From the NCBI GenBank assembly GCA_025999275.1, contig AP024680.1, positions 244,728 through 308,727 on the forward strand: a stretch of DNA of 64,000 nucleotides, written 5' to 3'. Positions 1-64,000 of the stretch are shown here, in pieces; positions within the stretch are counted from its first letter, which is position 1; each line of letters begins with the position of its first letter. Position numbers and translations under genes: made by a program. A model generated the notes under the pieces. That model was given only the letters and a program-made list of their open reading frames with translations, did not search any database and was not told where the DNA came from. Source of the stretch: Patescibacteria group bacterium. Its GTDB lineage: Bacteria; Patescibacteriota; Microgenomatia; UBA8517.

Positions 1-25
1 TCTTGTAACAATTCCTCCTTTAGTC

Positions 26-427
26 TTGGTCTTATTTTTTGTTGCTCAAGCTATTAACCCGTCTTTTCTTGATGTAATTTTGTTTTCTTTACTTTTAATA
101 AACAGCCTTTTTATTTCTTTTTCCATTCACACATTAATTGTTTCCTTTAGTATTATTACTCTTGAGATAGATCATATTGTTATGATTTATCGGGATTTGG
201 AAACAATGGCGAGATTCCCTCTTGAAATTTATGGTCCAAAAATAGCTACTTTTTTAACATACTTTATACCCCTTGGAATTATGGTTTCTTTTCCTGCTAA
301 AGTCTTGATGGGTCTTCTTAATTGGAGATTTGTTTTATTTTCTTTTCTTTTTGCTTTTATTTTTTATTTTGTCTCAGTTAAATTTTGGAATTTTGCATTA
401 AGAAAGTATACGAGTGCATCAAGTTAA
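26..427 (+). CDS. ABC-2 type transporter permease, C-terminal part. The gene probably starts upstream of the window.
   Basis: The ORF is open to the window edge and hydrophobic throughout. Its C-terminal pattern resembles ABC-2 family permeases. Confidence 0.35.
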   Translation: MVLFFVAQAINPSFLDVILFSLLLINSLFISFSIHTLIVSFSIITLEIDHIVMIYRDLETMARFPLEIYGPKIATFLTYFIPLGIMVSFPAKVLMGLLNWRFVLFSFLFAFIFYFVSVKFWNFALRKYTSASS

Positions 428-430
428 AAA

Positions 431-517
431 ATGGAAAAAGTACTTATAATTTGTGGGCCGACAGCAACGGGTAAGACAGACTTGTCAATTCATTTGTTAA
501 ATCGCTTTCTTTGGTAA
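431..517 (+). pseudogene. Degenerate duplicate of the miaA 5' end. It encodes a truncated P-loop peptide, MEKVLIICGPTATGKTDLSIHLLNRFLW.
   Basis: It is about 76% identical at the nucleotide level to 1498..1590, and the last ~35 nt are nearly identical. A 1-nt deletion relative to miaA (ctttctttgg-taaaaa) creates a stop. Confidence 0.55.
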
Positions 518-590
518 AAAATAATAAGAATTTATATAAACTAAAGATCAATTCTAATGATGTAATATTTAATTTAGTTTTTTATGTATT

Positions 591-1346
591 CTATAAAGCT
601 CTTAATGTGGAAATTATTGTATCTCTTGTGCTCCAACGATTAATTTCTTTGGTATCAGGATTGTAACTAAGCCCCTCAAAGATTACTAGCTTGTTGCCAA
701 TTAATGATACTATACCACCACTTTCTCCTTGACAATAGGTACTATTGACAGCAATTTGGAGAGCTTTTATTCCCCCAAAGAGTGCCTCTTTGTATAATGG
801 TTCGCAGTTGGCAACTTCTCTATGTGAAGATAGGAATTGTTCTTTTATAGACCCACCAGTATAATTCTCTACTTTAACGTAAATATAAGAAGTTGTATTA
901 CGACCTTGGTAATTCCAAGTGTAAGTTATAATACTGCATTGACTTTCGTTATTACAGCTAGCCTCGGGTGGAATCTCAAAGTTTATGCCATTGTTTGAAA
1001 CATTTTTCCAATTTTCGGTGGACATAATTCTTATTTTTTCCAATAATACATCCTCGTTTTTGCTGTTTGGGTATGGTGTTTCTTCTATTGTGACCACTTC
1101 AGGTGTTGTTGTCAGCATTGGGGTTGTGGGTATTGTTAATTCATTTTTAGTTGATTGGTTTCTATCCATTTTGTTCTTTAGCTGGAAATAGTTATAGGCA
1201 AAGAAGGTAGTTGTAAGCGTAGTTAGTATAATCAGGCCTGATAGCAATCGGATTGTTATTTTTTGTTGATAATAGCTTTTTGAATTATTGTATTTAATTT
1301 CTTCCTTGCTAGTAGAGTTATCTTGTTCGTAATTATCTATTTGCAT
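591..1346 (-). CDS. Hypothetical membrane-anchored extracellular protein
   Basis: A 251-aa ORF with a single N-terminal TM helix. The rest is Thr/Asn-rich and Cys-containing. No recognisable family. Confidence 0.45.
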   Translation of the reverse strand: MQIDNYEQDNSTSKEEIKYNNSKSYYQQKITIRLLSGLIILTTLTTTFFAYNYFQLKNKMDRNQSTKNELTIPTTPMLTTTPEVVTIEETPYPNSKNEDVLLEKIRIMSTENWKNVSNNGINFEIPPEASCNNESQCSIITYTWNYQGRNTTSYIYVKVENYTGGSIKEQFLSSHREVANCEPLYKEALFGGIKALQIAVNSTYCQGESGGIVSLIGNKLVIFEGLSYNPDTKEINRWSTRDTIISTLRAL

Positions 1347-1497
1347 ATTTGCTTTATTTTAGCGTATCTATATTCATTTGCAAGACCCTTTCAATAGGAT
1401 TATTTCTAATTATTTTTTTGAAGGTGTATAATTTACTTGTATTAGAAAATCGCAGAGATCTGAATTATAAAGTTGGGTTTATAATTTGATTCAGTTT

Positions 1498-2511
1498 ATG
1501 AGTAAAGCTCTTGTCGTTTGCGGTCCTACAGCAACAGGTAAAACTGATTTAGGGATTCATTTGATTAAATCGCTTTCTTTGGGTAAAAAGGGTAATGTTG
1601 GTGAAATAATTTCTGTTGACTCAAGGCAGGTTTACAGGCAAATGGATATTGGGACAGGTAAAGATCTCCCTGTTAGAGCAAAATTTATTTTTCCGGATGA
1701 TTCTCTAAAGAAGAAAGGCATTGGTTGTTATGTTGTTGAGGGAGTGAGAATTTGGGGTTACGATCTAGTTTCTCCAGATAAAGATTTTAGTGTTGGTGAT
1801 TATCTCAGGAAAGCAATTCCGATAGTTAAAAGTATTTTGAGAAGAAAGAAGATACCAGTTTTAGTTGGTGGAAGTGGCTTGTATTTGAAGGCTTTAGTCG
1901 ATGGTATTCAGACGGCATTTATTCCTCGTGATAATAATTTGAGGGAGTTTTTGTCTTCTTTCTCAACTGAGGAATTGTTTGAAAAATTAGCTCAGCTTGA
2001 TCCCGAAAAGTCAGCATCGCTTAATCTTTCTGATCGTAAAAATCCGCGTCGTCTAATAAGAGCAATAGAGATAGCTCAATGGCAGATGAGAAATTTTGGT
2101 AAAAATCTATCGCCAAAACTTCCTTGGTCAAAGGAAACTCAATTTTTGTTTATTGGGCTTTTTGCACCCCTTTCTTTCTTAAAGCAAAAAATAAGAAAGA
2201 GAGTCTATAAAAGAATGTCCATGGGTTTTGAGGGCGAAGTGGAAGCTCTTATCAAGGCCGGAATTTCTTGGTCATTTCATTCTATGGATACTTTAGGTTA
2301 TAAAAATATTAAAAGATATATTGAAGGTGAGATTAAAAAAAGCCAGATGATCAAGAGTTGGATAAACGATGAATTTTCATACGCCAAACGTCAAATGACA
2401 TGGTTTAAAAAAGATAAAAGAATTATCTGGTTTGATGTTTCGTTTACAAATTATAAAAAAGAAGTGGAAAAATTGGTCAAAGATTGGTATTATAATGACA
2501 TAAATTTATAA
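1498..2511 (+). CDS. miaA: tRNA dimethylallyltransferase
   Basis: P-loop VVCGPTATGKTDL at the N-terminus. SVDSRQVYR and GGSGLY motifs typical of MiaA. Start set at MSKALVV, which matches the duplicated fragment at 431. Confidence 0.85.
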   Translation: MSKALVVCGPTATGKTDLGIHLIKSLSLGKKGNVGEIISVDSRQVYRQMDIGTGKDLPVRAKFIFPDDSLKKKGIGCYVVEGVRIWGYDLVSPDKDFSVGDYLRKAIPIVKSILRRKKIPVLVGGSGLYLKALVDGIQTAFIPRDNNLREFLSSFSTEELFEKLAQLDPEKSASLNLSDRKNPRRLIRAIEIAQWQMRNFGKNLSPKLPWSKETQFLFIGLFAPLSFLKQKIRKRVYKRMSMGFEGEVEALIKAGISWSFHSMDTLGYKNIKRYIEGEIKKSQMIKSWINDEFSYAKRQMTWFKKDKRIIWFDVSFTNYKKEVEKLVKDWYYNDINL

Positions 2512-2518
2512 GGAAATT

Positions 2519-3490
2519 ATGCCGCGAAAAATAGAGATATCACATAAAACAATTATTTTTACAGTTTTGTTTCTTGTTTCTTTATGGTTCTTATATTTTA
2601 TTAGGGATATTATCTTTCTTTTTTTTATATCCCTTCTTTTAATGGCTATTATAAATCCTTTTGTAACAAAGTTGTCACGGTTTAAAATACCAAGAGGTGT
2701 TTCAATTTTAGTTGCATATGTTGTCTCAATTGGCATATTTGTATTTTTAATATATTCTCTTTTCCCTGTAATAATTGATCAGACCACAAAACTAATAGGT
2801 CTCTTCCCATCATTAATAGAAAATATAGGACTACTACCAGTTTTAGGTGATTCATTAATTTCTCAGATAGCTTCTCATGTTGGTAATTTTTCAGAGTCTT
2901 TGGTTAAGTTTACTTTTTCGGCGTTTTCAAATGTTTTGTCTTTAATTACTGTTTTGGTTATGACTTTCTACCTTCTTCTTGGAAGGGAAAAAATTGAACA
3001 TGGTATTGATGGGGCATTTGGCAAAGAGATTAAAAGAAAAGTCAAACTTTTTCTTGATCTTTGGGAAAGAGAGCTTGGCGGCTGGATTAAGGGGCAGCTT
3101 CTTTTAATGCTTTTTGTCGGACTTTTGACTTTTATTGGTCTTATTGCTCTAAGGATACCTTTTGCCTTGCCGCTTGCATTGCTTGCTGGTCTTTTTGAGA
3201 TAATACCAATTATTGGACCTCTATTTTCAGCAATTCCTGCTGTTATTATTGGTTTTAATATTTCACCCCTTTTCGGTTTTTTGATTATCGTTCTTTACTT
3301 TTTGGTTCAGCAAATTGAAAATCATCTTCTTGTCCCAAAAATTATGGAGAAATCAACAGGTATTAATCCTGTTTTGGTAATTCTTTCTTTATCTATTGGT
3401 TCAAAAGTGGCTGGTTTTTTGGGCGTGCTTCTTGCAATTCCTGTTTTTCTTACTTTAAAGATTGCTCTCCGTGTTTTTTTGGCTAGATAG
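2519..3490 (+). CDS. AI-2E family transporter (PerM/UPF0118)
   Basis: Eight-TM profile. Conserved C-terminal block ALLAGLFEIIPIIGPLFSAIPAVIIGF, typical of the AI-2E family. Confidence 0.8.
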   Translation: MPRKIEISHKTIIFTVLFLVSLWFLYFIRDIIFLFFISLLLMAIINPFVTKLSRFKIPRGVSILVAYVVSIGIFVFLIYSLFPVIIDQTTKLIGLFPSLIENIGLLPVLGDSLISQIASHVGNFSESLVKFTFSAFSNVLSLITVLVMTFYLLLGREKIEHGIDGAFGKEIKRKVKLFLDLWERELGGWIKGQLLLMLFVGLLTFIGLIALRIPFALPLALLAGLFEIIPIIGPLFSAIPAVIIGFNISPLFGFLIIVLYFLVQQIENHLLVPKIMEKSTGINPVLVILSLSIGSKVAGFLGVLLAIPVFLTLKIALRVFLAR

Positions 3491-3539
3491 TTTTTTGGTT
3501 TAATTGAATAAACTTCATTTTTTTGATAAAATATTGCTG

Positions 3540-3858
3540 CCTTGGAGAGGGAGCAATCGCCCCGCTTTTTGCGGGGAGGAAAGTCCGGACAGCAGAAAGG
3601 CAGGATGCGCCGCGCAAGCGGTGACCCGAAAGGGCTGGTCCCCTCTTGTTAAAGGGGCGCTGGGTGAATTGACACCCTGCGAGAGCAACAGAGACGAGTC
3701 TTGTCTTTTCCTAAAGAAAAGATAAGGGTGAAACGGGCAATCCCCTCCGCTGCAACCTGCGAATTGGACGTTTGAGGTGCCTTTCCCGATGTCCTAAGGC
3801 AGGGCATTAGATAGATGATTGCTTAGAAACAGAATCCGGCTTACCACTCTCCAAGGCG
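3540..3858 (+). ncRNA. rnpB: RNase P RNA, bacterial type A-like and compact
   Basis: GGAAAGTCCGGAC (P4 5' strand), CGCGCAAGCGGTGA, AAGGGTGAAACGGG and ACAGAATCCGGCTTACC (P4 3' strand) are all present. P1 pairs ttggagag (3542-3549) with ctctccaa (3847-3854). The locus is GC-rich within an AT-rich genome. Confidence 0.85.
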
Positions 3859-3862
3859 CCAA

Positions 3863-3894
3863 TAAGCCGTATCTTAAGATGCGGCTTTTTTATT
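3863..3894 (+). terminator. Rho-independent terminator of rnpB
   Basis: aagccgtatc-ttaa-gatgcggctt hairpin followed by a TTTTTTATT tract. Confidence 0.7.
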
Positions 3895-3939
3895 CTTGAC
3901 TTCTTTTGTTAAAAGCTTCAAGATGAAATAGGAGAGGGG

Positions 3940-4635
3940 GTGAAGAATATGGGAGGAATCGGTTATTTGGGTAATGTCTTTGCTGAATCGGCCAGAAGCG
4001 TTTGGTCTTTGTTTTGGGGTGCTTCTCTTAACATCTTTTGGGCGGTTGTTGTCTTTTTGGTCGGTTTGGCGGCAGCCTCTTGGGTTCAGAAATTGGCTAT
4101 CAAGTTTTTTGAGCTGACAAAACTTGAGAAGTTTTTGTCAAAGACAGGAATAGATAAACTTCTTGACAAGGCTGAAATAAAGCTTGGTGTGGGTGATTTG
4201 ATAGCTATTTTCTTAAGATGGCTTGTTGTACTTACCTTTTTCTTAGCCGCCATTGATATTTTGGGGCTAAACACTGTTTCTCAGGTTCTATTTTCTATCT
4301 TAGGCTATGTACCAAGCATTGTTGCGGCTATTTTTGTTTTTGTTTTGGGCTATTTGGTGGCCAACTTGATTGAGGGTTTGGTAAAGGGGGCGGTTGCCTC
4401 GATTGATAAAAACATTGCCAGGCCGCTTTCTGTTCTTTCAAGGTGGCTCATTCTTTTAATTGCCTTTTTTGCCGCTCTTGACCAATTGAAGATAGCCCAA
4501 GGTTTGATTAACACTTTCTTTCAAGGCCTAACTTATACTTTTGTTTTGGCTGTAGGTTTGTCTTTTGGTCTTGGGGCAAAGGATTTGGTATCGAGAATTT
4601 TGAATGATTGGTACGACAAGTTAAATAAGAAGTAA
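3940..4635 (+). CDS. Membrane protein with two MscS-like conserved TM-helix repeats
   Basis: A repeated hydrophobic module, FWxxVVFLVGLxxAxWV then LRWLVVLTFFLAAIDILGL, resembling the conserved TM helix domain of mechanosensitive-channel-related proteins. An SD sequence (ggagagggggtg) precedes the start. Confidence 0.45.
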   Translation: MKNMGGIGYLGNVFAESARSVWSLFWGASLNIFWAVVVFLVGLAAASWVQKLAIKFFELTKLEKFLSKTGIDKLLDKAEIKLGVGDLIAIFLRWLVVLTFFLAAIDILGLNTVSQVLFSILGYVPSIVAAIFVFVLGYLVANLIEGLVKGAVASIDKNIARPLSVLSRWLILLIAFFAALDQLKIAQGLINTFFQGLTYTFVLAVGLSFGLGAKDLVSRILNDWYDKLNKK

Positions 4636-4637
4636 TT

Positions 4638-6167
4638 ATGCTTGCCAAAATTGTATCAGGGGCCACTATTGGCCTTGAAGGTTGTTTGGTTGAAGTTGAA
4701 GTAGACGTGCCGGGGGAAGGCCTTCCGGCATTTAATATTGTTGGCCTTCCTGACAAGGCGGTTGAAGAGTCAAAAGAAAGGGTTAGATCTGCCCTTAAAA
4801 ATTCGGGCGCAGATTTTCCTGGTGGACGAGTCACGGTAAACTTGGCTCCTGCTGATTTACCAAAAGTTGGCCCTGCCTACGATCTCCCAATAGCCCTTGG
4901 CCTAATGGTTGCTTCAGGCCAAATTCCTAATTTAACCTCTGAATCTTTGTTTTTTGGCGAGCTTTCTCTTGATGGGAATTTAAGACACACAAACGGGGTA
5001 TTGCCAATAGTTTATCTTGCTCGTGAGAAGGGGATAAAGAAGGTTTTTATTCCCAAGGTGAACCAGGAGGAGGCCTCAATTGTTTCAGGAGTTTCTATTT
5101 ATCCAGTTGAGAATTTAATCAGTCTGGTTAGGTTTTTTATGGGCACTTTTGAAATCAAGCCAGTGGGGAAGACTGATTTATCGGTTCTTCTTAAAAATAC
5201 ACCCGCAGAGTTTGATTTTTCTGAAATTATAGGGCAAGAACATGCCAAAAGGGCAATGGAAATAGCAGCTGCTGGGTCGCACAATATTTTTATGAAGGGA
5301 ACACCTGGATCTGGAAAAACAATGTTAGCGCGCGCTTTGCCTGGCATTTTGCCAAGATTAACAGAAGATGAAGCTTTGGAAGTTACCAAAATTTATTCGG
5401 TTACTGGCAATTTATCATCAGGCCAGTCAATTGTAACAACCAGGCCTTTTCGAAGCCCACATCACACTACCAGTAGAGTTGGCTTGATTGGCGGAGGCTC
5501 GAATTTAACTCCAGGTGAAGTTTCTCTTGCGCACCGAGGGGTTTTATTTTTGGACGAATTTCCGGAATTTCCAAGAAATGTTTTGGAAAGTTTACGACAG
5601 CCATTGGAGGATGGAAAGGTGACAATCTCAAGGGCAAAAGGGTCGGTTACCTACCCCGCTTCTTTTCTTTTGGTTGCCGCCGCCAATCCCTGCCCTTGCG
5701 GCTATTATGGGGATCCAAAAAGAGTTTGCAAGTGCTTGCCCGGCCAAATCGCGAGGTATCAAAAGAGAATTTCAGGGCCAATTCTAGACAGAATTGATAT
5801 TCATATTGAAGTGCCTTCAGTTGAAACGCAAAAACTGGTTTCAGAGGCAAAAATTAAACCTGAGTTTTCAAAAGAGATTCAATCACGTGTTCAGAAGGCA
5901 AGAGAAAGACAAACCAAAAGATTTAAAGGAACAAATTTGAAGTCAAATTCAGAAATGGGAACAAGGGATGTTAAAAAATATTGCCCTCTTTCGGATGATT
6001 GTCGCACAATATTAAGAAGTGCTATTGCAACTTTGAATTTGTCTGCTCGAGGTTATTTTAAGGTTATAAAAGTTGCAAGAACAATTGCCGATTTGGAAGG
6101 ATCTGAAGAAATTTCAGTCAACCACATAGCAGAAGCTCTGCAGTACCGAATAAAAGACGAATCTTGA
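4638..6167 (+). CDS. YifB/ComM family Mg-chelatase-like AAA+ ATPase
   Basis: N-terminal Lon-like/ChlI domain. Walker A GTPGSGKT and Walker B LFLDEFPEF are present, with a C-terminal Mg chelatase subunit-like domain. Confidence 0.85.
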   Translation: MLAKIVSGATIGLEGCLVEVEVDVPGEGLPAFNIVGLPDKAVEESKERVRSALKNSGADFPGGRVTVNLAPADLPKVGPAYDLPIALGLMVASGQIPNLTSESLFFGELSLDGNLRHTNGVLPIVYLAREKGIKKVFIPKVNQEEASIVSGVSIYPVENLISLVRFFMGTFEIKPVGKTDLSVLLKNTPAEFDFSEIIGQEHAKRAMEIAAAGSHNIFMKGTPGSGKTMLARALPGILPRLTEDEALEVTKIYSVTGNLSSGQSIVTTRPFRSPHHTTSRVGLIGGGSNLTPGEVSLAHRGVLFLDEFPEFPRNVLESLRQPLEDGKVTISRAKGSVTYPASFLLVAAANPCPCGYYGDPKRVCKCLPGQIARYQKRISGPILDRIDIHIEVPSVETQKLVSEAKIKPEFSKEIQSRVQKARERQTKRFKGTNLKSNSEMGTRDVKKYCPLSDDCRTILRSAIATLNLSARGYFKVIKVARTIADLEGSEEISVNHIAEALQYRIKDES

Positions 6168-6210
6168 ATGCGGCTTTGCATATCTTGCCCTGTCAGGTTA
6201 GAATTGCTAA

Positions 6211-7338
6211 ATGAAGAAGAGATTTTTGATAATTTTGGTTTTTTTCTTTATTCTGGGTTTTTTGGCTTATTTTAGGTTTGCCTCTAAAGATAATATTTCT
6301 CCCTTGCCAAAATTTAATAATCCACCCTCCCCTGCCGAAGTTGGAAATTTGCAAATTGCAGTAATTGCCTCTGACCTTGATACTCCTTGGGCTATAGCTT
6401 TTCTGCCTGATGGAAATATGATTACCACTGAAAGAAAAGGGTCTGTGCGTCTAATAGATAAAAAGGACGGTCTTCTTGAGAACCCAATATTTGTTTTTGA
6501 TGATGTTGTTGAAAAAGGTGAAGGAGGCCTATTGGGAGTTGCTGTTCATCCGAATTTTGGAGCTAATGGCTTTGTTTATTTTTATTACACCTATAAAAGT
6601 TCTAGTAATGTATTTAATAAAGTGGTGAGAATGGTTTTTAAGGATAATAGTTTGATTTTTGATAAAGTGATAGTTAACGATATTCCTGCCTCGCAAAATC
6701 ACAATGGTGGCAGAATCAAATTTGGCCCAGATGGCTATCTTTATATAACCACTGGAGACGCAGAAAAACCTTCTTTGGCTCAGGATAAAAATTCTCTGGC
6801 TGGGAAAATCCTCAAGGTTGATGATGATGGTAATCCGGCAACTGGCAATCCTTTTGATAACCTTGTTTATTCTTATGGTCATAGAAATCCGCAAGGGATT
6901 ACTTGGGATGAGAATGGAACTCTTTGGGCAACCGAGCATGGCCCTTCTGGTCTTGAAACGGGAAATGATGAGATTAACAAGATTGAACCTGGCAAAAACT
7001 ATGGCTGGCCTGAAATTAGAGGAGCAGAAACCAAAGATGGGATGGTTAGTCCAATTCTTGAGTCGGGAAAAGGGAATACTTGGGCACCATCAGGTATTGC
7101 CTATTTTGAAGGCAAGCTCTATTTTGGGGGTTTAAGGGGGGAAGCTTTGTATAGAGTTGTTTTTGTTGATGAAAAACCAAAGCTTGAGACTTTGTTTAAA
7201 GGGGAATTTGGAAGAATTAGAGATGTTGTTTTGGGTCCTGATAATATGCTTTATATTACAACTAGCAACAAAGATGGCCGCGGCAGGCCAGGAGAAAAAG
7301 ATGACAAAATTATAAGAATAAATCCAAGAGATCTTTAA
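6211..7338 (+). CDS. Soluble sugar/sorbosone dehydrogenase family beta-propeller protein, membrane-anchored
   Basis: N-terminal TM helix. DTPWAIAFLPDG, HNGGRIKFGPDGYLYITTGD and GHRNPQGITWD are motifs typical of PQQ-dependent aldose sugar dehydrogenases (YliI-like). Confidence 0.75.
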   Translation: MKKRFLIILVFFFILGFLAYFRFASKDNISPLPKFNNPPSPAEVGNLQIAVIASDLDTPWAIAFLPDGNMITTERKGSVRLIDKKDGLLENPIFVFDDVVEKGEGGLLGVAVHPNFGANGFVYFYYTYKSSSNVFNKVVRMVFKDNSLIFDKVIVNDIPASQNHNGGRIKFGPDGYLYITTGDAEKPSLAQDKNSLAGKILKVDDDGNPATGNPFDNLVYSYGHRNPQGITWDENGTLWATEHGPSGLETGNDEINKIEPGKNYGWPEIRGAETKDGMVSPILESGKGNTWAPSGIAYFEGKLYFGGLRGEALYRVVFVDEKPKLETLFKGEFGRIRDVVLGPDNMLYITTSNKDGRGRPGEKDDKIIRINPRDL

Positions 7339-7343
7339 AGGAG

Positions 7344-7847
7344 GTGATAAAAATGGAGGAACAAGATTTAAAAGAACAGATAGCTGAAGAAAAAAGCCAG
7401 AATGAAAACAAGTCTAAATTTTCAGGTTTTGCGGTTTTTTTAGCTTTGGCGGTTGTTTTGGTGGGGGCTTTGTTTTTATTTAATAAATACAAAGCAAAAT
7501 CTGGCGCTTCTTTTTCTTCTCAAGAGACTCGGCTAGAAGAAAATCGGCAGACTTCTTCTGAAACGCAGACACCGTCAAATATGATTGAGGTTGAAGGTGG
7601 AATGTATTATTTCAACCCTGATGTTATAAAGGTTAAAAAAGGAGAGACTGTTAAGATATCTTTCAGGAGTGTTGATGGAGTGCATGATTTTGTTATTGAT
7701 GAATTTGACGCAAGAACAGAAATTATAAGAGAAGGTCAAACTGCAGAGGTTAGTTTTGTTGCTGATAAGACTGGTGAATTTGAATACTACTGCTCTGTTG
7801 GCAATCACAGAGCGCTTGGAATGAAAGGGACTCTTGTGGTGGAGTGA
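7344..7847 (+). CDS. Type-1 blue copper (cupredoxin) protein, membrane-anchored
   Basis: N-terminal TM helix. Cu ligand pattern H(DF)...YYCSVGNHRALGM, i.e. Cys-x4-His-x4-Met after an upstream His. Confidence 0.7.
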   Translation: MIKMEEQDLKEQIAEEKSQNENKSKFSGFAVFLALAVVLVGALFLFNKYKAKSGASFSSQETRLEENRQTSSETQTPSNMIEVEGGMYYFNPDVIKVKKGETVKISFRSVDGVHDFVIDEFDARTEIIREGQTAEVSFVADKTGEFEYYCSVGNHRALGMKGTLVVE

Positions 7848-7901
7848 GACATTAATTTTTAGTATTTGTGCTTTATCTTTTTTGGTGTAAAATCTGGCTA
7901 A

Positions 7902-9188
7902 ATGGCGGCAAAAATTGATATTTTTGAGAAGCTTTCAAGGCGGATAAAAAAGTTTGCAAGAAAAATTTTCTTTTCTTTTATTTCCTATATTAAAAAGCTT
8001 ATTTTCCCTATTTATCTTTTCCCCATTAAAATTTTCACCTACAGTCTTTATTATTCGATTAGGTTTGCGTTTAAATTTATTTTTACCTTTTTTTCTTTGA
8101 TTTTTGAGACAATTATTTTTCCTTTCAAAAGCCTTAAAAATTTTTTAAAGTCAATCTTCTTTCTTGCGATTTTTGTTTACCTTTTGTTTTCAGTCCTTGT
8201 CATAGCTGATTATTTGAGCAGACAATACGGCAACTTTAGAAAGATTTTCTGTGATTTGGGAGTTAAAGAGAGATTAAGAAAATCGGTTGTCAGAGTAATT
8301 GGCGGTTATTCTCAAGGTTCCGGATTTTTTATTTCTCCAAACAGGGTTGTTACAAATTTCCATGTTGTTGATGGAGAGATTGCGCCCAAAATTATTCTTC
8401 CAGACGGCAGAATGATAATTCCTGAAAAGTTTCTTGGCAACAAAGAAGCCGATATTGCTGTTATCTTTACAAAAGAGGAATATCCACAACTAGTTTTGCC
8501 AGTGAATCAAAGAGACATTCTTGAAAAGATAGCCAAAGGCGAAGTTGGTTTCGAAAATTATCAATCAACTTTATCGGAAGACGCCATTGTCTTTGCCGCT
8601 GGATATCCATTGGGCACAGAAATTAAAGGAAACCCTACAATTTTAAAGGGAAGATTTTTAGATTACAGAATCAGCTCTCCGATTGTGTACATACAAACAG
8701 ACATCACTTTGGTTGAGGGGATGAGCGGAGGTCCTTTTACTGATGTTTGCGGAGAGGTGGTCGGCATTAACACTAAAGGAGTTGGGGGAATGTCTTTTTT
8801 TCTTTTTTTAAGAGATGCTTGGAAATATATAGACGATCAAAAAGGCGAGCTTCTTTCTGATAAAGATATTAGAAAAATTGCTTTTGATCCTTCAAAATCC
8901 CCCCAAGAGGCGGTCTCTGCCTTTTATGCCTATATCAGCGCAAGAAGGATGGAAGACGGTTTTTCTCTTTTGAGTGAAAAATATAAACAGAAGACAAATC
9001 TTGAAGAATGGTCTAGTCGTTTTAGGGATGTAATTGATATCCAAGTTTGGAAAGTAGAGCTTGAGGATAAAAAGAAAAACAGAGTTTTTGTTAAGTTTTC
9101 AACCAAAAACTGGACAAATCAGAATGTTGAAATACATCATTACGAAGGTACTTGGGAAGTTGTTTTGGAAGATGGGTTTATAAAATGA
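7902..9188 (+). CDS. Trypsin-like serine protease with N-terminal TM region and C-terminal domain of unknown function
   Basis: Catalytic His at GSGFFISPNRVVTNFHVV, Asp at ADIAVI, Ser at EGMSGGP. These are chymotrypsin-fold S1 motifs. Confidence 0.65.
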   Translation: MAAKIDIFEKLSRRIKKFARKIFFSFISYIKKLIFPIYLFPIKIFTYSLYYSIRFAFKFIFTFFSLIFETIIFPFKSLKNFLKSIFFLAIFVYLLFSVLVIADYLSRQYGNFRKIFCDLGVKERLRKSVVRVIGGYSQGSGFFISPNRVVTNFHVVDGEIAPKIILPDGRMIIPEKFLGNKEADIAVIFTKEEYPQLVLPVNQRDILEKIAKGEVGFENYQSTLSEDAIVFAAGYPLGTEIKGNPTILKGRFLDYRISSPIVYIQTDITLVEGMSGGPFTDVCGEVVGINTKGVGGMSFFLFLRDAWKYIDDQKGELLSDKDIRKIAFDPSKSPQEAVSAFYAYISARRMEDGFSLLSEKYKQKTNLEEWSSRFRDVIDIQVWKVELEDKKKNRVFVKFSTKNWTNQNVEIHHYEGTWEVVLEDGFIK

Positions 9189-9254
9189 ATAAAAGCAATA
9201 TAAAAGAAGTCCAAAATCCTGATTTTTATTGGATATGGGAGTAATGAATAAATT

Positions 9255-9638
9255 TTGATTTTTAATATGGAAAGAAATCTTTGTTTGGAATCAGGATGCA
9301 AGGGATATTGCTGTGAGGATATAGATATTGAGGTTACAGGTTGTGAGAGAACTAGGCTTTTTCCAAAGGCAAAAGCAGTTTCTTCAATTAAACAGCTGGC
9401 AGAAATTAAAGAATCAGGAAATGTCGGTGTGTTTTATACAAAATATGAAAGAGAGGGTTTGGAAGGAGATTTTTATATTGTTTGTATAAACGGACCCTGC
9501 CCCAATAGACTTGAGGATGGCAGTTGTGCAAAGCATAGTGAGCGCTCTTATGCAGCAAGAAATTTCAAAATTGGCAGCCGAGAGTGCAATGAGATTCGCC
9601 TCTCCCACGGCCTTCCTACAATTGCAGATGAGATTTAA
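9255..9638 (+). CDS. Cys-rich hypothetical protein with a YkgJ-type CxxCxxCC putative Fe-S/zinc-binding motif
   Basis: ESGCKGYCCED motif plus additional Cys residues (CINGPCPN, GSCAKH). Confidence 0.4.
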   Translation: MIFNMERNLCLESGCKGYCCEDIDIEVTGCERTRLFPKAKAVSSIKQLAEIKESGNVGVFYTKYEREGLEGDFYIVCINGPCPNRLEDGSCAKHSERSYAARNFKIGSRECNEIRLSHGLPTIADEI

Positions 9639-9720
9639 AATCACAAAACTCTTAGATCTTAAATCGTAAATCATAACATAATGAATTTTAAGGCTAAAAG
9701 GGGTAAAATAGGATTAAATT

Positions 9721-11523
9721 ATGGCGGGAGATAACAATAACTCAGGTATCGATAAAACAGAGCTTGTCTGGCCCGGCAAGCGCAAAGAGGTTGAGCGGGT
9801 AGAGCTGCCGTTTCAGACGATTGAGACGATTAACCTACCGCGCGGTACTCGCCAAGATGAACTATTTGGAGACAAAACAGAAGGATGGAAGAATCGGCTC
9901 ATTTGGGGCGACAATCTTTTAGTGATGGGTTCGCTTCTCAAAGAGTTTGCCGGAAAAATAAACCTTATTTACATTGATCCGCCTTTTGCTACCGGAGATG
10001 ATTTTTCTTTTGAAGTACAGATTGGTGATGGTATTGAAATTACCAAAGAGCCATCGGCAATGGAAGTAAAAGCCTACCGCGATACTTGGGGCAAAGGTCT
10101 TCAGTCATATCTTCAAATGATGTACGACCGACTGGTTTTGATGAAAGAACTTTTAGCGGACGATGGCTCAATTTATGTACATTTAGACGCTACTGTTGGA
10201 CATTATGTTAAAACAATAATGGATGAAATTTTTGGGAAGGAGAATTTTCGCCGTCAAATTATATGGGTAATGACTGGAATAGCTGGGTATAAGGGTTTGG
10301 TAAATAATTATGTTCGTGGGCACGATCTTATTCTGTACTACACTAAAACTAGCAATCACGTCTTTAATAAAACCTACATTCCATATTCCGAAAAACAGCT
10401 TGCACGCTTTTCAGGCATTGATGAAAAAGGGCGACGATATAAACCAATCACAAAAGATAGGAGACTTTATTTAGATGAGGCAAAAGGTATTCCAATAACA
10501 GATGTTTGGTCAGATATTGTAGGTTTTCATACCATCGTTAACGCCCCGGAAGATGTTAAATATCCCACTCAAAAACCGGAAAAATTACTTGAACGGATAA
10601 TTAAAACATCTTCAAATGAAGACGATCTTGTCGCTGACTTTTTCTGCGGCTCCGGTACCACTGGTGTAGTGGCGGAGAAACTGGGCAGGCGATGGATTAT
10701 GTCCGATCTCGGACGCTACGCTATCCACACTACTCGCAAGCGGCTTTTAGATATGGGTGCCAAGCCTTTTATTGTGCAAAATCTTGGCAAATACGAGCGC
10801 CACCGCTGGGCAAAACTCAATGGAAAATACAAGGACTACATCAAATTTATTTTAGAGCTTTATCACGCCGAGCCGGTGGATGGCTTTACTCACCTGCATG
10901 GCAAGAAAGATAAGAGTTTTGTCCGCGTAGGCAGCGTAGACGCGCCAGTTACGCTTTCGGAAATCCGTGAGGCGCTCTCCGAATGTAAAGAAAACAATAT
11001 CAAAAAGTTGGATGTGCTTGGCTGGGAGTGGGAAATGGGCTTGCATGATTTGGTCAAAGAAGAGGCGGAAAAATATGGGGTCAAACTAGCTACTTTACAG
11101 ATTCCGAGGGAAGTAATGGAATTATCTGTCGCAGACGCCCAAAAACATGATATTCAATTTTACGAATTGGCGTATTTGGAAGTTGAGGTGAAAGTTGAGG
11201 GCAAGCACGCAACCATAACGCTCAAAGATTTTATTATTCCCAATCCGGAGCTCTTGCCGGAAGAAGTGAAAGGTAAAGTCAAAAGCTGGAGCGACTTTAT
11301 TGACTACTGGGCAGTGGACTGGATGTTTAATCAGCACGAAGAAGAAACAGAAGAAGATGACACCTTCCACAATATGAACCAGCGCTACCGCACCCGCAAG
11401 GAGCCAAAGTTGGAGGTTTCAATGAGCTATGAGTATAAAAACAAAGGTCGATATAACATCCTTGTGAAGGTTATTGATATTTTTGGAAATGATACGACGA
11501 AGCTAATTGAAGTAAAAGTATGA
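9721..11523 (+). CDS. mod: Type III restriction-modification system methyltransferase (Mod), beta-class N6A/N4C DNA methyltransferase
   Basis: Motif IV LIYIDPPF precedes motif I VADFFCGSGTTGVVA, the beta-class order typical of Type III Mod. A variable target-recognition region lies in the middle. GC is high relative to the flanking sequence. The stop overlaps the next start (ATGA). Confidence 0.8.
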   Translation: MAGDNNNSGIDKTELVWPGKRKEVERVELPFQTIETINLPRGTRQDELFGDKTEGWKNRLIWGDNLLVMGSLLKEFAGKINLIYIDPPFATGDDFSFEVQIGDGIEITKEPSAMEVKAYRDTWGKGLQSYLQMMYDRLVLMKELLADDGSIYVHLDATVGHYVKTIMDEIFGKENFRRQIIWVMTGIAGYKGLVNNYVRGHDLILYYTKTSNHVFNKTYIPYSEKQLARFSGIDEKGRRYKPITKDRRLYLDEAKGIPITDVWSDIVGFHTIVNAPEDVKYPTQKPEKLLERIIKTSSNEDDLVADFFCGSGTTGVVAEKLGRRWIMSDLGRYAIHTTRKRLLDMGAKPFIVQNLGKYERHRWAKLNGKYKDYIKFILELYHAEPVDGFTHLHGKKDKSFVRVGSVDAPVTLSEIREALSECKENNIKKLDVLGWEWEMGLHDLVKEEAEKYGVKLATLQIPREVMELSVADAQKHDIQFYELAYLEVEVKVEGKHATITLKDFIIPNPELLPEEVKGKVKSWSDFIDYWAVDWMFNQHEEETEEDDTFHNMNQRYRTRKEPKLEVSMSYEYKNKGRYNILVKVIDIFGNDTTKLIEVKV

Positions 11524-12437
11524 GTGGAGTTAATTTTCACTTTCTAGATGTAGGTGACGGCGACTGTACGATTGTTGATTTTCCGGAGCGTGTTGTGAAA
11601 AGTACCGGCAAGACAAAGAATGCCCGGGTTATGATGGTAGATATACACCATCACGATGATCATAACGACTATGAGCATGTCATAAATTACTACAAACAGA
11701 ATATTGGCGACCGTTCTATTTTTAGATTCATTGCTACTCATCCACAGAAAGATCACATTAAAGGCATAAAACAATTGTTTGAAGATTATGGTATAGAGAT
11801 TTTGAACTTCTGGGATTTAGAGCACGACTTTGAACCAGATAAAGGTGACGAATATTGGGAGGATTACAAAGATGATTGGGAAAAATATTGCGAGATTAGA
11901 GTAATGAAAGACGAAGAAGGGCTTTGCGTTAGACGCTATTGGGATCACCAAAGTGGCATACAATATTGGGACGAGGACAGAATAGAGATTCTTTCACCAT
12001 CAAAGGAGTTGTACCAATTTGTTCACTATACTGAAGAAGGCGAAAAAAGAAGCAAAGAAGAAATCGGAGAATTAATTAACAACATGTCTTATGTTCTGCT
12101 GGTCCGCATCAACAACTTGAAAGTGTTGCTTGCTGCAGACGCAGAGGAGAAGTGCTGGGAATACATATTGAAGAAACATAAGAAGAAAATTGAGAATATT
12201 GATATTTTGAAGGCCGCTCACCATGGTCGGTTAAGTGGATTTCATGAAGAGGCGGTAAAAATTATGAGGCCAAAGCACATCGTTTTTTCTTGCTCTTCGG
12301 ATACCGATCATGAGCACGGAGCGGAAGATGAATACAAAAAAATAGTGCCAGATGCAGAATTTTATAAAACATATCATTACGGCACCATTGTCCTAAATTG
12401 CGATTTTAACGGAAATATAACCCATATACGAGCATGA
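11520..12437 (+). CDS. Metallo-beta-lactamase-fold hydrolase, ComEC/Rec2 C-terminal-domain-like (first paralog)
   Basis: HFLDVGDGDCTIV (beta-lactamase-fold DxGxGD entry), ATHPQKDH (HxHxDH-type motif), LKAAHHGR (C-terminal His pair) and a His-rich HHHDDHNDYEH segment. ATGA overlaps with both neighbours. Confidence 0.55.
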   Translation: MSGVNFHFLDVGDGDCTIVDFPERVVKSTGKTKNARVMMVDIHHHDDHNDYEHVINYYKQNIGDRSIFRFIATHPQKDHIKGIKQLFEDYGIEILNFWDLEHDFEPDKGDEYWEDYKDDWEKYCEIRVMKDEEGLCVRRYWDHQSGIQYWDEDRIEILSPSKELYQFVHYTEEGEKRSKEEIGELINNMSYVLLVRINNLKVLLAADAEEKCWEYILKKHKKKIENIDILKAAHHGRLSGFHEEAVKIMRPKHIVFSCSSDTDHEHGAEDEYKKIVPDAEFYKTYHYGTIVLNCDFNGNITHIRA

Positions 12438-13249
12438 CAAGAATTCACATTTTTGATGTTGAACACGGGGAATGCAATGCCATAGAGACACCTTCTGGCG
12501 ATTTGGTATTGATAGGTGCTGGCCATAATTCCTCTACAAATTGGCGACCATCAAACTGGTTGCGACAGCGCAATCGAAGACCGCACTGTCTTGTTTTAAG
12601 CAATCTAGACCGAGATCATCTTTCTGATTTGGCGAATTTTGAACCCCATATCCGTCCAGTAAGTATTAAGTACAACAGCTATATTAATCCCGACTGGGCG
12701 GAAAGTAAAAAGATCGAAGAAAGTGGCGAGGTACACGAGGGGGTTCAGACAGCTCTGCATTGGATACGAAATGTTTTCACTGGCTCGCCAATATCTCCGA
12801 ACTATGGGATGGAAATTGCTTATTTTCATCATTCACCGACAAATTTTCAAGATACAAATAACTTGAGTGTTGTTACTTTTGTTGCTTACAACGGGGTTGG
12901 TGTAATGTTCCCAGGAGACATTGAAACCGCTGGATGGAGAGAATTTTTAACAAATCAGACATTTGTAAATTGTTTGAGGCGAACAAGGATTTTAATCGCT
13001 TCTCATCATGGACGAGAAAGCGGTTATTGTCGCGAAGTGTTCAATTACTGTGCTCCTGATGTAGTGATTATTTCTGATAAGCCGCTAATGCACGAGACAC
13101 AAAACCATAATCTCTACGCCCAGCATTGTAGTGGCTTAAACTCCAACGGTAATCTTAGGAAAGTATTAACTACCCGCAACGATGGTAAGCTTACGATTGA
13201 AATTCCGGCGATTGGAAACTATACCGTTTATATCAATCAAAATTATTGA
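12434..13249 (+). CDS. Metallo-beta-lactamase-fold hydrolase, ComEC/Rec2 C-terminal-domain-like (second paralog)
   Basis: FDVEHGECNAIETPSGDLVLIGAGH, SNLDRDH and IASHHGRESG repeat the motif arrangement of the preceding ORF. Confidence 0.55.
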   Translation: MTRIHIFDVEHGECNAIETPSGDLVLIGAGHNSSTNWRPSNWLRQRNRRPHCLVLSNLDRDHLSDLANFEPHIRPVSIKYNSYINPDWAESKKIEESGEVHEGVQTALHWIRNVFTGSPISPNYGMEIAYFHHSPTNFQDTNNLSVVTFVAYNGVGVMFPGDIETAGWREFLTNQTFVNCLRRTRILIASHHGRESGYCREVFNYCAPDVVIISDKPLMHETQNHNLYAQHCSGLNSNGNLRKVLTTRNDGKLTIEIPAIGNYTVYINQNY

Positions 13250-13252
13250 GCT

Positions 13253-13870
13253 ATGGAACAAAAAGTTTTCTCAAAATTTAATGTATATGACCAAATCGGC
13301 TACCTGATGGTTGGCGCACTTACCCTATTACTGCTTGTTTTTAACACAGTTTATTTCTTTCAAGTTGCTGTCCCCTCTTTCAGTTTAGATACTTTCTTAA
13401 TCTGGTTCATTGTCGCTTATTTTGTAGGACATTTTATGCAGGGAGTTGCAAATCTTATCAACGAGATAAAATTTTTGCGTTTTTTGGTTCCGGAAAACAA
13501 AAAAGATTTTGATGACAAGCAAAAAGAAATATTGCAACAAGCAAAAGAATATTTTGGATTACATAAACAAGATGACAGCAGATTATGGAATCTATGTTAT
13601 ATGTTAGCCAGCGCCAAAGATATAACTGGTCAAGTGCAAGCATTTAACTCCTATTACAGCTTGTATCGGGGTTGGCTCATCGTGTTTATTTTGGAGTCAT
13701 TGTTTTTACTCTATTTTATTTTTTCGGCTTTCAACTTGAACACTTTGCTGTTATTTTTGGCGAGCATATTTTTTTCTGTCATATTTTATCGGCGTTCAAA
13801 GCGCTTTTGGAGCTATACGAAGGATAAGGTTTTAGAAACTTTTGTCATTGTTAAAACTTTGAATCTATGA
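13253..13870 (+). CDS. Four-TM membrane protein of unknown function in the Mod-Res operon
   Basis: The start is 3 nt after the preceding stop and the stop overlaps the res start (ATGA). Two N-terminal and two C-terminal TM helices flank a charged cytoplasmic segment. Confidence 0.5.
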   Translation: MEQKVFSKFNVYDQIGYLMVGALTLLLLVFNTVYFFQVAVPSFSLDTFLIWFIVAYFVGHFMQGVANLINEIKFLRFLVPENKKDFDDKQKEILQQAKEYFGLHKQDDSRLWNLCYMLASAKDITGQVQAFNSYYSLYRGWLIVFILESLFLLYFIFSAFNLNTLLLFLASIFFSVIFYRRSKRFWSYTKDKVLETFVIVKTLNL

Positions 13871-16356
13871 GTAAATCATCTAAACAACAATCACTACTTC
13901 CTCTCGTCCGCGCCCTACAGCTGGCGGTGGCGGCGTGGCGTGAGGGTGGATATAAAGAAGGCACGAGTGAGACGACCCGGCGGCTTTTGGAGTGGTGGTT
14001 TATGGAAGATCACGAGCTTGCAGATGGAAAAAGTTTTGCTTTTTGGCAAGCGCAAAGAGAAGCAATTGAACATCTAATTTATTGCTATGAGGTTTTGGAA
14101 GCGCGCAGTTTATACAAACTTGCGCAACAGCTTGATGTGAGGATTCCAATTGACCCAAGCGCCGACAAATGGGCAAAATACGCTTTCAAAATGGCGACCG
14201 GCTCGGGCAAGACAATGGTAATGGCGATGACAATTGCCTGGTCGTATTTTAACGCGACAAAAGAAAAGCGGGAAGATTTTACAAAACATTTTGTGCTTAT
14301 TGCGCCAAATCTGATTGTGCTTGATCGCTTATTCGGTGATTCAAAGAATCCGGAATTCTTTGAAGGCGCAATTTTCAAAAAATTTCCTTTCATTCCGCCG
14401 GAATGGTTATCAGATTTTCAACTTGATGTCATTGGTCCAGACGAGGAACGGGAAGCTACCCGTCCGGCAACGCTTTATCTCTTGAACTGGCAGAAGTTTA
14501 TTGAGCGCGAAAATGGCGAAGCAGAAAATCCGGTACAGGATATTTTAGGACCAAAGCCGCCGAGCGAAATTGCCGTTTCTTTGGCAAAGCTAAAAGACAG
14601 ATTGTCTCATCTTTCAAATGTGATGGTGATAAATGACGAAGCGCATCGTGTATGGAGCGAAGAACTCGTTTGGTATAAGGCGATTGAAAATCTCCACGAG
14701 ACCGTAGGACTGATGTGCCAGCTTGATTTTTCAGCAACGCCGAAAGATCAAGACGGGCGGCTTTTTACACATATTATTACCGATTACAATTTGGGCACGG
14801 CGATTGAAGACAACATTGTTAAGCGTCCCAAAATTGCCGAACTTGAGAATGTACCTGAAATTGAAAGTGAGAACGCGGCAGAAAAATACCGTGTTCAAAT
14901 AGATGCTGGTATTAAACAGTGGAAAGTTATGAAAAAGACGCTTGAGAAAGCCCAGAAAAAACCGGTTATCTTTTTTGTTACCGAAGATAACACGGCCGCT
15001 GACGAGGTTGCTGAGTATCTTCAAACTTTTCCTGAGTTTAGCGGCGATAAAACTTTGACGATTCATTCCGGCAGAACTAAAGATCAGATTGCCGAAAAGG
15101 ATTTGGCTAAAGCAAGAAAGGCGGCGCGCGAGATTGATTCACTGGATAATCCTCATAACGCTATTGTTTCTGTTTTGATGTTGCGCGAAGGGTGGGATGT
15201 TAAAAATGTAGTTGTGGTTGTGCCCTTGAGATCCTTCAGCGCCAAAGCCAAAATTTTTCCGGAACAAACCTTGGGAAGAGGTTTACGAAAAATGTGGCCA
15301 GATCGACAAGAATTAGTTGAAGAATTGATTGTTATAGAGCATCCGGAATTTCATGATTTAATTGAGCAGGCACTTGCCGAACAGGGCGTAAAAGTGGAAT
15401 TTACTTCACTTGAAGAAGCGTATACTCCACCTATTATTATTCAGGTCGAGGAAGGCAAAGAAAAATTTGATATAGAAGTGCCGATGCTTTCCGGTGGCTT
15501 GACGCACTCGGTTAAAGGGATTGAAAAGTTGCAGCCAAGCGCCCTAGAAAAAGGATTGTTCGATTATGACTCTCTGCAGGCTCGGGATGTAACTTTGCGC
15601 AAAGTTGATATGCTGACGAAAAAAGAGGAAGCCAGAGAAGTACTGGAATTTCCGTACGCGGACAATCCGCAAATGTATATTGCGAGCATTACCAACGCGG
15701 TTTTGCGATTTGCGAGAATTCCCGGACACTTTGATAAAGTTGTGCCGCAAGTCAAGGAGTACATCTCGAAGCACCTGTTTGATAGAAAGGTGGATATTGC
15801 TAATCTAGAAACTTTGAAGAAACTCAATCATCCAAAAGTACGCGGCGCAATTATCTCCGTTTTTGTTGATGCTATTAATAATTTAACGATTGTATCGGAG
15901 GAAATGAGGCTTGAGGAACGGAAAACTCGAGCGTCAGAAATTAAACCATTCCCGTGGACAAAACTTGCAGTGGCAGCGCAAAAGTGCGTCTTGAATTTTA
16001 CACCGGTTGATAACGATTTTGAGGCGAAGTTTGTAAAATTTCTCGATGGAGCAGGCGATGTTGAAGCTTTTATCAAAAATGAAACAAGGACTGTAAATCT
16101 TAAAATTCCATATATCGCAAAGGACGGGTTTTTACGTCGCTATATTCCAGACTTTATCGTCAAAACGAAAGATGGTATCGTGATTGTAGAAACAAAAGGA
16201 CGAGAGGATGTTGATGTTGCGGCAAAGGATTTACAGGGCAGACGCTGGGTAGAAGAAATTAGCAAGCGAACCAGAACTAAGTGGATTTTCTTGCGTGTTG
16301 ATCAAAAAGAATTTGAAAAGTCGAGGTATAGTAATTTTTCAGAATTGACAGTATAA
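13867..16356 (+). CDS. res: Type III restriction enzyme Res subunit (SF2 helicase with C-terminal PD-(D/E)xK nuclease)
   Basis: Walker A MATGSGKTMVMA and DEAH box VINDEAHRV. C-terminal nuclease motif DFIVKTKDGIVIVETKGRE. The length and domain order fit Type III Res. Confidence 0.8.
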   Translation: MSKSSKQQSLLPLVRALQLAVAAWREGGYKEGTSETTRRLLEWWFMEDHELADGKSFAFWQAQREAIEHLIYCYEVLEARSLYKLAQQLDVRIPIDPSADKWAKYAFKMATGSGKTMVMAMTIAWSYFNATKEKREDFTKHFVLIAPNLIVLDRLFGDSKNPEFFEGAIFKKFPFIPPEWLSDFQLDVIGPDEEREATRPATLYLLNWQKFIERENGEAENPVQDILGPKPPSEIAVSLAKLKDRLSHLSNVMVINDEAHRVWSEELVWYKAIENLHETVGLMCQLDFSATPKDQDGRLFTHIITDYNLGTAIEDNIVKRPKIAELENVPEIESENAAEKYRVQIDAGIKQWKVMKKTLEKAQKKPVIFFVTEDNTAADEVAEYLQTFPEFSGDKTLTIHSGRTKDQIAEKDLAKARKAAREIDSLDNPHNAIVSVLMLREGWDVKNVVVVVPLRSFSAKAKIFPEQTLGRGLRKMWPDRQELVEELIVIEHPEFHDLIEQALAEQGVKVEFTSLEEAYTPPIIIQVEEGKEKFDIEVPMLSGGLTHSVKGIEKLQPSALEKGLFDYDSLQARDVTLRKVDMLTKKEEAREVLEFPYADNPQMYIASITNAVLRFARIPGHFDKVVPQVKEYISKHLFDRKVDIANLETLKKLNHPKVRGAIISVFVDAINNLTIVSEEMRLEERKTRASEIKPFPWTKLAVAAQKCVLNFTPVDNDFEAKFVKFLDGAGDVEAFIKNETRTVNLKIPYIAKDGFLRRYIPDFIVKTKDGIVIVETKGREDVDVAAKDLQGRRWVEEISKRTRTKWIFLRVDQKEFEKSRYSNFSELTV

Positions 16357-16793
16357 CTCTAATTAAGGTATTACACTTCATAAGTGGCATAGCTTCACAA
16401 GTTTGGAGTTTTTTGTTTTCTTTTCAAAAGTATTAAATAAATGAAAGAGTTTTTATGGTGTGTTAAAATTCTATGAGAGGGATGGTCTGAAAAAGAAAAA
16501 ATAAATGGAAGAAATTGATTCAAAAATTAGCGAGCTAATAAATCAAGTTAAGGAGTGTGCTAGAGATGCTTATAAAAAAATTGGTTAGTGGTGTTCAGGT
16601 TTTGGATGTCGAAGCTGTTAAATAACACAAACTCTTCTGCTTTATGTTTATGCTCGGAATTTAAAAACAGGCAAAGGGTATAAAAAAAGTTTTGGTTATC
16701 AGTTAGTTTTTAAGCCAGCAACAAAAGATTATCAAGTAAAAGCAAAAGGGAATATTGATACGCAACTAGTTTTATATCCATCGGTAAAAATAT

Positions 16794-17432
16794 ATGGAAA
16801 ATTTTAGATTTGAATTGAAAGGAAAAACATTGGTAATTGTTGACTGGGCGAATGTTTATGGTTGGTTTGAAAAATTGAAATGGGAAATTGACGAGAAGAA
16901 GCTTTTTAAATATCTTAAAAGTTATTCTCCAATAAAAGAAATTCGTTTTTATTTTGGAGTTGAGAAAGGCAATAAAAAATCAGAAGAGTTTCAGAAAAGG
17001 ATTAAGAAAATTGGTTATATTTTAGTTTCCAAAGAAGTTAAATGGGTGCCGGTAACACTTGATAGAACTCATTTTAAAGAATTTTTAAGTAAGCTTTTTT
17101 TACTGGCAAATATTTTAGAATCTTCTAACTCAAAAATTGCCAATCTTTTAAGACAATTACCTAAAAATCCAATTTACAGGAGGAAATGTGATTTTGATTG
17201 TGAGATTAGTATAGATGTGATGAAAAATCTAAATAATTATGATGGCTTTATATTGTTTAGCGGCGATGGCGATTATGCCGCTTTGATAAAAGAAATAATC
17301 AATAACCGAAAACAAGCCATAGTTGTTGCTTTGAAAAACTCAATGGGGAAAGAATATACAGATATCAAAAAGGGATTGTTTATTTGCAATGTTAAGAAGT
17401 TTAAGAAGTTTATTAAAAGAAATTCCCGGTAG
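16794..17432 (+). CDS. NYN-domain (LabA-like PIN nuclease) protein
   Basis: VIVDWANVYGW and ILFSGDGDYAALIKE, acidic residues arranged as in NYN/LabA nucleases. Isolated between two long non-coding stretches. Confidence 0.6.
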   Translation: MENFRFELKGKTLVIVDWANVYGWFEKLKWEIDEKKLFKYLKSYSPIKEIRFYFGVEKGNKKSEEFQKRIKKIGYILVSKEVKWVPVTLDRTHFKEFLSKLFLLANILESSNSKIANLLRQLPKNPIYRRKCDFDCEISIDVMKNLNNYDGFILFSGDGDYAALIKEIINNRKQAIVVALKNSMGKEYTDIKKGLFICNVKKFKKFIKRNSR

Positions 17433-17665
17433 ATATACTACCGGGCGTGATTGGGATTATGATACCATCTTGAATAGTGCTTGTCAATAGTGTTGACAAG
17501 TATGTTAGTTGAAATTGTACACTCCAGGAGTGTTATAGCTGAGTGTTATAGCTTCACACACTTTAGATTGTGTACACTGAAAGTCAGCCTGCTGGTGGGT
17601 GTATTAGCTTGGTGCCAAATAAGAGGGTGGGTTATGTGTTAATTAAAATTAGGTCAAAAGGCTGG

Positions 17666-18325
17666 TCAAAAGTGATCTTTCCATTCTCCACTTTCAATTA
17701 TTTCAGTAATAGATTTATTTTGAGTGGCTAACCAAGCTCTCAATCTTTTTTGATTGGGGTAACCTTTTTCTTCAGGGTTAGTAAATACAGTTAAAGCTTC
17801 TTTTAACGATTCAAACTTTTCTTCATCTAATTCTTTCTTTAAGCCGTCAAAATAATAATAAAACATAAAATGATTAAGCTCGTGTGTTAATATTTTGATT
17901 TGTTTTTCAGTGGATGCCCCGGCGAAAATCATAATCCATCTTTTTTTAAAATTATATGGGCAAATTGGTAAAGAAGAGAGAAATACTTTCACTGTTTTAA
18001 AAGGAAATTCTTTACCGTAAATTTTTTGCAATTTATTTTCTATTGTAGGCCCTTTCTCTTTCCAAGCTTTTTTTAAATCTTTAGCAACTTTTAAATATTT
18101 AATTTTTCTACCTTCTAGACCTTGAAGTAGGAAATTTTTGATTATTTTTTTAGCCTCTTTTTCGTTTTTGGCATTTTTAAGACTAGTTTTAAATTTTTCA
18201 GGGAGAGCTAAAATTATTTTGTCTTGAATATTATCTCTGCCATGCTTATACCATACAAACTTATAGACAGAATTTAAATAATTCCATACATCTTGGTCCA
18301 AAGAATAACTCACATTTAGGTTCAT
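17666..18325 (-). CDS. Hypothetical protein with an HExxH zinc-metallopeptidase-like motif
   Basis: ILTHELNHFMFYY. Otherwise Lys-rich with no clear family. Confidence 0.35.
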   Translation of the reverse strand: MNLNVSYSLDQDVWNYLNSVYKFVWYKHGRDNIQDKIILALPEKFKTSLKNAKNEKEAKKIIKNFLLQGLEGRKIKYLKVAKDLKKAWKEKGPTIENKLQKIYGKEFPFKTVKVFLSSLPICPYNFKKRWIMIFAGASTEKQIKILTHELNHFMFYYYFDGLKKELDEEKFESLKEALTVFTNPEEKGYPNQKRLRAWLATQNKSITEIIESGEWKDHF

Positions 18326-18392
18326 AAATTTTATTTTAGATGCTGGTGTTAACTATTATATTAAGTTTAACACTTCGGGAGTGAAATGATTT

Positions 18393-18698
18393 TTGCAAAT
18401 AGTTTATGAAGAGAATAGTTTCTTTATTGACTGCTATTGTGAGGTGTGTTTTAATTGTCTTATGTTAACTCAGAGGGATTTGGATGAAATTGAAAAAGTT
18501 GTAGAGGAAAAGATAGAAGAGAAAACTCGTAACTTGCCTAGCAAAGATGATTTTTTTACCGCGATTGATGAAGTTATGGACGAGTTAAAAACAATAAGAG
18601 AGAATCAAGAAGTTTTGACAAATAGGGTTTATGAAGATCATGAGAGTAGAATCAAAAGATTGGAGAAGAAACTCCAGATTTCTAGTTCTAACTTTTGA
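18393..18698 (+). CDS. Small coiled-coil hypothetical protein
   Basis: A 101-aa ORF with an N-terminal Cys cluster (CYCEVCFNC) and an acidic/helical remainder. Confidence 0.3.
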   Translation: MQIVYEENSFFIDCYCEVCFNCLMLTQRDLDEIEKVVEEKIEEKTRNLPSKDDFFTAIDEVMDELKTIRENQEVLTNRVYEDHESRIKRLEKKLQISSSNF

Positions 18699-18832
18699 TT
18701 TCTAGTTGGCTAAACTAATTTAGGAAATAAATACAAATCGTAAATTATTGATTGGTTTTTTAAGCTTTTGTTTTAAAAACTTCACTCCTTTTAATTTTCC
18801 ACTTATCTTTAGTGTAAAATAACAAATTAGAA

Positions 18833-19285
18833 GTGAAAGATTCTGAAATTGTTGTAAGTATCAAGATTGATAAGGACCCTTTTTGGATTTTTGATTTTAT
18901 TTTTAAGGCAATAGTAATAACTAGATATCTTTGGGGAGTTTTTAGGAAAAATTACAATCATTTTAAGCCTGATATAAAAAATATTCTTTTTGTAGAGGTT
19001 GTTATCAAAAAAATTTATAGAATTTTGATTTATTTTATTTTTGCCTTTTTCTTAATCTCATATTTGGATTTTAAAAATTTTATCTCTGAAGAAAAATTTT
19101 TTTTCGTTTGGGCAGCTTTTGGCTCTTTATTTTTTGCTTTTTACTTTTTAACCACCATTTATATTGCTTTTTATTTAATAATTCTTTTTTTCCTTTGGAT
19201 AAGGGCGGTTTTAAAAAGTCTTGTTCATTTTATTAAAGATATATTTACTCCACCAGATGAGGAAGAAGAAAAGACTTTAAAGTAG
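18833..19285 (+). CDS. Hypothetical membrane protein
   Basis: Several predicted TM helices. No family assignment. Confidence 0.35.
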   Translation: MKDSEIVVSIKIDKDPFWIFDFIFKAIVITRYLWGVFRKNYNHFKPDIKNILFVEVVIKKIYRILIYFIFAFFLISYLDFKNFISEEKFFFVWAAFGSLFFAFYFLTTIYIAFYLIILFFLWIRAVLKSLVHFIKDIFTPPDEEEEKTLK

Positions 19286-19294
19286 GAGTTTATT

Positions 19295-20464
19295 TTAGTT
19301 TGTTTTATTTAATTTTATTTTAATGGTAATCATAAATACTAAAAATAAAATTGCTGAGGCAAGAGCAAAAGGAATATTTTTACCAAAGATATAAAAAATT
19401 TCACCGCCAATTATTGGCCCCAAAATTCTTCCCAAAGAACCTGCTGACTGCAGAAAACCTAGAGTCCCCCCATATTCTTCTTTTTTTACATTTTCTGAGG
19501 CAATTGCTTGAAGAGAAGGGTTTGCCAAACCATTTCCCAGAGGCATAAAGGTTAAGGCAAGGTAAAAAATTATCTCGTTTTTTGCCATATAAATTAAAAG
19601 GAAGCTTAGAAATAAGTTAAAAGTGGCAATTTTTAGAATATTTCTTTCGTTAATTCTTTTTAATAGGAAGGGTAATATAACAAGTTGCACTAAAACCGCC
19701 AGAACACCAACATAAGCAAATATCGCTCCGTTTTTAGAAGCATCGTATCCAAATGTTTTTTCTGTCCATAAGGCTAAATTTCCTTGAGTTAAAGAAAAAG
19801 AAAGATTAATAAGAAAGAAAATTAGAATTAAAAATACAAAGTTTGGGATTTGTAAAACTTTTTTTAACTCTTCCAAGCTAAACTCAGTTCTTTTGCTGTG
19901 GGTTGATTTTTCTGTATTTACAGTCTCATCAAGAAACAAGAAAGTAGTCATAATTGTAAGTAGGGAAACAAAAGCGGCCAATAAAGCTGGGGCAGAATAA
20001 GATATTTTGGATAAAGCTCCTCCAATTGCCGGGCCAAATATGAACCCTAGTCCAAAAGCAGCGCCAATCAACCCCATACCTCGGGCACGATTTTTATTAT
20101 CAGTGACATCAGCTATGTAAGCTTGAGCGATAGAGATGTTTCCTCCTGTTATTCCATCTATGATTCTTGAAATAAAAAGTAGCGGCAGGCTGTTTGCTAA
20201 AGCCAAGATTAAGTATCCAATAGCACTTCCTAACTGGGACAAAATTAGTATCTTTTTTCTTCCATATCTGTCTGATAATCTTCCCAAGATTGGAGATGCA
20301 ATAAGCTGAAAAAATGAATATGTAGCCGTTAGGAAACCAATTTGGGCTGGGTTTGCCTCATATTTTTCTGCAATGAAGGGTAGAAGGGGTAAAATAATTC
20401 CAAATCCAAGTAGATCTATAAAAACGATTAAGAATATGGTAATTAATGCTTTTTTGTTTTTCAT
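19295..20464 (-). CDS. MFS transporter (drug:H+ antiporter-like)
   Basis: Twelve-TM profile. MFS motif A GRLSDRYGRKKILI after TM2. Confidence 0.8.
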   Translation of the reverse strand: MKNKKALITIFLIVFIDLLGFGIILPLLPFIAEKYEANPAQIGFLTATYSFFQLIASPILGRLSDRYGRKKILILSQLGSAIGYLILALANSLPLLFISRIIDGITGGNISIAQAYIADVTDNKNRARGMGLIGAAFGLGFIFGPAIGGALSKISYSAPALLAAFVSLLTIMTTFLFLDETVNTEKSTHSKRTEFSLEELKKVLQIPNFVFLILIFFLINLSFSLTQGNLALWTEKTFGYDASKNGAIFAYVGVLAVLVQLVILPFLLKRINERNILKIATFNLFLSFLLIYMAKNEIIFYLALTFMPLGNGLANPSLQAIASENVKKEEYGGTLGFLQSAGSLGRILGPIIGGEIFYIFGKNIPFALASAILFLVFMITIKIKLNKTN

Positions 20465-20616
20465 ATTTGATTGTCAGTTTTAGAAGCAAAATTTTTGTCG
20501 ATCTGTTTTTAATTTAGCCTTTTGAATTATAGGGACAAGTTTTTGCAATTTCAAACCTTAAAGATGTAAGAAGTTTATAGAAAGATAATTCTTGGTTATT
20601 TGGGGTTAGAAAAATT

Positions 20617-20862
20617 TTATTGTTTTTTCTGCGATTTTATTTTATCCAAAATCTGTGCTATTGGTGTATCAGGGCCATAAATTTCAATTAACTTTTCCAA
20701 TGTTCCACCATCTAATCTTATTCCGCTTTCCCCATTCCACTTTTTCGTAATTTCTTCTGCCACTATTTCAGTCTGCTTGCTTGTTAAGGGTATAGCACTT
20801 TCTCCTTTTGGTCTTTCTGCGCTCATATTTTTAATTATATCATAAAAGGGCCGATATTTCAA
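20617..20862 (-). CDS. Small hypothetical protein
   Basis: An 81-aa ORF in an otherwise non-coding 550-bp gap. No family. Confidence 0.3.
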   Translation of the reverse strand: MKYRPFYDIIKNMSAERPKGESAIPLTSKQTEIVAEEITKKWNGESGIRLDGGTLEKLIEIYGPDTPIAQILDKIKSQKKQ

Positions 20863-21016
20863 AATATTTTACTGTTTTTTTCTTTTTTTGGATTATTTTG
20901 GTGTTAAGGGTTAAAAGGGAAGTCAAGTTCCAATTTGTATTAGAGCATTTATTAATTACAATTTTGGTGGTAATATTATATAGTTTGGTGGGCGATTTTA
21001 TTGAAGCAAAATTTAA

Positions 21017-21268
21017 ATGAAAATAGAAGAAATTATTAACAACCCATTTTTTGTTTCAGTTTTTCTTTTTTGGGCTTTGTTTTGGAAGGGTCTTGCTCTT
21101 TGGAAATCAAGCCAGAAAAGACAGCTTTTGTGGTTTTTGATTTTGTTGGTATTTAATACTTTGGGGATTTTGGAGATTCTTTATGTTTTTTGGCTTAATA
21201 AGTGGAATTTAGATCAAGGAAGACTTCTTAATTTTCTGGAGAAGAAATTTAAAAAATGGAGAAAATAG
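21017..21268 (+). CDS. Small two-TM membrane protein
   Basis: 83 aa with two hydrophobic helices (FFVSVFLFWALFW, LWFLILLVFNTLGIL). Confidence 0.3.
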   Translation: MKIEEIINNPFFVSVFLFWALFWKGLALWKSSQKRQLLWFLILLVFNTLGILEILYVFWLNKWNLDQGRLLNFLEKKFKKWRK

Positions 21269-21361
21269 TTTTCATGCCCTTTTTTGAAATTATTGCATTT
21301 TTAGATAAGATAATTTCTAATTTCAGATAAATAATTAAAGTTAAATTTATTTTAATTTTCT

Positions 21362-22108
21362 ATGGATAGTCTAGTTGAGCAAGGATATTATCCTTATTCT
21401 TACGCACCCACAAAAGTTTTTTTGGAAAAACCATCTTTAAGAGAATTAGTTGCTAAGGCTAGGGAATTAATTGCTCCTATTAGGTTTCGTCTTGCGGCGC
21501 GTGATATAACTCGGGAATTGGAGATAAAAGAAAACAGCAAAATTTTAGAATTGGGTAGTGGTTTAGGTTTATTGGGCGAGGCCATTAAGAGTGAGACAGG
21601 TGGCGATATCTCCTATTTTGGTGTTGAATTATTTTTGACTTCTGCAAAACAAGGATCAGATAGGGGTTTGATCTCTATTCAGACAGACTTGCAAAAGCTT
21701 CCTTTTGCTGACGGCTCTTTTGACTATATAGTTACAACTGATGTGCTTGAGCATGTAAATGATTCTGAAACTGCAGCAAAGGAAATGTTTAGGGTATTAA
21801 AATCTGGTGGAAAGGCTTTTGTTGTAATTGCTGATCCTTCTGAGGCTCGTTTTGATTTTGTTGAGGGACATATAAAGAGAAGTAATGAAAATTCTGACGT
21901 TTCTTATTGGGAGAATTTATTTATGAAAGTTGGTTTTGAAGTTAAACCCGAGAATTCAGAGAAATATAGGAGGAGAGATTGGAGGAGGATTTTTAACTTA
22001 CCGTTTCTAGTTAAATTAAAAAATAAACCTGGTTTTGCATGTGCCTTCAATCCAATAAACAGGCCTGGGGTTTATATTCTAGAAAAGCCGATAAGCAAAA
22101 CAAATTAA
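21362..22108 (+). CDS. Class I SAM-dependent methyltransferase
   Basis: Motif I ILELGSGLGLLG, post-I acidic residue, motif II DYIVTTDVLEHV. Confidence 0.65.
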   Translation: MDSLVEQGYYPYSYAPTKVFLEKPSLRELVAKARELIAPIRFRLAARDITRELEIKENSKILELGSGLGLLGEAIKSETGGDISYFGVELFLTSAKQGSDRGLISIQTDLQKLPFADGSFDYIVTTDVLEHVNDSETAAKEMFRVLKSGGKAFVVIADPSEARFDFVEGHIKRSNENSDVSYWENLFMKVGFEVKPENSEKYRRRDWRRIFNLPFLVKLKNKPGFACAFNPINRPGVYILEKPISKTN

Positions 22109-22138
22109 AAGATTGGATTGCTTTTAATCGGATTTATC

Positions 22139-23449
22139 TTAATTTTTAAGTAAATCTACCAAATCTTCCAATTTTCTTTCAAATTGCTCTCCAGTTTTAA
22201 GATTTTTAATTTTTACTACTTTTGCTTTAATTTCATCTGGGCCCATAAACAATGCCCAAGGTATACCCAAGCTGTCTGCATATTTTAGCTGTTTGGCTAA
22301 TTTTGCCCCTTCATAATAAACTTCTGTTGGTATTCCTAAAGAGCGAAGATTACTTGCAACTTGTGCATATTCGCCTGACAGTTCTTCCCCAAAGTTTACA
22401 ATTAGAATTTGTGATGGTGTTTTTATGGTTTCTACTGTTCTTAAGGTTTGAAGAGCTGTAAGTAGTCTATCAACTCCCACTGAAGTGCCAACTGCTGGCA
22501 AGTCTACTTTATTGTCTGATAAAGTGGCAATCAGATTATCATATCTTCCACCGCTACAGACACTTCCTATGTTTGGCAAATTGGTAAGTGTGGTTTCGAA
22601 TATTATCCCTGTATAATAATCAAGCCCTCTTGCAATCTTTTGATCAAAAATTACCAAAGGTTCTTTGTATCCGGCGGCTTCTAAAATTGAAAAGACGGTT
22701 TTTAAGTTTGAAATACCTTCTTCTGCAGAATTGTTATTTTCTAGAATTTGTCTAATTCTTTCTAGGCGGATACTAGGTGTTCCTTCTATAGACAAATATT
22801 TAGACACCAATTCTGAAACGTTTCCACCAAATTGAGATTCTATTTCTTTTAGAACATAATCAACACCAAATTTATCTGTTTTATCAATTATAGAAATTAA
22901 TTTTCTTGCTTCTTTTGTGTCTTTTATTCCTGAAACTTCTGCTAGCCCATCAAGAATTCTCCTGTTGTTAACTCTTACAACAGCATTTACCTCTAATGAT
23001 TTAAAAATGTCGCACATCATCATCACTACTTCAGCATCAGCCATTGGGCTTTTGCTTCCAACCACATCTGCGTCAAACTGATAAAATTCGCGATATCTTC
23101 CAGCTTGTGGGCTTTCACCTCTCCATACAGGACCTATTTGGTATCTTTTAAATGGAAGAGGAATTTTGTCTCTATGTTGTGCAACCACTCTTGCAAGTGG
23201 AACAGTTAAATCATAGCGAAGGGCAACATCTCTATTGCCGTGATCTCTAAATCTATACATAAGTTTTTTTCCTTCTTCTCCATATTTCCCTGCTAAAGTT
23301 TCGTATCTTTCTATTGCCGGTGTTTCAAGAGGGGAATATCCGTATCTTTCAAATACAGTCTTTATTTTCTGAATCATTTGCTCTCTGGGCAACATTTGTT
23401 CTGGGAGCATGTCCCTAAATCCTGATAGCGGTCCTTGATTTTGTTTCAT
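22139..23449 (-). CDS. hisS: Histidine--tRNA ligase
   Basis: Class II aaRS motifs GFRDMLP, FRDHG...RYDLTVPLAR, YQIGPVWRGE and GGRYD. C-terminal anticodon-binding domain. Confidence 0.9.
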   Translation of the reverse strand: MKQNQGPLSGFRDMLPEQMLPREQMIQKIKTVFERYGYSPLETPAIERYETLAGKYGEEGKKLMYRFRDHGNRDVALRYDLTVPLARVVAQHRDKIPLPFKRYQIGPVWRGESPQAGRYREFYQFDADVVGSKSPMADAEVVMMMCDIFKSLEVNAVVRVNNRRILDGLAEVSGIKDTKEARKLISIIDKTDKFGVDYVLKEIESQFGGNVSELVSKYLSIEGTPSIRLERIRQILENNNSAEEGISNLKTVFSILEAAGYKEPLVIFDQKIARGLDYYTGIIFETTLTNLPNIGSVCSGGRYDNLIATLSDNKVDLPAVGTSVGVDRLLTALQTLRTVETIKTPSQILIVNFGEELSGEYAQVASNLRSLGIPTEVYYEGAKLAKQLKYADSLGIPWALFMGPDEIKAKVVKIKNLKTGEQFERKLEDLVDLLKN

Positions 23450-23585
23450 TATGTTTTTTTGGCTTAATATGGATAAAAACTCAATCCTTGATATTAGCTA
23501 GCGCATTTGTATTTTATCACAATTTTATAATAACCGGGTTATTATGGTATGATTTTGGTTTCAGTCTGTGGAAGTTTGCCAGTAT

Positions 23586-23954
23586 CTAAGAGTTTTCTTT
23601 AATCGGATTTAACGCCCCTTTGGGTTTGATTAGCCTGTCTCCAATTTGAAAACTATCATACACTTCTTTTGTAACAGCTACTTTTCTTGTTAATCCTTCA
23701 TCGGTTTTTACTACCAGTGTATAAAAACTAGATACTTTCTTTTTATTTTTGATTATGCTCCCCTCATCAATTTCTTCCTTCGTATTGTAAAGCTTGTCAA
23801 TTACCTCGCCTTTCCACTCACTTGCTCTTGTTTTCTTTACTATTTTTAAGATTAATAATCCAACTAACCCCACTGGAACGACAAAAAACAAAAGAAAGAA
23901 TAAAATTCCAAATATTCTCATCTTGGTCACCTCCTTTTTAAGGACCTGTCGCAA
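23586..23954 (-). CDS. Hypothetical membrane-anchored protein
   Basis: N-terminal TM helix (IFGILFFLLFFVVPVGLVGLLIL). Confidence 0.4.
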   Translation of the reverse strand: MRQVLKKEVTKMRIFGILFFLLFFVVPVGLVGLLILKIVKKTRASEWKGEVIDKLYNTKEEIDEGSIIKNKKKVSSFYTLVVKTDEGLTRKVAVTKEVYDSFQIGDRLIKPKGALNPIKENS

Positions 23955-24936
23955 TTTCTGTTATTTTCCAAGTGTTACCGTCTTTTTCTAAAGTAATCCA
24001 CCTGGTGTTTTCTCCATTTTGCCATCCATAGTATGGAATTGGAGCATTGGCTGAATCAGGATTCATCCAAACATCAAAGACGGCCTTGTAGAAATGTTTA
24101 TTTTCGGTCCATTCGTTTTCTCTTGTTTTCTCCAAACTTATTAGTTTAAAGGAATTGATGTTACTGAAATTAACAGCCCATGCTTGAAGTTCGCTTTCAT
24201 CGGAAGTTTTTATCATACTTGCTGCTTTATCAGGGTATCCTTCTTCAATCAGGTTGACAAAATTATGAATAATATCCTCCTCTTGTGGCAAAGGAACGCT
24301 TTCACTTTTTTTCTCTTCTTGGTTTTGTTTTGATTCCAGATAATCCTTTAGGTGTAGGGAAAATTTTTTGACAAAATTAAGGGCTTGTTCTTGGTTAAGA
24401 TCGCTTTGATAGGTATTAATTATAAGGTCAAGATTGTTGGATAAAAAGATTTCTAGGGTTCTAAAATTTCCGTTTTGATCATATATTAGCTGGTGGAGAA
24501 AAGGAATTTGAGAATCTTGCTTGACAGAATAATTGGAAAGCTTGTAAGCATCCCTTAAGCTTTGAATTTCTCCTTTAATAAAGCTTATGGGCAGTCTTTT
24601 GGATGGTGTCGGGACGCCTGAATTGTAATTCATTTTAGGTTCTTCTTGATAGTATTCACAGTAATATTCGCTATACTTTGAGGTTTTATTAACCCCTCCT
24701 TTGGTGGTTATAAATTTTTTGCCTAAAATTTCTTCTATTTTTTCTTTTGGAAAGATCTTGCAGGTGTCAATTTCTGACCCAAGCACTCTTTCGTAATCTA
24801 CTTCTTCTTTGGTTGTTGATTGGGTTTTGCTTTCTTGGGGATTTGCGGTATTTGGCTTTTGAGTTTTTTGGACTGCTAAAATAACGCCTGCAATTATTAT
24901 TAAGGCGATGGTTATCAATATTACGACCTTTTTCAT
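23938..24936 (-). CDS. Hypothetical secreted/membrane-anchored protein
   Basis: N-terminal TM/signal anchor (VVILITIALIIIAGVILAV). Overlaps the downstream gene by 17 nt. Confidence 0.45.
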   Translation of the reverse strand: MKKVVILITIALIIIAGVILAVQKTQKPNTANPQESKTQSTTKEEVDYERVLGSEIDTCKIFPKEKIEEILGKKFITTKGGVNKTSKYSEYYCEYYQEEPKMNYNSGVPTPSKRLPISFIKGEIQSLRDAYKLSNYSVKQDSQIPFLHQLIYDQNGNFRTLEIFLSNNLDLIINTYQSDLNQEQALNFVKKFSLHLKDYLESKQNQEEKKSESVPLPQEEDIIHNFVNLIEEGYPDKAASMIKTSDESELQAWAVNFSNINSFKLISLEKTRENEWTENKHFYKAVFDVWMNPDSANAPIPYYGWQNGENTRWITLEKDGNTWKITEIATGP

Positions 24937-25088
24937 TTATTTAGTCTTGTTCTAATTTTTTATTTTAATACTCAAAGTCAATCTCGGCTAGTTTAGATTT
25001 AAGACTAAGAAGTTGATTGTTGTAATTTTGTCTAATGATTTGTTTCAATTGGTTTTAAGTACCCTTTTTGATAGAATAACGCTAGAGT

Positions 25089-26078
25089 ATGTTGAAAAAT
25101 GGGAATGTTTATCTAGAATTTTTGCAAGTTTCCAAGAAGATAGGAGTACCGATTAGAAAAATCCTGGATGTATTTTGGCATCTTTCTACTAAAAAGACTG
25201 TTGAAAATAATGAGTTGGTTCGTATGGTGGGCGTGTCCAGAAATGCTCTAAATCAGGTCAAAAAAGAACTATCTTTATATCTAGACCCTCCATCTGAGAA
25301 AACTTGTTTGAGAAAGGATGCAGCTGAGAGAGTAACTGAGTTGTATAAAAATAATTTTTTATTAGAAGAAGACCTTTTGAAAATTTTAACCACAAGCGAA
25401 GTCTATGAACAATCTATTAAGTTACTTTCAAGTTGTAAAGATAGAAGGCCGTCCCCCAAAAGGGCTTTTGATCAATTTATAGCGACAATTGATACTTTAG
25501 CAAGAAGAGCGGCTATTCTTGACTTTTTAGGAGATGTAAGGGCTAAGAGAATATTGTTTTTGGGAGATGATGATTTTACATCGGTGGCAATTGGAAATAT
25601 TAAGTCACACCAAGATATAACAGTGGTTGACATTGATAGTAGGATTTTAGACAACATTGGAGCTATTTCAGACGAGCTTAATCTGGGAATCAAAAGAGTA
25701 AATCACGATTTAAGAAAACCGATTCCTGCTAGTTTAAAAGGAAAGTTTGATATTGTATTTACTGATCCTCCTTATACACCGGAAGGCATACAACTTTTTG
25801 TTTCAAGGGCATTAGACGCGATAGACCAAGAAAACAGGGCGGCAAGGATTTACTTTTGTTACGGGAATAGTGATAGAGCTAAAGAGAGGTTTTTGCCTAT
25901 TCAGAATGCAATTACAGCTATGGGACTAATGCTTAGATGGATATTTGATAGATTTAATAGATATGAGAGAGCTGAATCTGTAGGGAACGCAAGCTCTTTA
26001 TATGTTGCTGAAATTACTCCCATGACTAAGCCTTTAATAAGAGGAGTTTATGACAAACCCATCTACACCATTGATTAA
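25089..26078 (+). CDS. Aminopropyltransferase-like protein of the BpsA/DUF43 family (putative branched or long-chain polyamine synthase)
   Basis: Rossmann entry RILFLGDDDFTSVAIG and DIVFTDPPYT motif, arranged as in N4-bis(aminopropyl)spermidine synthases. Overlaps the downstream SAM decarboxylase gene. Confidence 0.55.
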   Translation: MLKNGNVYLEFLQVSKKIGVPIRKILDVFWHLSTKKTVENNELVRMVGVSRNALNQVKKELSLYLDPPSEKTCLRKDAAERVTELYKNNFLLEEDLLKILTTSEVYEQSIKLLSSCKDRRPSPKRAFDQFIATIDTLARRAAILDFLGDVRAKRILFLGDDDFTSVAIGNIKSHQDITVVDIDSRILDNIGAISDELNLGIKRVNHDLRKPIPASLKGKFDIVFTDPPYTPEGIQLFVSRALDAIDQENRAARIYFCYGNSDRAKERFLPIQNAITAMGLMLRWIFDRFNRYERAESVGNASSLYVAEITPMTKPLIRGVYDKPIYTID

Positions 26079-26406
26079 ACATTTTGTCGCGCTTATAAAA
26101 ATAAAACCATTTGATAACTCTTTAGTGTTTGTTGAAAAGTTGGCAGACAACATAATTTATGATTTAGATTTAAAGGTGGTTAAAAAGGTTTCTTATGTTT
26201 TTAAGCCAACAGGAATTACTCTTGCATATATACTTTCCCAGTCTCATCTTGTTATTCATACTTACCCCGAAAGTGGTTTTATCCATATCGATTTATCAAT
26301 TTGTGTTAACCGTACAAAGAAAGAATTTGAAAGTTCATTAAAACATGTATTTTGTAAACAAAAGGGTTGTTTTATTGATGTTAGGACTATTAATTTTGGC
26401 AGATAG
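26050..26406 (+). CDS. speH: S-adenosylmethionine decarboxylase proenzyme, pyruvoyl-dependent class 1b
   Basis: Self-cleavage/active-site motif AYILSQSHLVIHTYPE, homologous to the LSESHxSIHTWPE of SpeH. Size 118 aa. Confidence 0.75.
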   Translation: MTNPSTPLIKHFVALIKIKPFDNSLVFVEKLADNIIYDLDLKVVKKVSYVFKPTGITLAYILSQSHLVIHTYPESGFIHIDLSICVNRTKKEFESSLKHVFCKQKGCFIDVRTINFGR

Positions 26407-26701
26407 AAGAAACTAATTATCGACTTTTTTTACTAACCTTATCTTATTTGGTAAGGTATTTTTAAAGAGGATTTAATTGAAAACCCTAGTGTTAACTTCA
26501 GTCTCTGGGGATGTTTGGTTTTTAAAAATGGATTGAGAATCTAAAAACCTTTATATCAAGAATGAATAAGTAAGGTTTTTTATGGAAAAATTTTATAATT
26601 CGTTTTTTCTTAGATTTTGTATTTGTATTTTTGAGGCTCTATCTATTTTTGAAAATAGGATAGATAATATTTTGTGAAGAAAACTTTATTTTTAACCCCT
26701 T

Positions 26702-26854
26702 TTATTTTTGATCTTTCCCTTTCGAATAGACAATTTCTACCTTGTCGTGATTGGGTGTGGAACTGGGTTTTTCCCCAAGATTCTCTCCATTATCGACAAT
26801 TGTTACTTTTTCTTCCTTTTTATTAATAATTACTATTCCTCTCCTTTCTTTCAT
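26702..26854 (-). CDS. Small ORF of 50 aa. Hypothetical.
   Basis: Preceded by ggggtgagaaaaATG, a strong SD with proper spacing. Not in the ORF track because it is below the length cutoff. Confidence 0.25.
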   Translation of the reverse strand: MKERRGIVIINKKEEKVTIVDNGENLGEKPSSTPNHDKVEIVYSKGKDQK

Positions 26855-26887
26855 TTTTCTCACCCCCTTTCTTTCAAAAAAATAAAA

Positions 26888-26925
26888 AAAGCGGCCCCTT
26901 TATTTGCCGCTTTGGTTTTTATTTT
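26888..26925. terminator. Bidirectional rho-independent terminator
   Basis: aagcggc-ccctttattt-gccgctt hairpin flanked by A-tracts upstream and T-tracts downstream. Confidence 0.6.
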
Positions 26926-27055
26926 CTTTTAATTTCACTTTTGGTTCCTAAACGAAAATTCTATTTTTGTTTTTTAATCTTGTCAATATTATCTAACTTT
27001 GGAGATGATGATTTGGAGATTGGATTAGCGTGTCTAAGACTTTATTTAGTGGAGG

Positions 27056-27442
27056 TTGAGTTTTGTTTTTCTTGGTGGTATTTTCCTTAAAAAAGGAGGG
27101 TTGACTTTGAGAATTGAGCAAGGAAGATTATTAAGTAAAAATGATTTGTGTCAGATTAGAGATTGGGGAGAAAATGTTTTTGCGTCTGCTTGCCTTAAAA
27201 AAACTCATCTGAAAGTTAGGTATCAGGTTCCTATTAATGGGAAGACTAATTCTGTTATAGATTTTGAAGTTACGAATATTAAGGCAGGTAAAAGTAAATT
27301 GGTTGAAGTAACAATTACCCCAAGAGGAAAAATATCTTCAACTGAAAGAAAATTAAGGCAAATTGCTAACCTTAAGATTAATGGTAAACCTTTTGTTGTT
27401 CTTACAATTGAAAATCTTAGGAATATTGCTAGACACTTATAG
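27056..27442 (+). CDS. Hypothetical protein
   Basis: ORF from the track. The start is uncertain (possible TTG). No family. Confidence 0.3.
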   Translation: MSFVFLGGIFLKKGGLTLRIEQGRLLSKNDLCQIRDWGENVFASACLKKTHLKVRYQVPINGKTNSVIDFEVTNIKAGKSKLVEVTITPRGKISSTERKLRQIANLKINGKPFVVLTIENLRNIARHL

Positions 27443-27466
27443 ATTTTTATTCTAAACTAGTATTAG

Positions 27467-28189
27467 GTGAAAAAAATATTTTTAATTTTTTTGTCTTTGA
27501 TTTTTGCTGTTGTTTTAGGAGGTCTTTTGGTGGGGGGTTATTTTGGAGTTGTGCCTTATTTTTCTTCTTTGTTTGGCTCTGATAAACCTCGTGATTTGGG
27601 GGTTCCTTATACAAAAGAGGATTTTGATTCATATATTAAAAAAGTTGATTATCAGCTTGAGAAGTCAAAAAGTGTAAACTCCCCTTTGGGTGTTGATTTT
27701 TCAGGAGAGGTGGAAATAAAGCAGACTCTTACTAAAGAAGAAGTATCGGCCCGTTTGAATTATGCTCCATGGAAGTATATGCCAATTAAAAATGTGCAGG
27801 TTAATTTTCCTGAAAAAGATACTGTTGAATTTTCTGCTAATTTGTTGGTTGAAAGAATCCCTGAATTTCTTTCTGCTGTTGGCTTTTCCGGTGTTTCGCA
27901 GGAGGACATTGATAAAGGATTAAAATATGTAAAGGCAGTTAATCCTCCAATTTATGCCAAAGGTAAAGTTTCGGTTTCTGAGAACAAGGTTGATGTTAAT
28001 CTTATTTCCGTTGAAGTTGGTCGAATTCCTGTTCCTTTTGAAGATTATGATGGGAACAAAATTGTAAAAACGGTAGCGGAGAGAATTTTTTCTCTTGTTC
28101 CAAATTTTTATGCAAAATCAGTAGTTTTTTCTCCTGAGGGTATGTTCTTTGAAGGGAAGGCACCGACAAAAGGTGCGGTTCTTGAATAA
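27467..28189 (+). CDS. Hypothetical membrane-anchored protein
   Basis: N-terminal TM helix (IFLIFLSLIFAVVLGGLLVGGYF). Confidence 0.45.
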   Translation: MKKIFLIFLSLIFAVVLGGLLVGGYFGVVPYFSSLFGSDKPRDLGVPYTKEDFDSYIKKVDYQLEKSKSVNSPLGVDFSGEVEIKQTLTKEEVSARLNYAPWKYMPIKNVQVNFPEKDTVEFSANLLVERIPEFLSAVGFSGVSQEDIDKGLKYVKAVNPPIYAKGKVSVSENKVDVNLISVEVGRIPVPFEDYDGNKIVKTVAERIFSLVPNFYAKSVVFSPEGMFFEGKAPTKGAVLE

Positions 28190-28190
28190 T

Positions 28191-28706
28191 TTATATTTTT
28201 CTGCTGTCGTATGCCCAATGGAGAAGAGCCTGTCTTTGTTTTCTTCTGCAGTTTAAGTCTTTTGGTTTGCAATATTTTTTAATTTGTGCAATATGTCTTC
28301 TCATTAACTTCCATCTTTTTATTTGTCTTTCATCATCTTCGTGGCGTCTGCCCATATAATATCTACAGTACCATTGAAACCAACCTCTTGGATCATCGGG
28401 ATGGATCCAGCCCTTTTTGCGCCAGAAAGATAAAGGTTGGCTTGCGTTTACTTTGAAATAGTTTAGATTTGGGTCGTGGGATTTTGGGTTTAGTTTTGCC
28501 TTTTTAAACCAATCTTTAGGAAATTCGTTTTGGCAGTCAGTCATGTACTTGCCTCCAAACACCCCAAGCTCAAGCATTTCTTTTGGGGTGAGTTCTGGTT
28601 TGAATTCTGGATCAAAGTTTTTCCCTTCTGGCTCTGTGAAGAAATAAACATAATTTTTTTGCATCAAGTCGTTTACAACTACCTTTTTGGGTCTTTTATC
28701 GTTCAT
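28191..28706 (-). CDS. Conserved hypothetical Trp/Cys-rich protein
   Basis: A 171-aa ORF with aromatic-rich blocks (GWIHPDDPRGWFQWYCRYYMGRR). Immediately downstream of the small zinc-ribbon ORF on the same strand. Confidence 0.45.
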   Translation of the reverse strand: MNDKRPKKVVVNDLMQKNYVYFFTEPEGKNFDPEFKPELTPKEMLELGVFGGKYMTDCQNEFPKDWFKKAKLNPKSHDPNLNYFKVNASQPLSFWRKKGWIHPDDPRGWFQWYCRYYMGRRHEDDERQIKRWKLMRRHIAQIKKYCKPKDLNCRRKQRQALLHWAYDSRKI

Positions 28707-28715
28707 TTTAATTTT

Positions 28716-28856
28716 CTATTCGCAGCATGGATCTTTAAAACCACAGTTTTTGCAAATAGCTTCTTTTGATCCGGCAACTACTCCTATTTCGTATCCACAT
28801 TGGGGGCATTTTTGAGTTTCTCTTTCTTTTTCTTTTTGGTTATTTTTATTATTCAT
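28716..28856 (-). CDS. Small zinc-ribbon protein of 46 aa
   Basis: MNNKNNQKEKERETQKCPQCGYEIGVVAGSKEAICKNCGFKDPCCE carries CxxC-x15-CxxC. Below the ORF-track cutoff. 9 nt upstream of 28191..28706. Confidence 0.45.
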   Translation of the reverse strand: MNNKNNQKEKERETQKCPQCGYEIGVVAGSKEAICKNCGFKDPCCE

Positions 28857-28907
28857 TTTTGGTATATTACAATCGTTTTATATTATATAATCGCCTTAAC
28901 AATTATT

Positions 28908-30383
28908 ATGAATGGAAAAAAAGTAGTTGTCGTTGGTGGTGGAATAGGAGGGTTGGCAACAGCTTCTCTTTTAGCTAAAGATGGCTATTCTGTCACTCTT
29001 ATTGAGAAAAATAGTACTTTGGGTGGTAGGGCAAGAAAGTTAGAGACTGGTGGTTTCACTTTTGATATGGGCCCATCGTGGTATATGATGCCTGAAGTTT
29101 TTGAGAATTACTTTTCTTTGTTTGGTAAAAAAGTTTCAGATTTTTATAAGCTCAAGAGATTAAAAACTCATTATCGTGTTTTTTTTGATGACGGTAAAAA
29201 AATTGATATAACCTCAGATATTAAGAAAAATCTTAATTTGTTTGCTCAGTTTGAAGAAAATGGCGACAAAAAGTTAAGAGAAATACTTGATGAGGCAAAG
29301 CGTGTTTATAACAAATCCATGGAATCACTCGTATTTGAGAGTTATAAAAATCCTTTTTCTCTTGTTAAAAAGGATGTATTACTTAATCTTATCAGCTTTG
29401 ATTTATTCCAAAGTCTTCATAACTACATAAAGAAAAGAATTAAAAGCCCATATCTTCAGAAAATACTTGAGTTTACTACAGTTTTTCTTGGGGGATCTCC
29501 CTTTAATACTCCCGCTTTTTATAAATTAGTTGCTCATGCGGATTTTGATTTGGGAATTTATTATCCTGTTGGTGGAATATATAAGGTTGTTAATGCCTTG
29601 GAATCTCTGGCTCGCAGTAACAATGTGAGAATTATATTAAATGAGTCGGTTGTAAAAGTTTCTTTTAGCGGCAAAAGTATAAAAAAAGTTATTACTAATA
29701 GATCTAGTTATGATTCTGATTTTGTTGTTGTTAATGCTGATTATGCTTTTTTTGAGACCAATATTTTACCCAAATCATTTAGAACTTATGATAAAGATTT
29801 TTGGAATGATAGAGTTTTGTCGCCTTCGGCGTTTTTGTTGTACTTAGGATTTGATGGTAATATAAATAAGAGCAGTCATCACAATCTTTATTTCACCAGT
29901 TCTTGGGAAAGAAATTTTGATGAGGTTTATAATGATCCTAGAATTCCTGATAACCCATCTTTTTATTGGCATATTCCTTCAAAAACTGATAGTAGTTTGG
30001 CACCAAAAGGTTGTTCTTCTGTTATGATATTGGTTCCTATTTCTCCCAAGGTTTCTTTTAGTAAATCATCTTTGAAAAATTTTTCGGATAGAATTATAGA
30101 TACATTTGCTAAAATAAATAATATATCAAATATTGAAAGTAAGATTTTGTTTAAGAAGGTATTTTATTCAAAAGATTTTATTAAAGATTATAATTCTTTC
30201 AAGGGTTCAGCTTTTGGAATTGCTCATACTCTTTCTCAGACAGCTATATTTCGGCCTAAGAATTTTTCGAAAAAAGTGGATAACCTTTTTTATGTTGGTC
30301 ACCACACTAATCCTGGAATTGGTATGCCTCCTGTGATAATTTCATCACAAATTGTTTACAATTTGATCAAAAATGAACATTAA
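28908..30383 (+). CDS. crtI: Phytoene desaturase family FAD-dependent oxidoreductase (CrtI/CrtN-like)
   Basis: FAD dinucleotide fold VVVVGGGIGGLATASLLAKDGYSVTLIEKNSTLGGRA. Length and C-terminal pattern fit CrtI. Start moved to MNGKK, because the upstream in-frame extension overlaps the opposite-strand zinc-ribbon gene. Confidence 0.8.
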   Translation: MNGKKVVVVGGGIGGLATASLLAKDGYSVTLIEKNSTLGGRARKLETGGFTFDMGPSWYMMPEVFENYFSLFGKKVSDFYKLKRLKTHYRVFFDDGKKIDITSDIKKNLNLFAQFEENGDKKLREILDEAKRVYNKSMESLVFESYKNPFSLVKKDVLLNLISFDLFQSLHNYIKKRIKSPYLQKILEFTTVFLGGSPFNTPAFYKLVAHADFDLGIYYPVGGIYKVVNALESLARSNNVRIILNESVVKVSFSGKSIKKVITNRSSYDSDFVVVNADYAFFETNILPKSFRTYDKDFWNDRVLSPSAFLLYLGFDGNINKSSHHNLYFTSSWERNFDEVYNDPRIPDNPSFYWHIPSKTDSSLAPKGCSSVMILVPISPKVSFSKSSLKNFSDRIIDTFAKINNISNIESKILFKKVFYSKDFIKDYNSFKGSAFGIAHTLSQTAIFRPKNFSKKVDNLFYVGHHTNPGIGMPPVIISSQIVYNLIKNEH

Positions 30384-31215
30384 TAAATATTCTCTTATAA
30401 CTAAAAAATATTCTAATACCTTTTACTATTCCACTCTAATTTTCCCAAAAGAAGTTAGAGATAAGGTTTTCGTTCTTTATTCCTTTGTTAGGACTATTGA
30501 TAATTTGATGGATAGTAAAAAACCAGACATAGCCAAATTTAATGATTTGAGAAGTAGTTTTGAGAAAGCTTGGAAGGGTGAACCTGTTAATAATAAACTA
30601 GTTGTTGATTTTGTTAGTGTTGCTAAAAGTAACAATTTTTCCAAAAAATGGATTGACGATTTTTTTGATGCTCAAATTTTAAGCGCCAAGAAGAAAACTT
30701 ATAATGATTTTGACGATTTGAAAAAAAATATTTATGGCGTGGCCGGGGTGATAGGTCTTTTTATGTCAAAGATTATTGGCTTGCCAAAAAAAGTTTATAA
30801 GAATGCTGTTCTTCTAGGAGAGTCGATGCAGATTATTAATTGTATGCGGGATATTGTTGAAGACTATAAAATGGGCAGAATCTATATTCCAGTTGAGGAT
30901 TTAGAAAAGTTTGGATTGAGTGTTGATAATTTTCTGAATAAGAAAAATAGAAATAAACTTAAGGAAGTTATTAATTTTCAATTACAGAGGGCTTTTAAAT
31001 TTGGAGAAAAAGCCTCTTTGTCATTTTCTTATTTTGACAAAAGAAATCTTCTTGCTGTAAAAACATCTTTTGATCTTTATTGCTTTATAGGCAAAAAGAT
31101 ATTAAAAGATCCAGAAATTATATTTCAAAGGAAAAAAATAAAGCCTGGTTTATTATTTATTTTGCTCACCTTTTTTAAAAATTTTTTTAATATCTATTTT
31201 TTGGGTAGAAAATAG
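30373..31215 (+). CDS. crtB: Phytoene/dehydrosqualene synthase family (CrtB/CrtM-like)
   Basis: Trans-isoprenyl diphosphate synthase head-to-head family, with YxxxR and Asp-rich motifs (YSFVRTIDNLMD, MRDIVEDYKMGRIYIP). Overlaps the crtI stop. Confidence 0.75.
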   Translation: MNINKYSLITKKYSNTFYYSTLIFPKEVRDKVFVLYSFVRTIDNLMDSKKPDIAKFNDLRSSFEKAWKGEPVNNKLVVDFVSVAKSNNFSKKWIDDFFDAQILSAKKKTYNDFDDLKKNIYGVAGVIGLFMSKIIGLPKKVYKNAVLLGESMQIINCMRDIVEDYKMGRIYIPVEDLEKFGLSVDNFLNKKNRNKLKEVINFQLQRAFKFGEKASLSFSYFDKRNLLAVKTSFDLYCFIGKKILKDPEIIFQRKKIKPGLLFILLTFFKNFFNIYFLGRK

Positions 31216-31220
31216 CTTTT

Positions 31221-31883
31221 ATGCCAAAAAGGTTTTTTTATCTTTTTTTGCTCTTGTTAATATTATTTTTGCCACTTTTATCCTCTATTTTTTATAAGAA
31301 TTTTGTTTTTCCTGAGTTTTTAAAGCTTGTTTTTTCTATTTTGTTGCCGTCGTTTATATTTATTCTTTGGGATTTGCGAGTTGTTGGAAAATGGTGGAGT
31401 TTTAACAATGATTATATTTTAGGTTACAGATTTAAGGGATTGCCTCTTGAGGAAATAATGTTTTTTCCTGTGGTTTCTTTTTCAACTCTTATTATATGGG
31501 TGAACCTAGAGAATTTGTTTGCTGATAGCTATTATTTTGTCTTTTTACCTGCTTTTATTTTTTTAATCTCATTTTTAATTTCTATTTTTTCTTATTTTAA
31601 GGGTAAAATTTACAGTTTTTTTGTTTTTGTTTTATTGTGTTTATTGTTTATTATGGATTTTTTAATAGGAACAAAAATCCTATTTTTAAAAAGGAATTAT
31701 ATTTTTATTTTGATTGTTATTTTTTTGACCCTTATTTTTAATTACCCTCTCACCAAGTTACCTGTTGTTTCTTATAACAAAAAATTTTTTTGGGGGAAGA
31801 GAATTCTAACAATTCCTTTTGAAGATTTTGTTTATGGAATTGATTTTTTGATTTTGGTGGTGATGATTTATCAGTTTCTTTAA
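31221..31883 (+). CDS. Lycopene cyclase domain membrane protein (fused CrtYc/CrtYd type)
   Basis: Polytopic membrane protein with two PxE(E/D) signatures (LPLEEIMFFP and IPFEDFVYG) in separate halves. Sits immediately after crtB. Confidence 0.55.
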   Translation: MPKRFFYLFLLLLILFLPLLSSIFYKNFVFPEFLKLVFSILLPSFIFILWDLRVVGKWWSFNNDYILGYRFKGLPLEEIMFFPVVSFSTLIIWVNLENLFADSYYFVFLPAFIFLISFLISIFSYFKGKIYSFFVFVLLCLLFIMDFLIGTKILFLKRNYIFILIVIFLTLIFNYPLTKLPVVSYNKKFFWGKRILTIPFEDFVYGIDFLILVVMIYQFL

Positions 31884-31951
31884 ATTTTTATCGACTTATT
31901 TAGCCAGCTTTAATTTTTATTTTTCTAGAACCAATTTGATAGAATGAATTT

Positions 31952-32389
31952 ATGAAAATTGTTGTTCAGAGGGTCAAAGAAGCGCAGGTTGAGACTAATG
32001 GCGAAATTGTTGGCAAGATTAAGAAAGGTCTTTTTGTCCTTCTTGGGGTGGCAAAAGGAGACAGGGAAGAAAAGGCGATCTTTTTAGCAGAAAAACTAGC
32101 AAAACTGAGGGTAATGGCTGATGATAATGATAAAATGAATTTATCGGTTAATGAGGTTAAAGGAGCGGTTCTTGTTGTTTCTCAATTCACTTTGTATGCG
32201 GATACGCAAGGAGGCAATAGACCATCCTTTATTGATGCTGCAGAGCCAGAAATTGCAAAGTCTTGTTATGAAGCTTTTATTAAGAGATTAAGAGATTTGG
32301 GTTTAGAGGTTGAGACTGGTCGTTTTGGGTCTTATATGAATATTAAGGCTCTTCTTGATGGGCCTGTAACTATAATTATTGAGAAATGA
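31952..32389 (+). CDS. dtd: D-aminoacyl-tRNA deacylase
   Basis: MKIVVQRV... SQFTLYADTQGGNRPSF, the DTD signature. 145 aa. Confidence 0.85.
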   Translation: MKIVVQRVKEAQVETNGEIVGKIKKGLFVLLGVAKGDREEKAIFLAEKLAKLRVMADDNDKMNLSVNEVKGAVLVVSQFTLYADTQGGNRPSFIDAAEPEIAKSCYEAFIKRLRDLGLEVETGRFGSYMNIKALLDGPVTIIIEK

Positions 32390-32994
32390 AAATTAATTGG
32401 GGTTTAATTTTTGAGGTTTTTTATTCTATTTTTACCGTCTTTCTTGTAATTTTTTTGGTAATTTCAGCTTATGTTTTTGGTTTCAAGACGGGGAGTAATT
32501 ATGGTTTTAATCAGGCCATTAGTCAGTTAAATGGAAAGGCAAGTTCTCTTGAGATTCCAAAGCCTACCTCTACACCAGTTGTAGTTAAGCAAACTACTCC
32601 AGCGCCAAGACCAAAGATTCCAAATTGGACGGGGCCAGAGCTTTGGGAAGCTGTAAATAAAGCTCGTGTTGAACACGGGGTTAATCCTCTAAAACAGGCA
32701 GATGAGCTTTGTACAATTGCCTCGATTAGGTTAAATGAGCTTCTTGAACTTGGCAAACTTGATGGCCATGAAGGCTTTTCCAGTTTGCCTGAGAGAAGGT
32801 CAGATTTGAAGTGGATTTTTGAAAAATACACAATTGCTGAGTTTTTAATAGCAGGAGCGAGTTCAGCTCAAGATGCAGTTAATGCTTGGCTTGATACCCT
32901 TGGCCATAGGAAACTTTTAACTGGTGGAGAGTATGTTTGGGGGTGTACTTATGCTCAAAATGGTTTTGGAGTTGCTATTGCCGCTTTTCAATAA
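32386..32994 (+). CDS. CAP/SCP/PR-1 family protein, membrane-anchored
   Basis: N-terminal TM helix. GHRKLLTGGEYVWGCTYAQ near the C-terminus and HGVNPL/W motifs as in CAP domains. Confidence 0.55.
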   Translation: MKINWGLIFEVFYSIFTVFLVIFLVISAYVFGFKTGSNYGFNQAISQLNGKASSLEIPKPTSTPVVVKQTTPAPRPKIPNWTGPELWEAVNKARVEHGVNPLKQADELCTIASIRLNELLELGKLDGHEGFSSLPERRSDLKWIFEKYTIAEFLIAGASSAQDAVNAWLDTLGHRKLLTGGEYVWGCTYAQNGFGVAIAAFQ

Positions 32995-33586
32995 GTTTAT
33001 TTTTCTTTAAGAATTCCAAAATTCTAGATTTTGTTTTATATTGTCTGCCAATCGAGACAAAAAGACGGTTTATGTCCCTCCAGTATTTTTTGGGTATAAC
33101 TCTTGTTAATTCTTCTTCTGTTTCTTCGGGTGTTTTGGTTTTAACGACTTCAAGCATATTTGAGATCTTGTGAACATGTGTGTCAACAGCTATTGCAGGT
33201 ATTCCAAAAGCTCTGTTTAAAACCAGATTAGCGGTTTTTCTTCCAACTCCCGGTAGACTGACAAGGTCCGTCCTTGTCGTTGGCACTCTTCCTTGGTATT
33301 TGTTTAAAATTAACTTCGATAATTTTTTTAAGTGTTTTGCTTTTGTTTTATAAAAGCCAACGGGATAGATTAGTTTTTGTATTTCAGAAACGCTTAGCTG
33401 ATTAAGTTTTCTGAAGTTGGGAGCTTTTTTGAAAAGTCTTTTTGAGGCTTCAAAAGTGGTTTCATCCTTTGTTCTTGCAGAAAGAAGAGTAGAAACCAAA
33501 ATCTCATATTCGCTTTTAAATTTTTCAAGCGGGATTTCTTGGTAGTTTTTCTTGAAAATGGTGATTATTTTCTTGATGTTTTTCAA
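32975..33586 (-). CDS. nth: Endonuclease III family DNA glycosylase (HhH-GPD), apparently lacking the C-terminal [4Fe-4S] Cys cluster
   Basis: LLSARTKDETT, helix-hairpin-helix LPGVGRKTANLVL and catalytic Asp region. No Cx6Cx2Cx5C motif at the C-terminus. Confidence 0.8.
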   Translation of the reverse strand: MKNIKKIITIFKKNYQEIPLEKFKSEYEILVSTLLSARTKDETTFEASKRLFKKAPNFRKLNQLSVSEIQKLIYPVGFYKTKAKHLKKLSKLILNKYQGRVPTTRTDLVSLPGVGRKTANLVLNRAFGIPAIAVDTHVHKISNMLEVVKTKTPEETEEELTRVIPKKYWRDINRLFVSIGRQYKTKSRILEFLKKNKLIEKRQ

Positions 33587-33662
33587 TTTTTAAGAAACAA
33601 AAAGCACAAACAAACCACTTACTGCAGAATCTTTTGTGCTTGGTTCAAGAAAAAAAGGTTTT

Positions 33663-33797
33663 TTAACCTCCAATCTTAAACATTGTTGTGCCACAAACTT
33701 CACAAGTGGCCTTGGTAGCTTTCTTACCGTTTTTCATTGTCACCTCGTTCTTATTTTTGCCTTCTCTTTTGGTTCGGCACTTGACACAATACATCAT
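33663..33797 (-). CDS. Small zinc-ribbon protein of 44 aa
   Basis: MMYCVKCRTKREGKNKNEVTMKNGKKATKATCEVCGTTMFKIGG carries CxxC-x21-CxxC. Preceded by ggggtgataaaaATG. Below the ORF-track cutoff. Confidence 0.4.
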   Translation of the reverse strand: MMYCVKCRTKREGKNKNEVTMKNGKKATKATCEVCGTTMFKIGG

Positions 33798-34200
33798 TTT
33801 TATCACCCCCTATCTCCAGACAAAATATAGCAATATCTCTAAAGCTAAGATAAAAGTTGTCAAAACAAGACTTTTGACCATATCTTTTTTTATAAAAGTC
33901 ATGTTGTTGGTATATTTATCCACCTTTTTACTATTTTGTAGATGGTTTAATTCTTTTGCTTGGTTTGTTTTAATATCTTGTATTTGTTTTTTTGAAGAGG
34001 TGATTTGGGTGTAGTTTATTGATTGGTTCAAATTCCATAGAAATCTATAGTTAGCACTCTTTTTTTCCTCTTTTGTCCTTCTTTTACTCACAGCTTTAAT
34101 TTATAAAAAAATAAGCTAAAATACAAGAACATTGTTTTTAATTTATTAATCTTGACATCAAAAAATCAAGGTGCGACAATGATAAAAGTTTGTTTAGTTT

Positions 34201-34665
34201 ATGGATTTTAATAGTCCTTTTTTTATTTGGCTCGTTTTAGTTAGTGTTTGGCTTGTTTTTTTGTCAATTATTTTTGTTTGGTTTTTTTTGAAAATAAACA
34301 GTTTAATTAGAAATGAAGATAAGAAGGGGTTTGTTAAGGTTTTTGAGGGTATCCTAAAACAGGAGAAGGAAAATTTAAAAGAAATTGGCGAATTAAGGGC
34401 TGAAGTCAAAAAGATTTCTGAGGAAGGGATAAATCATTTCCAAAAGTTGGGGTTGGTAAGGTTTAACCCTTTTAATGAAACGGGTGGTGATCATAGTTTT
34501 TCTTTATCGCTTTTGGACGGAAAAAATAATGGTTTGGTAATGACTGGGCTACACACAAGGGAAAGGACACGTCTTTATGTGAAGCCAATTAAGGCTTTGA
34601 AAAGTGAATACGAACTTTCGACCGAGGAGGAAAAAGCAATTAATAAAGCAATTGGTAAAAAATGA
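34201..34665 (+). CDS. DUF4446-like membrane-anchored protein
   Basis: N-terminal TM helix, then GLVRFNPFNETGGDHSFSLSLLDGKNNGLVMTGLHTRERTRLYVKPI, which resembles the conserved core of DUF4446 proteins. Confidence 0.45.
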   Translation: MDFNSPFFIWLVLVSVWLVFLSIIFVWFFLKINSLIRNEDKKGFVKVFEGILKQEKENLKEIGELRAEVKKISEEGINHFQKLGLVRFNPFNETGGDHSFSLSLLDGKNNGLVMTGLHTRERTRLYVKPIKALKSEYELSTEEEKAINKAIGKK

Positions 34666-35861
34666 AAGAATTTCTAACATCTAAAAGGTTTATGCTAATA
34701 GCCAGCTTTGTTGGCTTGTATTTGTTTTCTACTGGAGCATCGTTGGCTATTTTCTCGTTTTTGAAGGGAGACTCTGGTGTTGATAATATTGATCTTTCTG
34801 GGAATGTCTCAGAAGTTCGTTCTAAAATTGGAGAAGGGTTGCCAAAAACTGAAGAATGCCCTATTAATGGCGCTTTGTATAGTAAACCAGAAAGAGCGAT
34901 TTGGGAGAAAAGAAGACCAATTGCTGTAATGATAGAAAATTCTGTAGATGCTCGTCCTCAGTCAGGAATTTCAAAAGCAGATGTTGTTTATGAGGCTGTG
35001 GCTGAGGGGGGAGTTACTAGATTTTTGGCTATTTTTTATTGTGGAGCAGCTGCTGAAGATGTCAAAGTTGCTCCTGTTAGATCTGCTCGTGTTTATTTTA
35101 TTGATTGGGCAGCAGCTTATGGCAAGAACCCTATTTTTATGCATGTTGGAGGCGCTAATGATTTCGCTGGCACAGGAGATACAGCCAAGGAGGCTAGAGC
35201 TCTTGAACTTTTGCAAACGTTAGGTTGGCGGGTCCCTCAAGGCAATGATTTTGACACCACTTATGATTCAGGTTACCCAGTTTTTTGGCGCAATTATGAT
35301 AGACTCGATCATCAAGTTGCCACAGAGCATACTATGATGGCTTCTTTGGATGCTGCTTACAAACAGGCTGAGAAAAGAGGTTTTACTAATAAGGATAAAA
35401 ATGGAGTTAGTTGGGATATCAACTTCAAGCCTTGGAGGTTTACGGACGGTAAACCCCAATCTCAAATAGTTAAAGAAATATCTTTTGAATTTTGGGCTAA
35501 TAAGCCTGACTATGCAGTTTCTTGGAAATATAATCCTGCTGAGAATAGTTATTTGAGATTTAACGGTGGTGTTGAGCACAAAGACCATGAAACAAAAGAG
35601 CAGATAAAGGCTAAAAATGTGGTTATCCTTTTTACCAAGGAGCAATCATCAGTTGACAAAAACAAGCATAGCCTGTATACAACAATTGGAAAGGGTGAAG
35701 CATTGGTTTTCCAGAATGGGGAAGTGATTGAGGCCACTTGGCAAAAGGATAGTCGAGAGTCGATGATTGTTTTTAAGGATAAAAAGGGTAAGGAAATTTC
35801 TTTTGTAAGAGGGCCTATTTGGATAGAGGTCTTGGCGATTGGATCGAAAGTAAATTATTAA
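34662..35861 (+). CDS. DUF3048-like (YerB-like) secreted protein
   Basis: N-terminal signal anchor, then RPIAVMIENSVDARPQSGISKADVVYEAVAEGGVTRFLAIFY, characteristic of DUF3048. Confidence 0.45.
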   Translation: MKEFLTSKRFMLIASFVGLYLFSTGASLAIFSFLKGDSGVDNIDLSGNVSEVRSKIGEGLPKTEECPINGALYSKPERAIWEKRRPIAVMIENSVDARPQSGISKADVVYEAVAEGGVTRFLAIFYCGAAAEDVKVAPVRSARVYFIDWAAAYGKNPIFMHVGGANDFAGTGDTAKEARALELLQTLGWRVPQGNDFDTTYDSGYPVFWRNYDRLDHQVATEHTMMASLDAAYKQAEKRGFTNKDKNGVSWDINFKPWRFTDGKPQSQIVKEISFEFWANKPDYAVSWKYNPAENSYLRFNGGVEHKDHETKEQIKAKNVVILFTKEQSSVDKNKHSLYTTIGKGEALVFQNGEVIEATWQKDSRESMIVFKDKKGKEISFVRGPIWIEVLAIGSKVNY

Positions 35862-35887
35862 TAATATTTTTTTCTGCCTTAACTTAA

Positions 35888-36472
35888 ATGGCAAGTCTTG
35901 CAGATATAATTACTTCTAGAGTCAGGGTTAAGCTTTTGGAGTTGTTTTTTTCCAATATTAACGAGCTTTATCATGTAAGGGGAATTGCTCGGGAAATAAA
36001 AGAGGAAATCAATGCAGTAAGACTAAGCCTTGCTGGGCTTGAGAAGGCAGGGATTATTAAAAAGGAAGTTAGGGGAAACAGGGTTTATTATTGGCCAAGG
36101 CAAGATTATCCCTTTTTTGAAGATATCTTGTCTATGGTTGCTAAAACTACAGGTATAGGTGCCAAGATTATTGAGAATAGAAGAAAAATAGGCAATATTA
36201 ATTGGGTGATGTTTTCAGAGAGGTTTGTAAAAAGGCAAGCAAGGCTTAAGGATGAGGATATTGATATTCTGATTGTTGGGGATGTGGTTTTGCCAGAAGT
36301 GGCAACTATTATTAGGTATGAAGAAGCAAATCGCAATATGGAAATAAATTATACGGTAATGTCTCGTGAGGAGTTTGAATTTAGGAAAAAAAGGCGCGAT
36401 CCGTTCCTTTTGGGGATTTTGTCTTCAAGTAGAATTATGATTATTGGAGATCAAGAAAGTTTGGTTGAGTAA
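35888..36472 (+). CDS. Hypothetical protein with an N-terminal winged-helix DNA-binding-like domain
   Basis: LYHVRGIAREIKEEINAVRLSLAGLEKAGIIKKEVRGNRVYY fits a wHTH fold. The C-terminal half is unassigned. Confidence 0.35.
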   Translation: MASLADIITSRVRVKLLELFFSNINELYHVRGIAREIKEEINAVRLSLAGLEKAGIIKKEVRGNRVYYWPRQDYPFFEDILSMVAKTTGIGAKIIENRRKIGNINWVMFSERFVKRQARLKDEDIDILIVGDVVLPEVATIIRYEEANRNMEINYTVMSREEFEFRKKRRDPFLLGILSSSRIMIIGDQESLVE

Positions 36473-36474
36473 TT

Positions 36475-37824
36475 ATGAAGTCTCCTCTTGCCAAAGTTAT
36501 AATTATTTTTATTTTTACTTTGATTTGCCTTTATATAGACTTACCTTCAAGCTTTCCAATCAAATTTAATATTGGAAACTATTCTGTTGATAAAACTTTC
36601 AATAGAGGAGGCTTGGATATTCAGTTTGGCAGATTTTCTTTTAGAAGAAGTCTTGATCTGGTTTTTGGGCTTGATCTGGCTGGTGGAAGCCATTTGGTTT
36701 TTGAGGCAGATTTGAGTGGAATTAAGCCGGAGGAAAAAGCAACAGCTCTGTCTTCTTTAAAAGAGGTAATTGAAAGAAGGGTCAATTTTTTTGGTGTATC
36801 AGAACCAAATATTCAGATTTCTTCATTTGAAAATAAGAGTAGAATTATAGTTGAATTACCTGGTGTTAGTGATCCAAAGCAGGCAACCTCTTTAATAGGT
36901 CAAACTGCCCAGTTGGTTTTTGGTGAGGTGGCTCCTCAAGCAGAAGATAAGGGTGAGAATAGCCAGTTGCCTTTTGTATTTACTGATTTGACTGGAGCGG
37001 ATCTTAAAAAAGCCAGTGTCGTCTTTGATCAGACTTCAGGTAGACCAGCTGTAAGTTTGGAATTTACGGACGAGGGGGCAAAGAAATTTGAATCTTTAAC
37101 TGAAAGAAATGTGGGTAAGATGCTTCCTATCTTTCTTGACAACCAAATTGTTTCTGCTCCTTTGGTTAAAGAAAAAATAGCCGGTGGAAGAGCTCAAATC
37201 AGTGGCGACTTCACTCTTGAAGAAGCAAAAAAGATGGCAATACAGCTTAATGCTGGAGCCTTGCCTGTGCCGGTAAAACTAGTTGAGGAAAGAACAGTTG
37301 GGGCCACTCTTGGTGAAGAGTCGATTTACAAAAGCATTCGCGCAGGTTTGGTTGGGCTTTTTATGGTGGTTTTGTTTATGTTTCTTTCTTATGGCTGGCT
37401 TGGTTTGATTGCAAGTCTGGCTCTTTTTATATTTGCTGCTATTAGCTTGGCAATTTATAAAATAGCTCCTGTTGTTTTAACACTTCCTGGGATTGCTGGT
37501 TTCTTGCTTTCGGTTGGTATGGCTGTTGATAGTAACATCTTGATCTTTGAGAGATTTAAGGAGGAAAGGCCAAGAAGGCCGCTTCGTGAGGCTCTTGAAG
37601 TTTCTTTTGGTCGTGCTTGGGATTCGATAAGGGATGCCAATATTGCTACTTTAACTACAGCTTTTGTTTTGGCTAACCCTTTTGATTGGGGATTTTTACA
37701 CACTTCAGGTCCTGTTCGTGGTTTTGCTATAACTTTAGCTTTAGGAGTAGCTTTAAGTATGTTTACTGGAATTGTTGTTTCAAGAAATTTGCTTAGAGTT
37801 TTAGTAAGAGAGAAAAAACAATGA
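36475..37824 (+). CDS. secD: Protein translocase subunit SecD
   Basis: Periplasmic domain followed by a six-TM C-terminus with the conserved SecD/SecF block VDSNILIFERFKEE. Adjacent secF. Confidence 0.85.
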   Translation: MKSPLAKVIIIFIFTLICLYIDLPSSFPIKFNIGNYSVDKTFNRGGLDIQFGRFSFRRSLDLVFGLDLAGGSHLVFEADLSGIKPEEKATALSSLKEVIERRVNFFGVSEPNIQISSFENKSRIIVELPGVSDPKQATSLIGQTAQLVFGEVAPQAEDKGENSQLPFVFTDLTGADLKKASVVFDQTSGRPAVSLEFTDEGAKKFESLTERNVGKMLPIFLDNQIVSAPLVKEKIAGGRAQISGDFTLEEAKKMAIQLNAGALPVPVKLVEERTVGATLGEESIYKSIRAGLVGLFMVVLFMFLSYGWLGLIASLALFIFAAISLAIYKIAPVVLTLPGIAGFLLSVGMAVDSNILIFERFKEERPRRPLREALEVSFGRAWDSIRDANIATLTTAFVLANPFDWGFLHTSGPVRGFAITLALGVALSMFTGIVVSRNLLRVLVREKKQ

Positions 37825-38717
37825 TTAATTGGCTTAAATATAAATATATTTATTTTAGTATTTCTATTTTGGCTTTATCTCTGGGTTTGTTTGGGATCCT
37901 AAAGTGGGGTTTGAGGCTTTCGATTGATTTTACTGGTGGAGTAATGGCTGAATATGTTTTGGGTAAAGATGTTTCAATTGAGGATATAAAGTCAAAAATA
38001 GAAAATGAAGTAAAGGCAAATGTTTCCTCGATTTCTAAAGTTGGTGATGGAGGCTCTTATATTTTCCGTATTTCAAGTTTGAATGACAATCAAAAGGAAA
38101 AATTAAAAGATATTCTAAAAGAAGCAGCTGGAGACAATTTTAAGGAATTAAGATTTGAAAATGTTGGACCTTCAGTTGGACCAGAGCTTGTAAAAAAGAC
38201 AGTTTATGCAATTGTAATTAGCTCTTTCTTCATACTTTTAATGGTTGCCAGACAATTTAGCAGTTTTAAATTTGGAATTTCGGCAATTTTGGCGATGTTT
38301 CATGATAGCTTTATTCTAATTAGCTCATTTTCTTGGTTTGGCCATTTTTTTGGAGCGGAAGTTGATTTTCTTTTTGTCACTGCTCTTTTAACTACACTTT
38401 CATTTTCTGTCCATGACACAATTGTTGTTTATGATCGAATAAGAGAATTGCAGAGGAAAGAGGGGGGAGAGTTTGTTTCTTTGGCCAACAGAGCCTTGAG
38501 TGAAACTATGGTTAGATCTTTAAATAATTCATTTACGATTATATTTATGCTTGTTGCCATGATTCTTCTTGGAGGGTCAACGATCAAGTGGTTTGCGGTT
38601 GCACTTCTTTTAGGGACAATTGCTGGAACCTACTCATCTCCTTTTGTTGCTGTGCCACTACTTGTAGTTTGGAATAACTGGGAAGAAAAGATACGTTTAA
38701 GGAAGTTGTCAAGATAA
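37821..38717 (+). CDS. secF: Protein translocase subunit SecF
   Basis: Coupled to secD (4-nt overlap). N-terminal TM helix, then a SecF periplasmic domain and six TMs with HDTIVVYDRIRE. Confidence 0.85.
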   Translation: MINWLKYKYIYFSISILALSLGLFGILKWGLRLSIDFTGGVMAEYVLGKDVSIEDIKSKIENEVKANVSSISKVGDGGSYIFRISSLNDNQKEKLKDILKEAAGDNFKELRFENVGPSVGPELVKKTVYAIVISSFFILLMVARQFSSFKFGISAILAMFHDSFILISSFSWFGHFFGAEVDFLFVTALLTTLSFSVHDTIVVYDRIRELQRKEGGEFVSLANRALSETMVRSLNNSFTIIFMLVAMILLGGSTIKWFAVALLLGTIAGTYSSPFVAVPLLVVWNNWEEKIRLRKLSR

Positions 38718-40184
38718 TTCCTCTTTCATTTTTTGTACCTCTTTTATGAGCGCCTCTTTCTCGTTTGGTATTTTTTTACTGACAACTTTCTCGAAAAGAT
38801 ACTCTAGTACTTCACCAACTTTTGGCCCTGGTTTTATGTTTAGTATTCTCATTACATCATTGCCGTCTATTTTTAAATCTCTGACAGTAAATGGTTGTTT
38901 TTGGACTTCAATTAGTCTTCTTTTAAATTCTTCCAGTCTCCAACTTGTTTCTTTTGCGCCGCTTCCAAGTCTGTCCCCAACTCTTATGTCGATCATATCT
39001 TTGATATTTTCTACCCCCACTTCTCTGATAAACCTTCTAATTGCAGAATCGGTTTGTCTTTCGTCTACTGTGAATTGGTGATAGCGAACCAATCTATACA
39101 ATTTATCTTTCTGTTTGTTGGACAGTCTTAATCTGTCAGCAATGCGGTTTGCGATTTTGGCTCCGACGATTTCGTGATTATAAAAAGTAATTGTGCCATT
39201 TTCTAATTTCTTGTATGTGTGGTATTTGCCAAGGTCATGAATTAAGGAGGCTAGTCTTGTTATTGGATCAGTATTTCTCAAAGCAGTGTATTTAAGAGTC
39301 ATAAGGCTATGAGTTCCAACATCATAAATGTGATGTCTGTTTGGTGATACTTGATCAATTCCAAAAGTTTTTTCGAGTTCAGGCAGAATTATATTCATGA
39401 GTCCTGATTCTTTTAAGAGTAAAATTCCTTCATAAGGATGCTCTGAGGCAAGAATTTTAAACAGTTCGTCCCTGATTCTTTCATTGGCAATTTTTTTTAT
39501 TAGACTAGCATTTTTCCTAATTGCCTCGAGTGTATTTTTTTCTATCTTGAAGTTTAGTTCAGCTGCTATTCTTACAGCTCTTGCCATTCTTAATGCATCT
39601 TCAGAAAAACGTTCGTCTGGATCTCCGACACAGCGAATAAGCTTTTTTTCTAAATCTTTTTGACCTCCGTAAAGATCGATGAGAGTAGAAGAGTACAAGA
39701 GCGGGAGAGCGGGAGAGTAGAAAGACGGGAGAGTAGGAGTTTTGTTTTTTTGTTTCTTACTTTCTTCTACTCTTCTACTCTCCTGCTCTAGTTTCAGTGC
39801 CATTGCGTTTATGGTGAAATCTCTTCTTTTGAGATCTTCTTCTAGTGTTTTCCCCCATCTAACTTCCTTTGGGTGTCTTCTATCGTCATATTGTTTTTCA
39901 GTTCTGAAAGTTGTTATTTCATAAGGTTTTTCCCCTTCTATTTCGTTTGGAATTCCTACGGTCCCAAACTCATTGTTATAATAAGCCTCAGGAAACATTT
40001 TAAGCATTTGTTCTGGGGTAGCGTTTGTTGTAAAATCCCAATCATAGACTCTTCTGCCGGTGAGCATATCTCTTACTGCTCCACCAACGATATAAATTTC
40101 AAAGTTGTTCTCTTCAAATTTTTTTACAATGTCGATGACTTTTTCTGGTAATTTAATTTCCATCCTGATATTATTATACTTCAA
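38709..40184 (-). CDS. cca: CCA-adding tRNA nucleotidyltransferase with C-terminal HD domain
   Basis: Pol-beta head IVGGAVRD...DWDF, neck RRDFTINAMA and an HD domain (HDLGK, H...D). Carries a ~30-aa insertion encoded by a palindromic repeat segment. Confidence 0.8.
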   Translation of the reverse strand: MKYNNIRMEIKLPEKVIDIVKKFEENNFEIYIVGGAVRDMLTGRRVYDWDFTTNATPEQMLKMFPEAYYNNEFGTVGIPNEIEGEKPYEITTFRTEKQYDDRRHPKEVRWGKTLEEDLKRRDFTINAMALKLEQESRRVEESKKQKNKTPTLPSFYSPALPLLYSSTLIDLYGGQKDLEKKLIRCVGDPDERFSEDALRMARAVRIAAELNFKIEKNTLEAIRKNASLIKKIANERIRDELFKILASEHPYEGILLLKESGLMNIILPELEKTFGIDQVSPNRHHIYDVGTHSLMTLKYTALRNTDPITRLASLIHDLGKYHTYKKLENGTITFYNHEIVGAKIANRIADRLRLSNKQKDKLYRLVRYHQFTVDERQTDSAIRRFIREVGVENIKDMIDIRVGDRLGSGAKETSWRLEEFKRRLIEVQKQPFTVRDLKIDGNDVMRILNIKPGPKVGEVLEYLFEKVVSKKIPNEKEALIKEVQKMKEELS

Positions 40185-40186
40185 TT

Positions 40187-41878
40187 ATGGCTATTAAGGG
40201 TATTTCGGGCAGAATTTGGCAGGTTAGATCGGTTTTGAGATCAGAGTCTAAAATAGATTTAAATAAAATAATTTCTTTGCTTCTTAAAAATCGTGGAATT
40301 GAAGGCAAGGTAGACCAAGAGAATTTTCTCAACCCACCTCATCCCTCAAAGCTTAAGGCAATTGATTTTGATTTGAATGAAGGAGATATTAAAAAAGCAA
40401 TTTCAGTGATGAATAACAAGAAAGAAGAGGGTAAAAAGATAATTATTTATGGTGATTACGATGCTGATGGGATAACGGGATCGGCTATTTTGTGGGAAGC
40501 TCTTTATTCCCGTGGTTTTGATGTTTTGCCTTATATACCTGATAGGGCTAAGGAGGGTTATGGAATAAGAAGCGAGAGTGTTGCCAAACTTAAGAAAAAA
40601 TACACTGATTTGGGTATGATAATTACTGTTGATAATGGAATAACTTCTTTTGATGAAGTGGGAAGGGTAAAAGAAATGGGTATTGATGTAATTATTGTTG
40701 ATCATCATAAAAAGGATAGGAAATTACCACCAGCGGATGTTATTGTCCATAGTGATAAAGTTGCTGGTTGTGGTGTTTCTTGGTTTTTGTCACAGTGTTT
40801 GAAAAAGGAGATTAGGGCTAAAAATTCTTTTTATGATAACGATGGGCTTGATCTCTTGGTGATTGGAACCATTGCAGACCAGATGGATTTGACTGGTATT
40901 AATCGCAGTTTGGTCAAACATGGAATAAGAGCTCTTAATGAAACTAAACGTAAGGGTTTACTTGAGGTTTTTAAAGAAGCAGGAATAAAGAGGGGTGGTA
41001 TTGGTACTTATGAAATTAATTATGTAATTGCTCCGAGAATAAATGCTATGGGAAGGATTTCTCATGCAATGGATTCTTTAAGACTTTTGTGCACAAAAGA
41101 CCAAGAGAAGGCGAGGGAATTGGCATTACACTTGGGTAGAATTAACAAAGAAAGACAGAAAATGGTGGATGAGCTTTTGGTTAAATCCAAGGAAAAGGCA
41201 GAAAAGGAACTTGAGAATAAAGCATTGGTGATTGTAGGTAGAGATTATAATGAAGGTATTATAGGTCTGGTGGCAGGTAAATTGGTTGAAGAGTTCTATC
41301 GTCCTACAGTTGTTATATCCAAGAGGAAAGGAATATCTAAGGCTTCTGCTAGATCTGTATCAGGTTTTGATATTACTGAAGAACTAAGGCAGTGGGAAGA
41401 AATTTTTGAGTCTCTTGGGGGGCATCCAATGGCAGCAGGTTTTTCTATTGAAACAGGAAAAATTGGCGATTTTAAGAAAAAATTTATTAATTATGCCAAT
41501 AAGACTATAGATAAAAGTATTTTAGAGCCTAGGTTATTAATAGATATGAAGATTGATTTTGATCTTATTGATGATAAGTTGGTGGAAATACTTCTTGCTT
41601 TTGAACCTTTGGGAATGGGCAATCCATCCCCTCTTTTTCTAGCTGAAAAAGTTAGGATTGTTGATATCAAAAAAATTGGTCAGGATGGTAAGCATTTGAA
41701 GTTTGTACTATCACAATCAGATAAGATTTTTGAAGCAGTTGCTTTTGGATTTGGAAACTTAGAATTAGTTGAAATCAAACCTAATTCTTTCTTGGATATT
41801 GTGTTTAGTGTTGGAAAGAATTTATGGAATGGCTTTGAAAGCATCCAATTAAATGTAAAAGATTTGGGGATAAATTAA
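40187..41878 (+). CDS. recJ: Single-stranded-DNA-specific exonuclease RecJ
   Basis: DHH motifs IIIYGDYDADGITG, VIIVDHH and DHHA1 GGHPMAAG. Confidence 0.85.
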   Translation: MAIKGISGRIWQVRSVLRSESKIDLNKIISLLLKNRGIEGKVDQENFLNPPHPSKLKAIDFDLNEGDIKKAISVMNNKKEEGKKIIIYGDYDADGITGSAILWEALYSRGFDVLPYIPDRAKEGYGIRSESVAKLKKKYTDLGMIITVDNGITSFDEVGRVKEMGIDVIIVDHHKKDRKLPPADVIVHSDKVAGCGVSWFLSQCLKKEIRAKNSFYDNDGLDLLVIGTIADQMDLTGINRSLVKHGIRALNETKRKGLLEVFKEAGIKRGGIGTYEINYVIAPRINAMGRISHAMDSLRLLCTKDQEKARELALHLGRINKERQKMVDELLVKSKEKAEKELENKALVIVGRDYNEGIIGLVAGKLVEEFYRPTVVISKRKGISKASARSVSGFDITEELRQWEEIFESLGGHPMAAGFSIETGKIGDFKKKFINYANKTIDKSILEPRLLIDMKIDFDLIDDKLVEILLAFEPLGMGNPSPLFLAEKVRIVDIKKIGQDGKHLKFVLSQSDKIFEAVAFGFGNLELVEIKPNSFLDIVFSVGKNLWNGFESIQLNVKDLGIN

Positions 41879-41879
41879 T

Positions 41880-43358
41880 ATGGAAGAAGATTTTTTAAAA
41901 CTAAAAAGATCACTGGAATTGAATAAAGAAGGAGAAGCGCTTCTTAATAAAGCTTGGGGATTTGCCAAAAATGCTCATAAAGACCAAAAGCGATTTTCTG
42001 GCGACCCTTACGTAACCCACCCTCTGGAAACAGCATTGATACTAGCTGATTGGAAGCTTGATTTAACAACCGTAATTGCTGGAATTCTTCATGATGTGGT
42101 TGAGGATGCTGGTGTTACTTTAGAGGAAATAAGGTCTCTATTTGGAGAGGATGTGTCTAGTTTGGTTAATGGGGTTACTAGGGTATCTAAGATAAAATTG
42201 AGGGGTTCAAAAGAAGAAGAATTTGTAGAGAATTTGCGTAAGATGTTTCTTTCTATGGCAAGAGATTTACGTGTAGTTTTTATAAAACTTGCCGATAGGT
42301 TGCATAATATGAGAACACTATGGGCTTTACCTCCTGATAGGCAGAAAAAAATTGCCACTGAAACACTTGAGATTTATGCACCTCTTGCTGAAAGATTGGG
42401 AATGGGTGAGGTCAAAGGAACACTTGAAGATCTTGCCTTTTTTTATCTTTATCCTGATGAATACAAAAATTTAGTTAGAGTCTCAAAGCCCTACTACTCT
42501 CAGGCGGAAGAGGTAATTAAGATTATGAGACAGAAGCTACTGCGTTATTTGGCTGAGGAAAAAATATCTGTGATATTACAGTCAAGAAAAAAACATCTTT
42601 ACTCTCTGTGGACAAAACTTAAAAGACCAGAGATAAGAGGTGATTTTGGCAAGATTTACGATATTGTTGCTTTAAGAGTAATAGTTGAAGATGATAATAT
42701 TCCAGCGTGTTATTCTACTTTGGGGATAATTCATAGCTTTTATAAGCCAGTTCCTTATCTTGGAATTTCTGATTTTATTGCTCAGCCTAAGCCGAACGGT
42801 TATCGCTCAATTCACACAAAAGTATTTGGCCCCAAGGGTAAGATTGTAGAAATTCAAGTTAGAACAGAGAGAATGCATGAGGAAGCAGAACACGGACTTG
42901 CTGCTCACTGGGCTTATGGTGAGAAGAAGGCCAAGGGGGAAGGTGATGATTTATTAGAAAAAAGAGGTGTTTTTGTCCCAAAAGAGAAAATGGCCTGGGT
43001 AAATCAACTGGTTCTTTGGCAAAAAGAGATTGTTGATTCCAAAGAATATCTAAACGCTGTTAAGTTTGATGCCCTAAGTCATAGAAATTTTGTTTTCTCA
43101 CCAGCTGGAGATGTTTATGATTTACCTGTTGGGGCAACTCCTGTTGATTTTGCTTATGCTGTTCATACAGACATGGGTGGTTTTATTAAAGGGGCAAAAG
43201 TAAATGGTAAAATGGTTCCTCTTGATTATAAACTTAAGAGTGGTGATGTGGTTGAGATTATCAAGAGTAAGAATCATCAGAAACCCAGATCGGATTGGTT
43301 GGATTTTGTTGTGACTAGTTTGGCAAAAAAAGAGATTAGAAAAGCACTTAAGGAATAA
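41880..43358 (+). CDS. relA: Bifunctional (p)ppGpp synthetase/hydrolase RelA/SpoT homolog, short form without ACT domain
   Basis: HD hydrolase HDVVEDAG, synthetase domain DIVALRVIV...YRSIHTKV and TGS domain FSPAGDVYDLPVGATPVDFAYAVHTDMG. Confidence 0.85.
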   Translation: MEEDFLKLKRSLELNKEGEALLNKAWGFAKNAHKDQKRFSGDPYVTHPLETALILADWKLDLTTVIAGILHDVVEDAGVTLEEIRSLFGEDVSSLVNGVTRVSKIKLRGSKEEEFVENLRKMFLSMARDLRVVFIKLADRLHNMRTLWALPPDRQKKIATETLEIYAPLAERLGMGEVKGTLEDLAFFYLYPDEYKNLVRVSKPYYSQAEEVIKIMRQKLLRYLAEEKISVILQSRKKHLYSLWTKLKRPEIRGDFGKIYDIVALRVIVEDDNIPACYSTLGIIHSFYKPVPYLGISDFIAQPKPNGYRSIHTKVFGPKGKIVEIQVRTERMHEEAEHGLAAHWAYGEKKAKGEGDDLLEKRGVFVPKEKMAWVNQLVLWQKEIVDSKEYLNAVKFDALSHRNFVFSPAGDVYDLPVGATPVDFAYAVHTDMGGFIKGAKVNGKMVPLDYKLKSGDVVEIIKSKNHQKPRSDWLDFVVTSLAKKEIRKALKE

Positions 43359-43445
43359 TTTCAAGGTCGGGGTGGAATTGTATTTGCAAGCCGGTTTTTC
43401 TGCTTATTGTAAGAGTTTATTTTTAAGTTTAAAATATCTTGAAAT

Positions 43446-44843
43446 ATGGCAGGCAAAAGAACATTGATAGGGGAGACTCCTGATCTGGTTGGTAAAAAAG
43501 TTAGTCTTTTGGGTTGGGTCAACTCGATCAGAGATCATGGCAAATTGGCCTTTGTTGATTTAAGAGATAGAACTGGCATTGTTCAGTGTGTTACTAACTT
43601 TCTACCTAAACTTACAATCGAATCGGTGGCTGAAGTTTTGGGTGTTGTAAAAGAAAGGCCGGAGAAATTGATTAACCCAAACCTCAAAACAGGAAAGATA
43701 GAGGTTGAAGTTGAAGATATTAAGATTATAAGTTTGGCGCAGGAATTACCCTTGCCGATTGAAGGTGATGGCTTTGATATAGAAGAGTCAACTCGCCTTA
43801 AATATCGGTATCTTGATCTAAGGAGGAAGAGGATGGCTGAGAATATCAGGACCCGTTTTAAGGTATTGCAATTTATCAGGAACTGGCTTTTTGAAAGAGA
43901 TTTTGTGGAAATCGAAACACCTATCTTGACTAAGACTACTCCTGAGGGGGCTCGGGATTTTATTGTTCCTTCACGCTTGCAGCCAGGAAAGTTTTATGCT
44001 CTTCCACAGTCGCCTCAGCAGTATAAACAGCTTTTAATGGTTGCTGGTTTTGAGAACTATTTTCAAATTGCTCGTTGTTTTCGAGATGAGGATCCAAGAG
44101 CAGATAGAGCTTATGGAGAGTTTACTCAGCTTGATATGGAAATGAGTTTTGTGACCCAGGATGACATCCTTGTTTTAGTTGAAGAAATGTTTACTGAGAT
44201 GATAGAAACTCTTTTTCCCAACAAAAGGATTTTACAAAAACCATGGCCAAGAATACCTCATAGGGAGGCTATTGAAAAATACCAAAGTGACAAACCAGAT
44301 CTAAGGAAAAATAAAAATGATCCTGATGAGCTGGCTTTTGCTTGGATAGTTGATTTCCCTCTATTTAATAAGCAAACAAAGGAGGACTTTTATTATGGAT
44401 CGGGAAAGTCAGTCTGGGCCCCTTCACACCACATGTTTACTGCTCCTCATCCTGAAGATATTCCGCTTCTTGATTCCGACCCTGGCAAGGTTAGGGGTCT
44501 GCAACATGACCTGGTCTTAAATGGTTTTGAAGTTGGCGGAGGTAGCATTAGAATTCATCAGCCGGAGATCCAAGAGAAGGTTTTTGATTTGATTGGTTTT
44601 ACTGAAGAACAAAAATTGCAATTTGACCATATGCTAACTGCCTTTAGATATGGTGTTCCTCCGCATGGAGGTATAGCCCCAGGGATTGATAGACTTTTAA
44701 TGGTTATTTTGGGTCAACCTAGTTTAAGAGAGGTAATTGCATTTCCAATGTCTTCTAGTGGCACTACAGCAGTTTTAGATGCCCCAAGTGATGCAACTGA
44801 AGAACAGCTCCAAGAGTTGGGGATTAAAGTGACTAAAAAATAG
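43446..44843 (+). CDS. aspS: Aspartate--tRNA ligase, compact archaeal-type length
   Basis: N-terminal OB fold. Class II motifs FRDEDPRADR, GGGSIRIH and GIDRL. No GAD insertion domain. Confidence 0.85.
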   Translation: MAGKRTLIGETPDLVGKKVSLLGWVNSIRDHGKLAFVDLRDRTGIVQCVTNFLPKLTIESVAEVLGVVKERPEKLINPNLKTGKIEVEVEDIKIISLAQELPLPIEGDGFDIEESTRLKYRYLDLRRKRMAENIRTRFKVLQFIRNWLFERDFVEIETPILTKTTPEGARDFIVPSRLQPGKFYALPQSPQQYKQLLMVAGFENYFQIARCFRDEDPRADRAYGEFTQLDMEMSFVTQDDILVLVEEMFTEMIETLFPNKRILQKPWPRIPHREAIEKYQSDKPDLRKNKNDPDELAFAWIVDFPLFNKQTKEDFYYGSGKSVWAPSHHMFTAPHPEDIPLLDSDPGKVRGLQHDLVLNGFEVGGGSIRIHQPEIQEKVFDLIGFTEEQKLQFDHMLTAFRYGVPPHGGIAPGIDRLLMVILGQPSLREVIAFPMSSSGTTAVLDAPSDATEEQLQELGIKVTKK

Positions 44844-45895
44844 TGCTTATGCGTTCTAAAAAGAAAAAGAAAACTTCTAATATTCTTTTGAAAGTTAAAA
44901 AAATTCTCTCCTTGACTAGTTTAAGTATAAACAAAAAAACTTTTTATTCTTCGGATAGTCATTTCTTTTTATTTTTTTTGGCCTCAACTTGTTTTTTGAT
45001 TTCATTATTTTTGATCGTCGTTTTTCCCAAGAGTGTTAGGAAAGTATCTCACGGTGAAGTTTTATCTTTACAAATGGATTACAAAAGAATTCCACTTAAA
45101 GATAGAGTTTTTGTCTTAAAACCAGTTCTTAAAAATGGAGTATTTTCCTTTCCCATTCTTTCCGCTCAATCGGTAATAGGTTTAGATCTGGATACTAATG
45201 TAACTTTATACGAGAAAAATCCAGATTTACCTGTTTTACCTGCTTCAATCACAAAGTTGGTGACAGCAATGGTTGCGCTTGAGTCTTTTGATAAAAATGC
45301 TTTATTTTCTTTTAACGGTGAGTATATAGACGGACAAAAAATGGGTCTTTTAAAGGGGGAAAGAATGAAAGTTATTGATTTAATAAATGCACTTTTGGTT
45401 TATTCTGCTAATGATGCTGCCTATCTTTTGGCTGAAAATTACCCAGGTGGAGTTGAAGCATTTGTTCAAGCTATGAATGAAAAGGCTGCAAGTTTGGGGG
45501 CTTTAAACACCCATTTTGAAAACCCTACTGGTTTTGACGGTCAAAACCATAAAACTACAGCCTCAGATTTGATGTTAATTAGCAAGGCAGCTATTGATAA
45601 TCCTGATATTTTAGATATTGTGAAGAAAAAAGAAATAGATTTGGTTAGTTCTGATGGTAAGATAAGACATAATCTTAAAAATACTAACAAGCTTTTAGGT
45701 ATTTTAGATGGGGTAGTTGGCCTAAAAACTGGATGGACTGAAAATGCTCGAGAAAATCTTGTTACATACTTTGTTAAAGATAATCACCATCTTTTGATAG
45801 TTCTTCTTGGTAGTCAGGATAGATTTGGAGAAACAAAAGAGCTTATAGACTGGATCTTTTCAAGCTATGATTGGCTTTGGGTTGAGGCAAAGTAA
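44843..45895 (+). CDS. D-alanyl-D-alanine carboxypeptidase (S11, PBP5/6-like)
   Basis: SxxK ASITK, SxN YSANDAA and KTG LKTGWT. N-terminal TM anchor. Confidence 0.75.
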   Translation: MLMRSKKKKKTSNILLKVKKILSLTSLSINKKTFYSSDSHFFLFFLASTCFLISLFLIVVFPKSVRKVSHGEVLSLQMDYKRIPLKDRVFVLKPVLKNGVFSFPILSAQSVIGLDLDTNVTLYEKNPDLPVLPASITKLVTAMVALESFDKNALFSFNGEYIDGQKMGLLKGERMKVIDLINALLVYSANDAAYLLAENYPGGVEAFVQAMNEKAASLGALNTHFENPTGFDGQNHKTTASDLMLISKAAIDNPDILDIVKKKEIDLVSSDGKIRHNLKNTNKLLGILDGVVGLKTGWTENARENLVTYFVKDNHHLLIVLLGSQDRFGETKELIDWIFSSYDWLWVEAK

Positions 45896-45919
45896 TTGGA
45901 CAGGGTCCGACCCTTTCCA

Positions 45920-46966
45920 TTATTCTCCATAATATTGACTGGTTACAGCTGGTAGGTAGGCTTTGAAATCTCTATCTCCCTCAAAAACTACGACTGGTTG
46001 ATAGAAATCTGTCTGAACGCCAGCATCGTAATATGCAAGGTAAATTCTTCTTATTGTTATTTGTTGATCTTGATTTTCACCAAGGTTAGCAATGTAGGCT
46101 TTTTGATTTTGCAATTCTTCCCAGGCTTGTTGTGCAGTTTTGATTGGGTAGGTTGCATATTTTGATTCATCAATTGGAAAATAATGATATTCACCAGCTA
46201 CTATTTCTTTCTCTCTTTGAGTTTCTCCACTAACAATTAACCAAACATTGGCTTCTTTAGGGTTGGGAGTTACAGCAGGGTAATTATCGTAGTCTTTTCT
46301 GTAAAAATTTACTTTGACAAAATTTGCTTCAGATAGAGAATTAGCACCAATTATTTTATTTCCTTCTAGCCTGACTGGTTCAGTGACGGTTGGGCCAGTG
46401 AGATCTTTTGCTAACAGATTTGCTCTTGATAGAAAAGATCTTGCTTTACTAGCGGCAACTTCTGGCACTGGTGGTCTTTTATCAAGTGGAGAGGGGTCTT
46501 CAGATAGATTATAGCTTATGGAAAATATGCCGGTGGCAATACTTATTTTAAGCTCTGATGGCACTTTTGAACTTTTAAATGAATAAACTGTTTCAGTAAT
46601 CTGTGATTGTTCACCATCAAAATTTAGATTGAGTGCTTTCTTTTGGGTTTGATCAAGGGATAGAAGGGTGGGTGAAATCTTTGGCATAAAGAAAACCTTT
46701 AGGGAATATGGGAATTGGGGCAGGTTTCCAGTTGGTGTTTCAAGTTTGAATTGAAGATTGGTGGGAACGTCTTTTTTGGGAAAAGGAAGAGATGGTAGTT
46801 TGCCAAAAGATACTGTAGGTGGAGGCGGGGGGGCGGGAAAGTAGTGTCTGTAGATTTTGTAGGCAGTAAGAATGACGCCGCGCAGAGCTATAATACCCAT
46901 GATCCCAAAGATTGAATAGCGGATAATTTTTCTGGTTATAATAGAGACTTGGGTAAGCTTGGTCAT
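45920..46966 (-). CDS. Hypothetical membrane-anchored protein with a poly-Pro linker
   Basis: N-terminal TM helix, then APPPPPT followed by a beta-rich remainder. Confidence 0.4.
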   Translation of the reverse strand: MTKLTQVSIITRKIIRYSIFGIMGIIALRGVILTAYKIYRHYFPAPPPPPTVSFGKLPSLPFPKKDVPTNLQFKLETPTGNLPQFPYSLKVFFMPKISPTLLSLDQTQKKALNLNFDGEQSQITETVYSFKSSKVPSELKISIATGIFSISYNLSEDPSPLDKRPPVPEVAASKARSFLSRANLLAKDLTGPTVTEPVRLEGNKIIGANSLSEANFVKVNFYRKDYDNYPAVTPNPKEANVWLIVSGETQREKEIVAGEYHYFPIDESKYATYPIKTAQQAWEELQNQKAYIANLGENQDQQITIRRIYLAYYDAGVQTDFYQPVVVFEGDRDFKAYLPAVTSQYYGE

Positions 46967-47013
46967 AATTATTTTGCCTTTTGAGTATAGCTTGAAGAGG
47001 GGGTATAATTCAA

Positions 47014-48366
47014 TTGTTTATGGTTAGCAAGAAAGTTAGTAAAATTAGGACTCGTTTTGCTCCTAGTCCAACAGGCGATCTTCATATTGGAGGCTTACGG
47101 ACTGCTCTTTACTCTTATGCTTTAGCTAAGCATTTTGGAGGCGATTTTATTTTGAGAATTGAGGACACTGACAAAAAAAGGGAAAAGCAAGGTTCAAAGG
47201 AAAAGATAGTTGAGCTTTTAAAATTATTTGGCCTTAATTGGGATGAATATTATGTGCAGTCAGAAAGAGTAAAAACAGGCATTTACCAGAAAGCTGCTCA
47301 TTTATTGGTTGAAAAGGGACAAGCGTTTTATTGTCAATGTCCTGCCAGGTACTCAAAAAAGGAAAGCTCATCTAATTTATTGCGTGATCCTTGTCGAGAT
47401 TTAAATCTCAGAGAAGGAGCCATAAAACTTAAAGTTCCTGAAAATAAAATAGTTTCTTTTCGTGATTTTGTCTTAAATAAAAAGGTAAGCTGGAATACTT
47501 CAAGCGTTGCTGACACTACGCTTTTGAAATCTGACGGCTTTCCAACTTATCACTTGGCTGCAGTAGTTGATGACCATGAAATGAAAATAACACATGTCTT
47601 AAGAGGTCATGATTGGATGCCTTCAACACCAGTTCATCTTTTAGTTTATGAATATCTGGGTTATAAGCTGCCTGAGATTGGGCATTTAACTGACATTTTG
47701 GATCCTGAGGGGGGTAAGTTGTCGAAAAGGAAAGGATCTGTCTCTTGTCAAGCTTTACTTGATGATGGTTATCTGCCCGAGGCTCTTCTTAATTTTGTAA
47801 TGCTTTTGGGGTGGGCTCCGAAGGATAATCGCGAGCTGTTTAGTCTTGAAGATTTTGTATCTGTATTTGACCCTAATGGTTTTCAAAAAAGTAATCCAGT
47901 TTTTAATCGAGATAAGTTAAATTGGTTTAATGGAGAATATATTAGAAAATTACCATTGGATGACTTAGTTGAAAGGTTGAATAAACTTTATAGAGGTAAG
48001 TATAAAACTTCAAAAATAAAGGAAATCTTACCCTTGGTAAAAGAGAGAATAAGAACACTAAGGGAGTTTGAAAGTTTAGCTGGTTTTTTCTTTGTCAGAC
48101 CCAATGTTGATAAAAGCCTTTTATGTCCAAATTATAAAGAACATCTTTCCTCATGTATTAGTGTATTGGAGAGTGTTTCTTGGGATCTAAATTCGATTAA
48201 CCAATCTCTTATGGATAAAGTTAAAGAAAAGGGTTTTAAGACTGGAGATTTCTTTATGGATTTAAGAATTGCAATTACGGGAAGTAGAGTAACTCCTCCA
48301 ATTAACGAATCTATTATAATTTTAGGTAGAGAAGAGGTCTTGCATAGAATAAAATCTTTAATCTAA
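47014..48366 (+). CDS. gltX: Glutamate--tRNA ligase
   Basis: HIGH-class motif RFAPSPTGDLHIGG and KMSKS-class KLSKR. Class I catalytic core. Confidence 0.85.
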   Translation: MFMVSKKVSKIRTRFAPSPTGDLHIGGLRTALYSYALAKHFGGDFILRIEDTDKKREKQGSKEKIVELLKLFGLNWDEYYVQSERVKTGIYQKAAHLLVEKGQAFYCQCPARYSKKESSSNLLRDPCRDLNLREGAIKLKVPENKIVSFRDFVLNKKVSWNTSSVADTTLLKSDGFPTYHLAAVVDDHEMKITHVLRGHDWMPSTPVHLLVYEYLGYKLPEIGHLTDILDPEGGKLSKRKGSVSCQALLDDGYLPEALLNFVMLLGWAPKDNRELFSLEDFVSVFDPNGFQKSNPVFNRDKLNWFNGEYIRKLPLDDLVERLNKLYRGKYKTSKIKEILPLVKERIRTLREFESLAGFFFVRPNVDKSLLCPNYKEHLSSCISVLESVSWDLNSINQSLMDKVKEKGFKTGDFFMDLRIAITGSRVTPPINESIIILGREEVLHRIKSLI

Positions 48367-49343
48367 TGGGGGGAAAACTGCCTGCACAGACTTATCACCG
48401 AATCCAAAAGGATAAAATTGATTCAGAATTCTATCGCAATAAGCTAAAGCTTAAAAGTTTTGAGGTAGAAAGAAACTTGAAAGAGAAGTATCCTGATTTT
48501 TGGTCATCGCTTAGCAAAAGTGGGCTAGATTTGTCCAAGATTAGAGAGCATTCATCAAGAATCTTGTCTAGTAGCATTTTGGCTGGTGCTCTTCTTTTTT
48601 CTTATCCTCAAGAGAAAATTCAAGGCTTGCCTTCATTTGTCTTTGAGAGAACAAAAGATCAAGATAAAGATTTTTCTGGGGCTAAATTGAGGAATATTTT
48701 GGTTTCAAATTTGGAAGCAATCTTGCCCAAAAGGATTAGGCCACTTTTGCCTCAAGAAGAAGCTCTTTTGGAAAAACTTTTCTCCCAAGTTATGGGTATA
48801 AAAGCAAAAGCTACTCTTGATAGTCAGCATTTGAATACCACTTATGGTTTAATTGGAATAGAGCAACATTTGAGAAGATATCCAGGTGATACTTTAAGAG
48901 ATCATACAAGTGATCTTCTTGTGATTAAAGAAGGAATGGCGCCAGGCCTTGGAGCTTGGGGGTATTTTGCTCCTTCAAAAGAGAAGCTGACCCAAGAGCT
49001 TATCGATATTGAGAAATGGTATGCTGTGGTACAAACGCTTTATCTTCCAGACTGGAACACAAATCAACCATTTTTGAAGAATTGGTATAAGTATAGAAAA
49101 GTTTTGATAGTTAATACTCAAAATGGTCGGGCGGTGGTGGCAGCAATTGCTGATTCTGGCCCTGCTGCCTGGACGGGGAAGAGCTTTGGTGGTAGCCCTG
49201 AAGTAATGAATTATCTTGGTGGTCCTTCATACAAAAAGGGTCCGGTAATTTTGTTCTTTATCGACGAGAGTGAAAGAGAAGTTCCTCTTGGTCCGGTTGA
49301 GTATGACAAAATAGATTTTGGTGATAATTTAATTAAAACTTAA
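48366..49343 (+). CDS. Hypothetical protein with a C-terminal RlpA-like double-psi beta-barrel-like segment
   Basis: LIVNTQNGRAVVAAIADSGPAAW...GGSPEVMNYLG resembles DPBB/RlpA cores. Assignment tentative. Confidence 0.3.
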   Translation: MGGKLPAQTYHRIQKDKIDSEFYRNKLKLKSFEVERNLKEKYPDFWSSLSKSGLDLSKIREHSSRILSSSILAGALLFSYPQEKIQGLPSFVFERTKDQDKDFSGAKLRNILVSNLEAILPKRIRPLLPQEEALLEKLFSQVMGIKAKATLDSQHLNTTYGLIGIEQHLRRYPGDTLRDHTSDLLVIKEGMAPGLGAWGYFAPSKEKLTQELIDIEKWYAVVQTLYLPDWNTNQPFLKNWYKYRKVLIVNTQNGRAVVAAIADSGPAAWTGKSFGGSPEVMNYLGGPSYKKGPVILFFIDESEREVPLGPVEYDKIDFGDNLIKT

Positions 49344-49348
49344 ACTAT

Positions 49349-49690
49349 ATGAGCAAGGTATTTTACGATCAATTTCTAAATTTGGATAAGATTGAAAAAA
49401 GAATTAAGAAATTAGTTAAGGATAATGATGAGCTCGTTGAGTTTAGTAAAGAGATTGATAAAATTATTCATTATCGTATTTTTGAGTCAATCCTTAAGGT
49501 TTTGCCGAAGGAACATCATCAAGAGTTTGCTCTATTGGTCTCAAAAAACCCAGCAGATGATAAGATAGTGGATTTCTTAAAATCGAAAATAGAGCAGGAT
49601 ATAGTGAAAATTATTAAGGAAACTGTCTTGGTTCTGACTCTTGAGATCACCTCAGTTTTTTCTTCCTTTATATCCAAAAAGAAAATTTGA
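49349..49690 (+). CDS. Small hypothetical protein, possibly the upstream partner of 49687..50004
   Basis: 113 aa, helical and acidic. 4-nt overlap with the next ORF. Confidence 0.3.
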   Translation: MSKVFYDQFLNLDKIEKRIKKLVKDNDELVEFSKEIDKIIHYRIFESILKVLPKEHHQEFALLVSKNPADDKIVDFLKSKIEQDIVKIIKETVLVLTLEITSVFSSFISKKKI

Positions 49691-50004
49691 AGATGAGAAA
49701 AGAACCTTTTAATTTTAAGGGGCTTTATTTTACCAAACATGCTTTGGAAAGATTAAATGAGCGTGGTTTTAAACTTTCTGATGTTTGGGCAGTTTGGCAT
49801 AATCCACAGAGTAGTCGTTATGCAGCCTCAAAGGGAGCCTATATCTATTGGAGAAAGTTTGGAAATATAAAAGTAGAGGTTGTTGCAAAGAAGGATGAAA
49901 GGGGAAGATGGATTGTAATTTCTCTTTGGGCAAAGCAAATTTATCATTCTGAAAAAGTTTCATTTTTATCTTTAGTTTTAGATAAAATTAAAAGCTTTTT
50001 TTAA
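49687..50004 (+). CDS. DUF4258-like small protein (RelE-fold toxin-like)
   Basis: FTKHALERLNERGF resembles the signature of DUF4258 proteins. Translationally coupled to the preceding small ORF. Confidence 0.35.
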   Translation: MKMRKEPFNFKGLYFTKHALERLNERGFKLSDVWAVWHNPQSSRYAASKGAYIYWRKFGNIKVEVVAKKDERGRWIVISLWAKQIYHSEKVSFLSLVLDKIKSFF

Positions 50005-50039
50005 TTTATTTTTAGGTGTAAAATGCTCAAAAACTAAAC

Positions 50040-51620
50040 ATGACTGATCAGATAAATTTAAGGACAAAAGAGTTTCAAAGAGAGATTTCTTTGGCATTTA
50101 AGCTAAAAGCTTCTCAAAGCAAGGTCGAAGAACCTCTAACTACCACTAAAACTGCTTCTACCCTGGCTGTAATTTACGAATCGGCAAGGAATGCGGTTGA
50201 GTTTAGAGCAGATCATCTTATTAGACAGGCTGCCATCGAAAGAATTTTAAAAAGACGTCTTTTTTTAAACCAGAAAAGCAAAAAACTTTCAGAACTTTTG
50301 ATTAAAGAGCTTCTTTGGGCCAGATATTTAAAACCAGAATCTATTCCTTCTTCAAAGGTAGATGAGGTTTCAAAAATAATTGATAAGTACAGATTTTTGC
50401 TTTCTTATGTTGGAGTAAACGGCTCTGGCAAAGATGATTTGGCGAAGAGAATTTTAGAAATTGCGTCTTGTGAGATAGAGGAAAGATTGGTTTTTGACCC
50501 TTTGTCGCAGGTTATTATCAACTATGTTTTCGAGACATTTTTGGAAAGATTTGATTTTGAAGAGAGAAACCCTAAAGTTAAATCTATTCAAATTTATATT
50601 GCTGTTGAAAAGGGGTTTGGTAAAAACAATGACGGCTTGATTTCTTATAAACTACTTAAAACGCTTATTCCTTCTTGGTTTTCTGATGATGTTGAAGTTG
50701 AAAGATTAAGGGGCGAATTTTTAGAAAATCTTGAGTTTGTCAAACTTCAACTTGATTATCCTTTGGGCGCTGCTTTGAGAAAAGAGGTTATAAGGTTATC
50801 TGCACCATTTAATCTTCTACGAGAGATGATAGATACATATCAGGAGGATTTTATAGATTTGATTTCTGATAAAAAAGTTTTGAATTCAGCAATAGAATCG
50901 GTGCTGAACGGTCTTTACCAAGAAACAAGGGATAAACTTTCTCGAGCTTCTGTTAGAAGCATAATTTATATTTTTTTGACTAAAATGATAATAGGTATTT
51001 TGCTTGAGTTGCCTGTTGATCTGTTATTGGGAAGGCTGAACCTTTTAGCTTTGGGAATAAATTTGGGTTTTCCACCTCTTTTGATGTTCCTTTTGAATTT
51101 AGACATTAATATTCCTGGGAATAAAAATACAGAAATGATAGTAGAGGCTATTGATGATTATTTTTATTCTCAAGATAAACCTGAGGTAAAGTTTTTATCT
51201 TCTGGTGACAAAAAACAAAAGGTGCAAAGAATATTTTGGTTTTTCTATTTGTTTATGTTTGTTGTTACTTTTGGAGGTGTAATTTGGCTTTTGACCAAGC
51301 TTGGCTTTAATCCAGTGAGCCAATTAATCTTTATTTTCTTTTTGTCGGTTGTCTCATTTTTTGCTTATCGTGTGAGAGGAATTGCTAAAGAATTTAGTCT
51401 TGAAGCGGCTGATACAGAATCTTTAATTTCCTCTTTTAAGGATTTTTTGTTTTTACCTATTATCAAAGTTGGGCAGTGGTTATCAGCCAAAATCGCAAGT
51501 TTCAACCTTTTGAGTTTTGTTTTGGATTTTATCATCGAGGCGCCTTTGAAAGTATTCCTTGAGGTTATTGAGGAGTGGATTCACTTTATTAAAGCAAAGA
51601 AAGAGGAGATAGTTTCTTAA
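50040..51620 (+). CDS. Large hypothetical membrane protein
   Basis: 526 aa with a cytoplasmic N-terminal half and several C-terminal TM helices. No family. Confidence 0.4.
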   Translation: MTDQINLRTKEFQREISLAFKLKASQSKVEEPLTTTKTASTLAVIYESARNAVEFRADHLIRQAAIERILKRRLFLNQKSKKLSELLIKELLWARYLKPESIPSSKVDEVSKIIDKYRFLLSYVGVNGSGKDDLAKRILEIASCEIEERLVFDPLSQVIINYVFETFLERFDFEERNPKVKSIQIYIAVEKGFGKNNDGLISYKLLKTLIPSWFSDDVEVERLRGEFLENLEFVKLQLDYPLGAALRKEVIRLSAPFNLLREMIDTYQEDFIDLISDKKVLNSAIESVLNGLYQETRDKLSRASVRSIIYIFLTKMIIGILLELPVDLLLGRLNLLALGINLGFPPLLMFLLNLDINIPGNKNTEMIVEAIDDYFYSQDKPEVKFLSSGDKKQKVQRIFWFFYLFMFVVTFGGVIWLLTKLGFNPVSQLIFIFFLSVVSFFAYRVRGIAKEFSLEAADTESLISSFKDFLFLPIIKVGQWLSAKIASFNLLSFVLDFIIEAPLKVFLEVIEEWIHFIKAKKEEIVS

Positions 51621-51627
51621 TTTTTGA

Positions 51628-52194
51628 ATGTATAAAGTTAATAAAATTTTGATAGTTGATCTTGACGATACTCTGATCTATACATCTCCTTTTAAGAAAA
51701 AATTGTTTTTGAAATTGTCTCAAGAATCTGGCCTTTCTTATTCTAGAATTAAGGGAATTTATTCTATTTGTAAAGAGAAGGATTACAAGGATCTTTATTA
51801 TAGGTTTAGTCGATCTATTTATGATGTTTCAAAAATGGATTCTAAAAAGTTTGGGGATATATTATTTTCAGAAATTAGAAAATTAAGAATTAAAAGGAAA
51901 GTTTTGAATTATGTTAGGAATTTTAAAGGTTATAGGTTGCTTCTGACATTGGGGGATAGAAAAATTCAAAAAGCAAAAATAGACTATCTTGAAGATAAAA
52001 TTAAACTTTATGGATTGTTTGATAAAGTCAAAATTATTTCCACTGATAAATTTAGTTATCTCAAATCATTATTAAAAGGTAGAAGCCTTTGGTTTGAGGA
52101 GAAAAAATTTAATAAAGTTTTTATTTTGGATGATAGGGGCAGTGTGTTTGAAGGGTTAAGAAAATTTTCTTGGATAAAGATTCTTAATCCTTAA
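51628..52194 (+). CDS. HAD superfamily hydrolase-like protein
   Basis: HAD motif I ILIVDLDDTLIY near the N-terminus. Confidence 0.45.
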   Translation: MYKVNKILIVDLDDTLIYTSPFKKKLFLKLSQESGLSYSRIKGIYSICKEKDYKDLYYRFSRSIYDVSKMDSKKFGDILFSEIRKLRIKRKVLNYVRNFKGYRLLLTLGDRKIQKAKIDYLEDKIKLYGLFDKVKIISTDKFSYLKSLLKGRSLWFEEKKFNKVFILDDRGSVFEGLRKFSWIKILNP

Positions 52195-52297
52195 TAAGAT
52201 TTGGGTGTAAATCTTTACTGCTACTTATTTTAATTTTGGCCTTATTTTGTGGTAAAATTTAATAGATTAGTCAATACAGGTTCTTTGTAATTGCTCT

Positions 52298-52368
52298 TAT
52301 TATTCGGTCGTCTGTGCGAAGCAAGAGGAGTGATAGCGACGACATGGTAGGATTCTGCGAAGCAGAAT
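52298..52368 (+). other. tRNA-Gln 5'-half-like pseudo-element with a hairpin insertion
   Basis: ttattcggtcgtct...atggtaggat parallels the tRNA-Gln acceptor/D-arm tgcccggtcgtctaatggtaggac. A 30-nt gtcgtc...gacgac hairpin is inserted in the D-loop position. No T-arm. Confidence 0.3.
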
Positions 52369-52417
52369 AAGGACATTAAAAATAATAATAGACTCGGATT
52401 TTTTGGTTAGTTTTTAT

Positions 52418-52488
52418 TGCCCGGTCGTCTAATGGTAGGACACAGCGCTCTGGACGCTGGAATCGGGGTTCGAATCCCTGCTGGGCAG
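52418..52488 (+). tRNA. tRNA-Gln (anticodon CTG). CCA not encoded.
   Basis: Manual cloverleaf: acceptor tgcccgg/ctgggca, D-arm gtct-aatggta-ggac, anticodon arm cagcg-CTCTGGA-cgctg, T-arm cgggg-ttcgaat-ccctg. Confidence 0.85.
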
Positions 52489-52590
52489 CAAATTCTTCGC
52501 CAAGCCTCCAGGATTGTATGCGGCTCTGAAATCAAAATGGTTGTTAGTAGTTTGTAGTGGACTGAACCTATCTCACTATTATGATATCCA

Positions 52591-52627
52591 TTGTTGGAAG
52601 TTAATCAACTCCCGGAGTTGTAATGTT
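52591..52627 (+). repeat. Left copy of a ~37-bp direct repeat (35/37 identical to 60914..60950)
   Basis: ttgttggaagTtaatcaactcccggagttgTaatgtt. Contains the internal palindrome caactcc-c-ggagttg. Lies 103 nt downstream of tRNA-Gln. Confidence 0.6.
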
Positions 52628-52930
52628 GGAATGTTGGGATTATGATTCTTGGGGTTTAGTCCTTGAAGATTCTAACTCTATCGCAAAAACTCCTAACTTT
52701 TCCTTAAATGGCGGGTATAAACTTTTTAAAACTCTAAGAATTTGGTCTTTGGACATTCCTGGCACGATTCTTTCAGCTTCCTCATGCTCCAATATTCTTC
52801 ATGCTCATTGTTCAAAAGAAATCTCATTCCATGTTTTAACTTTTGGATGTCTCTATACCTAACCAAGACTTTTCGATTACTTTTATCCAAAAAACCAGAT
52901 GAAATATATTTAGAATCTATTTTGCCCTGT

Positions 52931-53965
52931 TTAGTTATCGATTAATTCCTCAATTTTATCTTTATTTTCTAGAACCCATTCGATAAGTTTCTCTAATCCA
53001 AAATTAATATCAGTTTTTGGTCTCCAGCCTAACTGATCTATGAGTTTTCTATTATTACTCACAAAAATTTTTTGATCTCCTGGTCTCCAGTCATCGTAAG
53101 AAATTTCAATTTTCTTTTTAAGTTTTTTCTCTAATAATGAAAGCGTCTCAATTATTGAAATCGAATTGCTTGGTCCACCACCAATATTAAAGATCTCTCC
53201 CTTCGTTTTCTCAATACTTCTTGTTGCTAAGTCCCAAGCTGAGAATAAATCATCTATATATAAAACGTCTCTTGTTTGTTTACCATTCCCGAAAATAGTA
53301 ATTTTTCTGTTTAATAAGAGGGCAATTACAAACCAAGCAACCCAGCCTTGGTCTTCAACACCGAATTGGTGTGGACCGTATATACAAGACTGGCGAAAAA
53401 CAACTGTAGAGAGGCCGTAGATTCTTGAATAGTCTCGCACATATTGGTCGGCAGCCCCTTTTGAACAACCATAAGGGGAATATAAATCAAGCGGATTCGA
53501 TTCTGAAATCCCGTTTATGTTGCTATACAAATATCGTGTTTTACTCTCTGTAATAGGTATGTTTTGCATATTTCCATAGACCTTGTTTGTTGATGAATAG
53601 ACCAATATTGCCTTAGGGTTTTTCTTTCTTATAGCTTCCAGTAGGTTGAACGTACCAACGGCATTAATTTCGAAGTCTTCTCGAGGATTTTGGACAGAAG
53701 TGGTAACGGCAGTTTGCGCAGCCAAATGATAAATTATGTCTGCCTGAACAACTTGTTCCTCTAGTTTTTGTGTATCAAAGCGGATATCCGCTTTGATAAC
53801 TGTCAACTTGTTTTTACCATACCTCCTAAGAAGCCATTGTGCATTTAAACTAGACCCTTTCTTAGAAAAATTATCTAAGATAATAACTTTATCGCCTCTC
53901 GACAATAAATTATTGGAAAAATTAGTTCCTATAAAACCTGCACCACCTGTAATCAAGTATTTCAT
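52931..53965 (-). CDS. NAD-dependent sugar epimerase/dehydratase (SDR extended family)
   Basis: MKYLITGGAGFIGTNF Rossmann entry and catalytic YSPYGCSKGAADQY (YxxxK). Start set at MKYL. Confidence 0.8.
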   Translation of the reverse strand: MKYLITGGAGFIGTNFSNNLLSRGDKVIILDNFSKKGSSLNAQWLLRRYGKNKLTVIKADIRFDTQKLEEQVVQADIIYHLAAQTAVTTSVQNPREDFEINAVGTFNLLEAIRKKNPKAILVYSSTNKVYGNMQNIPITESKTRYLYSNINGISESNPLDLYSPYGCSKGAADQYVRDYSRIYGLSTVVFRQSCIYGPHQFGVEDQGWVAWFVIALLLNRKITIFGNGKQTRDVLYIDDLFSAWDLATRSIEKTKGEIFNIGGGPSNSISIIETLSLLEKKLKKKIEISYDDWRPGDQKIFVSNNRKLIDQLGWRPKTDINFGLEKLIEWVLENKDKIEELIDN

Positions 53966-54025
53966 GGTTAATACTGACAATTATATCACTAATTCGCTAT
54001 AATTTGTTGTGTGGAATAAAAATTT

Positions 54026-55186
54026 ATGAAAAAACGGAGATGCCTTGTTATTAGCAGTCCTTATTCTTGGGGAGGAGGAATAAAAACAATGGTAGATGAA
54101 GGTTTAAAGATATTAGAATCTTTAGGATATAAAACTACTTTAGTAATGCCTTCCTATACTAAAGAAAGTAGGAACAATGAAATAAAAGCTAAAAAGATTT
54201 CCACACCATGGTTTATAAATTTCGATAAATACCCCCTACTACATCACATTGTGTTTGGATTAAAGTTAAAAAATCTTCGGCAAAGATATGATATTGCCCT
54301 AGCTATAGTAGCCACTTCTCACACTGCACTACCTCTTGCATTAAGTGGAAAGCGCTTCGGTATTTGGGTAGCTACTAACTATGCGGATGAGCTAGAAGCA
54401 AAATTTAATTCTAACTTAGGAGATGAGCCAGCTAAAAGATTAAAAAACAGTATTCAGTGGCAATTTCTTGAAAAGATAGAAAAATATGTCCTAAGAAAAG
54501 CCACTAGTATTCTAGCTCTAAGTGATTATACCGCGTCTAGACTTCTTAGACTTGAACCACGTATCAAATCAAAACTAAGTGTTTTTCACCCACCAATTAA
54601 TACCGATTTGTTTTCCCCAGGAATATCAACTAAAAAGGTTAATGGATTAATAGTTAATACTGGAAGGATAAATGACCCGAGAAAAAATACACATTTACTA
54701 ATTAAATCATTCGCAAGAATCTTAAAAAGTTTTCCACAAGCTAGACTACTATTGGTTGGAGATAAAGCAGATGGCCATTTAATTAAGCTTATAGAGTCAC
54801 TGGGGTTAAAAAACTTCGTTGAAATTATTCCAGAAAAGCCACGGGAGGAGATAACAAGCTATTTAAGAAGGGCAGAAGTTTTCGTGGCCACACCGGTGCA
54901 GGAGGGATTAGGGATTTCAATTTTGGAAGCGATGAGCTGTGGTTTGCCAGTCGTAATAACTCGTTGTGGAGGACCAGAAACTATAATTAAAAGAAGCGGA
55001 GGGGGTATTATTACTAATAATAACGAAAAGGATTTTTCAGAAGCAGTCATTAACCTATTGTTAAATAAGCCCCTTCGCATAAAGATGGGATTTAAAGGAA
55101 GAAAATATATCAGAAACAACTTATCTTTTACTTCACAAAGAAAAAGATTAGCACTGGAACTTAATAAACAGTATGCAAAACAATAG
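54026..55186 (+). CDS. Glycosyltransferase family 4 (GT-B, group 1)
   Basis: EGLGISILEAMSCGLPVVITRCGGPETII, the GT4 E-x7-E region. Confidence 0.75.
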   Translation: MKKRRCLVISSPYSWGGGIKTMVDEGLKILESLGYKTTLVMPSYTKESRNNEIKAKKISTPWFINFDKYPLLHHIVFGLKLKNLRQRYDIALAIVATSHTALPLALSGKRFGIWVATNYADELEAKFNSNLGDEPAKRLKNSIQWQFLEKIEKYVLRKATSILALSDYTASRLLRLEPRIKSKLSVFHPPINTDLFSPGISTKKVNGLIVNTGRINDPRKNTHLLIKSFARILKSFPQARLLLVGDKADGHLIKLIESLGLKNFVEIIPEKPREEITSYLRRAEVFVATPVQEGLGISILEAMSCGLPVVITRCGGPETIIKRSGGGIITNNNEKDFSEAVINLLLNKPLRIKMGFKGRKYIRNNLSFTSQRKRLALELNKQYAKQ

Positions 55187-55820
55187 GAAAATTTACTTAA
55201 TCGATCTCGATAACTGTCTGTATAAAATCAAGGACGTTCCGGGCTTAGTAAATACTTTCGAAACCAGAATTACTGCCTGGCTTGCTAATAAACTTGGGTG
55301 TAGCATTAATAATGCTGAAAAAGAAAAAGTTAAACTATATAAGAAGTTTGGAGGAGCGCCACGTTGCCTCGTAAGGGCATCAATTATTAAAAACAAGAAT
55401 GAGTTGATAAACTGCGTTGATTTTATCCACGATTTCAACGTTAGTGCTTGTGGAATAGATAAAAACTTGAATCTAAAACAAAAACTCAGTGAATTAGATG
55501 AAGAGTTATACCTTTTCACAAGTTCTTATGTAAAATACGCAAAACAAATGCTTGTGGCCTTGGGCGTGTTAGATCTATTTTCTGACATCATAGATATTTC
55601 GAAAGTCGAATACTCATTTAAGGACGAAACAATTACTTACACAAAAATATTTAGTTTGCTGAGCATATCTCCCAATAAGATTACCATGGTAGATGATTCT
55701 TTAGAAAATCTATTAGTTGCGAGTAGAATGGGTATTAAAAAATGTGTTTGGGTTAATCATGGGGAAACAAAACAACGTGCCGATTTTGTGAGGTCTATTA
55801 CCAGTATTATGGATTTATAG
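55173..55820 (+). CDS. HAD family hydrolase (pyrimidine 5'-nucleotidase-like)
   Basis: HAD motif I IYLIDLDNCLY. C-terminal TMVDDSLENL/GIK fit motifs III/IV. Confidence 0.5.
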   Translation: MQNNRKIYLIDLDNCLYKIKDVPGLVNTFETRITAWLANKLGCSINNAEKEKVKLYKKFGGAPRCLVRASIIKNKNELINCVDFIHDFNVSACGIDKNLNLKQKLSELDEELYLFTSSYVKYAKQMLVALGVLDLFSDIIDISKVEYSFKDETITYTKIFSLLSISPNKITMVDDSLENLLVASRMGIKKCVWVNHGETKQRADFVRSITSIMDL

Positions 55821-55824
55821 AAAA

Positions 55825-56364
55825 CTAAGTTTGGGGATAGGAACTTTCTGGGTCACCAATATAACCTCTAATAATTACTAAATTCATAAACTTCTTGGTG
55901 TAATAGTGGTGTTCAAATGCTAAGAAATCATATTTGCTCCAAACTGACATGTGAGCTTCTAACTTATGGCCCCTCCATGAATACTGAATATATTTAGAGG
56001 GAAAGACAATTAAAATATAACGACTTCTATACATCAAATAATTAATTAAATCTTCTCCGTCTGATTTCTTTAGATGTTCTAGGCAATCACCAATTATTGC
56101 TATATCAGTTTTAAAATCTGGTTTATTGTCGAAGAAGGTTTCTATCCTAGAACAGTATACCCTGTCATAGATTGAATTCAGTTTAAATTTCTTGATATAA
56201 GAGGCGTTAGCTTCTATGGCCACTACTCTGGATTTGGGCAAAATTTTTTTAATCATCTTGCCATATTTTCCAGCTCCAGCACCAATATCTATATAGTTTC
56301 TAAATTTATGCTCCAGAATAAAATTTTCAACTTGTTTATCAAATGTTGGATCGGAATAGGGCAT
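55825..56364 (-). CDS. Small class I SAM-dependent methyltransferase (FkbM-like)
   Basis: Motif I YIDIGAGAGKYG. 179 aa. Confidence 0.5.
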   Translation of the reverse strand: MPYSDPTFDKQVENFILEHKFRNYIDIGAGAGKYGKMIKKILPKSRVVAIEANASYIKKFKLNSIYDRVYCSRIETFFDNKPDFKTDIAIIGDCLEHLKKSDGEDLINYLMYRSRYILIVFPSKYIQYSWRGHKLEAHMSVWSKYDFLAFEHHYYTKKFMNLVIIRGYIGDPESSYPQT

Positions 56365-56365
56365 A

Positions 56366-57115
56366 TCAATCTAAATAATTATCAATCAATGATTTTAAAT
56401 CATTTGGGAAAGGAAATCGATATTTTCTAAGATATTGCTTTGTCACCTTGTCGTTTAAATCTCTCGGTAAAAATCTAAAAGCGTAGTTATTCTGTTTCAA
56501 TCCTTTTATATACTTGAGGTGGTAGTGATATGCTCCATCTAAACACAATGTTTTCGATGTAGGCTTAAGAAAACAATCTGGAACATTTTCATATTCTCCT
56601 TTTTGATACTTCTGAAATCTTGTTAATACTCTAACATGGGGATCTACCATTAATACTCCGTTCCAAACAGCCTCATAAACATGTAAATAGAAATTTTTAT
56701 CAAAAATGTGATTGCAAGTAATAGCAATACTGTTATAAAACGGATCTCTAACAACCTTTTCAATAAATGGTTTAAGATTCCTACTTATAAGTTCGTCTCC
56801 GTCTATAAGCACTAGGGCGTCGAATTTAAAATTCGAAAAAATAAAATCAAGAAAAGTGTTTCGCACTTTCATCTCGTGTTGTAAATCCCTAGAACCATTT
56901 GGAAGATAATTAATCATAGAATGTTGGAAAAGTGGTTCTATTAAAGTAAGTTTGGGAATGTTGTGTCTTCTCGATAAAATTGATAAAATACTCCTAGTTT
57001 TATCAGAACTATGATCATCGTAGATAACTATTTGATTCACCCACGATATTGAAGTAATCATAGATTCTATAAACAATTCTGCATTCTTAATTATTGAGGC
57101 TGCGAGTATTTTCAT
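56366..57115 (-). CDS. Glycosyltransferase family 2
   Basis: N-terminal GT-A fold with IVIYDDHSSDKT (DxD-containing). 2-nt gap to the upstream gene. Confidence 0.65.
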   Translation of the reverse strand: MKILAASIIKNAELFIESMITSISWVNQIVIYDDHSSDKTRSILSILSRRHNIPKLTLIEPLFQHSMINYLPNGSRDLQHEMKVRNTFLDFIFSNFKFDALVLIDGDELISRNLKPFIEKVVRDPFYNSIAITCNHIFDKNFYLHVYEAVWNGVLMVDPHVRVLTRFQKYQKGEYENVPDCFLKPTSKTLCLDGAYHYHLKYIKGLKQNNYAFRFLPRDLNDKVTKQYLRKYRFPFPNDLKSLIDNYLD

Positions 57116-58449
57116 CTTAATAAATTATAAAGATAATCATAATTAGGTAAACTGCCTACAATTGATGGTGAAAGAAGTGATTGATACAAGGTATGATAAT
57201 ATTTGATAATTTTCTCAGGGTCAAAGTTTTTCTGAAAAATTTTCTTACTTTTCACACCCATCTTAATCCTCAGCTCTTTAGATTCTATTAATCTCCCCAA
57301 CAGGTCAGCAGTGGATTCTGTATCTCCCACTTTGACAACATAACCATTTACACCGTTTTTGACTTGGAAAGCAAGCCCCCCTACATTTGTAACCAATACT
57401 GGTTTTTCATGAAACATCGCTTCGGTAATTGCTAAACCAAAACACTCCATTCTCGACAACATAACTACAATATCAGAGCGCCTATATATTTCTGAAAGGT
57501 TCATATAATCAACACTGCCCGCAAAGATAACTCTATTTGTTAAATTGAGGTCTCTAACCAAATTTTGTGCTTCTAAAAGGTAATTCCTTCTTACATTAGA
57601 GATATTATCTGTAAACGATCCGCCACCCACTAAAACTAAGTAAGAGTTCTTGAATTTATTGCTAATTTTTGAAAACCCTTCTATTAGTTGTGTATGACCC
57701 GATTTCGCATCAAAACGCTGGATACAAGTAATTACAATAGATCCTGGTGGAATTTGTTTGAAAACACTAGGAAGCTCTGTTACTCTACTCATAACATTTT
57801 TATCTATCATGGGGGGGAGGACTATTGATTTTTGGGGCTTTAATCCATGTTTTATGGCAATCTCTGAATACTGAGGGATAGAAAAAACCATTTTATCTGC
57901 TTTATTACCATATCTAACAAGCCATTTGGCAACTGTTCTATCTATATTATCGATCAACGGCGCATGCAAGCTAAAAATTGACTTCACTTCTAATGGAATA
58001 TTTGACAATCCAAGCATAACCTGATAATCCTGGAAATGGACGAGATCTATATTGTTGTTAGAGAGGACATCAAGTATGCGTTTTGAGAATAACTCCGAGC
58101 AAAAAACAAAGTCTTTATAGCCAGGAACATCATCAATCGTTTGATACTTAAACTGTCTTATCCCATGCAAGTGCTGGTATATTTCCTCTTTAAAGGCTGC
58201 ATAACCTTGAAATACTTCCTTAGGAATCTCTGATCGAGAGATAATATACTCTTTGATAGGGTAGCCCAAGGCTTCTGAAGCCGATACATTAGTTGACATT
58301 TCAAAATGTATCGCATAAATCTTATAGTTAAGTTGTGACAGATAACGAGAAAGATTAAGGAGCAAAGTTGACACTCCGCCAACCCTAGGATAGAAAGACT
58401 GACTTACAAATAAAATAGATCGCTCTTTATTTCCGTTAAAGATTTTCAT
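57112..58449 (-). CDS. Glycosyltransferase family 4 (GT-B)
   Basis: MECFGLAITEAMFHEKPVLVTNVGG C-terminal signature. 4-nt overlap with the downstream GT2 gene. Confidence 0.7.
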   Translation of the reverse strand: MKIFNGNKERSILFVSQSFYPRVGGVSTLLLNLSRYLSQLNYKIYAIHFEMSTNVSASEALGYPIKEYIISRSEIPKEVFQGYAAFKEEIYQHLHGIRQFKYQTIDDVPGYKDFVFCSELFSKRILDVLSNNNIDLVHFQDYQVMLGLSNIPLEVKSIFSLHAPLIDNIDRTVAKWLVRYGNKADKMVFSIPQYSEIAIKHGLKPQKSIVLPPMIDKNVMSRVTELPSVFKQIPPGSIVITCIQRFDAKSGHTQLIEGFSKISNKFKNSYLVLVGGGSFTDNISNVRRNYLLEAQNLVRDLNLTNRVIFAGSVDYMNLSEIYRRSDIVVMLSRMECFGLAITEAMFHEKPVLVTNVGGLAFQVKNGVNGYVVKVGDTESTADLLGRLIESKELRIKMGVKSKKIFQKNFDPEKIIKYYHTLYQSLLSPSIVGSLPNYDYLYNLLR

Positions 58450-59200
58450 AAGTTTGTTTTGATTTTGTTGTAGGCAAGAGTCTTATTCCGCCATCAACGA
58501 GCTCACTATCAAGATTATCTAGTATTCCACAAGCAACATCTTTTGGATTATCCAAGTCAGACTCGGAAAATTTTTTCACAAGCTCCTTCGCACCAATGGC
58601 GTTTTTGGCAATATTTGTTTTTATGCCAGTTGGACAGACAAGAATAAATTTCACTCCCTGTTCTTCAAACTCTGGTGCTAACGACCTGAATAGTCCAGCC
58701 AAACCCTCTTTTGCAGCTGAATAAACTGAAAATTTCTTGTGTCCGGGTTTTATACCAGCAAGGGATCCTAATTGAACCACATATTTCTTGTCTTTAGCTT
58801 TAATTATCACTGGTAGCATTTTCTTTATTAACATTATGGCACTTGTTAAGTTTACATCGATTACGGTTTTAACTTCCGAGTCATTAAGATAAAGAAAGGG
58901 TTTATACATTGCGACTCCTGCGGTGTTAATGAGTAAATTTAGATTGCCGAGTGCCTTTATAGAAAAGTTCGCTAATTTATCAACTTGACGTGAATTAGTG
59001 ATGTCCGTTTTAATAACAAATAGTTTTGCTCTTTTGCCTGAATATCGATTTTTAATCTTCAAAAGATTACTTATATTTCGACTGGCTGCTACTACTTTAG
59101 CGCCTCTCTTTAACAACTCTCTTACTATTTCCAAACCCAAGCCAGAAGAAGCTCCAACTACTAGACAGTGCATGTTCGTAAAATCAGGTAATTTTTTCAT
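58436..59200 (-). CDS. SDR family oxidoreductase
   Basis: CLVVGASSGLGLEIV (TGxxxGxG) and catalytic YSAAKEG. Start moved to MKKLPDF to avoid overlapping the upstream acetyltransferase. Confidence 0.7.
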   Translation of the reverse strand: MKKLPDFTNMHCLVVGASSGLGLEIVRELLKRGAKVVAASRNISNLLKIKNRYSGKRAKLFVIKTDITNSRQVDKLANFSIKALGNLNLLINTAGVAMYKPFLYLNDSEVKTVIDVNLTSAIMLIKKMLPVIIKAKDKKYVVQLGSLAGIKPGHKKFSVYSAAKEGLAGLFRSLAPEFEEQGVKFILVCPTGIKTNIAKNAIGAKELVKKFSESDLDNPKDVACGILDNLDSELVDGGIRLLPTTKSKQTYENL

Positions 59201-59753
59201 TTCTCGGGTGAATTTTACGTATAAATTTCGCTGGGGAACCTCCCCATAATTCAGCTTGTGGAACATCCTTGGTTACAACCGAACCCGCAGCAATCCAAGA
59301 AAAATCATTTACCTGTAAACCCGTATTTCCAGCTACTAATTTTGTATCGTTCATAAGCCAGCAAAATTTACCTACGCGAATACTTTGTTGAGTGCCTATT
59401 AAAATTTCTTGCCAATTAGCCTTTTTATCTTCCAAGGGATGGTTGTTGGTTATAAAACTTACATTTGCTCCTATAAGGGTATAGTCACCAATAGAAATCT
59501 TACCCATACCAGCCATATCTGTTGATGCGGGAACTTTTACACCTTTCCCGATCTCTATGTTTTCTGGATACCATACTTTCACCCTATGATGAACTATAGA
59601 ACCCTCCCCTATTTTAGCCCCTGCTAACCTTAACCAATAGGTGTATAACCTTGACCAAATATCTGTAGGCATTTCACCTAAAAATCCTGACCACAATCTT
59701 GCATCAGACTCACAAAATAAGCGATATATCGAGCGAAAAATTAAATGACCCAT
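59184..59753 (-). CDS. Hexapeptide-repeat (left-handed beta-helix) acetyltransferase
   Basis: Imperfect [LIV]-G-x4 hexad repeats (IGEGSIV, IGKGVKV, IGDYTLIGANVSF), as in sugar O-acetyltransferases. Confidence 0.7.
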   Translation of the reverse strand: MGHLIFRSIYRLFCESDARLWSGFLGEMPTDIWSRLYTYWLRLAGAKIGEGSIVHHRVKVWYPENIEIGKGVKVPASTDMAGMGKISIGDYTLIGANVSFITNNHPLEDKKANWQEILIGTQQSIRVGKFCWLMNDTKLVAGNTGLQVNDFSWIAAGSVVTKDVPQAELWGGSPAKFIRKIHPRNEKIT

Positions 59754-59785
59754 ATTTGATATTTTATCATTTTTACATTATTTTG

Positions 59786-59791
59786 TATAAT
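59786..59791 (+). promoter_or_regulatory. Candidate -10 element (TATAAT with adjacent upstream TG) for erm
   Basis: ttttgTATAATat located ~20 nt upstream of the erm SD. No convincing -35 and no leader peptide or attenuator seen. Confidence 0.3.
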
Positions 59792-59810
59792 ATAGCAAAG
59801 GAGGGAGGTA

Positions 59811-60701
59811 TTGAGAAGAACTGTGTCTGAAAGAGGTGGTATCGAGCGGGGAGGTCGTGAACTATGGCAGTCACAGAACTTTCTGAGAAGGCCAGAGTTT
59901 GTAGCAAGTCTAGTAGAAAGAACTGATATAACCCGTGACGACCTTGTTATTGAAATAGGTCCTGGGAAAGGGATAATTACTCAGCAATTAGCACGCAGAG
60001 CTAGAAGAGTAATAGCAGTTGAGATAGACAAGGGATTGGCAGGAAACCTTCGAGCCTCTTTCCAGAATTCACCCAATGTTGAAATTGTTGAAGCTGATTT
60101 CTTGAAATGGTGGTTGCCAAGAGAACCTTATAAAGTTTTTTCCAATATTCCTTTTAATATGACTGCCGATATTGTCAGAAGACTTACAGAAGACAGAAAC
60201 CCTCCACTAGTTGCCTACTTAATTATGCAAGATAAAGCAGCATTTCGTTTTATGGGGAGGCCAAAAGATTCACAAACATCAATTTTATTAAAACCATGGT
60301 TTGAAGTAGAAATAGTAGCAAACATAGATAGGAGAGAATTTACCCCAGTTCCTAAAATAAATGCAGTTCTTGCAAAGTTTAGAAAAAGAGAGCAGCCTTT
60401 AGTTAAACCTGAGTTTTGCCAATGGTTCAGAGATTTTGTTGTTTATGGATATAATCAGTGGAAACCTACAATACTTGATGCGTTTAGAGAAGTATTTAGT
60501 CCAAAACAGAGGAATATTTTAGAAAGAGAGCTGAGAATTAGAGGTGCAAGACCCTCTGATTTAACACTTGAACAGTGGCTTAAACTATTTGAAACATTTT
60601 GTGTTTATGTACCTTCTGATAAAAAAGAAGTTGTTAAGGGGGCTGAAGAAAGACTGAAGAGACAGCAAGGAAGCTTAAAGAAACGGCATAGAACTAGATA
60701 G
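59811..60701 (+). CDS. erm: Erm-family 23S rRNA (adenine-N6)-methyltransferase, putative macrolide-lincosamide-streptogramin B resistance determinant
   Basis: SQNFL, EIGPGKG and NIPFNMTADI, then an Erm-like C-terminal domain (IDRREFTPVPKINAVLAKFRK, LTLEQWLKLFE) that resembles actinomycete Erm proteins rather than KsgA. GC is clearly higher than the flanks. SD aaggaggg 6 nt before a TTG start. Confidence 0.7.
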   Translation: MRRTVSERGGIERGGRELWQSQNFLRRPEFVASLVERTDITRDDLVIEIGPGKGIITQQLARRARRVIAVEIDKGLAGNLRASFQNSPNVEIVEADFLKWWLPREPYKVFSNIPFNMTADIVRRLTEDRNPPLVAYLIMQDKAAFRFMGRPKDSQTSILLKPWFEVEIVANIDRREFTPVPKINAVLAKFRKREQPLVKPEFCQWFRDFVVYGYNQWKPTILDAFREVFSPKQRNILERELRIRGARPSDLTLEQWLKLFETFCVYVPSDKKEVVKGAEERLKRQQGSLKKRHRTR

Positions 60702-60913
60702 ATTTAGGCTACGGCTAAAAGTTGCTGGGTAGATTTGAGAGTAAGCTCTGGAAATTCCAGGATGTTTAACCAGTTGGCTCGCCTGAAATCGTTCCATTTG
60801 TCCAGCCATTCTTTGCTCAATCTAAGGAATTTCATAGTGCTTTGAAACCAAATGATTGTTAATTTTTATACTCTTCCTGTGGGGGGTTAGCTTGTTTTAT
60901 GGTGCGAAACCCG

Positions 60914-60950
60914 TTGTTGGAAGCTAATCAACTCCCGGAGTTGGAATGTT
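60914..60950 (+). repeat. Right copy of the ~37-bp direct repeat
   Basis: ttgttggaagCtaatcaactcccggagttgGaatgtt. 35/37 identical to 52591..52627, in the same orientation. Confidence 0.6.
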
Positions 60951-61056
60951 TTTTGAAATGTGGGGTTTGCAAGCAATAATCAATCTTTGTTTTTCTTCTA
61001 TTTTGATCTTTCCAATTACAAAGTATAGTTGGAAGCCAAGGATAAGATGTTGCTTT

Positions 61057-62121
61057 TTATATTTGGCTTAGTTTGTAAAGCACTTGTTCGAACTTCTCTG
61101 TTGAATAGTCCTCCATTGGCCATTTAGCTATAATACCAAAAGTTGTTGTCATTTCTTTTTGGATTTCAGCTCTAGGAAGCAATTCTCTAATCTTTTTTCT
61201 TACAATTTGGTCAACTTTCTTGGTTCCCCAAAAGTCTAAATTAACTTTTTTGCTTTGAATGTATAAAGAAATAGAAATTTTATCATTATAACTAGTCATT
61301 ACATGGAAAGTTAAACTTTTTGGTGTTTTTGCTACATCTACATTTTCTATTTTTTTTCTTCCTTCTCTCAAGTCGTTAAAGAATGTGATTAGTTCTTTAA
61401 CTTTTTCCTGCTCTGGCAGACCTTGGTAAGCTTTTATGAAATCATCATCTGTCGGTATAACTTTAACTCCTGTTTTCCCTATATCTTTTTTAACTTCTGC
61501 TCCATAAAGTTTGGGAATTAAGATTTCGAATTCTTGGTGTTTATAGTATTCGAGTTCTATGGCGTAAATGCTAAATTCACTATTGTTGTTTAAGAAAACA
61601 ATTAAATCCTTAAGTTGATCATGCAAATGGTCCATCAAAACCACAAATTTGAAATTGCCGTCGTTCAAATTTCTTCTGAGATTTTCTAATAGTGTTTTTT
61701 CTTCTTCCTCTGAGATACCAAAAAAGTCATTCAATCTTTGCCTTAGATTCTGATTAAAATCTTTACTTGTATGCGTTTCTATCTGATCAATAAAATCATT
61801 AAAATCTCGATAGTTAGACCAGAGAGAGGCGCCGTAGTCTAAAACTTGGGCGACAACAGTTCTTTTGTCGGGATTTTTATAAAGCTTTGTTTCGATTAGA
61901 TAAATTTCACCTTCTTTGTCAATTCCCACAGCATCAATTGGTCCGCTTTTGGTAGAAAATTCCCGAGCCAAAATTAAAAGCCTAATGTCTTCTTTAATGT
62001 CGTAAAGAGGAATACTTTCTGGGTTGTCGTAGATGTATTGTTGGAGGTGATCTTCCAGCTCAAAATTGCTTTTATCAAGCTTAATCGCATTTTTACCGTT
62101 TTTTGAGATAATAATTGCCAT
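61057..62121 (-). CDS. Hypothetical protein with an N-terminal PD-(D/E)xK nuclease-like (NucS/RecB-like) domain
   Basis: GPIDAVGIDKEGEIYLIETKL is a D...E-x-K arrangement in a beta-hairpin context. The C-terminal 200 aa are unassigned. Confidence 0.4.
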   Translation of the reverse strand: MAIIISKNGKNAIKLDKSNFELEDHLQQYIYDNPESIPLYDIKEDIRLLILAREFSTKSGPIDAVGIDKEGEIYLIETKLYKNPDKRTVVAQVLDYGASLWSNYRDFNDFIDQIETHTSKDFNQNLRQRLNDFFGISEEEEKTLLENLRRNLNDGNFKFVVLMDHLHDQLKDLIVFLNNNSEFSIYAIELEYYKHQEFEILIPKLYGAEVKKDIGKTGVKVIPTDDDFIKAYQGLPEQEKVKELITFFNDLREGRKKIENVDVAKTPKSLTFHVMTSYNDKISISLYIQSKKVNLDFWGTKKVDQIVRKKIRELLPRAEIQKEMTTTFGIIAKWPMEDYSTEKFEQVLYKLSQI

Positions 62122-62346
62122 TTTATTTCAACTTTTCAGTTAACAATTCAAAAAATAGCACTAACCAACAATTATACCTCTCTTATTTAGCAGTATTTTT
62201 TTATTATTTCTCGGTTGCTTGGGTTATTGCTCACTAACTTCACATTGATTATACAAAAATTGATAGTTTTTTTCATTTTTTATGAATTTATCATTATTAA
62301 TATAATTATTTTATATACATTTTTGGAGGCTATCTAACTTTCGAAG

Positions 62347-62892
62347 TTAGTTGTTTTGCCTGTTATAGAGCCTTTTTGGGCCATTATTGTAAGGCATATA
62401 ATTTTTTCTTTGATGATATAGGGGTTTGTTTCCTTTTTCTATTTGTTGATAAAGTTTTCTAATAGGCCCTCTTTTTGCCCAGATATTGTTTAATCCCGTT
62501 TTTTCAATTATAAAAGCGGAAATTATTGCAGATGCTATAAACAATATGGTAATAACTAGGAAGTTCTTCTTGTAGGAAAAATCATATTTTTTAAGCATCA
62601 TTAAACCAATACCTATACCCAAAATTGAAAGAATTGGTATCCAAATTGGAAAACAGGAGAACATTATTGATAATTTCCCATATCCTGGTCCTTGTTTCTT
62701 AATGAGAAAAATAATTAGGTTTATAAGAAATGAGGTTGTAATAAAACTTGTTATCAACCCGATGAATGTAAGGAAAGAACCAACTACAAAATACCATCTT
62801 GGTTTCATAACCACCTCGCCTGAGGATATTTTTTTCATTACCTCGTTTTCAATTTTTTTATATTTATTTTTTATATTCTTTCTTGCTTGCAT
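62347..62892 (-). CDS. Membrane protein downstream of the ECF sigma factor (putative anti-sigma factor)
   Basis: Overlaps the sigma gene by 22 nt. Four predicted TM helices. Confidence 0.4.
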   Translation of the reverse strand: MQARKNIKNKYKKIENEVMKKISSGEVVMKPRWYFVVGSFLTFIGLITSFITTSFLINLIIFLIKKQGPGYGKLSIMFSCFPIWIPILSILGIGIGLMMLKKYDFSYKKNFLVITILFIASAIISAFIIEKTGLNNIWAKRGPIRKLYQQIEKGNKPLYHQRKNYMPYNNGPKRLYNRQNN

Positions 62893-63419
62893 ATTTTTTT
62901 CATTAAAGCTTTGGCACGATTTATTCGAGTGCCAACAGTTCCTTTAGGTATTCTTAAAATATCACTTATTTCTTCATAAGTTTTTTCCTCTAGAAATGAA
63001 AGTGACAAAATCTCCCTATAGATAATAGGCATTTTGTTTAAGCATTTATTTACCTGTTTTTTTATTTCTTTTTTGCCAAATTCTTCTTCAAGATTATCAT
63101 TGCTTTCAATTTCAATTTTTCCATCAAGAGAAATATGTTTTTTCTCTTTTTTAATAAGGTTAATTGATTCGTTATGTACAATTCTATAAATATAGCTGCT
63201 GAATTTCTTTTTTGTGTTAAAACTATTTAAGTTTATATAGGCTTTGATAAATGAGTTTTGAACAACATCAGCAGCTTTATCTTCATCCCCAATCAGATAG
63301 GTAGCATATCTTGTTAGTTTGTTGCTATAACGCCTAATTATATGGGCAAATAATTCTTTGTCTTTTTTCCGAACAAGTTCTACTATTTTTTCGTCTGATA
63401 GTTTTTCTATGTTTTCCAT
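62871..63419 (-). CDS. RNA polymerase ECF-type sigma-70 factor
   Basis: Region 2 (VVQNSFIKAYINLNSF) and region 4 HTH (YREILSLSFLEEKTYEEISDILRIPKGTVGTRINRA). Confidence 0.8.
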   Translation of the reverse strand: MENIEKLSDEKIVELVRKKDKELFAHIIRRYSNKLTRYATYLIGDEDKAADVVQNSFIKAYINLNSFNTKKKFSSYIYRIVHNESINLIKKEKKHISLDGKIEIESNDNLEEEFGKKEIKKQVNKCLNKMPIIYREILSLSFLEEKTYEEISDILRIPKGTVGTRINRAKALMKKICKQERI

Positions 63420-63506
63420 TATTTTTGATTTTTAACATAAAAACTTTATTTTTCCCAATGCCAAAACTCCACCAATTTTCTTTTGGGGTGGAGTTTTGGT
63501 TTGGTG

Positions 63507-63882
63507 TTAGCGGTTTGCATTTCGACCGTAACCCATTCTTTGTCCTGATCCGTTTTGCAAACCTAACCCAAGTTCTGCTCTTATGGTATTGGCTTGGTCA
63601 GTTTTGCCTTCAAGCATTAGTTTATGCATTTCTGCAAATTTTGCAAAGTTGCTCTCATTTATTACTTGAGTAACTCTGCCTCTTCCCTGCATGAGCTCTT
63701 TCCATGCTTTGTAATCTTTATTTTCAAAAGCTTTTATCATAGCTTCATGCCTTTCTTCAGAGTAATTTGGACCCTTAACATTTGGATCGCCTCTGTAGGC
63801 AAGAGTTTTTGAGGAGCTTGCAAAAAGCATTCCTCCTCCAATTATTATGCTTGCTAGGGCTAGTAATTTTTTGTTCATATTT
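63507..63882 (-). CDS. Hypothetical secreted protein
   Basis: Start set at MNKKLLALASIIIGGGMLFA (signal peptide). The upstream in-frame extension has no SD. Confidence 0.35.
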
Positions 63883-64000
63883 ATCACCTCCTTTCTAATT
63901 GTTATACAAAATTTACCTTCTTTTTCTTTCAACCAAAATATCTTTGGGATATGCTTTGCTTGTGAGTTTAAAGTTAAAAAAAGGCTTTCTTTTTCTTCTT

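Follow-up and report, generated by a model that had tools for sequence, protein, structure and literature searches.

A cassette of MBL-fold and membrane protein genes between mod and res of a Type III-like restriction-modification operon in a Patescibacteria bacterium

In a 64,000-nucleotide stretch of Patescibacteria DNA (the window), the methyltransferase and restriction genes of a Type III-like restriction-modification (R-M) system are parted by two genes for metallo-beta-lactamase (MBL)-fold proteins and one for a small membrane protein (TM). Our leading interpretation, held with slightly better than even confidence, is that this is a functional Type III R-M operon with a cargo slot, occupied here by a separable, second-line MBL1-MBL2-TM cassette. 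An earlier note on this DNA had taken the five genes for a composite system derived from Type III R-M. They are better read as one defence module nested inside a second, since the three inner genes occur alone in other genomes and relatives of the R-M pair either have no insert or carry other cargo.

The five ORFs are found exactly where the earlier note had placed them, from 9721 to 16356 on the + strand (Table 1). The Mod/MBL1, MBL1/MBL2, and TM/Res junctions are ATGA stop/start overlaps, and the MBL2/TM junction is a 3-nt gap; the note had counted four of five junctions as tight, and all are, although five genes have only four. From the overlaps only, we infer one transcript for all five genes, which would cause cargo and R-M genes to be co-expressed and co-inherited; scans for promoters and terminators did no better than on shuffled sequence. 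A search for repeats flanking the cassette found none, suggesting that the insertion was not of the transposon type. The host belongs to the Patescibacteria and is a tiny candidate-phyla-radiation (CPR) bacterium.

Table 1. Coordinates of the five-gene operon and of a nearby trypsin-like gene in the window
Feature	Coordinates	Strand	Length	Description
mod	9721..11523	+	600 aa	Type III beta-class DNA methyltransferase, 5' side of the R-M frame
MBL1	11520..12437	+	305 aa	ComEC-like MBL-fold protein; variable first gene of the embedded cassette
MBL2	12434..13249	+	271 aa	ComEC-like MBL-fold protein, PDC-M48B family; conserved core of the cassette
TM	13253..13870	+	205 aa	Small 2+2-TM membrane protein, Csx27-like; obligate neighbour of MBL2
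res	13867..16356	+	829 aa	Type III restriction subunit, 3' side of the frame
Trypsin-like gene	7902..9188			Two genes upstream of mod

Judged by their sequences, Mod and Res are Type III-like with intact catalytic motifs, as the earlier description of these motifs as canonical had it. Mod matches the PADLOC MTase_III model over its full length (6e-118) and Pfam N6_N4_Mtase (2e-43). Beta-class methyltransferases have motif IV (DPPY/F) before motif I (FxGxG) with the target-recognition region between them, and in Mod DPPF at residue 86 is followed by FCGSG at 308. Res matches Pfam ResIII (7e-16) and has the SF2 helicase motifs GSGKT at 112 and DEAH at 257 and a C-terminal PD-(D/E)xK nuclease motif (IPD761...VE775TK777), with weak TnsA/NERD matches across residues 745-806. 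A protein identical to Res is annotated by NCBI as "type III restriction endonuclease subunit R", and Res scores 281 bits against the NCBIfam BPTD_3080 model, which has a cut-off of 800. The arrangement shares with classical Type III systems (EcoP15I, EcoP1I, and those with a BPTD_3080-like Res) a beta-class Mod upstream of an SF2 helicase-PD-(D/E)xK Res, encoded on one strand in one coupled operon, but differs in that mod is not directly upstream of and adjacent to res, the two being 2.3 kb and three genes apart. Type III enzymes act as a Mod2Res complex whose cleavage depends on ATP and requires two unmethylated sites in inverse orientation.

Comparison with relatives of this R-M pair leads us to read the mod-res junction as a swappable cargo slot in a Type III R-M frame. 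Relatives in Legionella and in a Kazan bacterium, whose Res is 56-61% identical, are insert-free, with adjacent mod and res genes that overlap by 4 nt and 1 nt, respectively. Five unrelated sets of alternative inserts, mostly of defence type, were found at the junction in a census of only about 15 loci: an ABC ATPase (L173, Res 92% identical), a Schlafen/AlbA-ATPase (Res 84% identical), a HEPN-like protein with a TM protein (Res 84% identical), a zinc-ribbon protein with a TM protein (Res 61% identical), and a DUF3800 protein (Res 45% identical). The ABC ATPase matches the defence families AriA, PtuA, GajA, and mad3, and the Schlafen domain matches pAgo-associated models. Mod has N- and C-terminal parts that are 75-96% identical to those of relatives, versus 18-47% in the central target-recognition region, and conservation of both the Mod C-terminus and the Res N-terminus extends all the way to the junction. 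Recombination involving the conserved ends of mod (3') and res (5') might be the means by which cargo is exchanged. No description of a Type III mod-res cargo slot, or of embedding in Type III systems, was found in the literature searched.

The cassette resembles PDC-M48, a PADLOC candidate that represents the embedded two-gene cassette CAS_00157 and was found by "guilt-by-embedding" (Payne et al. 2024, bioRxiv 10.1101/2024.01.29.577857). That work surveyed Hma, BREX, DISARM, and Type I host systems but not Type III. Earlier descriptions of one defence module embedded in another exist for Type I R-M, BREX, DISARM, and Hma. The MBL-fold component of PDC-M48, PDC-M48B, is matched by MBL2 (PDLC04674, 1.3e-53) and also by MBL1 (PDLC04673, 2.6e-21). 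On these sequence matches MBL2 and its membrane protein are a variant of the PDC-M48 candidate, and the whole cassette is an extended variant. The earlier note had not recognised the gene content as that of any described system; PADLOC did indeed report no DISARM, BREX, Dnd, or Druantia, but the affiliation of the MBL2-membrane protein pair with PDC-M48 had been missed. Here as in PDC-M48 an MBL-fold protein directly adjoins a small membrane protein, the cassette is of a kind characteristically nested within other defence systems, and sister loci of the MBL2 family have true PDC-M48A partners (16 of 92 partner proteins). The window cassette differs in its Type III R-M host, in having three genes instead of two, with an additional, interchangeable MBL1 upstream, and in its membrane protein, which resembles Csx27 and is unmatched by the PADLOC PDC-M48A models, although its position and 2+2-TM layout are equivalent to those of PDC-M48A. 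A two-MBL variant of PDC-M48 was not found described in the literature searched.

In an integrated five-component system, by contrast, the Type III enzyme would have the MBL nucleases and the membrane protein as subunits or as obligate partners, and restriction in this lineage would require all five genes. The inner proteins might then tether the complex to the membrane at the site of DNA entry, or processively degrade DNA after Res has nicked it, and ComEC-like MBL domains do act on DNA at the membrane. The three ATGA overlaps and the 3-nt gap fit such a system, and the search for the mod-MBL-MBL-TM-res order that the earlier note had proposed recovered it in at least 6 other loci from different phyla (L001, L003, L091, L094, L105, and L164). 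This tight coupling and recurrence across phyla count against an embedded cassette insofar as they are equally expected of an integrated system. Purifying selection acts on all testable genes (MBL1, MBL2, TM, and Res) and is similar for the cassette genes (dN/dS 0.03-0.09) and Res (0.06-0.10); dS is saturated in the window-L164 comparisons, and the reliable ones are those between the window and L001 (dS 0.44-0.64). On these values the cassette genes are not decaying.

We nevertheless regard an integrated system as unlikely. MBL1-MBL2-TM is found without Mod or Res in Methylacidiphilum (L081), in Syntrophus (L082), where it adjoins TIR and PLD genes, and at L165, where it adjoins a HaeII R-M system. 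Partial frames also surround the cassette, with no Res downstream at L084 and no Mod upstream at L085. The insert-free relatives and the unrelated cargo found in the same place beside Res proteins 84-92% identical likewise argue against obligate partnership. MBL1 is only 27-33% identical to the MBL1 of operons that are otherwise 61-87% identical, and at the lower bound (27%) it has been swapped between operons whose other four genes retain this similarity. Furthermore, the Mod target-recognition region varies between five-gene loci, which suggests that no single specificity is linked to the cassette. By these comparisons the cassette is a separable module, and we found no evidence that restriction needs the three inner genes.

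Although neither MBL ORF was matched in a Pfam search, both are predicted to adopt an MBL fold (pLDDT 90 for the AlphaFold model of MBL1 and 92 for MBL2). In the structure comparison that the earlier note had called for, the top solved-structure match for both was the ComEC beta-lactamase-like domain 9ic4, with E 5e-16 for MBL1 and E 6e-14 and a TM-score of 0.74 for MBL2. They had been called paralogous hydrolases, and the fold is upheld, but with 32% BLAST identity over 73 aa they are only distant paralogues. Catalysis by both is plausible. MBL1 contains LDVGDGDC, THPQKDH, AADAE, and AAHHGR; in the MBL2 family alignment N57, D59, D61, H62, H191, and H192 are invariant and D162 is nearly so (at least 90%), and 1314 MBL2 homologues were found. 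Each protein has one predicted metal ligand off the canonical motif (THPQKDH in MBL1, SNLDRDH in MBL2). We predict from the fold matches that MBL1 and MBL2 are ComEC-like DNases, with the second-best match, a phosphorylcholine esterase, indicating that DNA is not the sole possible substrate. In ComEC/Rec2 an N-terminal OB fold and the polytopic competence domain are fused to the MBL domain, whereas the window proteins are separate polypeptides of 271 and 305 aa, score 22-27 bits against TIGR00361 (cut-off 190), and do not match Pfam Competence.

A similar MBL effector occurs in the trypsin-MBL module of Hachiman-MBL/HamMAB, Avs1/Avs2, Lamassu, and DRT variants, where it has been shown to be an autoinhibited DNase. 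MBL1 matches the PADLOC models LmuA-MBL (6e-12), RTasMBL (5e-11), and Avs1a (9e-6), and it shares the structural neighbours ComEC and Pce with the MBL of this module (fold matches 9ic4, 2bib, and 1wra). In the module a trypsin-like protease, fused to the sensor, is encoded beside the MBL and co-evolves with it, whereas the window cassette has no trypsin domain fused to it or conserved beside it, and the partners of its MBL are a membrane protein and a second MBL.

The hydropathy profile of the TM protein has a 2+2 layout, in line with the four TM segments noted earlier. It matches the PADLOC model of Csx27, a type VI-B1 CRISPR accessory protein, over its full length but weakly (4.4e-6), and scores 16.9 bits against the NCBIfam Csx27 model (cut-off 65). 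Csx27 is likewise a small four-TM protein, and its original description found none outside type VI-B loci; here there is no Cas13b or CRISPR array, and the neighbours are MBL2 and Res. Csx27 matches are present in 28 of 92 membrane proteins adjacent to MBL2 relatives (best E 1.9e-14). Membrane-protein neighbours were found at at least 100 of the 138 MBL2 loci with enough flank, making the TM-MBL pairing the most conserved feature of these loci.

This conservation could also be explained if, by analogy, the membrane protein were the effector, a Csx27-like pore or toxin, and the MBL enzymes were regulators that degrade a signal. MBL phosphodiesterases would then keep the effector off by hydrolysing a small nucleotide signal, in analogy to type II Metis (MisC/MisB), where a hydrolase accompanies the TM effector and DNA methylation is required. 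The placement beside a DNA methylase would thereby gain a functional reason; several MBL2 relatives (L002, L004, L012, and L088-L090) adjoin divergent methyltransferases, and nucleotide phosphodiesterases are among the weaker fold matches of MBL1. However, in both sequence and fold the top matches point to the ComEC DNase domain and not to small-molecule phosphodiesterases, and related defence MBLs have been shown elsewhere to be DNases, so that we consider a membrane effector quite unlikely.

A "specialised" MBL of the same broad family as those of the window, encoded next to an E2-E1-JAB triple-module protein, belongs to 6A-MBL (Iyer et al. 2006, Table 1 row 6a), a system with reported anti-phage activity in P. 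aeruginosa. E1-E2(-JAB) proteins make up 7 of 98 genes flanking MBL2 relatives, and on an Agrobacterium plasmid E2-E1-JAB is followed first by a 2+2-TM protein and next by an MBL. The window differs from 6A-MBL in that E1, E2, and JAB gave no matches among the five genes or their neighbours, and the score with the NCBIfam model of the 6A-MBL enzyme is 30 bits (cut-off 220).

These associations bear on whether the cassette and the other cargo have an immune role at all, or are addiction-type or otherwise non-defensive mobile modules that persist because of genetic linkage to a selected R-M system. Embedding does confer a selfish linkage benefit (Payne et al. 2024), PDC-M48 has no known defence phenotype, and the MBL2 tree intermingles embedded with non-embedded copies, a sign of mobility. 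On the other hand, MBL2 relatives pair with the E2-E1-JAB proteins that define the reportedly anti-phage 6A-MBL arrangement, stand-alone copies are found among TIR, PLD, and R-M genes, and other slot cargo matches defence families (the ABC ATPase and the Schlafen domain). We therefore think a purely selfish hitch-hiker very unlikely.

If the cassette is instead embedded cargo, it could serve as a second line of defence. MBL2 would be a latent DNase that its membrane partner holds or regulates, and MBL1 an interchangeable latent DNase. Once triggered, perhaps when the R-M enzyme fails or is inhibited, as happens for PrrC in EcoprrI, both would degrade DNA, resulting in abortive infection or clearance of restricted DNA. 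The PrrC anticodon nuclease is the textbook embedded back-up, kept latent by the R-M enzyme, and there as here an accessory effector gene is nested inside an R-M operon and co-inherited with it. EcoprrI, in contrast, is a Type I system, and its cargo is an ABC-ATPase/anticodon nuclease where the window has MBL proteins and a membrane protein, although L173, a close relative with Res 92% identical, has a defence-type ABC ATPase in the slot. A guard relationship in the window is a hypothesis only.

A broader version, which we find rather doubtful, is that this Type III clade is an integron-like platform on which abortive-infection cargo wired to the R-M enzyme is swapped via mod 3' and res 5' arms. 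Each cargo (MBL-MBL-TM, ABC ATPase, Schlafen-ATPase, HEPN plus TM, and others) would act as a guard, set off once anti-restriction factors of a phage have disabled Mod2Res. If this were true, the platform would be the Type III counterpart of PrrC/EcoprrI, and regulating ComEC-like DNase effectors would be a general role of Csx27-like membrane proteins.

The only trypsin-like gene near the operon (Table 1) has no homologue in the 163 loci scanned, including the complete five-gene locus L094. It encodes a multi-TM N-terminus and, from its sequence, looks like a membrane-anchored protease of the MarP/HtrA type.

The five open reading frames of the operon lie on the + strand at exactly the positions that the earlier note gave for them (see the table), and the feature it singled out is real. 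Its description of tight junctions stood as to three ATGA stop/start overlaps and one gap of 3 nt, while its count of five junctions for five genes did not. A terminator scan of the + strand at 9.7-16.4 kb returned a single weak terminator-like site, within res. Since promoter and terminator scans of the operon region gave match counts no better than shuffled sequence, co-transcription is read from the gene overlaps alone, by which a single transcript would span all five genes. The operon takes up 6.6 kb, which is what this CPR genome of ~0.8 Mb spends on layered defence.

Features of the window and of related loci, including the cargo between mod and res (L-numbers are loci fetched from other genomes, metagenomes or plasmids)
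Locus	Feature	Position	Strand	Remarks
Window	Bacterial class A RNase P RNA	3541-3859	+	109 bits
Window	Trypsin-like serine protease, 428 aa	7902-9188	+	Two genes upstream of mod
Window	Small Cys-rich ORF	9255-9638	+	Between protease and mod; DUF6413 match sub-threshold
Window	mod	9721-11523	+	Frame
Window	MBL1	11520-12437	+	Cassette
Window	MBL2	12434-13249	+	Cassette
Window	TM	13253-13870	+	Cassette
Window	res	13867-16356	+	Frame
Window	NYN-domain protein, 212 aa	16794-17432	+	PADLOC NYN 4e-8; ~440 nt downstream of res
Window	tRNA-Gln(CTG)	52418-52489	+	
L173/L174	Cargo: 582-aa defence-type ABC ATPase			Matches mad3, AriA, PtuA, GajA; Res 92% to window
L175	Cargo: Schlafen/AlbA_2-HATPase protein			Res 84% to window
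L171	Cargo: 151-aa protein with RNAACH (HEPN-like) motif, and 3-TM protein			Res 84% to window
L172	Cargo: zinc-ribbon protein and 2-TM protein			Res 61% to window
L170	Cargo: DUF3800			Res 45% to window
L171	166-aa protein	11499-11999		Directly downstream of res
L172	166-aa protein	11490-11990		Directly downstream of res
L094	GmrSD-type (Type IV) restriction gene	4532-6235		Ends 3 nt before mod
L177	E2-E1-JAB (761 aa), 2+2-TM protein (260 aa), MBL, in order	2795-6807		Agrobacterium plasmid pAtCFBP6625b

Mod and Res form the frame of the operon. Mod has a full-length PADLOC match to MTase_III (6e-118) and a Pfam match to N6_N4_Mtase, with DPPF86 upstream and FCGSG308 downstream. Res carries GSGKT112, DEAH257 and a C-terminal nuclease motif (PD761...E775xK777), and NCBI names a protein identical to it 'type III restriction endonuclease subunit R'. 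The target-recognition region of Mod is hypervariable among aligned relatives, and dN/dS for Res against close relatives is 0.06-0.10. Judged by sequence, both proteins look functional. The protein-level features examined for Type III R-M are in place, and it is strict mod-res adjacency that is missing at the window locus. In the plasmid collection, Res and MBL2 have distant relatives only (<=37% identity).

Neither MBL1 nor MBL2 has a match in Pfam. PADLOC matches both to component B, the MBL-fold protein, of the phage defence candidate PDC-M48 (MBL2 1e-53, MBL1 3e-21), and MBL1 is also matched by the MBL-component models of Lamassu, DRT and Avs1. AlphaFold modelling and structure comparison, as proposed in the earlier note, gave confident models (pLDDT 92 for MBL2, 90 for MBL1) whose top solved structure is in both cases 9ic4, the ComEC beta-lactamase-like domain (E 6e-14 for MBL2, 5e-16 for MBL1), followed by Pce phosphorylcholine esterase, with beta-CASP RNases matched weakly. 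Profile searches against PDB sequences returned ComEC MBL domains as the sole matches. Set beside the reference ComEC motifs (DVGQGD / THPDADH / SADIE / PHHGS), MBL1 reads LDVGDGDC / THPQKDH / AADAE / AAHHGR and MBL2 reads FDVEHGEC / SNLDRDH / PGDIE / SHHGR. The departures, Q76 in MBL1 and N57 in MBL2, are each kept within their own subfamily and therefore do not have the look of decay. The dN/dS of 0.03-0.09 for MBL1, MBL2 and TM, for which window-L001 comparisons are the reliable ones because dS is saturated between the window and L164, reveals purifying selection. Intact motifs, subfamily-conserved departures and these ratios speak against the MBL genes being degraded remnants.

MBL1 is the variable member of the cassette: it shares only 27-33% identity with its counterparts in operons that match at 61-87% in Mod, MBL2, TM and Res. 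Syntrophus carries a third MBL1 type. Two basic, Ser/Thr-rich loops are inserted in MBL1 at ~22-35 and ~172-185 (VVKSTGKTKN and EGEKRSKEE), which closer relatives share and more distant homologues do not have. These bring to mind the pair of autoinhibitory 'KSS' loops that a protease cleaves in trypsin-MBL DNases. For related defence MBLs of the trypsin-MBL module (Hachiman), autoinhibited DNase activity has been demonstrated, and by homology to ComEC and to this effector MBL1 and MBL2 may be latent DNases.

The TM protein has 205 aa and a 2+2-TM layout, and it matches Csx27 weakly, though over the full length. Of 160 MBL2-relative loci collected from genomes and metagenomes, 138 have enough flank; MBL2 directly adjoins a same-strand small protein with at least 2 TM segments in 100 or more of these. 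By sequence the partners form several clusters; Csx27 was matched by 28 of 92 partners (best 2e-14), PDC-M48A, the small membrane protein of PDC-M48, by 16 of 92 and another type VI-B-associated TM model by 9 of 92. PDC-M48 belongs to the 145 still untested 'phage defence candidates' that Payne et al. (2024) obtained from cassettes nested in BREX, DISARM and Type I R-M; its name was not found in the searched main texts, and its origin was traced to a supplement. This origin and the PDC-M48B match of MBL2 make the MBL2-TM pair a variant of a catalogued, typically embedded candidate, contrary to the earlier view that the gene content matched no described system. The pair is a variant in that the window has PDC-M48B but lacks PDC-M48A and departs from the two-gene definition. 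The membrane protein would anchor or regulate MBL2; in a rival, Metis-like arrangement, TM would be the effector and the MBLs would degrade a signal. A second, different cassette-methylase association is found in L002, L004, L012 and L088-L090, where MBL2 relatives (up to ~73% identical) are paired with a PDC-M48A-type membrane protein and the pair adjoins a divergently oriented, distantly related DNA methyltransferase of ~510-620 aa.

The full mod-MBL-MBL-TM-res order is also present in L003 (Saccharibacteria), L091, L094 and L164, and part of it in L001 and L105. Such an operon could be a truly integrated five-subunit system, and the inner genes had been taken for part of an R-M-derived composite. 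Against this, the cassette is separable from the frame: MBL1-MBL2-TM occurs without Mod or Res in L081 (Methylacidiphilum caldifontis), L082 (Syntrophus), next to TIR and PLD genes, and L165, next to a HaeII R-M system, while Legionella pneumophila and a Kazan bacterium, whose Res proteins are 60% and 56% identical, have insert-free, directly overlapping mod and res. L084 has no Res downstream and L085 no Mod upstream, each on a contig too short to reveal the opposite side. The embedded copies fall into two separate groups of the MBL2 tree and are interleaved with the non-embedded ones. L001, a contig of 6.4 kb assigned to a Methanosarcinales archaeon by binning, is 94% identical to the window in MBL2, 90% in TM and 84% in Res, which points to cross-domain transfer or else to a binning artefact.

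The anatomy of the slot is precise, with one junction, conserved on both sides, for which close relatives show six or more alternative contents. Mod is conserved to its final residues and Res from about residue 8. Of the five cargo types tabulated, four begin with a gene that shares a 4-nt overlap with the Mod stop, like Res in Legionella; L170 instead has an 18-nt gap. No direct or inverted repeats were found flanking the window cassette, which rules out a transposon-like insertion. In a census of only ~15 loci, conserved flanks, absence of repeats and differing cargo fit an exchange of cargo by recombination between the mod and res flanks. The conserved 166-aa protein of L171 and L172, absent from the window, has a PD...E.K-like motif (IPDLLV...FIEVK) and is possibly another accessory of the frame. 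These frames are located in small defence islands; besides the Type IV gene of L094, the upstream neighbour of mod in L171 is the PADLOC candidate PDC-S23 (Fic/RhuM).

Partners required by the trypsin-MBL, 6A-MBL, ComEC and type VI-B definitions are lacking at the window. For 6A-MBL and ComEC, partner domains are missing and scores are sub-threshold. The N-terminus of the upstream protease is strongly hydrophobic, with several TM segments, and the protein gives weak PADLOC matches to protease-type LmuA and RT-Protease; because it is membrane-anchored, MarP/HtrA-like and without a homologue in the 163 related loci scanned, we rejected a trypsin-MBL module as part of the system. Some MBL2 relatives, a minority, adjoin E2-E1-JAB proteins, which with an MBL make up the '6A-MBL' arrangement (Iyer et al. 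2006), anti-phage by a later report; of 98 proteins encoded beside MBL2 relatives and scanned as a pool with PADLOC, 7 are E1-E2(-JAB) proteins. The gene order of L177 indicates that 6A-MBL-type loci can carry the same kind of membrane partner, and suggests that TM and MBL are a shared effector pair.

Defence modules embedded within defence systems are already known, and the present locus extends 'guilt-by-embedding' to Type III R-M. The cassette may provide a second line of defence or an abortive response, and the R-M enzyme might guard it, by analogy with EcoprrI, which guards PrrC. In a rival reading it would be a selfish hitch-hiker. In the literature searched, whose coverage is incomplete so that absence is weak evidence, we found no relevant paper on genes between Type III mod and res and no description of this junction as a multi-cargo slot or of a two-MBL plus Csx27-like variant. 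Three orphan families, PDC-M48, the second MBL and the Csx27-like membrane proteins, are opened to experiment and tied to the MBL effectors associated with defence, among them the Hachiman trypsin-MBL, a demonstrated DNase. With this locus one could also test cleanly whether a host system guards its embedded modules or is only linked to them.

The Cys-rich ORF has 127 aa if it starts at TTG, although an ATG at 9268 is likelier. A weak NYN-like match lies upstream of the five-gene locus of L094. G+C is 0.36-0.43 over ~3-16 kb versus ~0.25-0.39 (mostly 0.29-0.38) in the rest of the window, and this raised stretch contains housekeeping genes besides the operon.

Follow-up and report, generated by a model that had tools for sequence, protein, structure and literature searches.

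The window, by which we mean the whole 64,000-nucleotide stretch of Patescibacteria DNA that was analysed, contains an operon of five genes on the + strand. Its first gene, mod (9721–11523), encodes a type III DNA methyltransferase that matches Pfam N6_N4_Mtase with 149 bits and the PADLOC model MTase_III over its full length (6e-118), and its translation shows DPPF and FxGxG motifs. The last gene, res (13867–16356), encodes the type III restriction helicase-nuclease subunit (Pfam ResIII, 59 bits; PADLOC REase_III, 2e-24), with ATGSGKT and DEAH motifs and a C-terminal TnsA/NERD-like nuclease region. The operon thus encodes both a Mod methyltransferase and a Res SF2 helicase-nuclease, and is of the type III R-M kind; these matches and motifs bear out a previous annotation of the DNA (hereafter, the sequence-only reading), which had placed two MBL ORFs inside a restriction operon. 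Between mod and res lie MBL-A (11520–12437, + strand) and MBL-B (12434–13249, + strand), encoding ComEC-type MBL-fold hydrolases of 305 and 271 aa, followed by a gene for a four-helix membrane protein (205 aa) from a Csx27-like family (13253–13870, + strand). We refer to these three genes as the cassette. All five genes are translationally coupled, with ATGA overlaps at the mod/MBL-A, MBL-A/MBL-B and membrane-protein gene/res junctions and a 3-nt gap between MBL-B and the membrane-protein gene. A scan of the operon for internal promoters and terminators yielded nothing convincing, the number of candidates being no higher than expected from shuffled sequence. Family HMM searches across the window found no further MBL paralogue and no ComEC gene, and among the proteins scanned, those of the operon and of neighbouring genes, none matched a CRISPR-Cas family.

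The two MBL ORFs are present exactly as the sequence-only reading had given them, in series at 11520–13249 on the + strand, and its view of them as divergent paralogues was correct, since BLASTP and hhalign together reveal full-length homology far beyond chance. In the pairwise comparison that it had suggested, BLASTP detected homology over 73 C-terminal residues (E 6e-9), and the MBL-A and MBL-B family profiles aligned over 262 columns with an hhalign probability of 99.7% (E 2.3e-26). The proposed ComEC-like fold was likewise recovered by two routes. Profile searches against the PDB matched the ComEC MBL domain 9ic4 with both MBL-A (6e-16) and MBL-B (3.9e-8), and the same domain was the top Foldseek match for both AF2 models (pLDDT 93.5 for MBL-A and 92.9 for MBL-B; E 6e-16 and 2e-14, TM 0.69–0.79). 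With dozens of MBL-fold PDB matches at Foldseek probability 1.0, both models show the alpha-beta/beta-alpha sandwich fold of the MBL superfamily. Pce/CbpE (2bib, 1wra) ranked second among the structural matches for both proteins and was also matched in sequence by the MBL-A profile; CPSF73/100, IntS11/9 and RNase J1/J2 were matched structurally as well. Pfam Lactamase_B scored MBL-B at 14.1, below its threshold of 22.7, and did not match MBL-A. Neither protein has a transmembrane segment or a hydrophobic N-terminal segment by hydropathy. The MBL-B family comprises 416 clusters (50% identity) at E<=1e-30, relatives are carried by about 250 species genomes from many phyla, and the Patescibacteria and Verrucomicrobia versions of MBL-B share 75% identity. 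Taken as paralogous ComEC-type MBL-fold phosphodiesterases, MBL-A and MBL-B are most likely metal-dependent DNases.

Inspection of the metal-ligand motifs refined this assignment. The HxHxDH-like motifs (ATHPQKDH and NLDRDH) and the C-terminal HHG pair are present as described by the sequence-only reading, which had also assigned a DxGxGD entry to both proteins; it is found in MBL-A (DVGDGD), whereas MBL-B reads DVEHGE. In MBL-A, motif II is H74-P-Q76-K-D78-H79, followed by N187-N-M-S (III), D207 (IV) and H234-H235-G (V), and in MBL-B the corresponding motifs are N57-L-D59-R-D61-H62, N142-N-L-S145, D162 and H191-H192-G-R. Set against the five-motif pattern (D; HxHxDH; H; D; H), both proteins keep motifs IV and V, MBL-A reads HxQxDH and MBL-B NxDxDH at motif II, and motif III is Asn, as in ComEC. 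The ComEC-type signature of a motif II Asp, a motif III Asn and HHG is complete in MBL-B, whereas MBL-A has the Asn and HHG but carries Q/H where the Asp stands. Loss of conserved metal ligands, which the sequence-only reading had named as evidence against its proposal, was not seen: across 24 homologues, motif II, D162 and the HHG residues of MBL-B are invariant. D207 and H234-H235-G of MBL-A are invariant across 24 homologues, H74, D78 and H79 are kept in at least 90%, and Q76 is limited to the closest relatives, most family members having H or D. The unusual stretch HHHDDHNDYEH (11646–11678, + strand; residues 43–53 of MBL-A, right after the motif I aspartate D41) is real and is modelled at a pLDDT of about 91. 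It is conserved only in the closer homologues of the alignment, as DIHHH[DE]DH.., and the distant ones have a long unrelated insert at that place. In ComEC, Mn-dependent DNase activity is lost when the two motif II aspartates are mutated, and S. pneumoniae ComEC, whose activity is uncertain, has a similar Asn substitution (PMC8579336). Motif II departs from the canonical form in both proteins (in MBL-B its first His is replaced by Asn, and MBL-A has Gln where most relatives have Asp or His), so catalysis is not guaranteed, but the invariance of the altered MBL-B residues favours a functional site.

The third cassette gene, at 13253–13870, had been overlooked by the sequence-only reading. Its product has hydrophobic segments at residues 11, 38, 137 and 159 by hydropathy and carries an FNxxYGxxR motif; its residues Y12 and R139 are invariant. 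It matches the PADLOC Csx27 model at 4.4e-6 and the NCBIfam Csx27 model with 16.9 bits, against a cut-off of 65, and has no Pfam match. Csx27 is matched by 14 of 32 members of the family; two of 32 homologues match PDC-M48A (best E 1.8e-4), a model that does not match the window protein itself. At best, the protein is a distant relative of Csx27. A small membrane protein adjoins MBL-B in roughly 70 of 85 loci, a partnership whose detection needed iterative searches combined with hydropathy, as single-sequence phmmer under-detected the membrane protein. MBL-A is present in only about one third of the MBL-B loci, so MBL-B has its obligate partner in the membrane protein and not in MBL-A. The two are joined in a natural fusion, P0272, found in two independent assemblies, whose N-terminal 223 residues match the membrane-protein family (E 4e-28) and in which MBL-B comes after the positively charged, presumably cytoplasmic, C-terminus of the membrane protein. 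From the charge distribution and this one fusion, we would predict both the topology and the formation of a complex. The fusion offers a direct handle on the membrane coupling of ComEC-like nucleases outside natural competence. An MBL-A/MBL-B heterodimer, as in CPSF73/100, IntS11/9 and RNase J1/J2, is plausible because the two genes are adjacent and translationally coupled.

Comparison with orthologous operons showed that the mod–res junction is a hypervariable, exchangeable cargo slot. In blastn alignments of the window with such operons (L089–L098), homology ended at 11516–11526 and resumed at 13866–13896, so that the exchangeable block (11524–13866, + strand) runs from the mod stop codon to the res start codon and consists of exactly the three cassette genes. 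The 3' part of mod is conserved right to its stop codon, and the variable part of the gene is central (about 10250–10560), presumably the target-recognition domain. In the orthologous operons, whose Res proteins are 60–92% identical, the slot is occupied by OLD nucleases, a UvrD/GajB-like helicase, Schlafen/AlbA_2 or DUF3800 proteins, ABC-type ATPases or unknown genes, and in Legionella it is empty; in all, we counted at least nine unrelated cargos and one empty slot. A scan of viral contigs with Res returned no relatives. The operon is a clear case of modular defence evolution: the conserved mod/res frame breaks off and resumes with codon precision, and ten or more different contents were found in the slot, the empty state among them. 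Looking between mod and res is a simple route to new defence genes, and the slot makes it tractable to ask if genes so embedded act as guards of the R-M system around them.

The cassette is also found outside restriction operons. Complete trios without R-M genes of their own occur in Methylacidiphilum, Syntrophus and other loci (L001, L002, L086, L088), in one case beside TIR and PLD genes (L002) and in another beside a HaeII R-M system (L086). At around two thirds of 83 loci with the MBL-B/membrane-protein pair, no methylase and no R-M helicase is encoded in the vicinity. In about 15 of the 83, a Mod- or HmaB-type methylase is found no more than 4 kb from MBL-B, in several different gene orders, and this recurrence hints at a functional tie to DNA-modification systems and speaks against mere hitch-hiking. 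At four loci (L026, L031, L033, L063) the pair is nested in Hma helicase-methylase systems; it also adjoins bona fide genes of the ubiquitin-like 6A-MBL systems that score above the NCBIfam cut-offs, and further arrangements of MBL-B relatives next to methylase/helicase systems include MBLA-MBLB-Mod-x-Res (L039/L041) and those of L020 and L025. Defence islands and mobile elements make up the neighbourhoods. The cassette is a separable, horizontally mobile three-gene unit, and its core, MBL-B with the membrane protein, probably corresponds to the candidate system PDC-M48. That this widespread pair links to three host systems, type III R-M, Hma and 6A-MBL, suggests a general-purpose membrane-associated nuclease effector.

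Our favoured interpretation, to which we give somewhat better than even odds, is that the trio is an autonomous membrane-tethered DNase defence module sitting in a type III R-M cargo slot. The cassette fills the slot between mod and res and is co-translated with both, and the membrane protein would hold MBL-B at the cytoplasmic face of the membrane, with MBL-A probably acting as a second, paired subunit. There the nuclease may degrade incoming or intracellular DNA, forming a second defence layer mechanistically independent of Res, for which the restriction operon would provide expression and a recombination-friendly landing site. A plain nuclease-effector role of the MBL pair, as in the sequence-only reading, is plausible. 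That reading had gone on to suggest that the pair could act as a second nuclease or a processing enzyme for the Res substrate; such a dedicated role is probably not theirs, as the trio is separable, the MBL-B/membrane-protein pair mostly occurs without R-M genes, and the orthologous operons carry other cargo or none. As an integrated R-M accessory, the MBL pair would be a second nuclease acting on what Res produces, for instance degrading the DNA ends left by type III cleavage where the host is poor in exonuclease activity. The translational coupling of the five genes, the failure to find a convincing internal promoter or terminator and the recurrence of MBL-B relatives by methylase/helicase systems, including the Hma loci, would suit such an accessory. 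We nevertheless think it unlikely, as most MBL-B/membrane-protein loci have no R-M genes, complete trios occur alone, and operons whose Res is 84–92% identical work with entirely different cargo or, in the Legionella orthologue, with none. We also doubt that the cassette is kept silent by Mod/Res in the manner of PrrC, to be freed, as a DNase or as an effector of abortive infection, once the restriction enzyme is put out of action by a phage. The precedent of prrC in EcoprrI (PMC12707154) and the classic abortive or second-line effectors found in the slot (OLD, AriA/GajA-like, GajB-like, AbiL-like) speak for such a guard, but a physical interaction of the cassette with Mod/Res finds no support, standalone trios must have their own trigger, and the embedding could simply reflect co-transfer and co-expression. 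There is a small chance that the mod–res junction of this large type III R-M family serves as a dedicated dock, its limits set by recombination, at which second-line effectors can be swapped, the trio being one of them, a membrane-tethered DNase silenced by the Mod/Res complex and freed when a phage disables restriction; if true, this would match PrrC/EcoprrI in a type III setting, with a varied repertoire of guards.

Patescibacteria rely on scavenged nucleotides, which would fit a role of the trio in taking up DNA or salvaging nucleotides, with the Csx27-like protein forming a membrane channel for DNA that the ComEC-like enzymes degrade. ComEC is the closest solved structure to both enzymes, the membrane partner is constant and its fusion to the MBL domain mimics the architecture of ComEC; Makarova et al. 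(2019) reportedly proposed a DNA channel with ComEC-like degradation for the Csx27 family. We give this explanation little credence, however: the MBL proteins lack a hydrophobic segment at the N-terminus, the membrane protein, with only four helices and no Pfam match, bears no detectable likeness to the ComEC competence domain, MBL-B in the fusion follows a C-terminus that is positively charged and presumably cytoplasmic, and the defence islands, mobile elements and other slot cargos, which are defence genes, point elsewhere. We regard it as very improbable that the enzymes, as phosphodiesterases, act on something other than DNA, for instance on phosphocholine or lipid head groups, like Pce/CbpE, or on signalling nucleotides, or that either copy, or both, is a mere scaffold with no catalytic activity. 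The rank of Pce/CbpE as second-best structural match for both proteins, its match to the MBL-A profile in sequence and the altered motif II of both would agree with this, yet both sequence and structure searches rank ComEC first, MBL-B carries the ComEC signature (motif II Asp, motif III Asn) with its altered residues invariant, and related defence MBL proteins are proven DNases (PMC12799240).

One of the closest known systems is PDC-M48. PADLOC PDC-M48B models match MBL-B over its full length (1.3e-53, PDLC04674) and MBL-A (2.6e-21, PDLC04673), and the two-gene core of an MBL and a small membrane protein is the same; there it stands alone, whereas here a second MBL paralogue is added and the unit is set between mod and res. 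A literature search found no paper on PDC-M48, which is a computational candidate only. The C-terminal nuclease domain of ComEC/Rec2 (PDB 9ic4; Silale et al. 2021), which both MBLs match best in sequence and in structure, shares with them the motif II Asp, the motif III Asn, the HHG of motif V and the association with a membrane protein. The window MBLs differ in having neither an OB-fold (OB/DUF4131) nor a competence (PF03772) channel, in being separate polypeptides in two paralogous copies, and in their probably cytoplasmic location, the ComEC MBL being extracellular. With TIGR00361, whose cut-off is 190 bits, only the MBL domain aligned, and the scores were 27.2 and 21.9 bits.

In the case of 6A-MBL (NF058523 cap2_3 plus NF058524), whose anti-phage validation is stated in a review and a preprint, true loci (L065, L066, L070, L037) carry an adjoining MBL-B/membrane-protein pair, and the 6A-MBL enzyme falls in the MBL-A-like group. 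The operon itself is not a member: MBL-A scored 30.2 bits against the NF058524 cut-off of 220, and none of the five operon proteins matched cap2_3 (E2-E1-JAB), which scores 538–632 bits where truly present. The ComEC-like MBL proteins of defence systems are DNases (HamM; PMC12799240), and in Trypsin-MBL modules (HamM, Avs1a, Lamassu and DRT variants) such effectors have repeatedly been captured by unrelated defence systems. There the partner is protease-fused, whereas in the window it is the membrane protein, and what follows MBL-A is MBL-B, the membrane protein and res. MBL-A weakly matches LmuA-, RTasMBL- and Avs1a-type PADLOC models, with scores far under the family cut-offs for Avs1a (28 bits vs 420) and Lamassu-MBL. 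A Trypsin_2 gene (7902–9188) lies two genes upstream of the operon and 2.3 kb upstream of MBL-A; it was considered as the activating protease of a trypsin-MBL module but rejected as a conserved partner, since only weak, non-adjacent matches occurred, in 2 of 108 loci, and the gene is missing from other cassette loci.

Csx27, the type VI-B1 CRISPR accessory, has four helices, as predicted for the window protein, and no Cas13b was matched among the operon and scanned neighbouring proteins. Makarova et al. (2019) are said to have linked the Csx27 family to ComEC-like enzymes, ubiquitin-like proteins and DNA-modification genes. Finally, prrC is likewise a second-line effector gene nested in an R-M operon, the type IC locus EcoprrI (PMC12707154). 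There the frame is type I and the effector an anticodon nuclease, whereas the frame described here is type III, the putative effector is an MBL, and the slot is polymorphic, with many cargos.

The two ComEC-like MBL-fold genes belong to a run of five plus-strand genes arranged head to tail in the window: mod (9721-11523), MBL-A (11520-12437, 305 aa), MBL-B (12434-13249, 271 aa), the gene of a 205-aa membrane protein (13253-13870) and res (13867-16356). Mod gave a full-length match to the type III methyltransferase model of PADLOC (6e-118) and carries the Pfam domain N6_N4_Mtase (149 bits). In Res, a ResIII helicase domain is accompanied by a weak nuclease region of TnsA/NERD type at the C-terminus. 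The sequence-only reading had described a two-gene module inside a restriction operon; the setting is indeed a type III mod-res operon, but the downstream membrane-protein gene had been overlooked. Three gene junctions are ATGA stop/start overlaps and one is a 3-nt gap, and a consensus scan of the operon gave no meaningful internal promoter or terminator; we read the five genes as a single translationally coupled operon. The G+C content is 39-43% in the operon region (window 10001-16000) and 28-32% directly downstream (16001-20000), a step that is consistent with a horizontally acquired R-M island.

Res has roughly 8000 homologues. Used as a query against metagenomes and the protein database, it retrieved orthologous operons showing 70-83% nucleotide similarity to the window. 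This similarity runs through mod to 11516-11526 (last base of the mod stop codon, 11523) and resumes at 13866-13896 (res starts at 13867), so that the replaced interval, or slot, corresponds exactly to the three cassette genes. The slot holds the trio in four operons (the window, a Doudnabacteria contig represented by L004/L005/L095, the Saccharibacteria contig L008, and L006, binned as Methanosarcinales), other cargo in nine, and nothing in one, found in Legionella pneumophila (L106-L108, Res 60% identical), where mod and res overlap by 4 nt. The other cargos are a 596-aa AAA_15, AriA/OLD-like ATPase (L089), a 643-aa UvrD/GajB-like helicase (L090), a 471-aa protein with weak Schlafen/AlbA_2 similarity (L091), a DUF3800 protein (L092), an AlbA_2 plus HATPase_c_4 protein (L093), an AAA_21/AbiL-like ATPase (L094), a 568-aa OLD nuclease with a Toprim domain (L098; Old 1e-51), a 582-aa SMC_N/AAA_21 ATPase (L103/L104, Res 92% identical) and, in L105 (4531-6014, Res 84% identical), two genes of 151 and 341 aa without a Pfam or PADLOC match, which are candidate new defence genes. 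A phmmer comparison among the metagenome-locus cargos revealed no relatedness to one another.

Several further features of these operons were observed. Positions 10250-10560 within mod have no nucleotide similarity to orthologues that are otherwise 75-83% identical; this patch is presumably the Mod target-recognition domain, in which case methylation specificities would differ among these operons. The L006 contig (CAZFJK010000031.1, binned as a Methanosarcinales archaeon) encodes Res, the membrane protein and an MBL-B 94% identical to that of the window. Its nucleotide identity to the window is about 87%, which points either to a transfer between domains in the very recent past or to a misbinned contig. 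In L004, a GmrSD-like gene (3541-5244; HEC-05, 5e-47) lies directly upstream of mod, immediately preceded by a small HTH gene and then a divergent serine recombinase gene; the whole region resembles a mobile defence island.

The two MBL proteins had been proposed to be related, and pairwise alignment bore this out: BLASTP aligned their C-terminal 73 residues (E 6e-9), and hhalign comparison of the two family profiles, each made from 24 homologues, aligned 262 columns (probability 99.7%, E 2.3e-26), indicating homology well above chance. The proposed ComEC-like fold was likewise recovered. The ComEC beta-lactamase-like domain 9ic4 was the best match in a PDB profile search (6e-16 for MBL-A, 3.9e-8 for MBL-B), with full-length ComEC entries next, and also the top Foldseek match (E 6e-16 and 2e-14, TM 0.69-0.79) of confident AlphaFold2 models (pLDDT 93.5 and pTM 0.92 for MBL-A; 92.9 and 0.91 for MBL-B). 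Phosphorylcholine esterase Pce/CbpE followed in the Foldseek ranking, and then IntS11, CPSF73 and RNase J.

The HxHxDH-like motif and HHG pair reported for both proteins are present in the translations, as H74-P-Q76-K-D78-H79, N187-N-M-S, D207 and H234-H235-G in MBL-A and N57-L-D59-R-D61-H62, N142-N-L-S145, D162 and H191-H192-G-R in MBL-B. The DxGxGD entry, however, does not extend to MBL-B, which has DVEHGE instead. Compared with canonical MBLs, the ComEC nuclease domain, an Mn-dependent DNase that is inactivated by mutating both motif II aspartates, has Asp for one motif II His and Asn for the motif III His (PMC8579336). Both aspartates and the motif III Asn also occur in MBL-B, whose ComEC-like ligand residues are invariant in all 24 aligned homologues (43-82% identity). 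Its sole deviation, Asn in place of the first motif II His, is found in Streptococcus pneumoniae ComEC as well (PMC8579336). In the MBL-A alignment, Gln76 is confined to the closest relatives, other members having His or Asp at this position. The unusual His/Asp-rich stretch noted in MBL-A does exist, at residues 43-53 directly after motif I Asp41, but is kept only in the closer homologues.

MBL-B is widespread, with 1314 homologues found by word-index search and 416 clusters (50% identity, E<=1e-30) by exhaustive search. Relatives are encoded in about 250 species-representative genomes, which range from CPR bacteria to Proteobacteria, Acidobacteria, Verrucomicrobia and others, and the 75% identity of a Methylacidiphilum protein to the window MBL-B clearly points to horizontal transfer. 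Relatives with 30-39% identity were also seen on IMG/VR viral or proviral contigs (L099-L102), that of L099 being 214 kb long. The ORFs of 85 loci were subjected to iterative searches with the five proteins of the window operon. A small multi-pass membrane protein adjoins MBL-B, on either side, in about 70 of them, and several of the others are short contigs. These partners belong to the window family, to a shorter family of 141-159 aa or to a divergent four-helix family of 217-225 aa. Only about one-third of the 85 loci have a second, MBL-A-like gene, and MBL-A is dispensable in most; trios occur in the orders A-B-TM, A-TM-B and B-TM-A. The unit comprises three genes around a core of MBL-B and the membrane protein.

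The window membrane protein has four hydrophobic segments and is weakly similar to Csx27, a type VI-B CRISPR accessory protein (PADLOC 4.4e-6; NCBIfam 16.9 bits, where the cut-off is 65). Across 32 aligned family members, Y12 and R139 are invariant; 14 of them matched Csx27 and two matched PDC-M48A. The core pair also exists as a natural fusion, the 501-aa protein P0272, found in two independent assemblies: hhalign aligns residues 2-223 with the family of the window membrane protein (99.8%, E 4e-28), and 229-498 constitute MBL-B. Because the MBL domain comes after the Arg/Lys-rich membrane-protein C-terminus, and neither MBL-A nor MBL-B has a hydrophobic N-terminal segment, the enzymes would lie on the cytoplasmic face of the membrane.

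Outside type III operons, complete trios without R-M genes were found in Methylacidiphilum caldifontis (L001), in Syntrophus aciditrophicus (L002), adjoining TIR and PLD genes, in L088, and in L086, where the trio lies behind a LexA-like repressor and alongside a HaeII R-M system. In four loci (L026, L031, L033, L063) the MBL-B/membrane-protein pair sits between HmaA (SNF2 helicase, 2e-157) and HmaB (DUF1156-type methylase, 2e-117). Two others (L065, L066) have the order MBL-A-like enzyme, 750-aa E2/E1/JAB protein, membrane protein, MBL-B, and their first two genes exceed NCBIfam cut-offs (enzyme 390-406 bits on the 6A-MBL model, cut-off 220; cap2_3 in L065 632 bits, cut-off 320). L070 (enzyme 420, cap2_3 538 bits) and L037 (enzyme 282 bits) resemble them. 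6A-MBL, classed with type II CBASS-like conjugation pathways, is described as an experimentally confirmed defence system of P. aeruginosa. An E2/E1/JAB neighbour is present in 11 of 83 non-redundant loci, and a Mod- or HmaB-type methylase lies within 4 kb in about 15; the rest have neither. The Mesorhizobium loci L070 (6075-13979) and L078 have an MBL-A-like/membrane-protein/MBL-B trio and a convergent bona fide 6A-MBL pair, giving three MBL genes in one island.

Near the window operon, two genes upstream, a plus-strand gene (7902-9188) encodes a protein of 428 aa whose N-terminus is hydrophobic and whose Trypsin_2 domain is similar to defence protease domains (RT-Protease_XI 1e-14, protease-type LmuA 1.3e-8). 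This neighbour is intriguing, since the ComEC-like nucleases of trypsin-MBL modules are activated by proteolysis; however, a search of 108 loci for homologues at other cassette loci gave only two weak, non-adjacent matches. Between it and mod lies a TTG-initiated ORF (9255-9638, +) for a 127-aa Cys-rich protein (weak CxxCxxCC/DUF6413), missing in the syntenic L105, which has a Fic/RhuM gene in that place. Directly downstream of res is a gene for a NYN-domain (LabA-like) protein (16794-17432, +), and a weakly similar NYN gene is found near the Doudnabacteria operon copy (L004, 842-1354). A Mg-chelatase/YifB (ComM-like) AAA+ protein is encoded 3.5 kb upstream (4638-6167, +); its family includes ComM, the natural-transformation helicase.

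Taken together, the cassette is mobile and separable, its membrane partner is constant, fusion included, and the slot is polymorphic. We lean, by a little, towards a mobile, autonomous, membrane-tethered DNase defence cassette in an exchangeable type III R-M slot; its structural and genomic parts are nearly certain, whereas the mechanism is held with moderate confidence. In this view MBL-B would be a metal-dependent DNase, probably with MBL-A as its pair, held at the inner face of the membrane by the Csx27-like protein and directed at incoming or intracellular DNA. From the R-M operon the cassette would gain co-expression and co-transfer, as well as conserved flanks through which homologous recombination could exchange cassettes. 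An MBL-A/MBL-B heterodimer is plausible, as the genes are adjacent and translationally coupled and the fold matches include the catalytic/degenerate pairs CPSF73/100, IntS11/IntS9 and RNase J1/J2.

The sequence-only reading had instead cast the MBL pair as a second nuclease within the restriction system, or a processing enzyme for Res. The recurrence of MBL-B, differently arranged, with methylase/helicase systems (L039/L041, L020, L025, Hma) agrees with such integration, but standalone trios and the polymorphic slot content weaken it. A hypothetical PrrC-like guard role is attractive, given that many slot cargos are classic second-line effectors. A role in DNA uptake, a published hypothesis for Csx27-family proteins, would suit the ComEC resemblance but fits poorly with the probable cytoplasmic location and the defence-island contexts. 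Given the altered motif II, the MBL proteins may instead be non-DNase phosphodiesterases or dead-enzyme scaffolds.

Regarding known systems, the window MBL-A reaches just 30 bits with the model of the 6A-MBL enzyme, falls far below the Avs1a cut-offs, and matches Lamassu- and DRT-type MBL models weakly; it is related to these defence MBLs yet outside their systems. Such relatives have been shown to be DNase pro-enzymes, and in protease-coupled modules the effector role of ComEC-like MBL nucleases in defence is established (PMC12799240). PADLOC already includes the pair of MBL and membrane protein as a candidate system, PDC-M48. Computational work by Makarova et al. in 2019 reportedly linked the Csx27 family to ComEC-like enzymes, ubiquitin-like proteins and DNA-modification genes. 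For the slot, we found no account in the literature of its like in type III systems, the closest precedent being prrC in a type IC locus (PMC12707154). Three things appear to be new: a trio variant containing two paralogous MBL genes, the exact way in which it is embedded as one of many interchangeable cargos in the type III mod-res slot, and a membrane protein fused to MBL-B.

Follow-up and report, generated by a model that had tools for sequence, protein, structure and literature searches.

The 64,000-nt window analysed here, a stretch of a Patescibacteria group bacterium genome (GCA_025999275.1, AP024680.1:244728-308727), carries a + strand tRNA-Gln gene with anticodon CTG at 52418..52489 (ARAGORN; Rfam tRNA, 57 bits), the anchor of a variable locus. 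Downstream of it, two near-identical 37-nt direct repeats, which we call cores, lie in the same orientation on the + strand: copy 1, TTGTTGGAAGTTAATCAACTCCCGGAGTTGTAATGTT, at 52591-52627, and copy 2, TTGTTGGAAGCTAATCAACTCCCGGAGTTGGAATGTT, at 60914-60950. Copy 1 had been placed 103 nt past the tRNA, which is essentially right: 101 nt intervene between the tRNA end and the start of the repeat.

Core 1 is followed by a 303-nt spacer (52628..52930) that contains no conserved gene and is not common to L016, a genome with the same genes discussed below; a 79-aa ORF in it (52623-52862) has no family match. A nine-gene module of sugar-modification and antibiotic-resistance genes comes next. Its left end is a NAD-dependent sugar epimerase/dehydratase on the − strand (52931..53980; PF16363, PF01370), which one source names CDP-paratose 2-epimerase. 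Two + strand genes follow, a GT4 glycosyltransferase (54026..55186; PF00534, PF13439) and a HAD-family hydrolase (55173..55820; PF00702 at 29 bits, cutoff 26.4), and then five on the − strand: a probable SAM methyltransferase (55825..56364) seen only below threshold (PF08242 at 23.6 bits, cutoff 30), whose product also matches weakly the NCBIfam pseudaminic-acid-associated methylase; a possible, unconfirmed GT2-like glycosyltransferase (56366..57115; only sub-threshold PF13704 and PF00535); a second GT4 glycosyltransferase (57112..58449; PF00534), frameshifted in strain SRR23829991; a short-chain dehydrogenase/reductase (SDR) (58436..59266; PF00106); and a hexapeptide-repeat acyl/acetyltransferase (59184..59753; PF00132 at 28.7 bits, cutoff 27). 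The right end is an Erm-type 23S rRNA adenine methyltransferase on the + strand (59811..60701, likely start 59823; NCBIfam Erm23S_rRNA_broad at 237 bits vs a cutoff of 212). Most of the predicted gene content is thus borne out, by Pfam for the epimerase, two GT4 enzymes, HAD, SDR and hexapeptide acetyltransferase and by NCBIfam for Erm, whereas the third glycosyltransferase and the methyltransferase are found only below threshold. Base composition is not atypical (GC 0.31-0.38 in the block vs 0.25-0.43 over the window). Every gene of the block has another assignment or no match, and none is an integrase; in agreement with the expectation of a window without integrase, no integrase, recombinase or transposase domain was detected among its ORFs of at least 110 aa tested with Pfam (40-47 kb taken from the annotation).

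The two cores agree at 35/37 bases, as first noticed, and 0/100 dinucleotide shuffles gave two matches. The resemblance is wider than 37 nt (40/45 ungapped, starting at 52583/60906), with a longest perfect run of 19 nt. Both cores contain the palindrome CAACTCC-C-GGAGTTG (7+1+7, 15 nt), which confirms the 7-bp inverted repeat described earlier; it was read from the sequence and from a palindrome census at 52606..52620 in core 1, and at 60929..60943 in core 2 it is followed on the + strand by AATGTTTTTT, giving a terminator-like arrangement. The census of the window returned six 7+7 palindromes with at least 4 G/C per arm, two of which are the core palindromes. No further core copy with up to 9 mismatches was found on either strand of the 64-kb window, the part of the 786-kb genome covered by this search, and three scans of genome, metagenome and viral collections gave chance matches only, so that a common dispersed element was found neither in the 64 kb nor in public collections. 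A weak "third copy" on the + strand (62312..62356; 28/45) has symmetrically changed palindrome arms, but 6/60 Markov shuffles reached at least 28/45, which is chance level, and it is missing from the second strain. Both cores lie on a single contig in each of two independent Logan assemblies (DRR290133 and SRR23829991), and an assembly artefact was rejected on this ground as the source of the repeat.

The cores do not stand alone. The segments 52492-52642 and 60808-60969, which we refer to as units 1 and 2 (about 150 and about 160 nt, + strand), form a single collinear local alignment with a score of 38 vs 14.9 +/- 1.6 for shuffled sequences, a score reached by 0/300 shuffles. Upstream of the core, 58/106 columns match, and one upstream block matches at 37/55 positions (1/1000 shuffles as good); identity outside the core is only 55-62%. 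Judging from this alignment, the cores are the best-conserved part of homologous units of about 150 nt, with similarity continuing on both sides, and the core is far better conserved than the flanks (37/40 vs 58/106 columns; Fisher p = 7e-4). This excess, seen when the two copies are compared and again among diverged alleles of copy 2, implies selection on the core. Unit 1 begins 2-3 nt past tRNA-Gln(CTG), right at the tRNA 3′ end, and unit 2 is therefore a displaced copy, a paralogue, of the tRNA trailer. The tRNA itself is not duplicated, as homology starts at 52492, past the tRNA end at 52489; a search for a displaced tRNA piece at the far end, comparing the tRNA and its upstream sequence with 60640-60806, gave chance-level similarity (619/1000 and 402/1000 shuffles as good).

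Comparison with the near-identical strain SRR23829991 (L003) moves the variable segment to a place other than the one expected. The original prediction looked for presence/absence polymorphism of 52628-60913, yet both strains carry the island, with 3 differences in 8.3 kb (99.96% identical), and the polymorphic segment is instead 60761-62387, to the right of copy 2. Neither the two strains nor the relatives compared showed an empty-site allele. As seen by blastn, per-base differences and gene lists, 60761..62387 is replaced in L003 by 8334-10372. In the window this cassette holds, on the − strand, a 354-aa NucS-like nuclease (61057..62121), a candidate defence gene (PADLOC PDC-S11, 1.6e-16) with weak matches to NCBIfam NucS and Pfam RnlA; in the L003 counterpart there are a B12-binding radical-SAM gene and a 54-aa ORF. 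Copy 1 is identical in the two strains (L003 162-198), and the allelic core 2 (L003 8392-8428) differs at 3/37 positions, with flanks deleted or unalignable. Rearrangement breakpoints lie against either edge of core 2: on the left a 94-nt deletion stops directly at the core, and on the right the replaced cassette begins about 5 nt beyond it. The left recombination breakpoint lies at about 60761, some 150 nt before the core and within a stretch of 79% identity, and the right one falls within the following gene, in its 3′ end. In L003, a 1-nt insertion at 57376 splits the second GT4 gene into 49 and 381 aa, a T to C change extends the core palindrome to 8 bp, and the radical-SAM gene follows the core at a distance of 83 nt, on the same strand.

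The module also occurs in other genomes. L016 has the nine genes with order kept, at 76.3% nucleotide identity over window positions 52952-60702, where homology starts and ends; its flanks are unrelated to the window, no tRNA is found there, and no significant flanking repeat was detected around the module. A contig, L015, carries the block at 86.4% nucleotide identity, with homology ending at 60731. The nine genes from epimerase to Erm thus behave as a discrete transferable module. The common block reaches no further than its terminal stop codons and falls 303 nt and 212 nt short of the repeats; comparison thus gives no means of linking the ends of the island to them. At the tRNA-Gln locus itself, the same tRNA-Gln(CTG) precedes different cargo in three relatives (L010, L012 and L013), so that the region downstream of it is variable, an insertion hotspot. 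Erm homologues lie 2.4-3.8 kb downstream of this tRNA in L012 and L013. In L010, the upstream gene order is fully conserved and the island and the core are absent, but with other cargo in place this is no clean empty site. Its cargo includes a 2-kb, three-gene insert between 102-nt direct repeats of 90% identity, of which the right one is the 3′ end of a KsgA-like gene; for this insert only MFS_1 is recorded, and no recombinase domain.

We hypothesize, with confidence no better than evenly balanced, that the two repeats mark the ends of an old insertion of the block into the tRNA-Gln trailer. A circular DNA with the nine-gene cell-surface-sugar and Erm module would have recombined by a single crossover into the trailer of about 150 nt downstream of tRNA-Gln(CTG), and the crossover would have doubled the trailer, so that the insert has a copy at either end (attL/attR-like, Campbell-type); the crossover point may lie within the core of about 36-40 nt, which is still 95% identical. 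For the mechanism, we tentatively favour a crossover driven by homology or short homology between related trailers, although by itself it falls clearly short of an even chance, over a classical tRNA-targeting integrase, which we consider unlikely, because the units resemble each other to either side of the core, no recombinase gene is present and the tRNA is excluded. We infer the insertion, and the manner of it, from several observations. The window has only two copies, placed at the two flanks of the block, which is highly non-random, and it has no integrase or transposase domain. The origin of unit 2 from the trailer, the modularity of the block and the hotspot are consistent with such an event, as are the strain rearrangement breakpoints next to core 2, and the bracketed insert of L010 is an independent analogue at the same locus. 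Against the insertion stand the failure to find an empty site or an excision junction among strains that differ at only 3 positions in 8.3 kb, the unremarkable base composition and the 19-nt perfect run, short for RecA-type recombination; the lack of a significant flanking repeat in L016 and the shared block ending inside the repeats also speak against it, and a neutral scar would not explain the selection-like conservation of the core. The idea of a decayed or trans-mobilised island, as first proposed, keeps its real, flank-confined repeats, its transferable module and its variable tRNA-Gln locus, but it has to accommodate a tRNA 3′ end outside the repeats, the missing empty site and a typical composition. 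On this reading the island is now fixed and vertically inherited in this species; there is no sign in the two strains compared that the block still moves, and present variation at the locus is replacement of the cassette to the right of copy 2.

Known systems resemble this arrangement in part. The locus recalls tRNA-associated islands of the attL/attR, tyrosine-integrase type in that an accessory block lies immediately downstream of a tRNA gene, framed by direct repeats that share one orientation and measure a few tens of nt; the block also recurs in another context, and the locus is variable. It departs from such islands in that its repeats begin about 100 nt beyond the tRNA and leave out the tRNA 3′ end, it lacks an integrase, the resemblance of the two copies extends past the core in both directions, composition is typical and no empty site was observed. 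Campbell-type integration shares with the locus a segment of about 150 nt directly duplicated on both sides, requires no recombinase in the insert, and has a parallel form in L010, where a gene 3′ end of 102 nt is duplicated. Identity of 55-62% outside the core and a 19-nt perfect run are, on the other hand, low for a RecA-dependent crossover. REP/BIME and IS200/IS605-type ends are likewise short imperfect intergenic palindromes that share one orientation at the two ends of a segment; here, in contrast, there are two copies in 64 kb, no related match in the collections and no Y1/HUH transposase, and the 8.3-kb cargo is far larger than such elements carry.

The strongest alternative, if rather an unlikely one, is that the cores are functional cis-elements at the ends of the block and that the trailer was duplicated as a regulatory unit instead of as a by-product of insertion. 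They could be terminators or insulators, with a 6-7-bp hairpin ending the tRNA-Gln and erm transcripts and blocking read-through into the block, or the 15-nt palindrome and the flanking GTTGGAA direct repeats could be a candidate site for a dimeric DNA-binding protein. Conservation of the core above its flanks, between copies and between diverged alleles, would be expected in either case, and each copy is found 100-210 nt past a + strand gene, tRNA-Gln for core 1 and erm for core 2 and its L003 allele. Like a Rho-independent terminator, the core is a G+C-rich hairpin downstream of genes, and in core 2 a T-run (AATGTTTTTT) follows the hairpin; core 1, however, has no T-run and is not terminator-like, the stem has 6-7 bp and the loop 1-3 nt, the conserved 15 nt that precede the hairpin would be superfluous for a terminator, and canonical terminators of this genome look different, e.g., the hairpin downstream of the 63507-63932 gene. 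RNA folds differ between the copies and are no better than those of shuffles (z −0.1 to −1.3), there is no Rfam match at gathering thresholds, and nothing credible appears at E <= 10 over either copy. The 8-bp palindrome and the same-strand radical-SAM gene 83 nt downstream in L003 speak for a cis-element, but in the window both cores lie between convergent genes, in 3′-end intergenic regions where operators are not expected, neither has a consistent sigma-70-type promoter, and Pfam finds no transcription factor encoded in the block. The confinement of two copies in 64 kb to exactly the flanks of the block also speaks against a cis-element. The alternative of paired regulatory sites, raised at the outset, is weakened by this convergent setting and by the promoter result.

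Two further readings concern the origin of the repeat. The core of about 36 nt (TGTTGGAAGYTAAYCAACTCCCGGAGTTGKAATGTT) could, improbably, be the recognition site of a site-specific recombinase encoded in trans, elsewhere in the genome and still active, that stacks or exchanges cassettes past tRNA-Gln, by tandem accretion or in an integron-like manner. The order tRNA, core, island, core, swappable cassette would follow from it, with the sugar/erm block first and then a defence or radical-SAM slot. Cores of one orientation do set each cargo block off from the next, strains nearly identical across the island have different cassettes on the right of core 2, and the strain breakpoints abut both core edges; we also take the two arms, one with CAAC at its end and the other with GTTG at its start, around a 7-bp centre, to recall loosely the core sites of tyrosine recombinases. 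However, no recombinase gene was found among the ORFs tested in the 64 kb, the palindrome has no 6-8-bp spacer between its arms, and the left breakpoint, with 79% identity around it, is easier to explain by homologous replacement with a diverged allele than by site-specific exchange; the right breakpoint is within a gene 3′ end, and the supposed third site is no better than chance. The likeness to integron attC arrays, in which same-orientation palindromic repeats also part cargo blocks, extends to the one block exchanged between strains and, as we read them, to core arms that resemble RYYYAAC and GTTRRRY at 6/7 positions each. It stops there: an attC site needs about 57 nt or more (57-141 nt) with R and L boxes, and IntI, and here the palindromic part is 15-21 nt, the window has no IntI, attI or Pc promoter, and one "cassette" would comprise nine genes on both strands. 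Very improbable, in turn, is that the tRNA trailer underwent a local segmental duplication, e.g., as a rearrangement by-product, which had nothing to do with acquisition of the block and came to lie at its flanks by coincidence. Units homologous over about 150 nt with decayed flanks, and a block common to other genomes that ends several hundred nt inside the repeats, agree with it, but the copies would hardly bracket exactly the shared module by chance, the strongly raised conservation of the core would be left unexplained, and L010 has the same pattern of a repeat-bracketed insert at the same locus.

The genomes of Patescibacteria (CPR) are tiny and contain few mobile elements that can be recognised, and the gain of accessory genes in these bacteria is poorly documented. 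This locus is a concrete example: a surface-glycan and Erm module common to lineages, a tRNA-Gln hotspot and a duplicated trailer around the module, adjoined by a cassette that differs between almost identical strains. The feature is of an ordinary kind in an unusual host. If the core is a mere scar or a terminator, this would be an ordinary genomic island. If it is a recombination site, it would represent a route of gene acquisition in CPR without an integrase in cis, and, were the recombinase to act in trans, the ultra-small genome of a symbiont would have an integron-like or tandem-accretion system whose locus lacks a recombinase.

The two 37-nt repeats lie at 52591-52627 (core 1) and 60914-60950 (core 2), both on the + strand and identical at 35 of 37 positions, exactly as the original prediction had it. 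Each contains the palindrome that had also been proposed, here as the 15-nt CAACTCC-C-GGAGTTG, flanked on both sides by direct heptamers resembling GTTGGAA. None of the dinucleotide shuffles of the sequence yields such a repeat pair, and among the six palindromes of 7 + 7 nt with at least four G/C per arm found in the window, two are those in the cores. Both copies are held on a single contig in each of two independent Logan assemblies (SRR23829991 and DRR290133, the latter 100% identical to the window), so misassembly does not explain the repeats. The search for other copies, advised from the outset, gave none with nine or fewer mismatches on either strand of the 64-kb window; genome, metagenome and viral collections, which evidently do not include the source genome, were scanned for the exact pattern GGAAGN5CAACTCCCGGAGTTG and returned only three chance matches, all within coding regions of unrelated taxa. 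A blastn comparison of the repeat unit with phage and plasmid sequences gave no match, and a literature search found nothing relevant on this locus.

The repeats are longer than the 37 bp initially attributed to them. One collinear local alignment pairs 52492-52642 with 60808-60969, with a score of 38 against 14.9 ± 1.6 for shuffles, 0 of 300 of which reach it. Unit 1, which contains core 1, begins 2-3 nt past the 3′ end of tRNA-Gln(CTG) (52418-52489), which makes unit 2 a displaced paralogue of that gene's trailer, the DNA just 3′ of it. The tRNA is not part of the duplication: a decayed tRNA was sought beside copy 2 and no similarity was found. Conservation between the units is uneven, with 37 of 40 columns identical in the core versus 58 of 106 upstream of it (Fisher p = 7e-4); downstream, after a 4-nt indel, similarity runs on for about 15 nt.

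On the other side of the tRNA, immediately upstream, we observed a structured and conserved element of about 70 nt (52296-52380, + strand), also present at 10669-10752 of contig L008 and at 11096-11182 and 11214-11300 of L010, a contig of a relative in which it forms a tandem duplication with a 118-nt unit. Its start resembles a tRNA 5′ end (GGTCGTCT...ATGGTAGGA), with a hairpin inserted and a GNRA-type loop instead of the anticodon loop, and compensatory changes occur at three base pairs among the four sequences compared. It has no match in Rfam; a possible identity is an RNA derived from a tRNA and transcribed together with tRNA-Gln.

The gene content predicted for the 8.3-kb block of nine genes between the cores is largely upheld. 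Pfam supports an NAD-dependent sugar epimerase (52931-53980, −), two GT4 glycosyltransferases (54026-55186, +; 57112-58449, −), a HAD hydrolase (55173-55820, +), an SDR (58436-59266, −) and a hexapeptide acyltransferase (59184-59753, −), and Erm (59811-60701, +) scores 237 bits against an NCBIfam cutoff of 212; the third glycosyltransferase, a possible GT2-like protein (56366-57115, −), and a probable methyltransferase (55825-56364, −), however, gave sub-threshold matches only. The GC content of the block is within the normal range for the window. The predicted lack of an integrase was borne out, as neither the block nor the other tested window ORFs of at least 110 aa contain an integrase, recombinase or transposase domain, the 40-47 kb stretch being taken from annotation in this survey. 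Erm-type 23S rRNA methyltransferases with 75-82% amino-acid identity are widespread in our homologue list among Microgenomates and Shapirobacteria-type CPR genomes.

Another genome (L016, NCBI GCA_964384775.1) has all nine genes, in unchanged order, at 76.3% nucleotide identity over window 52952-60702. Homology ends at the terminal stop codons and the neighbouring genes are unrelated; there is neither a tRNA nor a core, and a 25/31 match that could pass for flanking repeats around this block is not significant, since 37 of 300 shuffles equal it. The block also occurs at 86.4% identity in a further contig, L015, which runs out 30 nt past erm. In L010, the tRNA-adjacent protein is 53% identical and eleven upstream genes keep their order, and the cargo after tRNA-Gln(CTG) is wholly different. 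Direct repeats of 102 nt with 90% identity (L010 11534-11635 and 13580-13681) surround a 2-kb insert 3′ of the tRNA that encodes an MFS transporter and ORFs of 79 and 61 aa and for which no recombinase domain is on record. The right-hand repeat belongs to a KsgA-like gene, whose 3′ end it forms, and the left-hand one is a fragmentary copy. At the island's locus, L010 has an independent insertion that is likewise bracketed by repeats. In two further lineages, L012 (7572-10861) and L013 (6097-10819), tRNA-Gln(CTG) is followed, 2.4-3.8 kb downstream and among other genes, by Erm homologues with 78-79% amino-acid identity; a KsgA-like gene runs convergently to the one in L012. Within this clade, the tRNA-Gln locus is a hotspot at which insertion recurs. 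The core is not a conserved component of such trailers, being absent from L010, L012 and L013.

The original prediction proposed a search for presence/absence polymorphism of 52628-60913; between the two strains compared, the island is not the part that varies. The near-identical strain SRR23829991 (contigs L001 and L003) and the window show only 3 differences across 52430-60760, the strains being 99.96% identical across the island. One of them is a 1-nt insertion at 57376, which breaks the 445-aa product of the second GT4 gene into ORFs of 49 and 381 aa (L003 4683-6021); a surface-sugar gene could thereby be inactivated or be subject to phase-like variation. From 60761 onward, L003 shows 56 nt with 12 SNPs, a 94-nt deletion whose end point coincides exactly with core 2's left edge, and 2 differences in the 40 nt of core 2, which is thus kept within an allele diverged elsewhere; similarity is gone about 5 nt beyond core 2 and resumes at 62388. 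The window slot (60761-62387) holds a gene for a 354-aa NucS-like nuclease that matches the PADLOC candidate defence family PDC-S11; the L003 slot (8334-10372) holds a B12-binding radical-SAM gene and, downstream, a 54-aa ORF, which might form a peptide-modification pair. The polymorphic unit is thus the cassette right of copy 2 and not the 8.3-kb island. A putative cassette-exchange system, still active and acting in trans, is an unlikely alternative. The left strain breakpoint falls about 150 nt before the core, within a diverged homologous stretch, a position that ordinary homologous replacement fits better.

Logan contigs from four samples all break in the tRNA-Gln anticodon region (52430-52454; ends of L001, L002, L008 and L009, starts of L003 and L004), and for this reason short-read assemblies cannot join the island to its left flank. 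We considered these breaks as a sign of excision and judged them ordinary assembly-graph branching, probably caused by relatives that occur together and have parts of the tRNA in common.

Several identities for the core were tried and set aside. GGAAG-N16-GTTG and an ECF sigma gene at 62871-63419 suggested an ECF-sigma promoter; the conserved AAC/CGT features are lacking, and the sigma operon is not preceded by a motif of this sort. A promoter scanner found no sigma-70 hexamer pair common to both copies. The GGAG-N5-ATG in the repeat could have started a small protein gene, but the copies differ by the 4-nt indel and the ORFs (79, 41 and 16 aa) have neither a common frame nor a family match. 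As for a structured RNA, there is no Rfam match, and the folds differ between copies and are no better than those of shuffles. An apparent third copy at 62312-62356 matches the repeat at 28 of 45 positions, with palindrome arms altered symmetrically (CTAACTT-TCG-AAGTTAG), and overlaps the stop codon of a 181-aa gene adjoining the ECF sigma factor; this match is no better than chance (6 of 60 shuffles are as good) and is absent from L003.

Away from the island, GC is raised to 0.40-0.43 from about 0.33 in a gene cluster at 9721-16356 resembling a type III-like restriction or defence island. It comprises an N6/N4 DNA methylase, an 829-aa ResIII/SNF2 helicase whose C-terminal part gives a sub-threshold match to a TnsA-like endonuclease, and three genes without matches between them. 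Three neighbouring genes at 28800-31883 are carotenoid-pathway-like (a phytoene-desaturase-like protein of the flavin amine-oxidase type, a squalene/phytoene synthase and a lycopene cyclase), which is unexpected in a reduced Patescibacteria genome.

Insertion into the tRNA-Gln trailer with duplication of the trailer fits the repeats best. The block would have entered the trailer through a single crossover, and the same crossover would have duplicated it. We lean toward a putative homology- or short-homology-driven event rather than a classical tRNA integrase, because similarity extends on both sides of the core, a recombinase gene is absent and the duplication excludes the tRNA. The core is conserved in marked excess, which argues for a function of its own. 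It could be a recombination site, or else an element that acts as a terminator or binds a protein, this second option being the main rival explanation of the repeats; terminator-like character is seen in copy 2 only.

The island interpretation of the original prediction stands in part: no evidence of current mobility was found, but the block recurs amid unrelated genes and sits at a hotspot. As a kind of feature, an accessory island flanked by repeats at a tRNA hotspot is ordinary; its host here is unusual.
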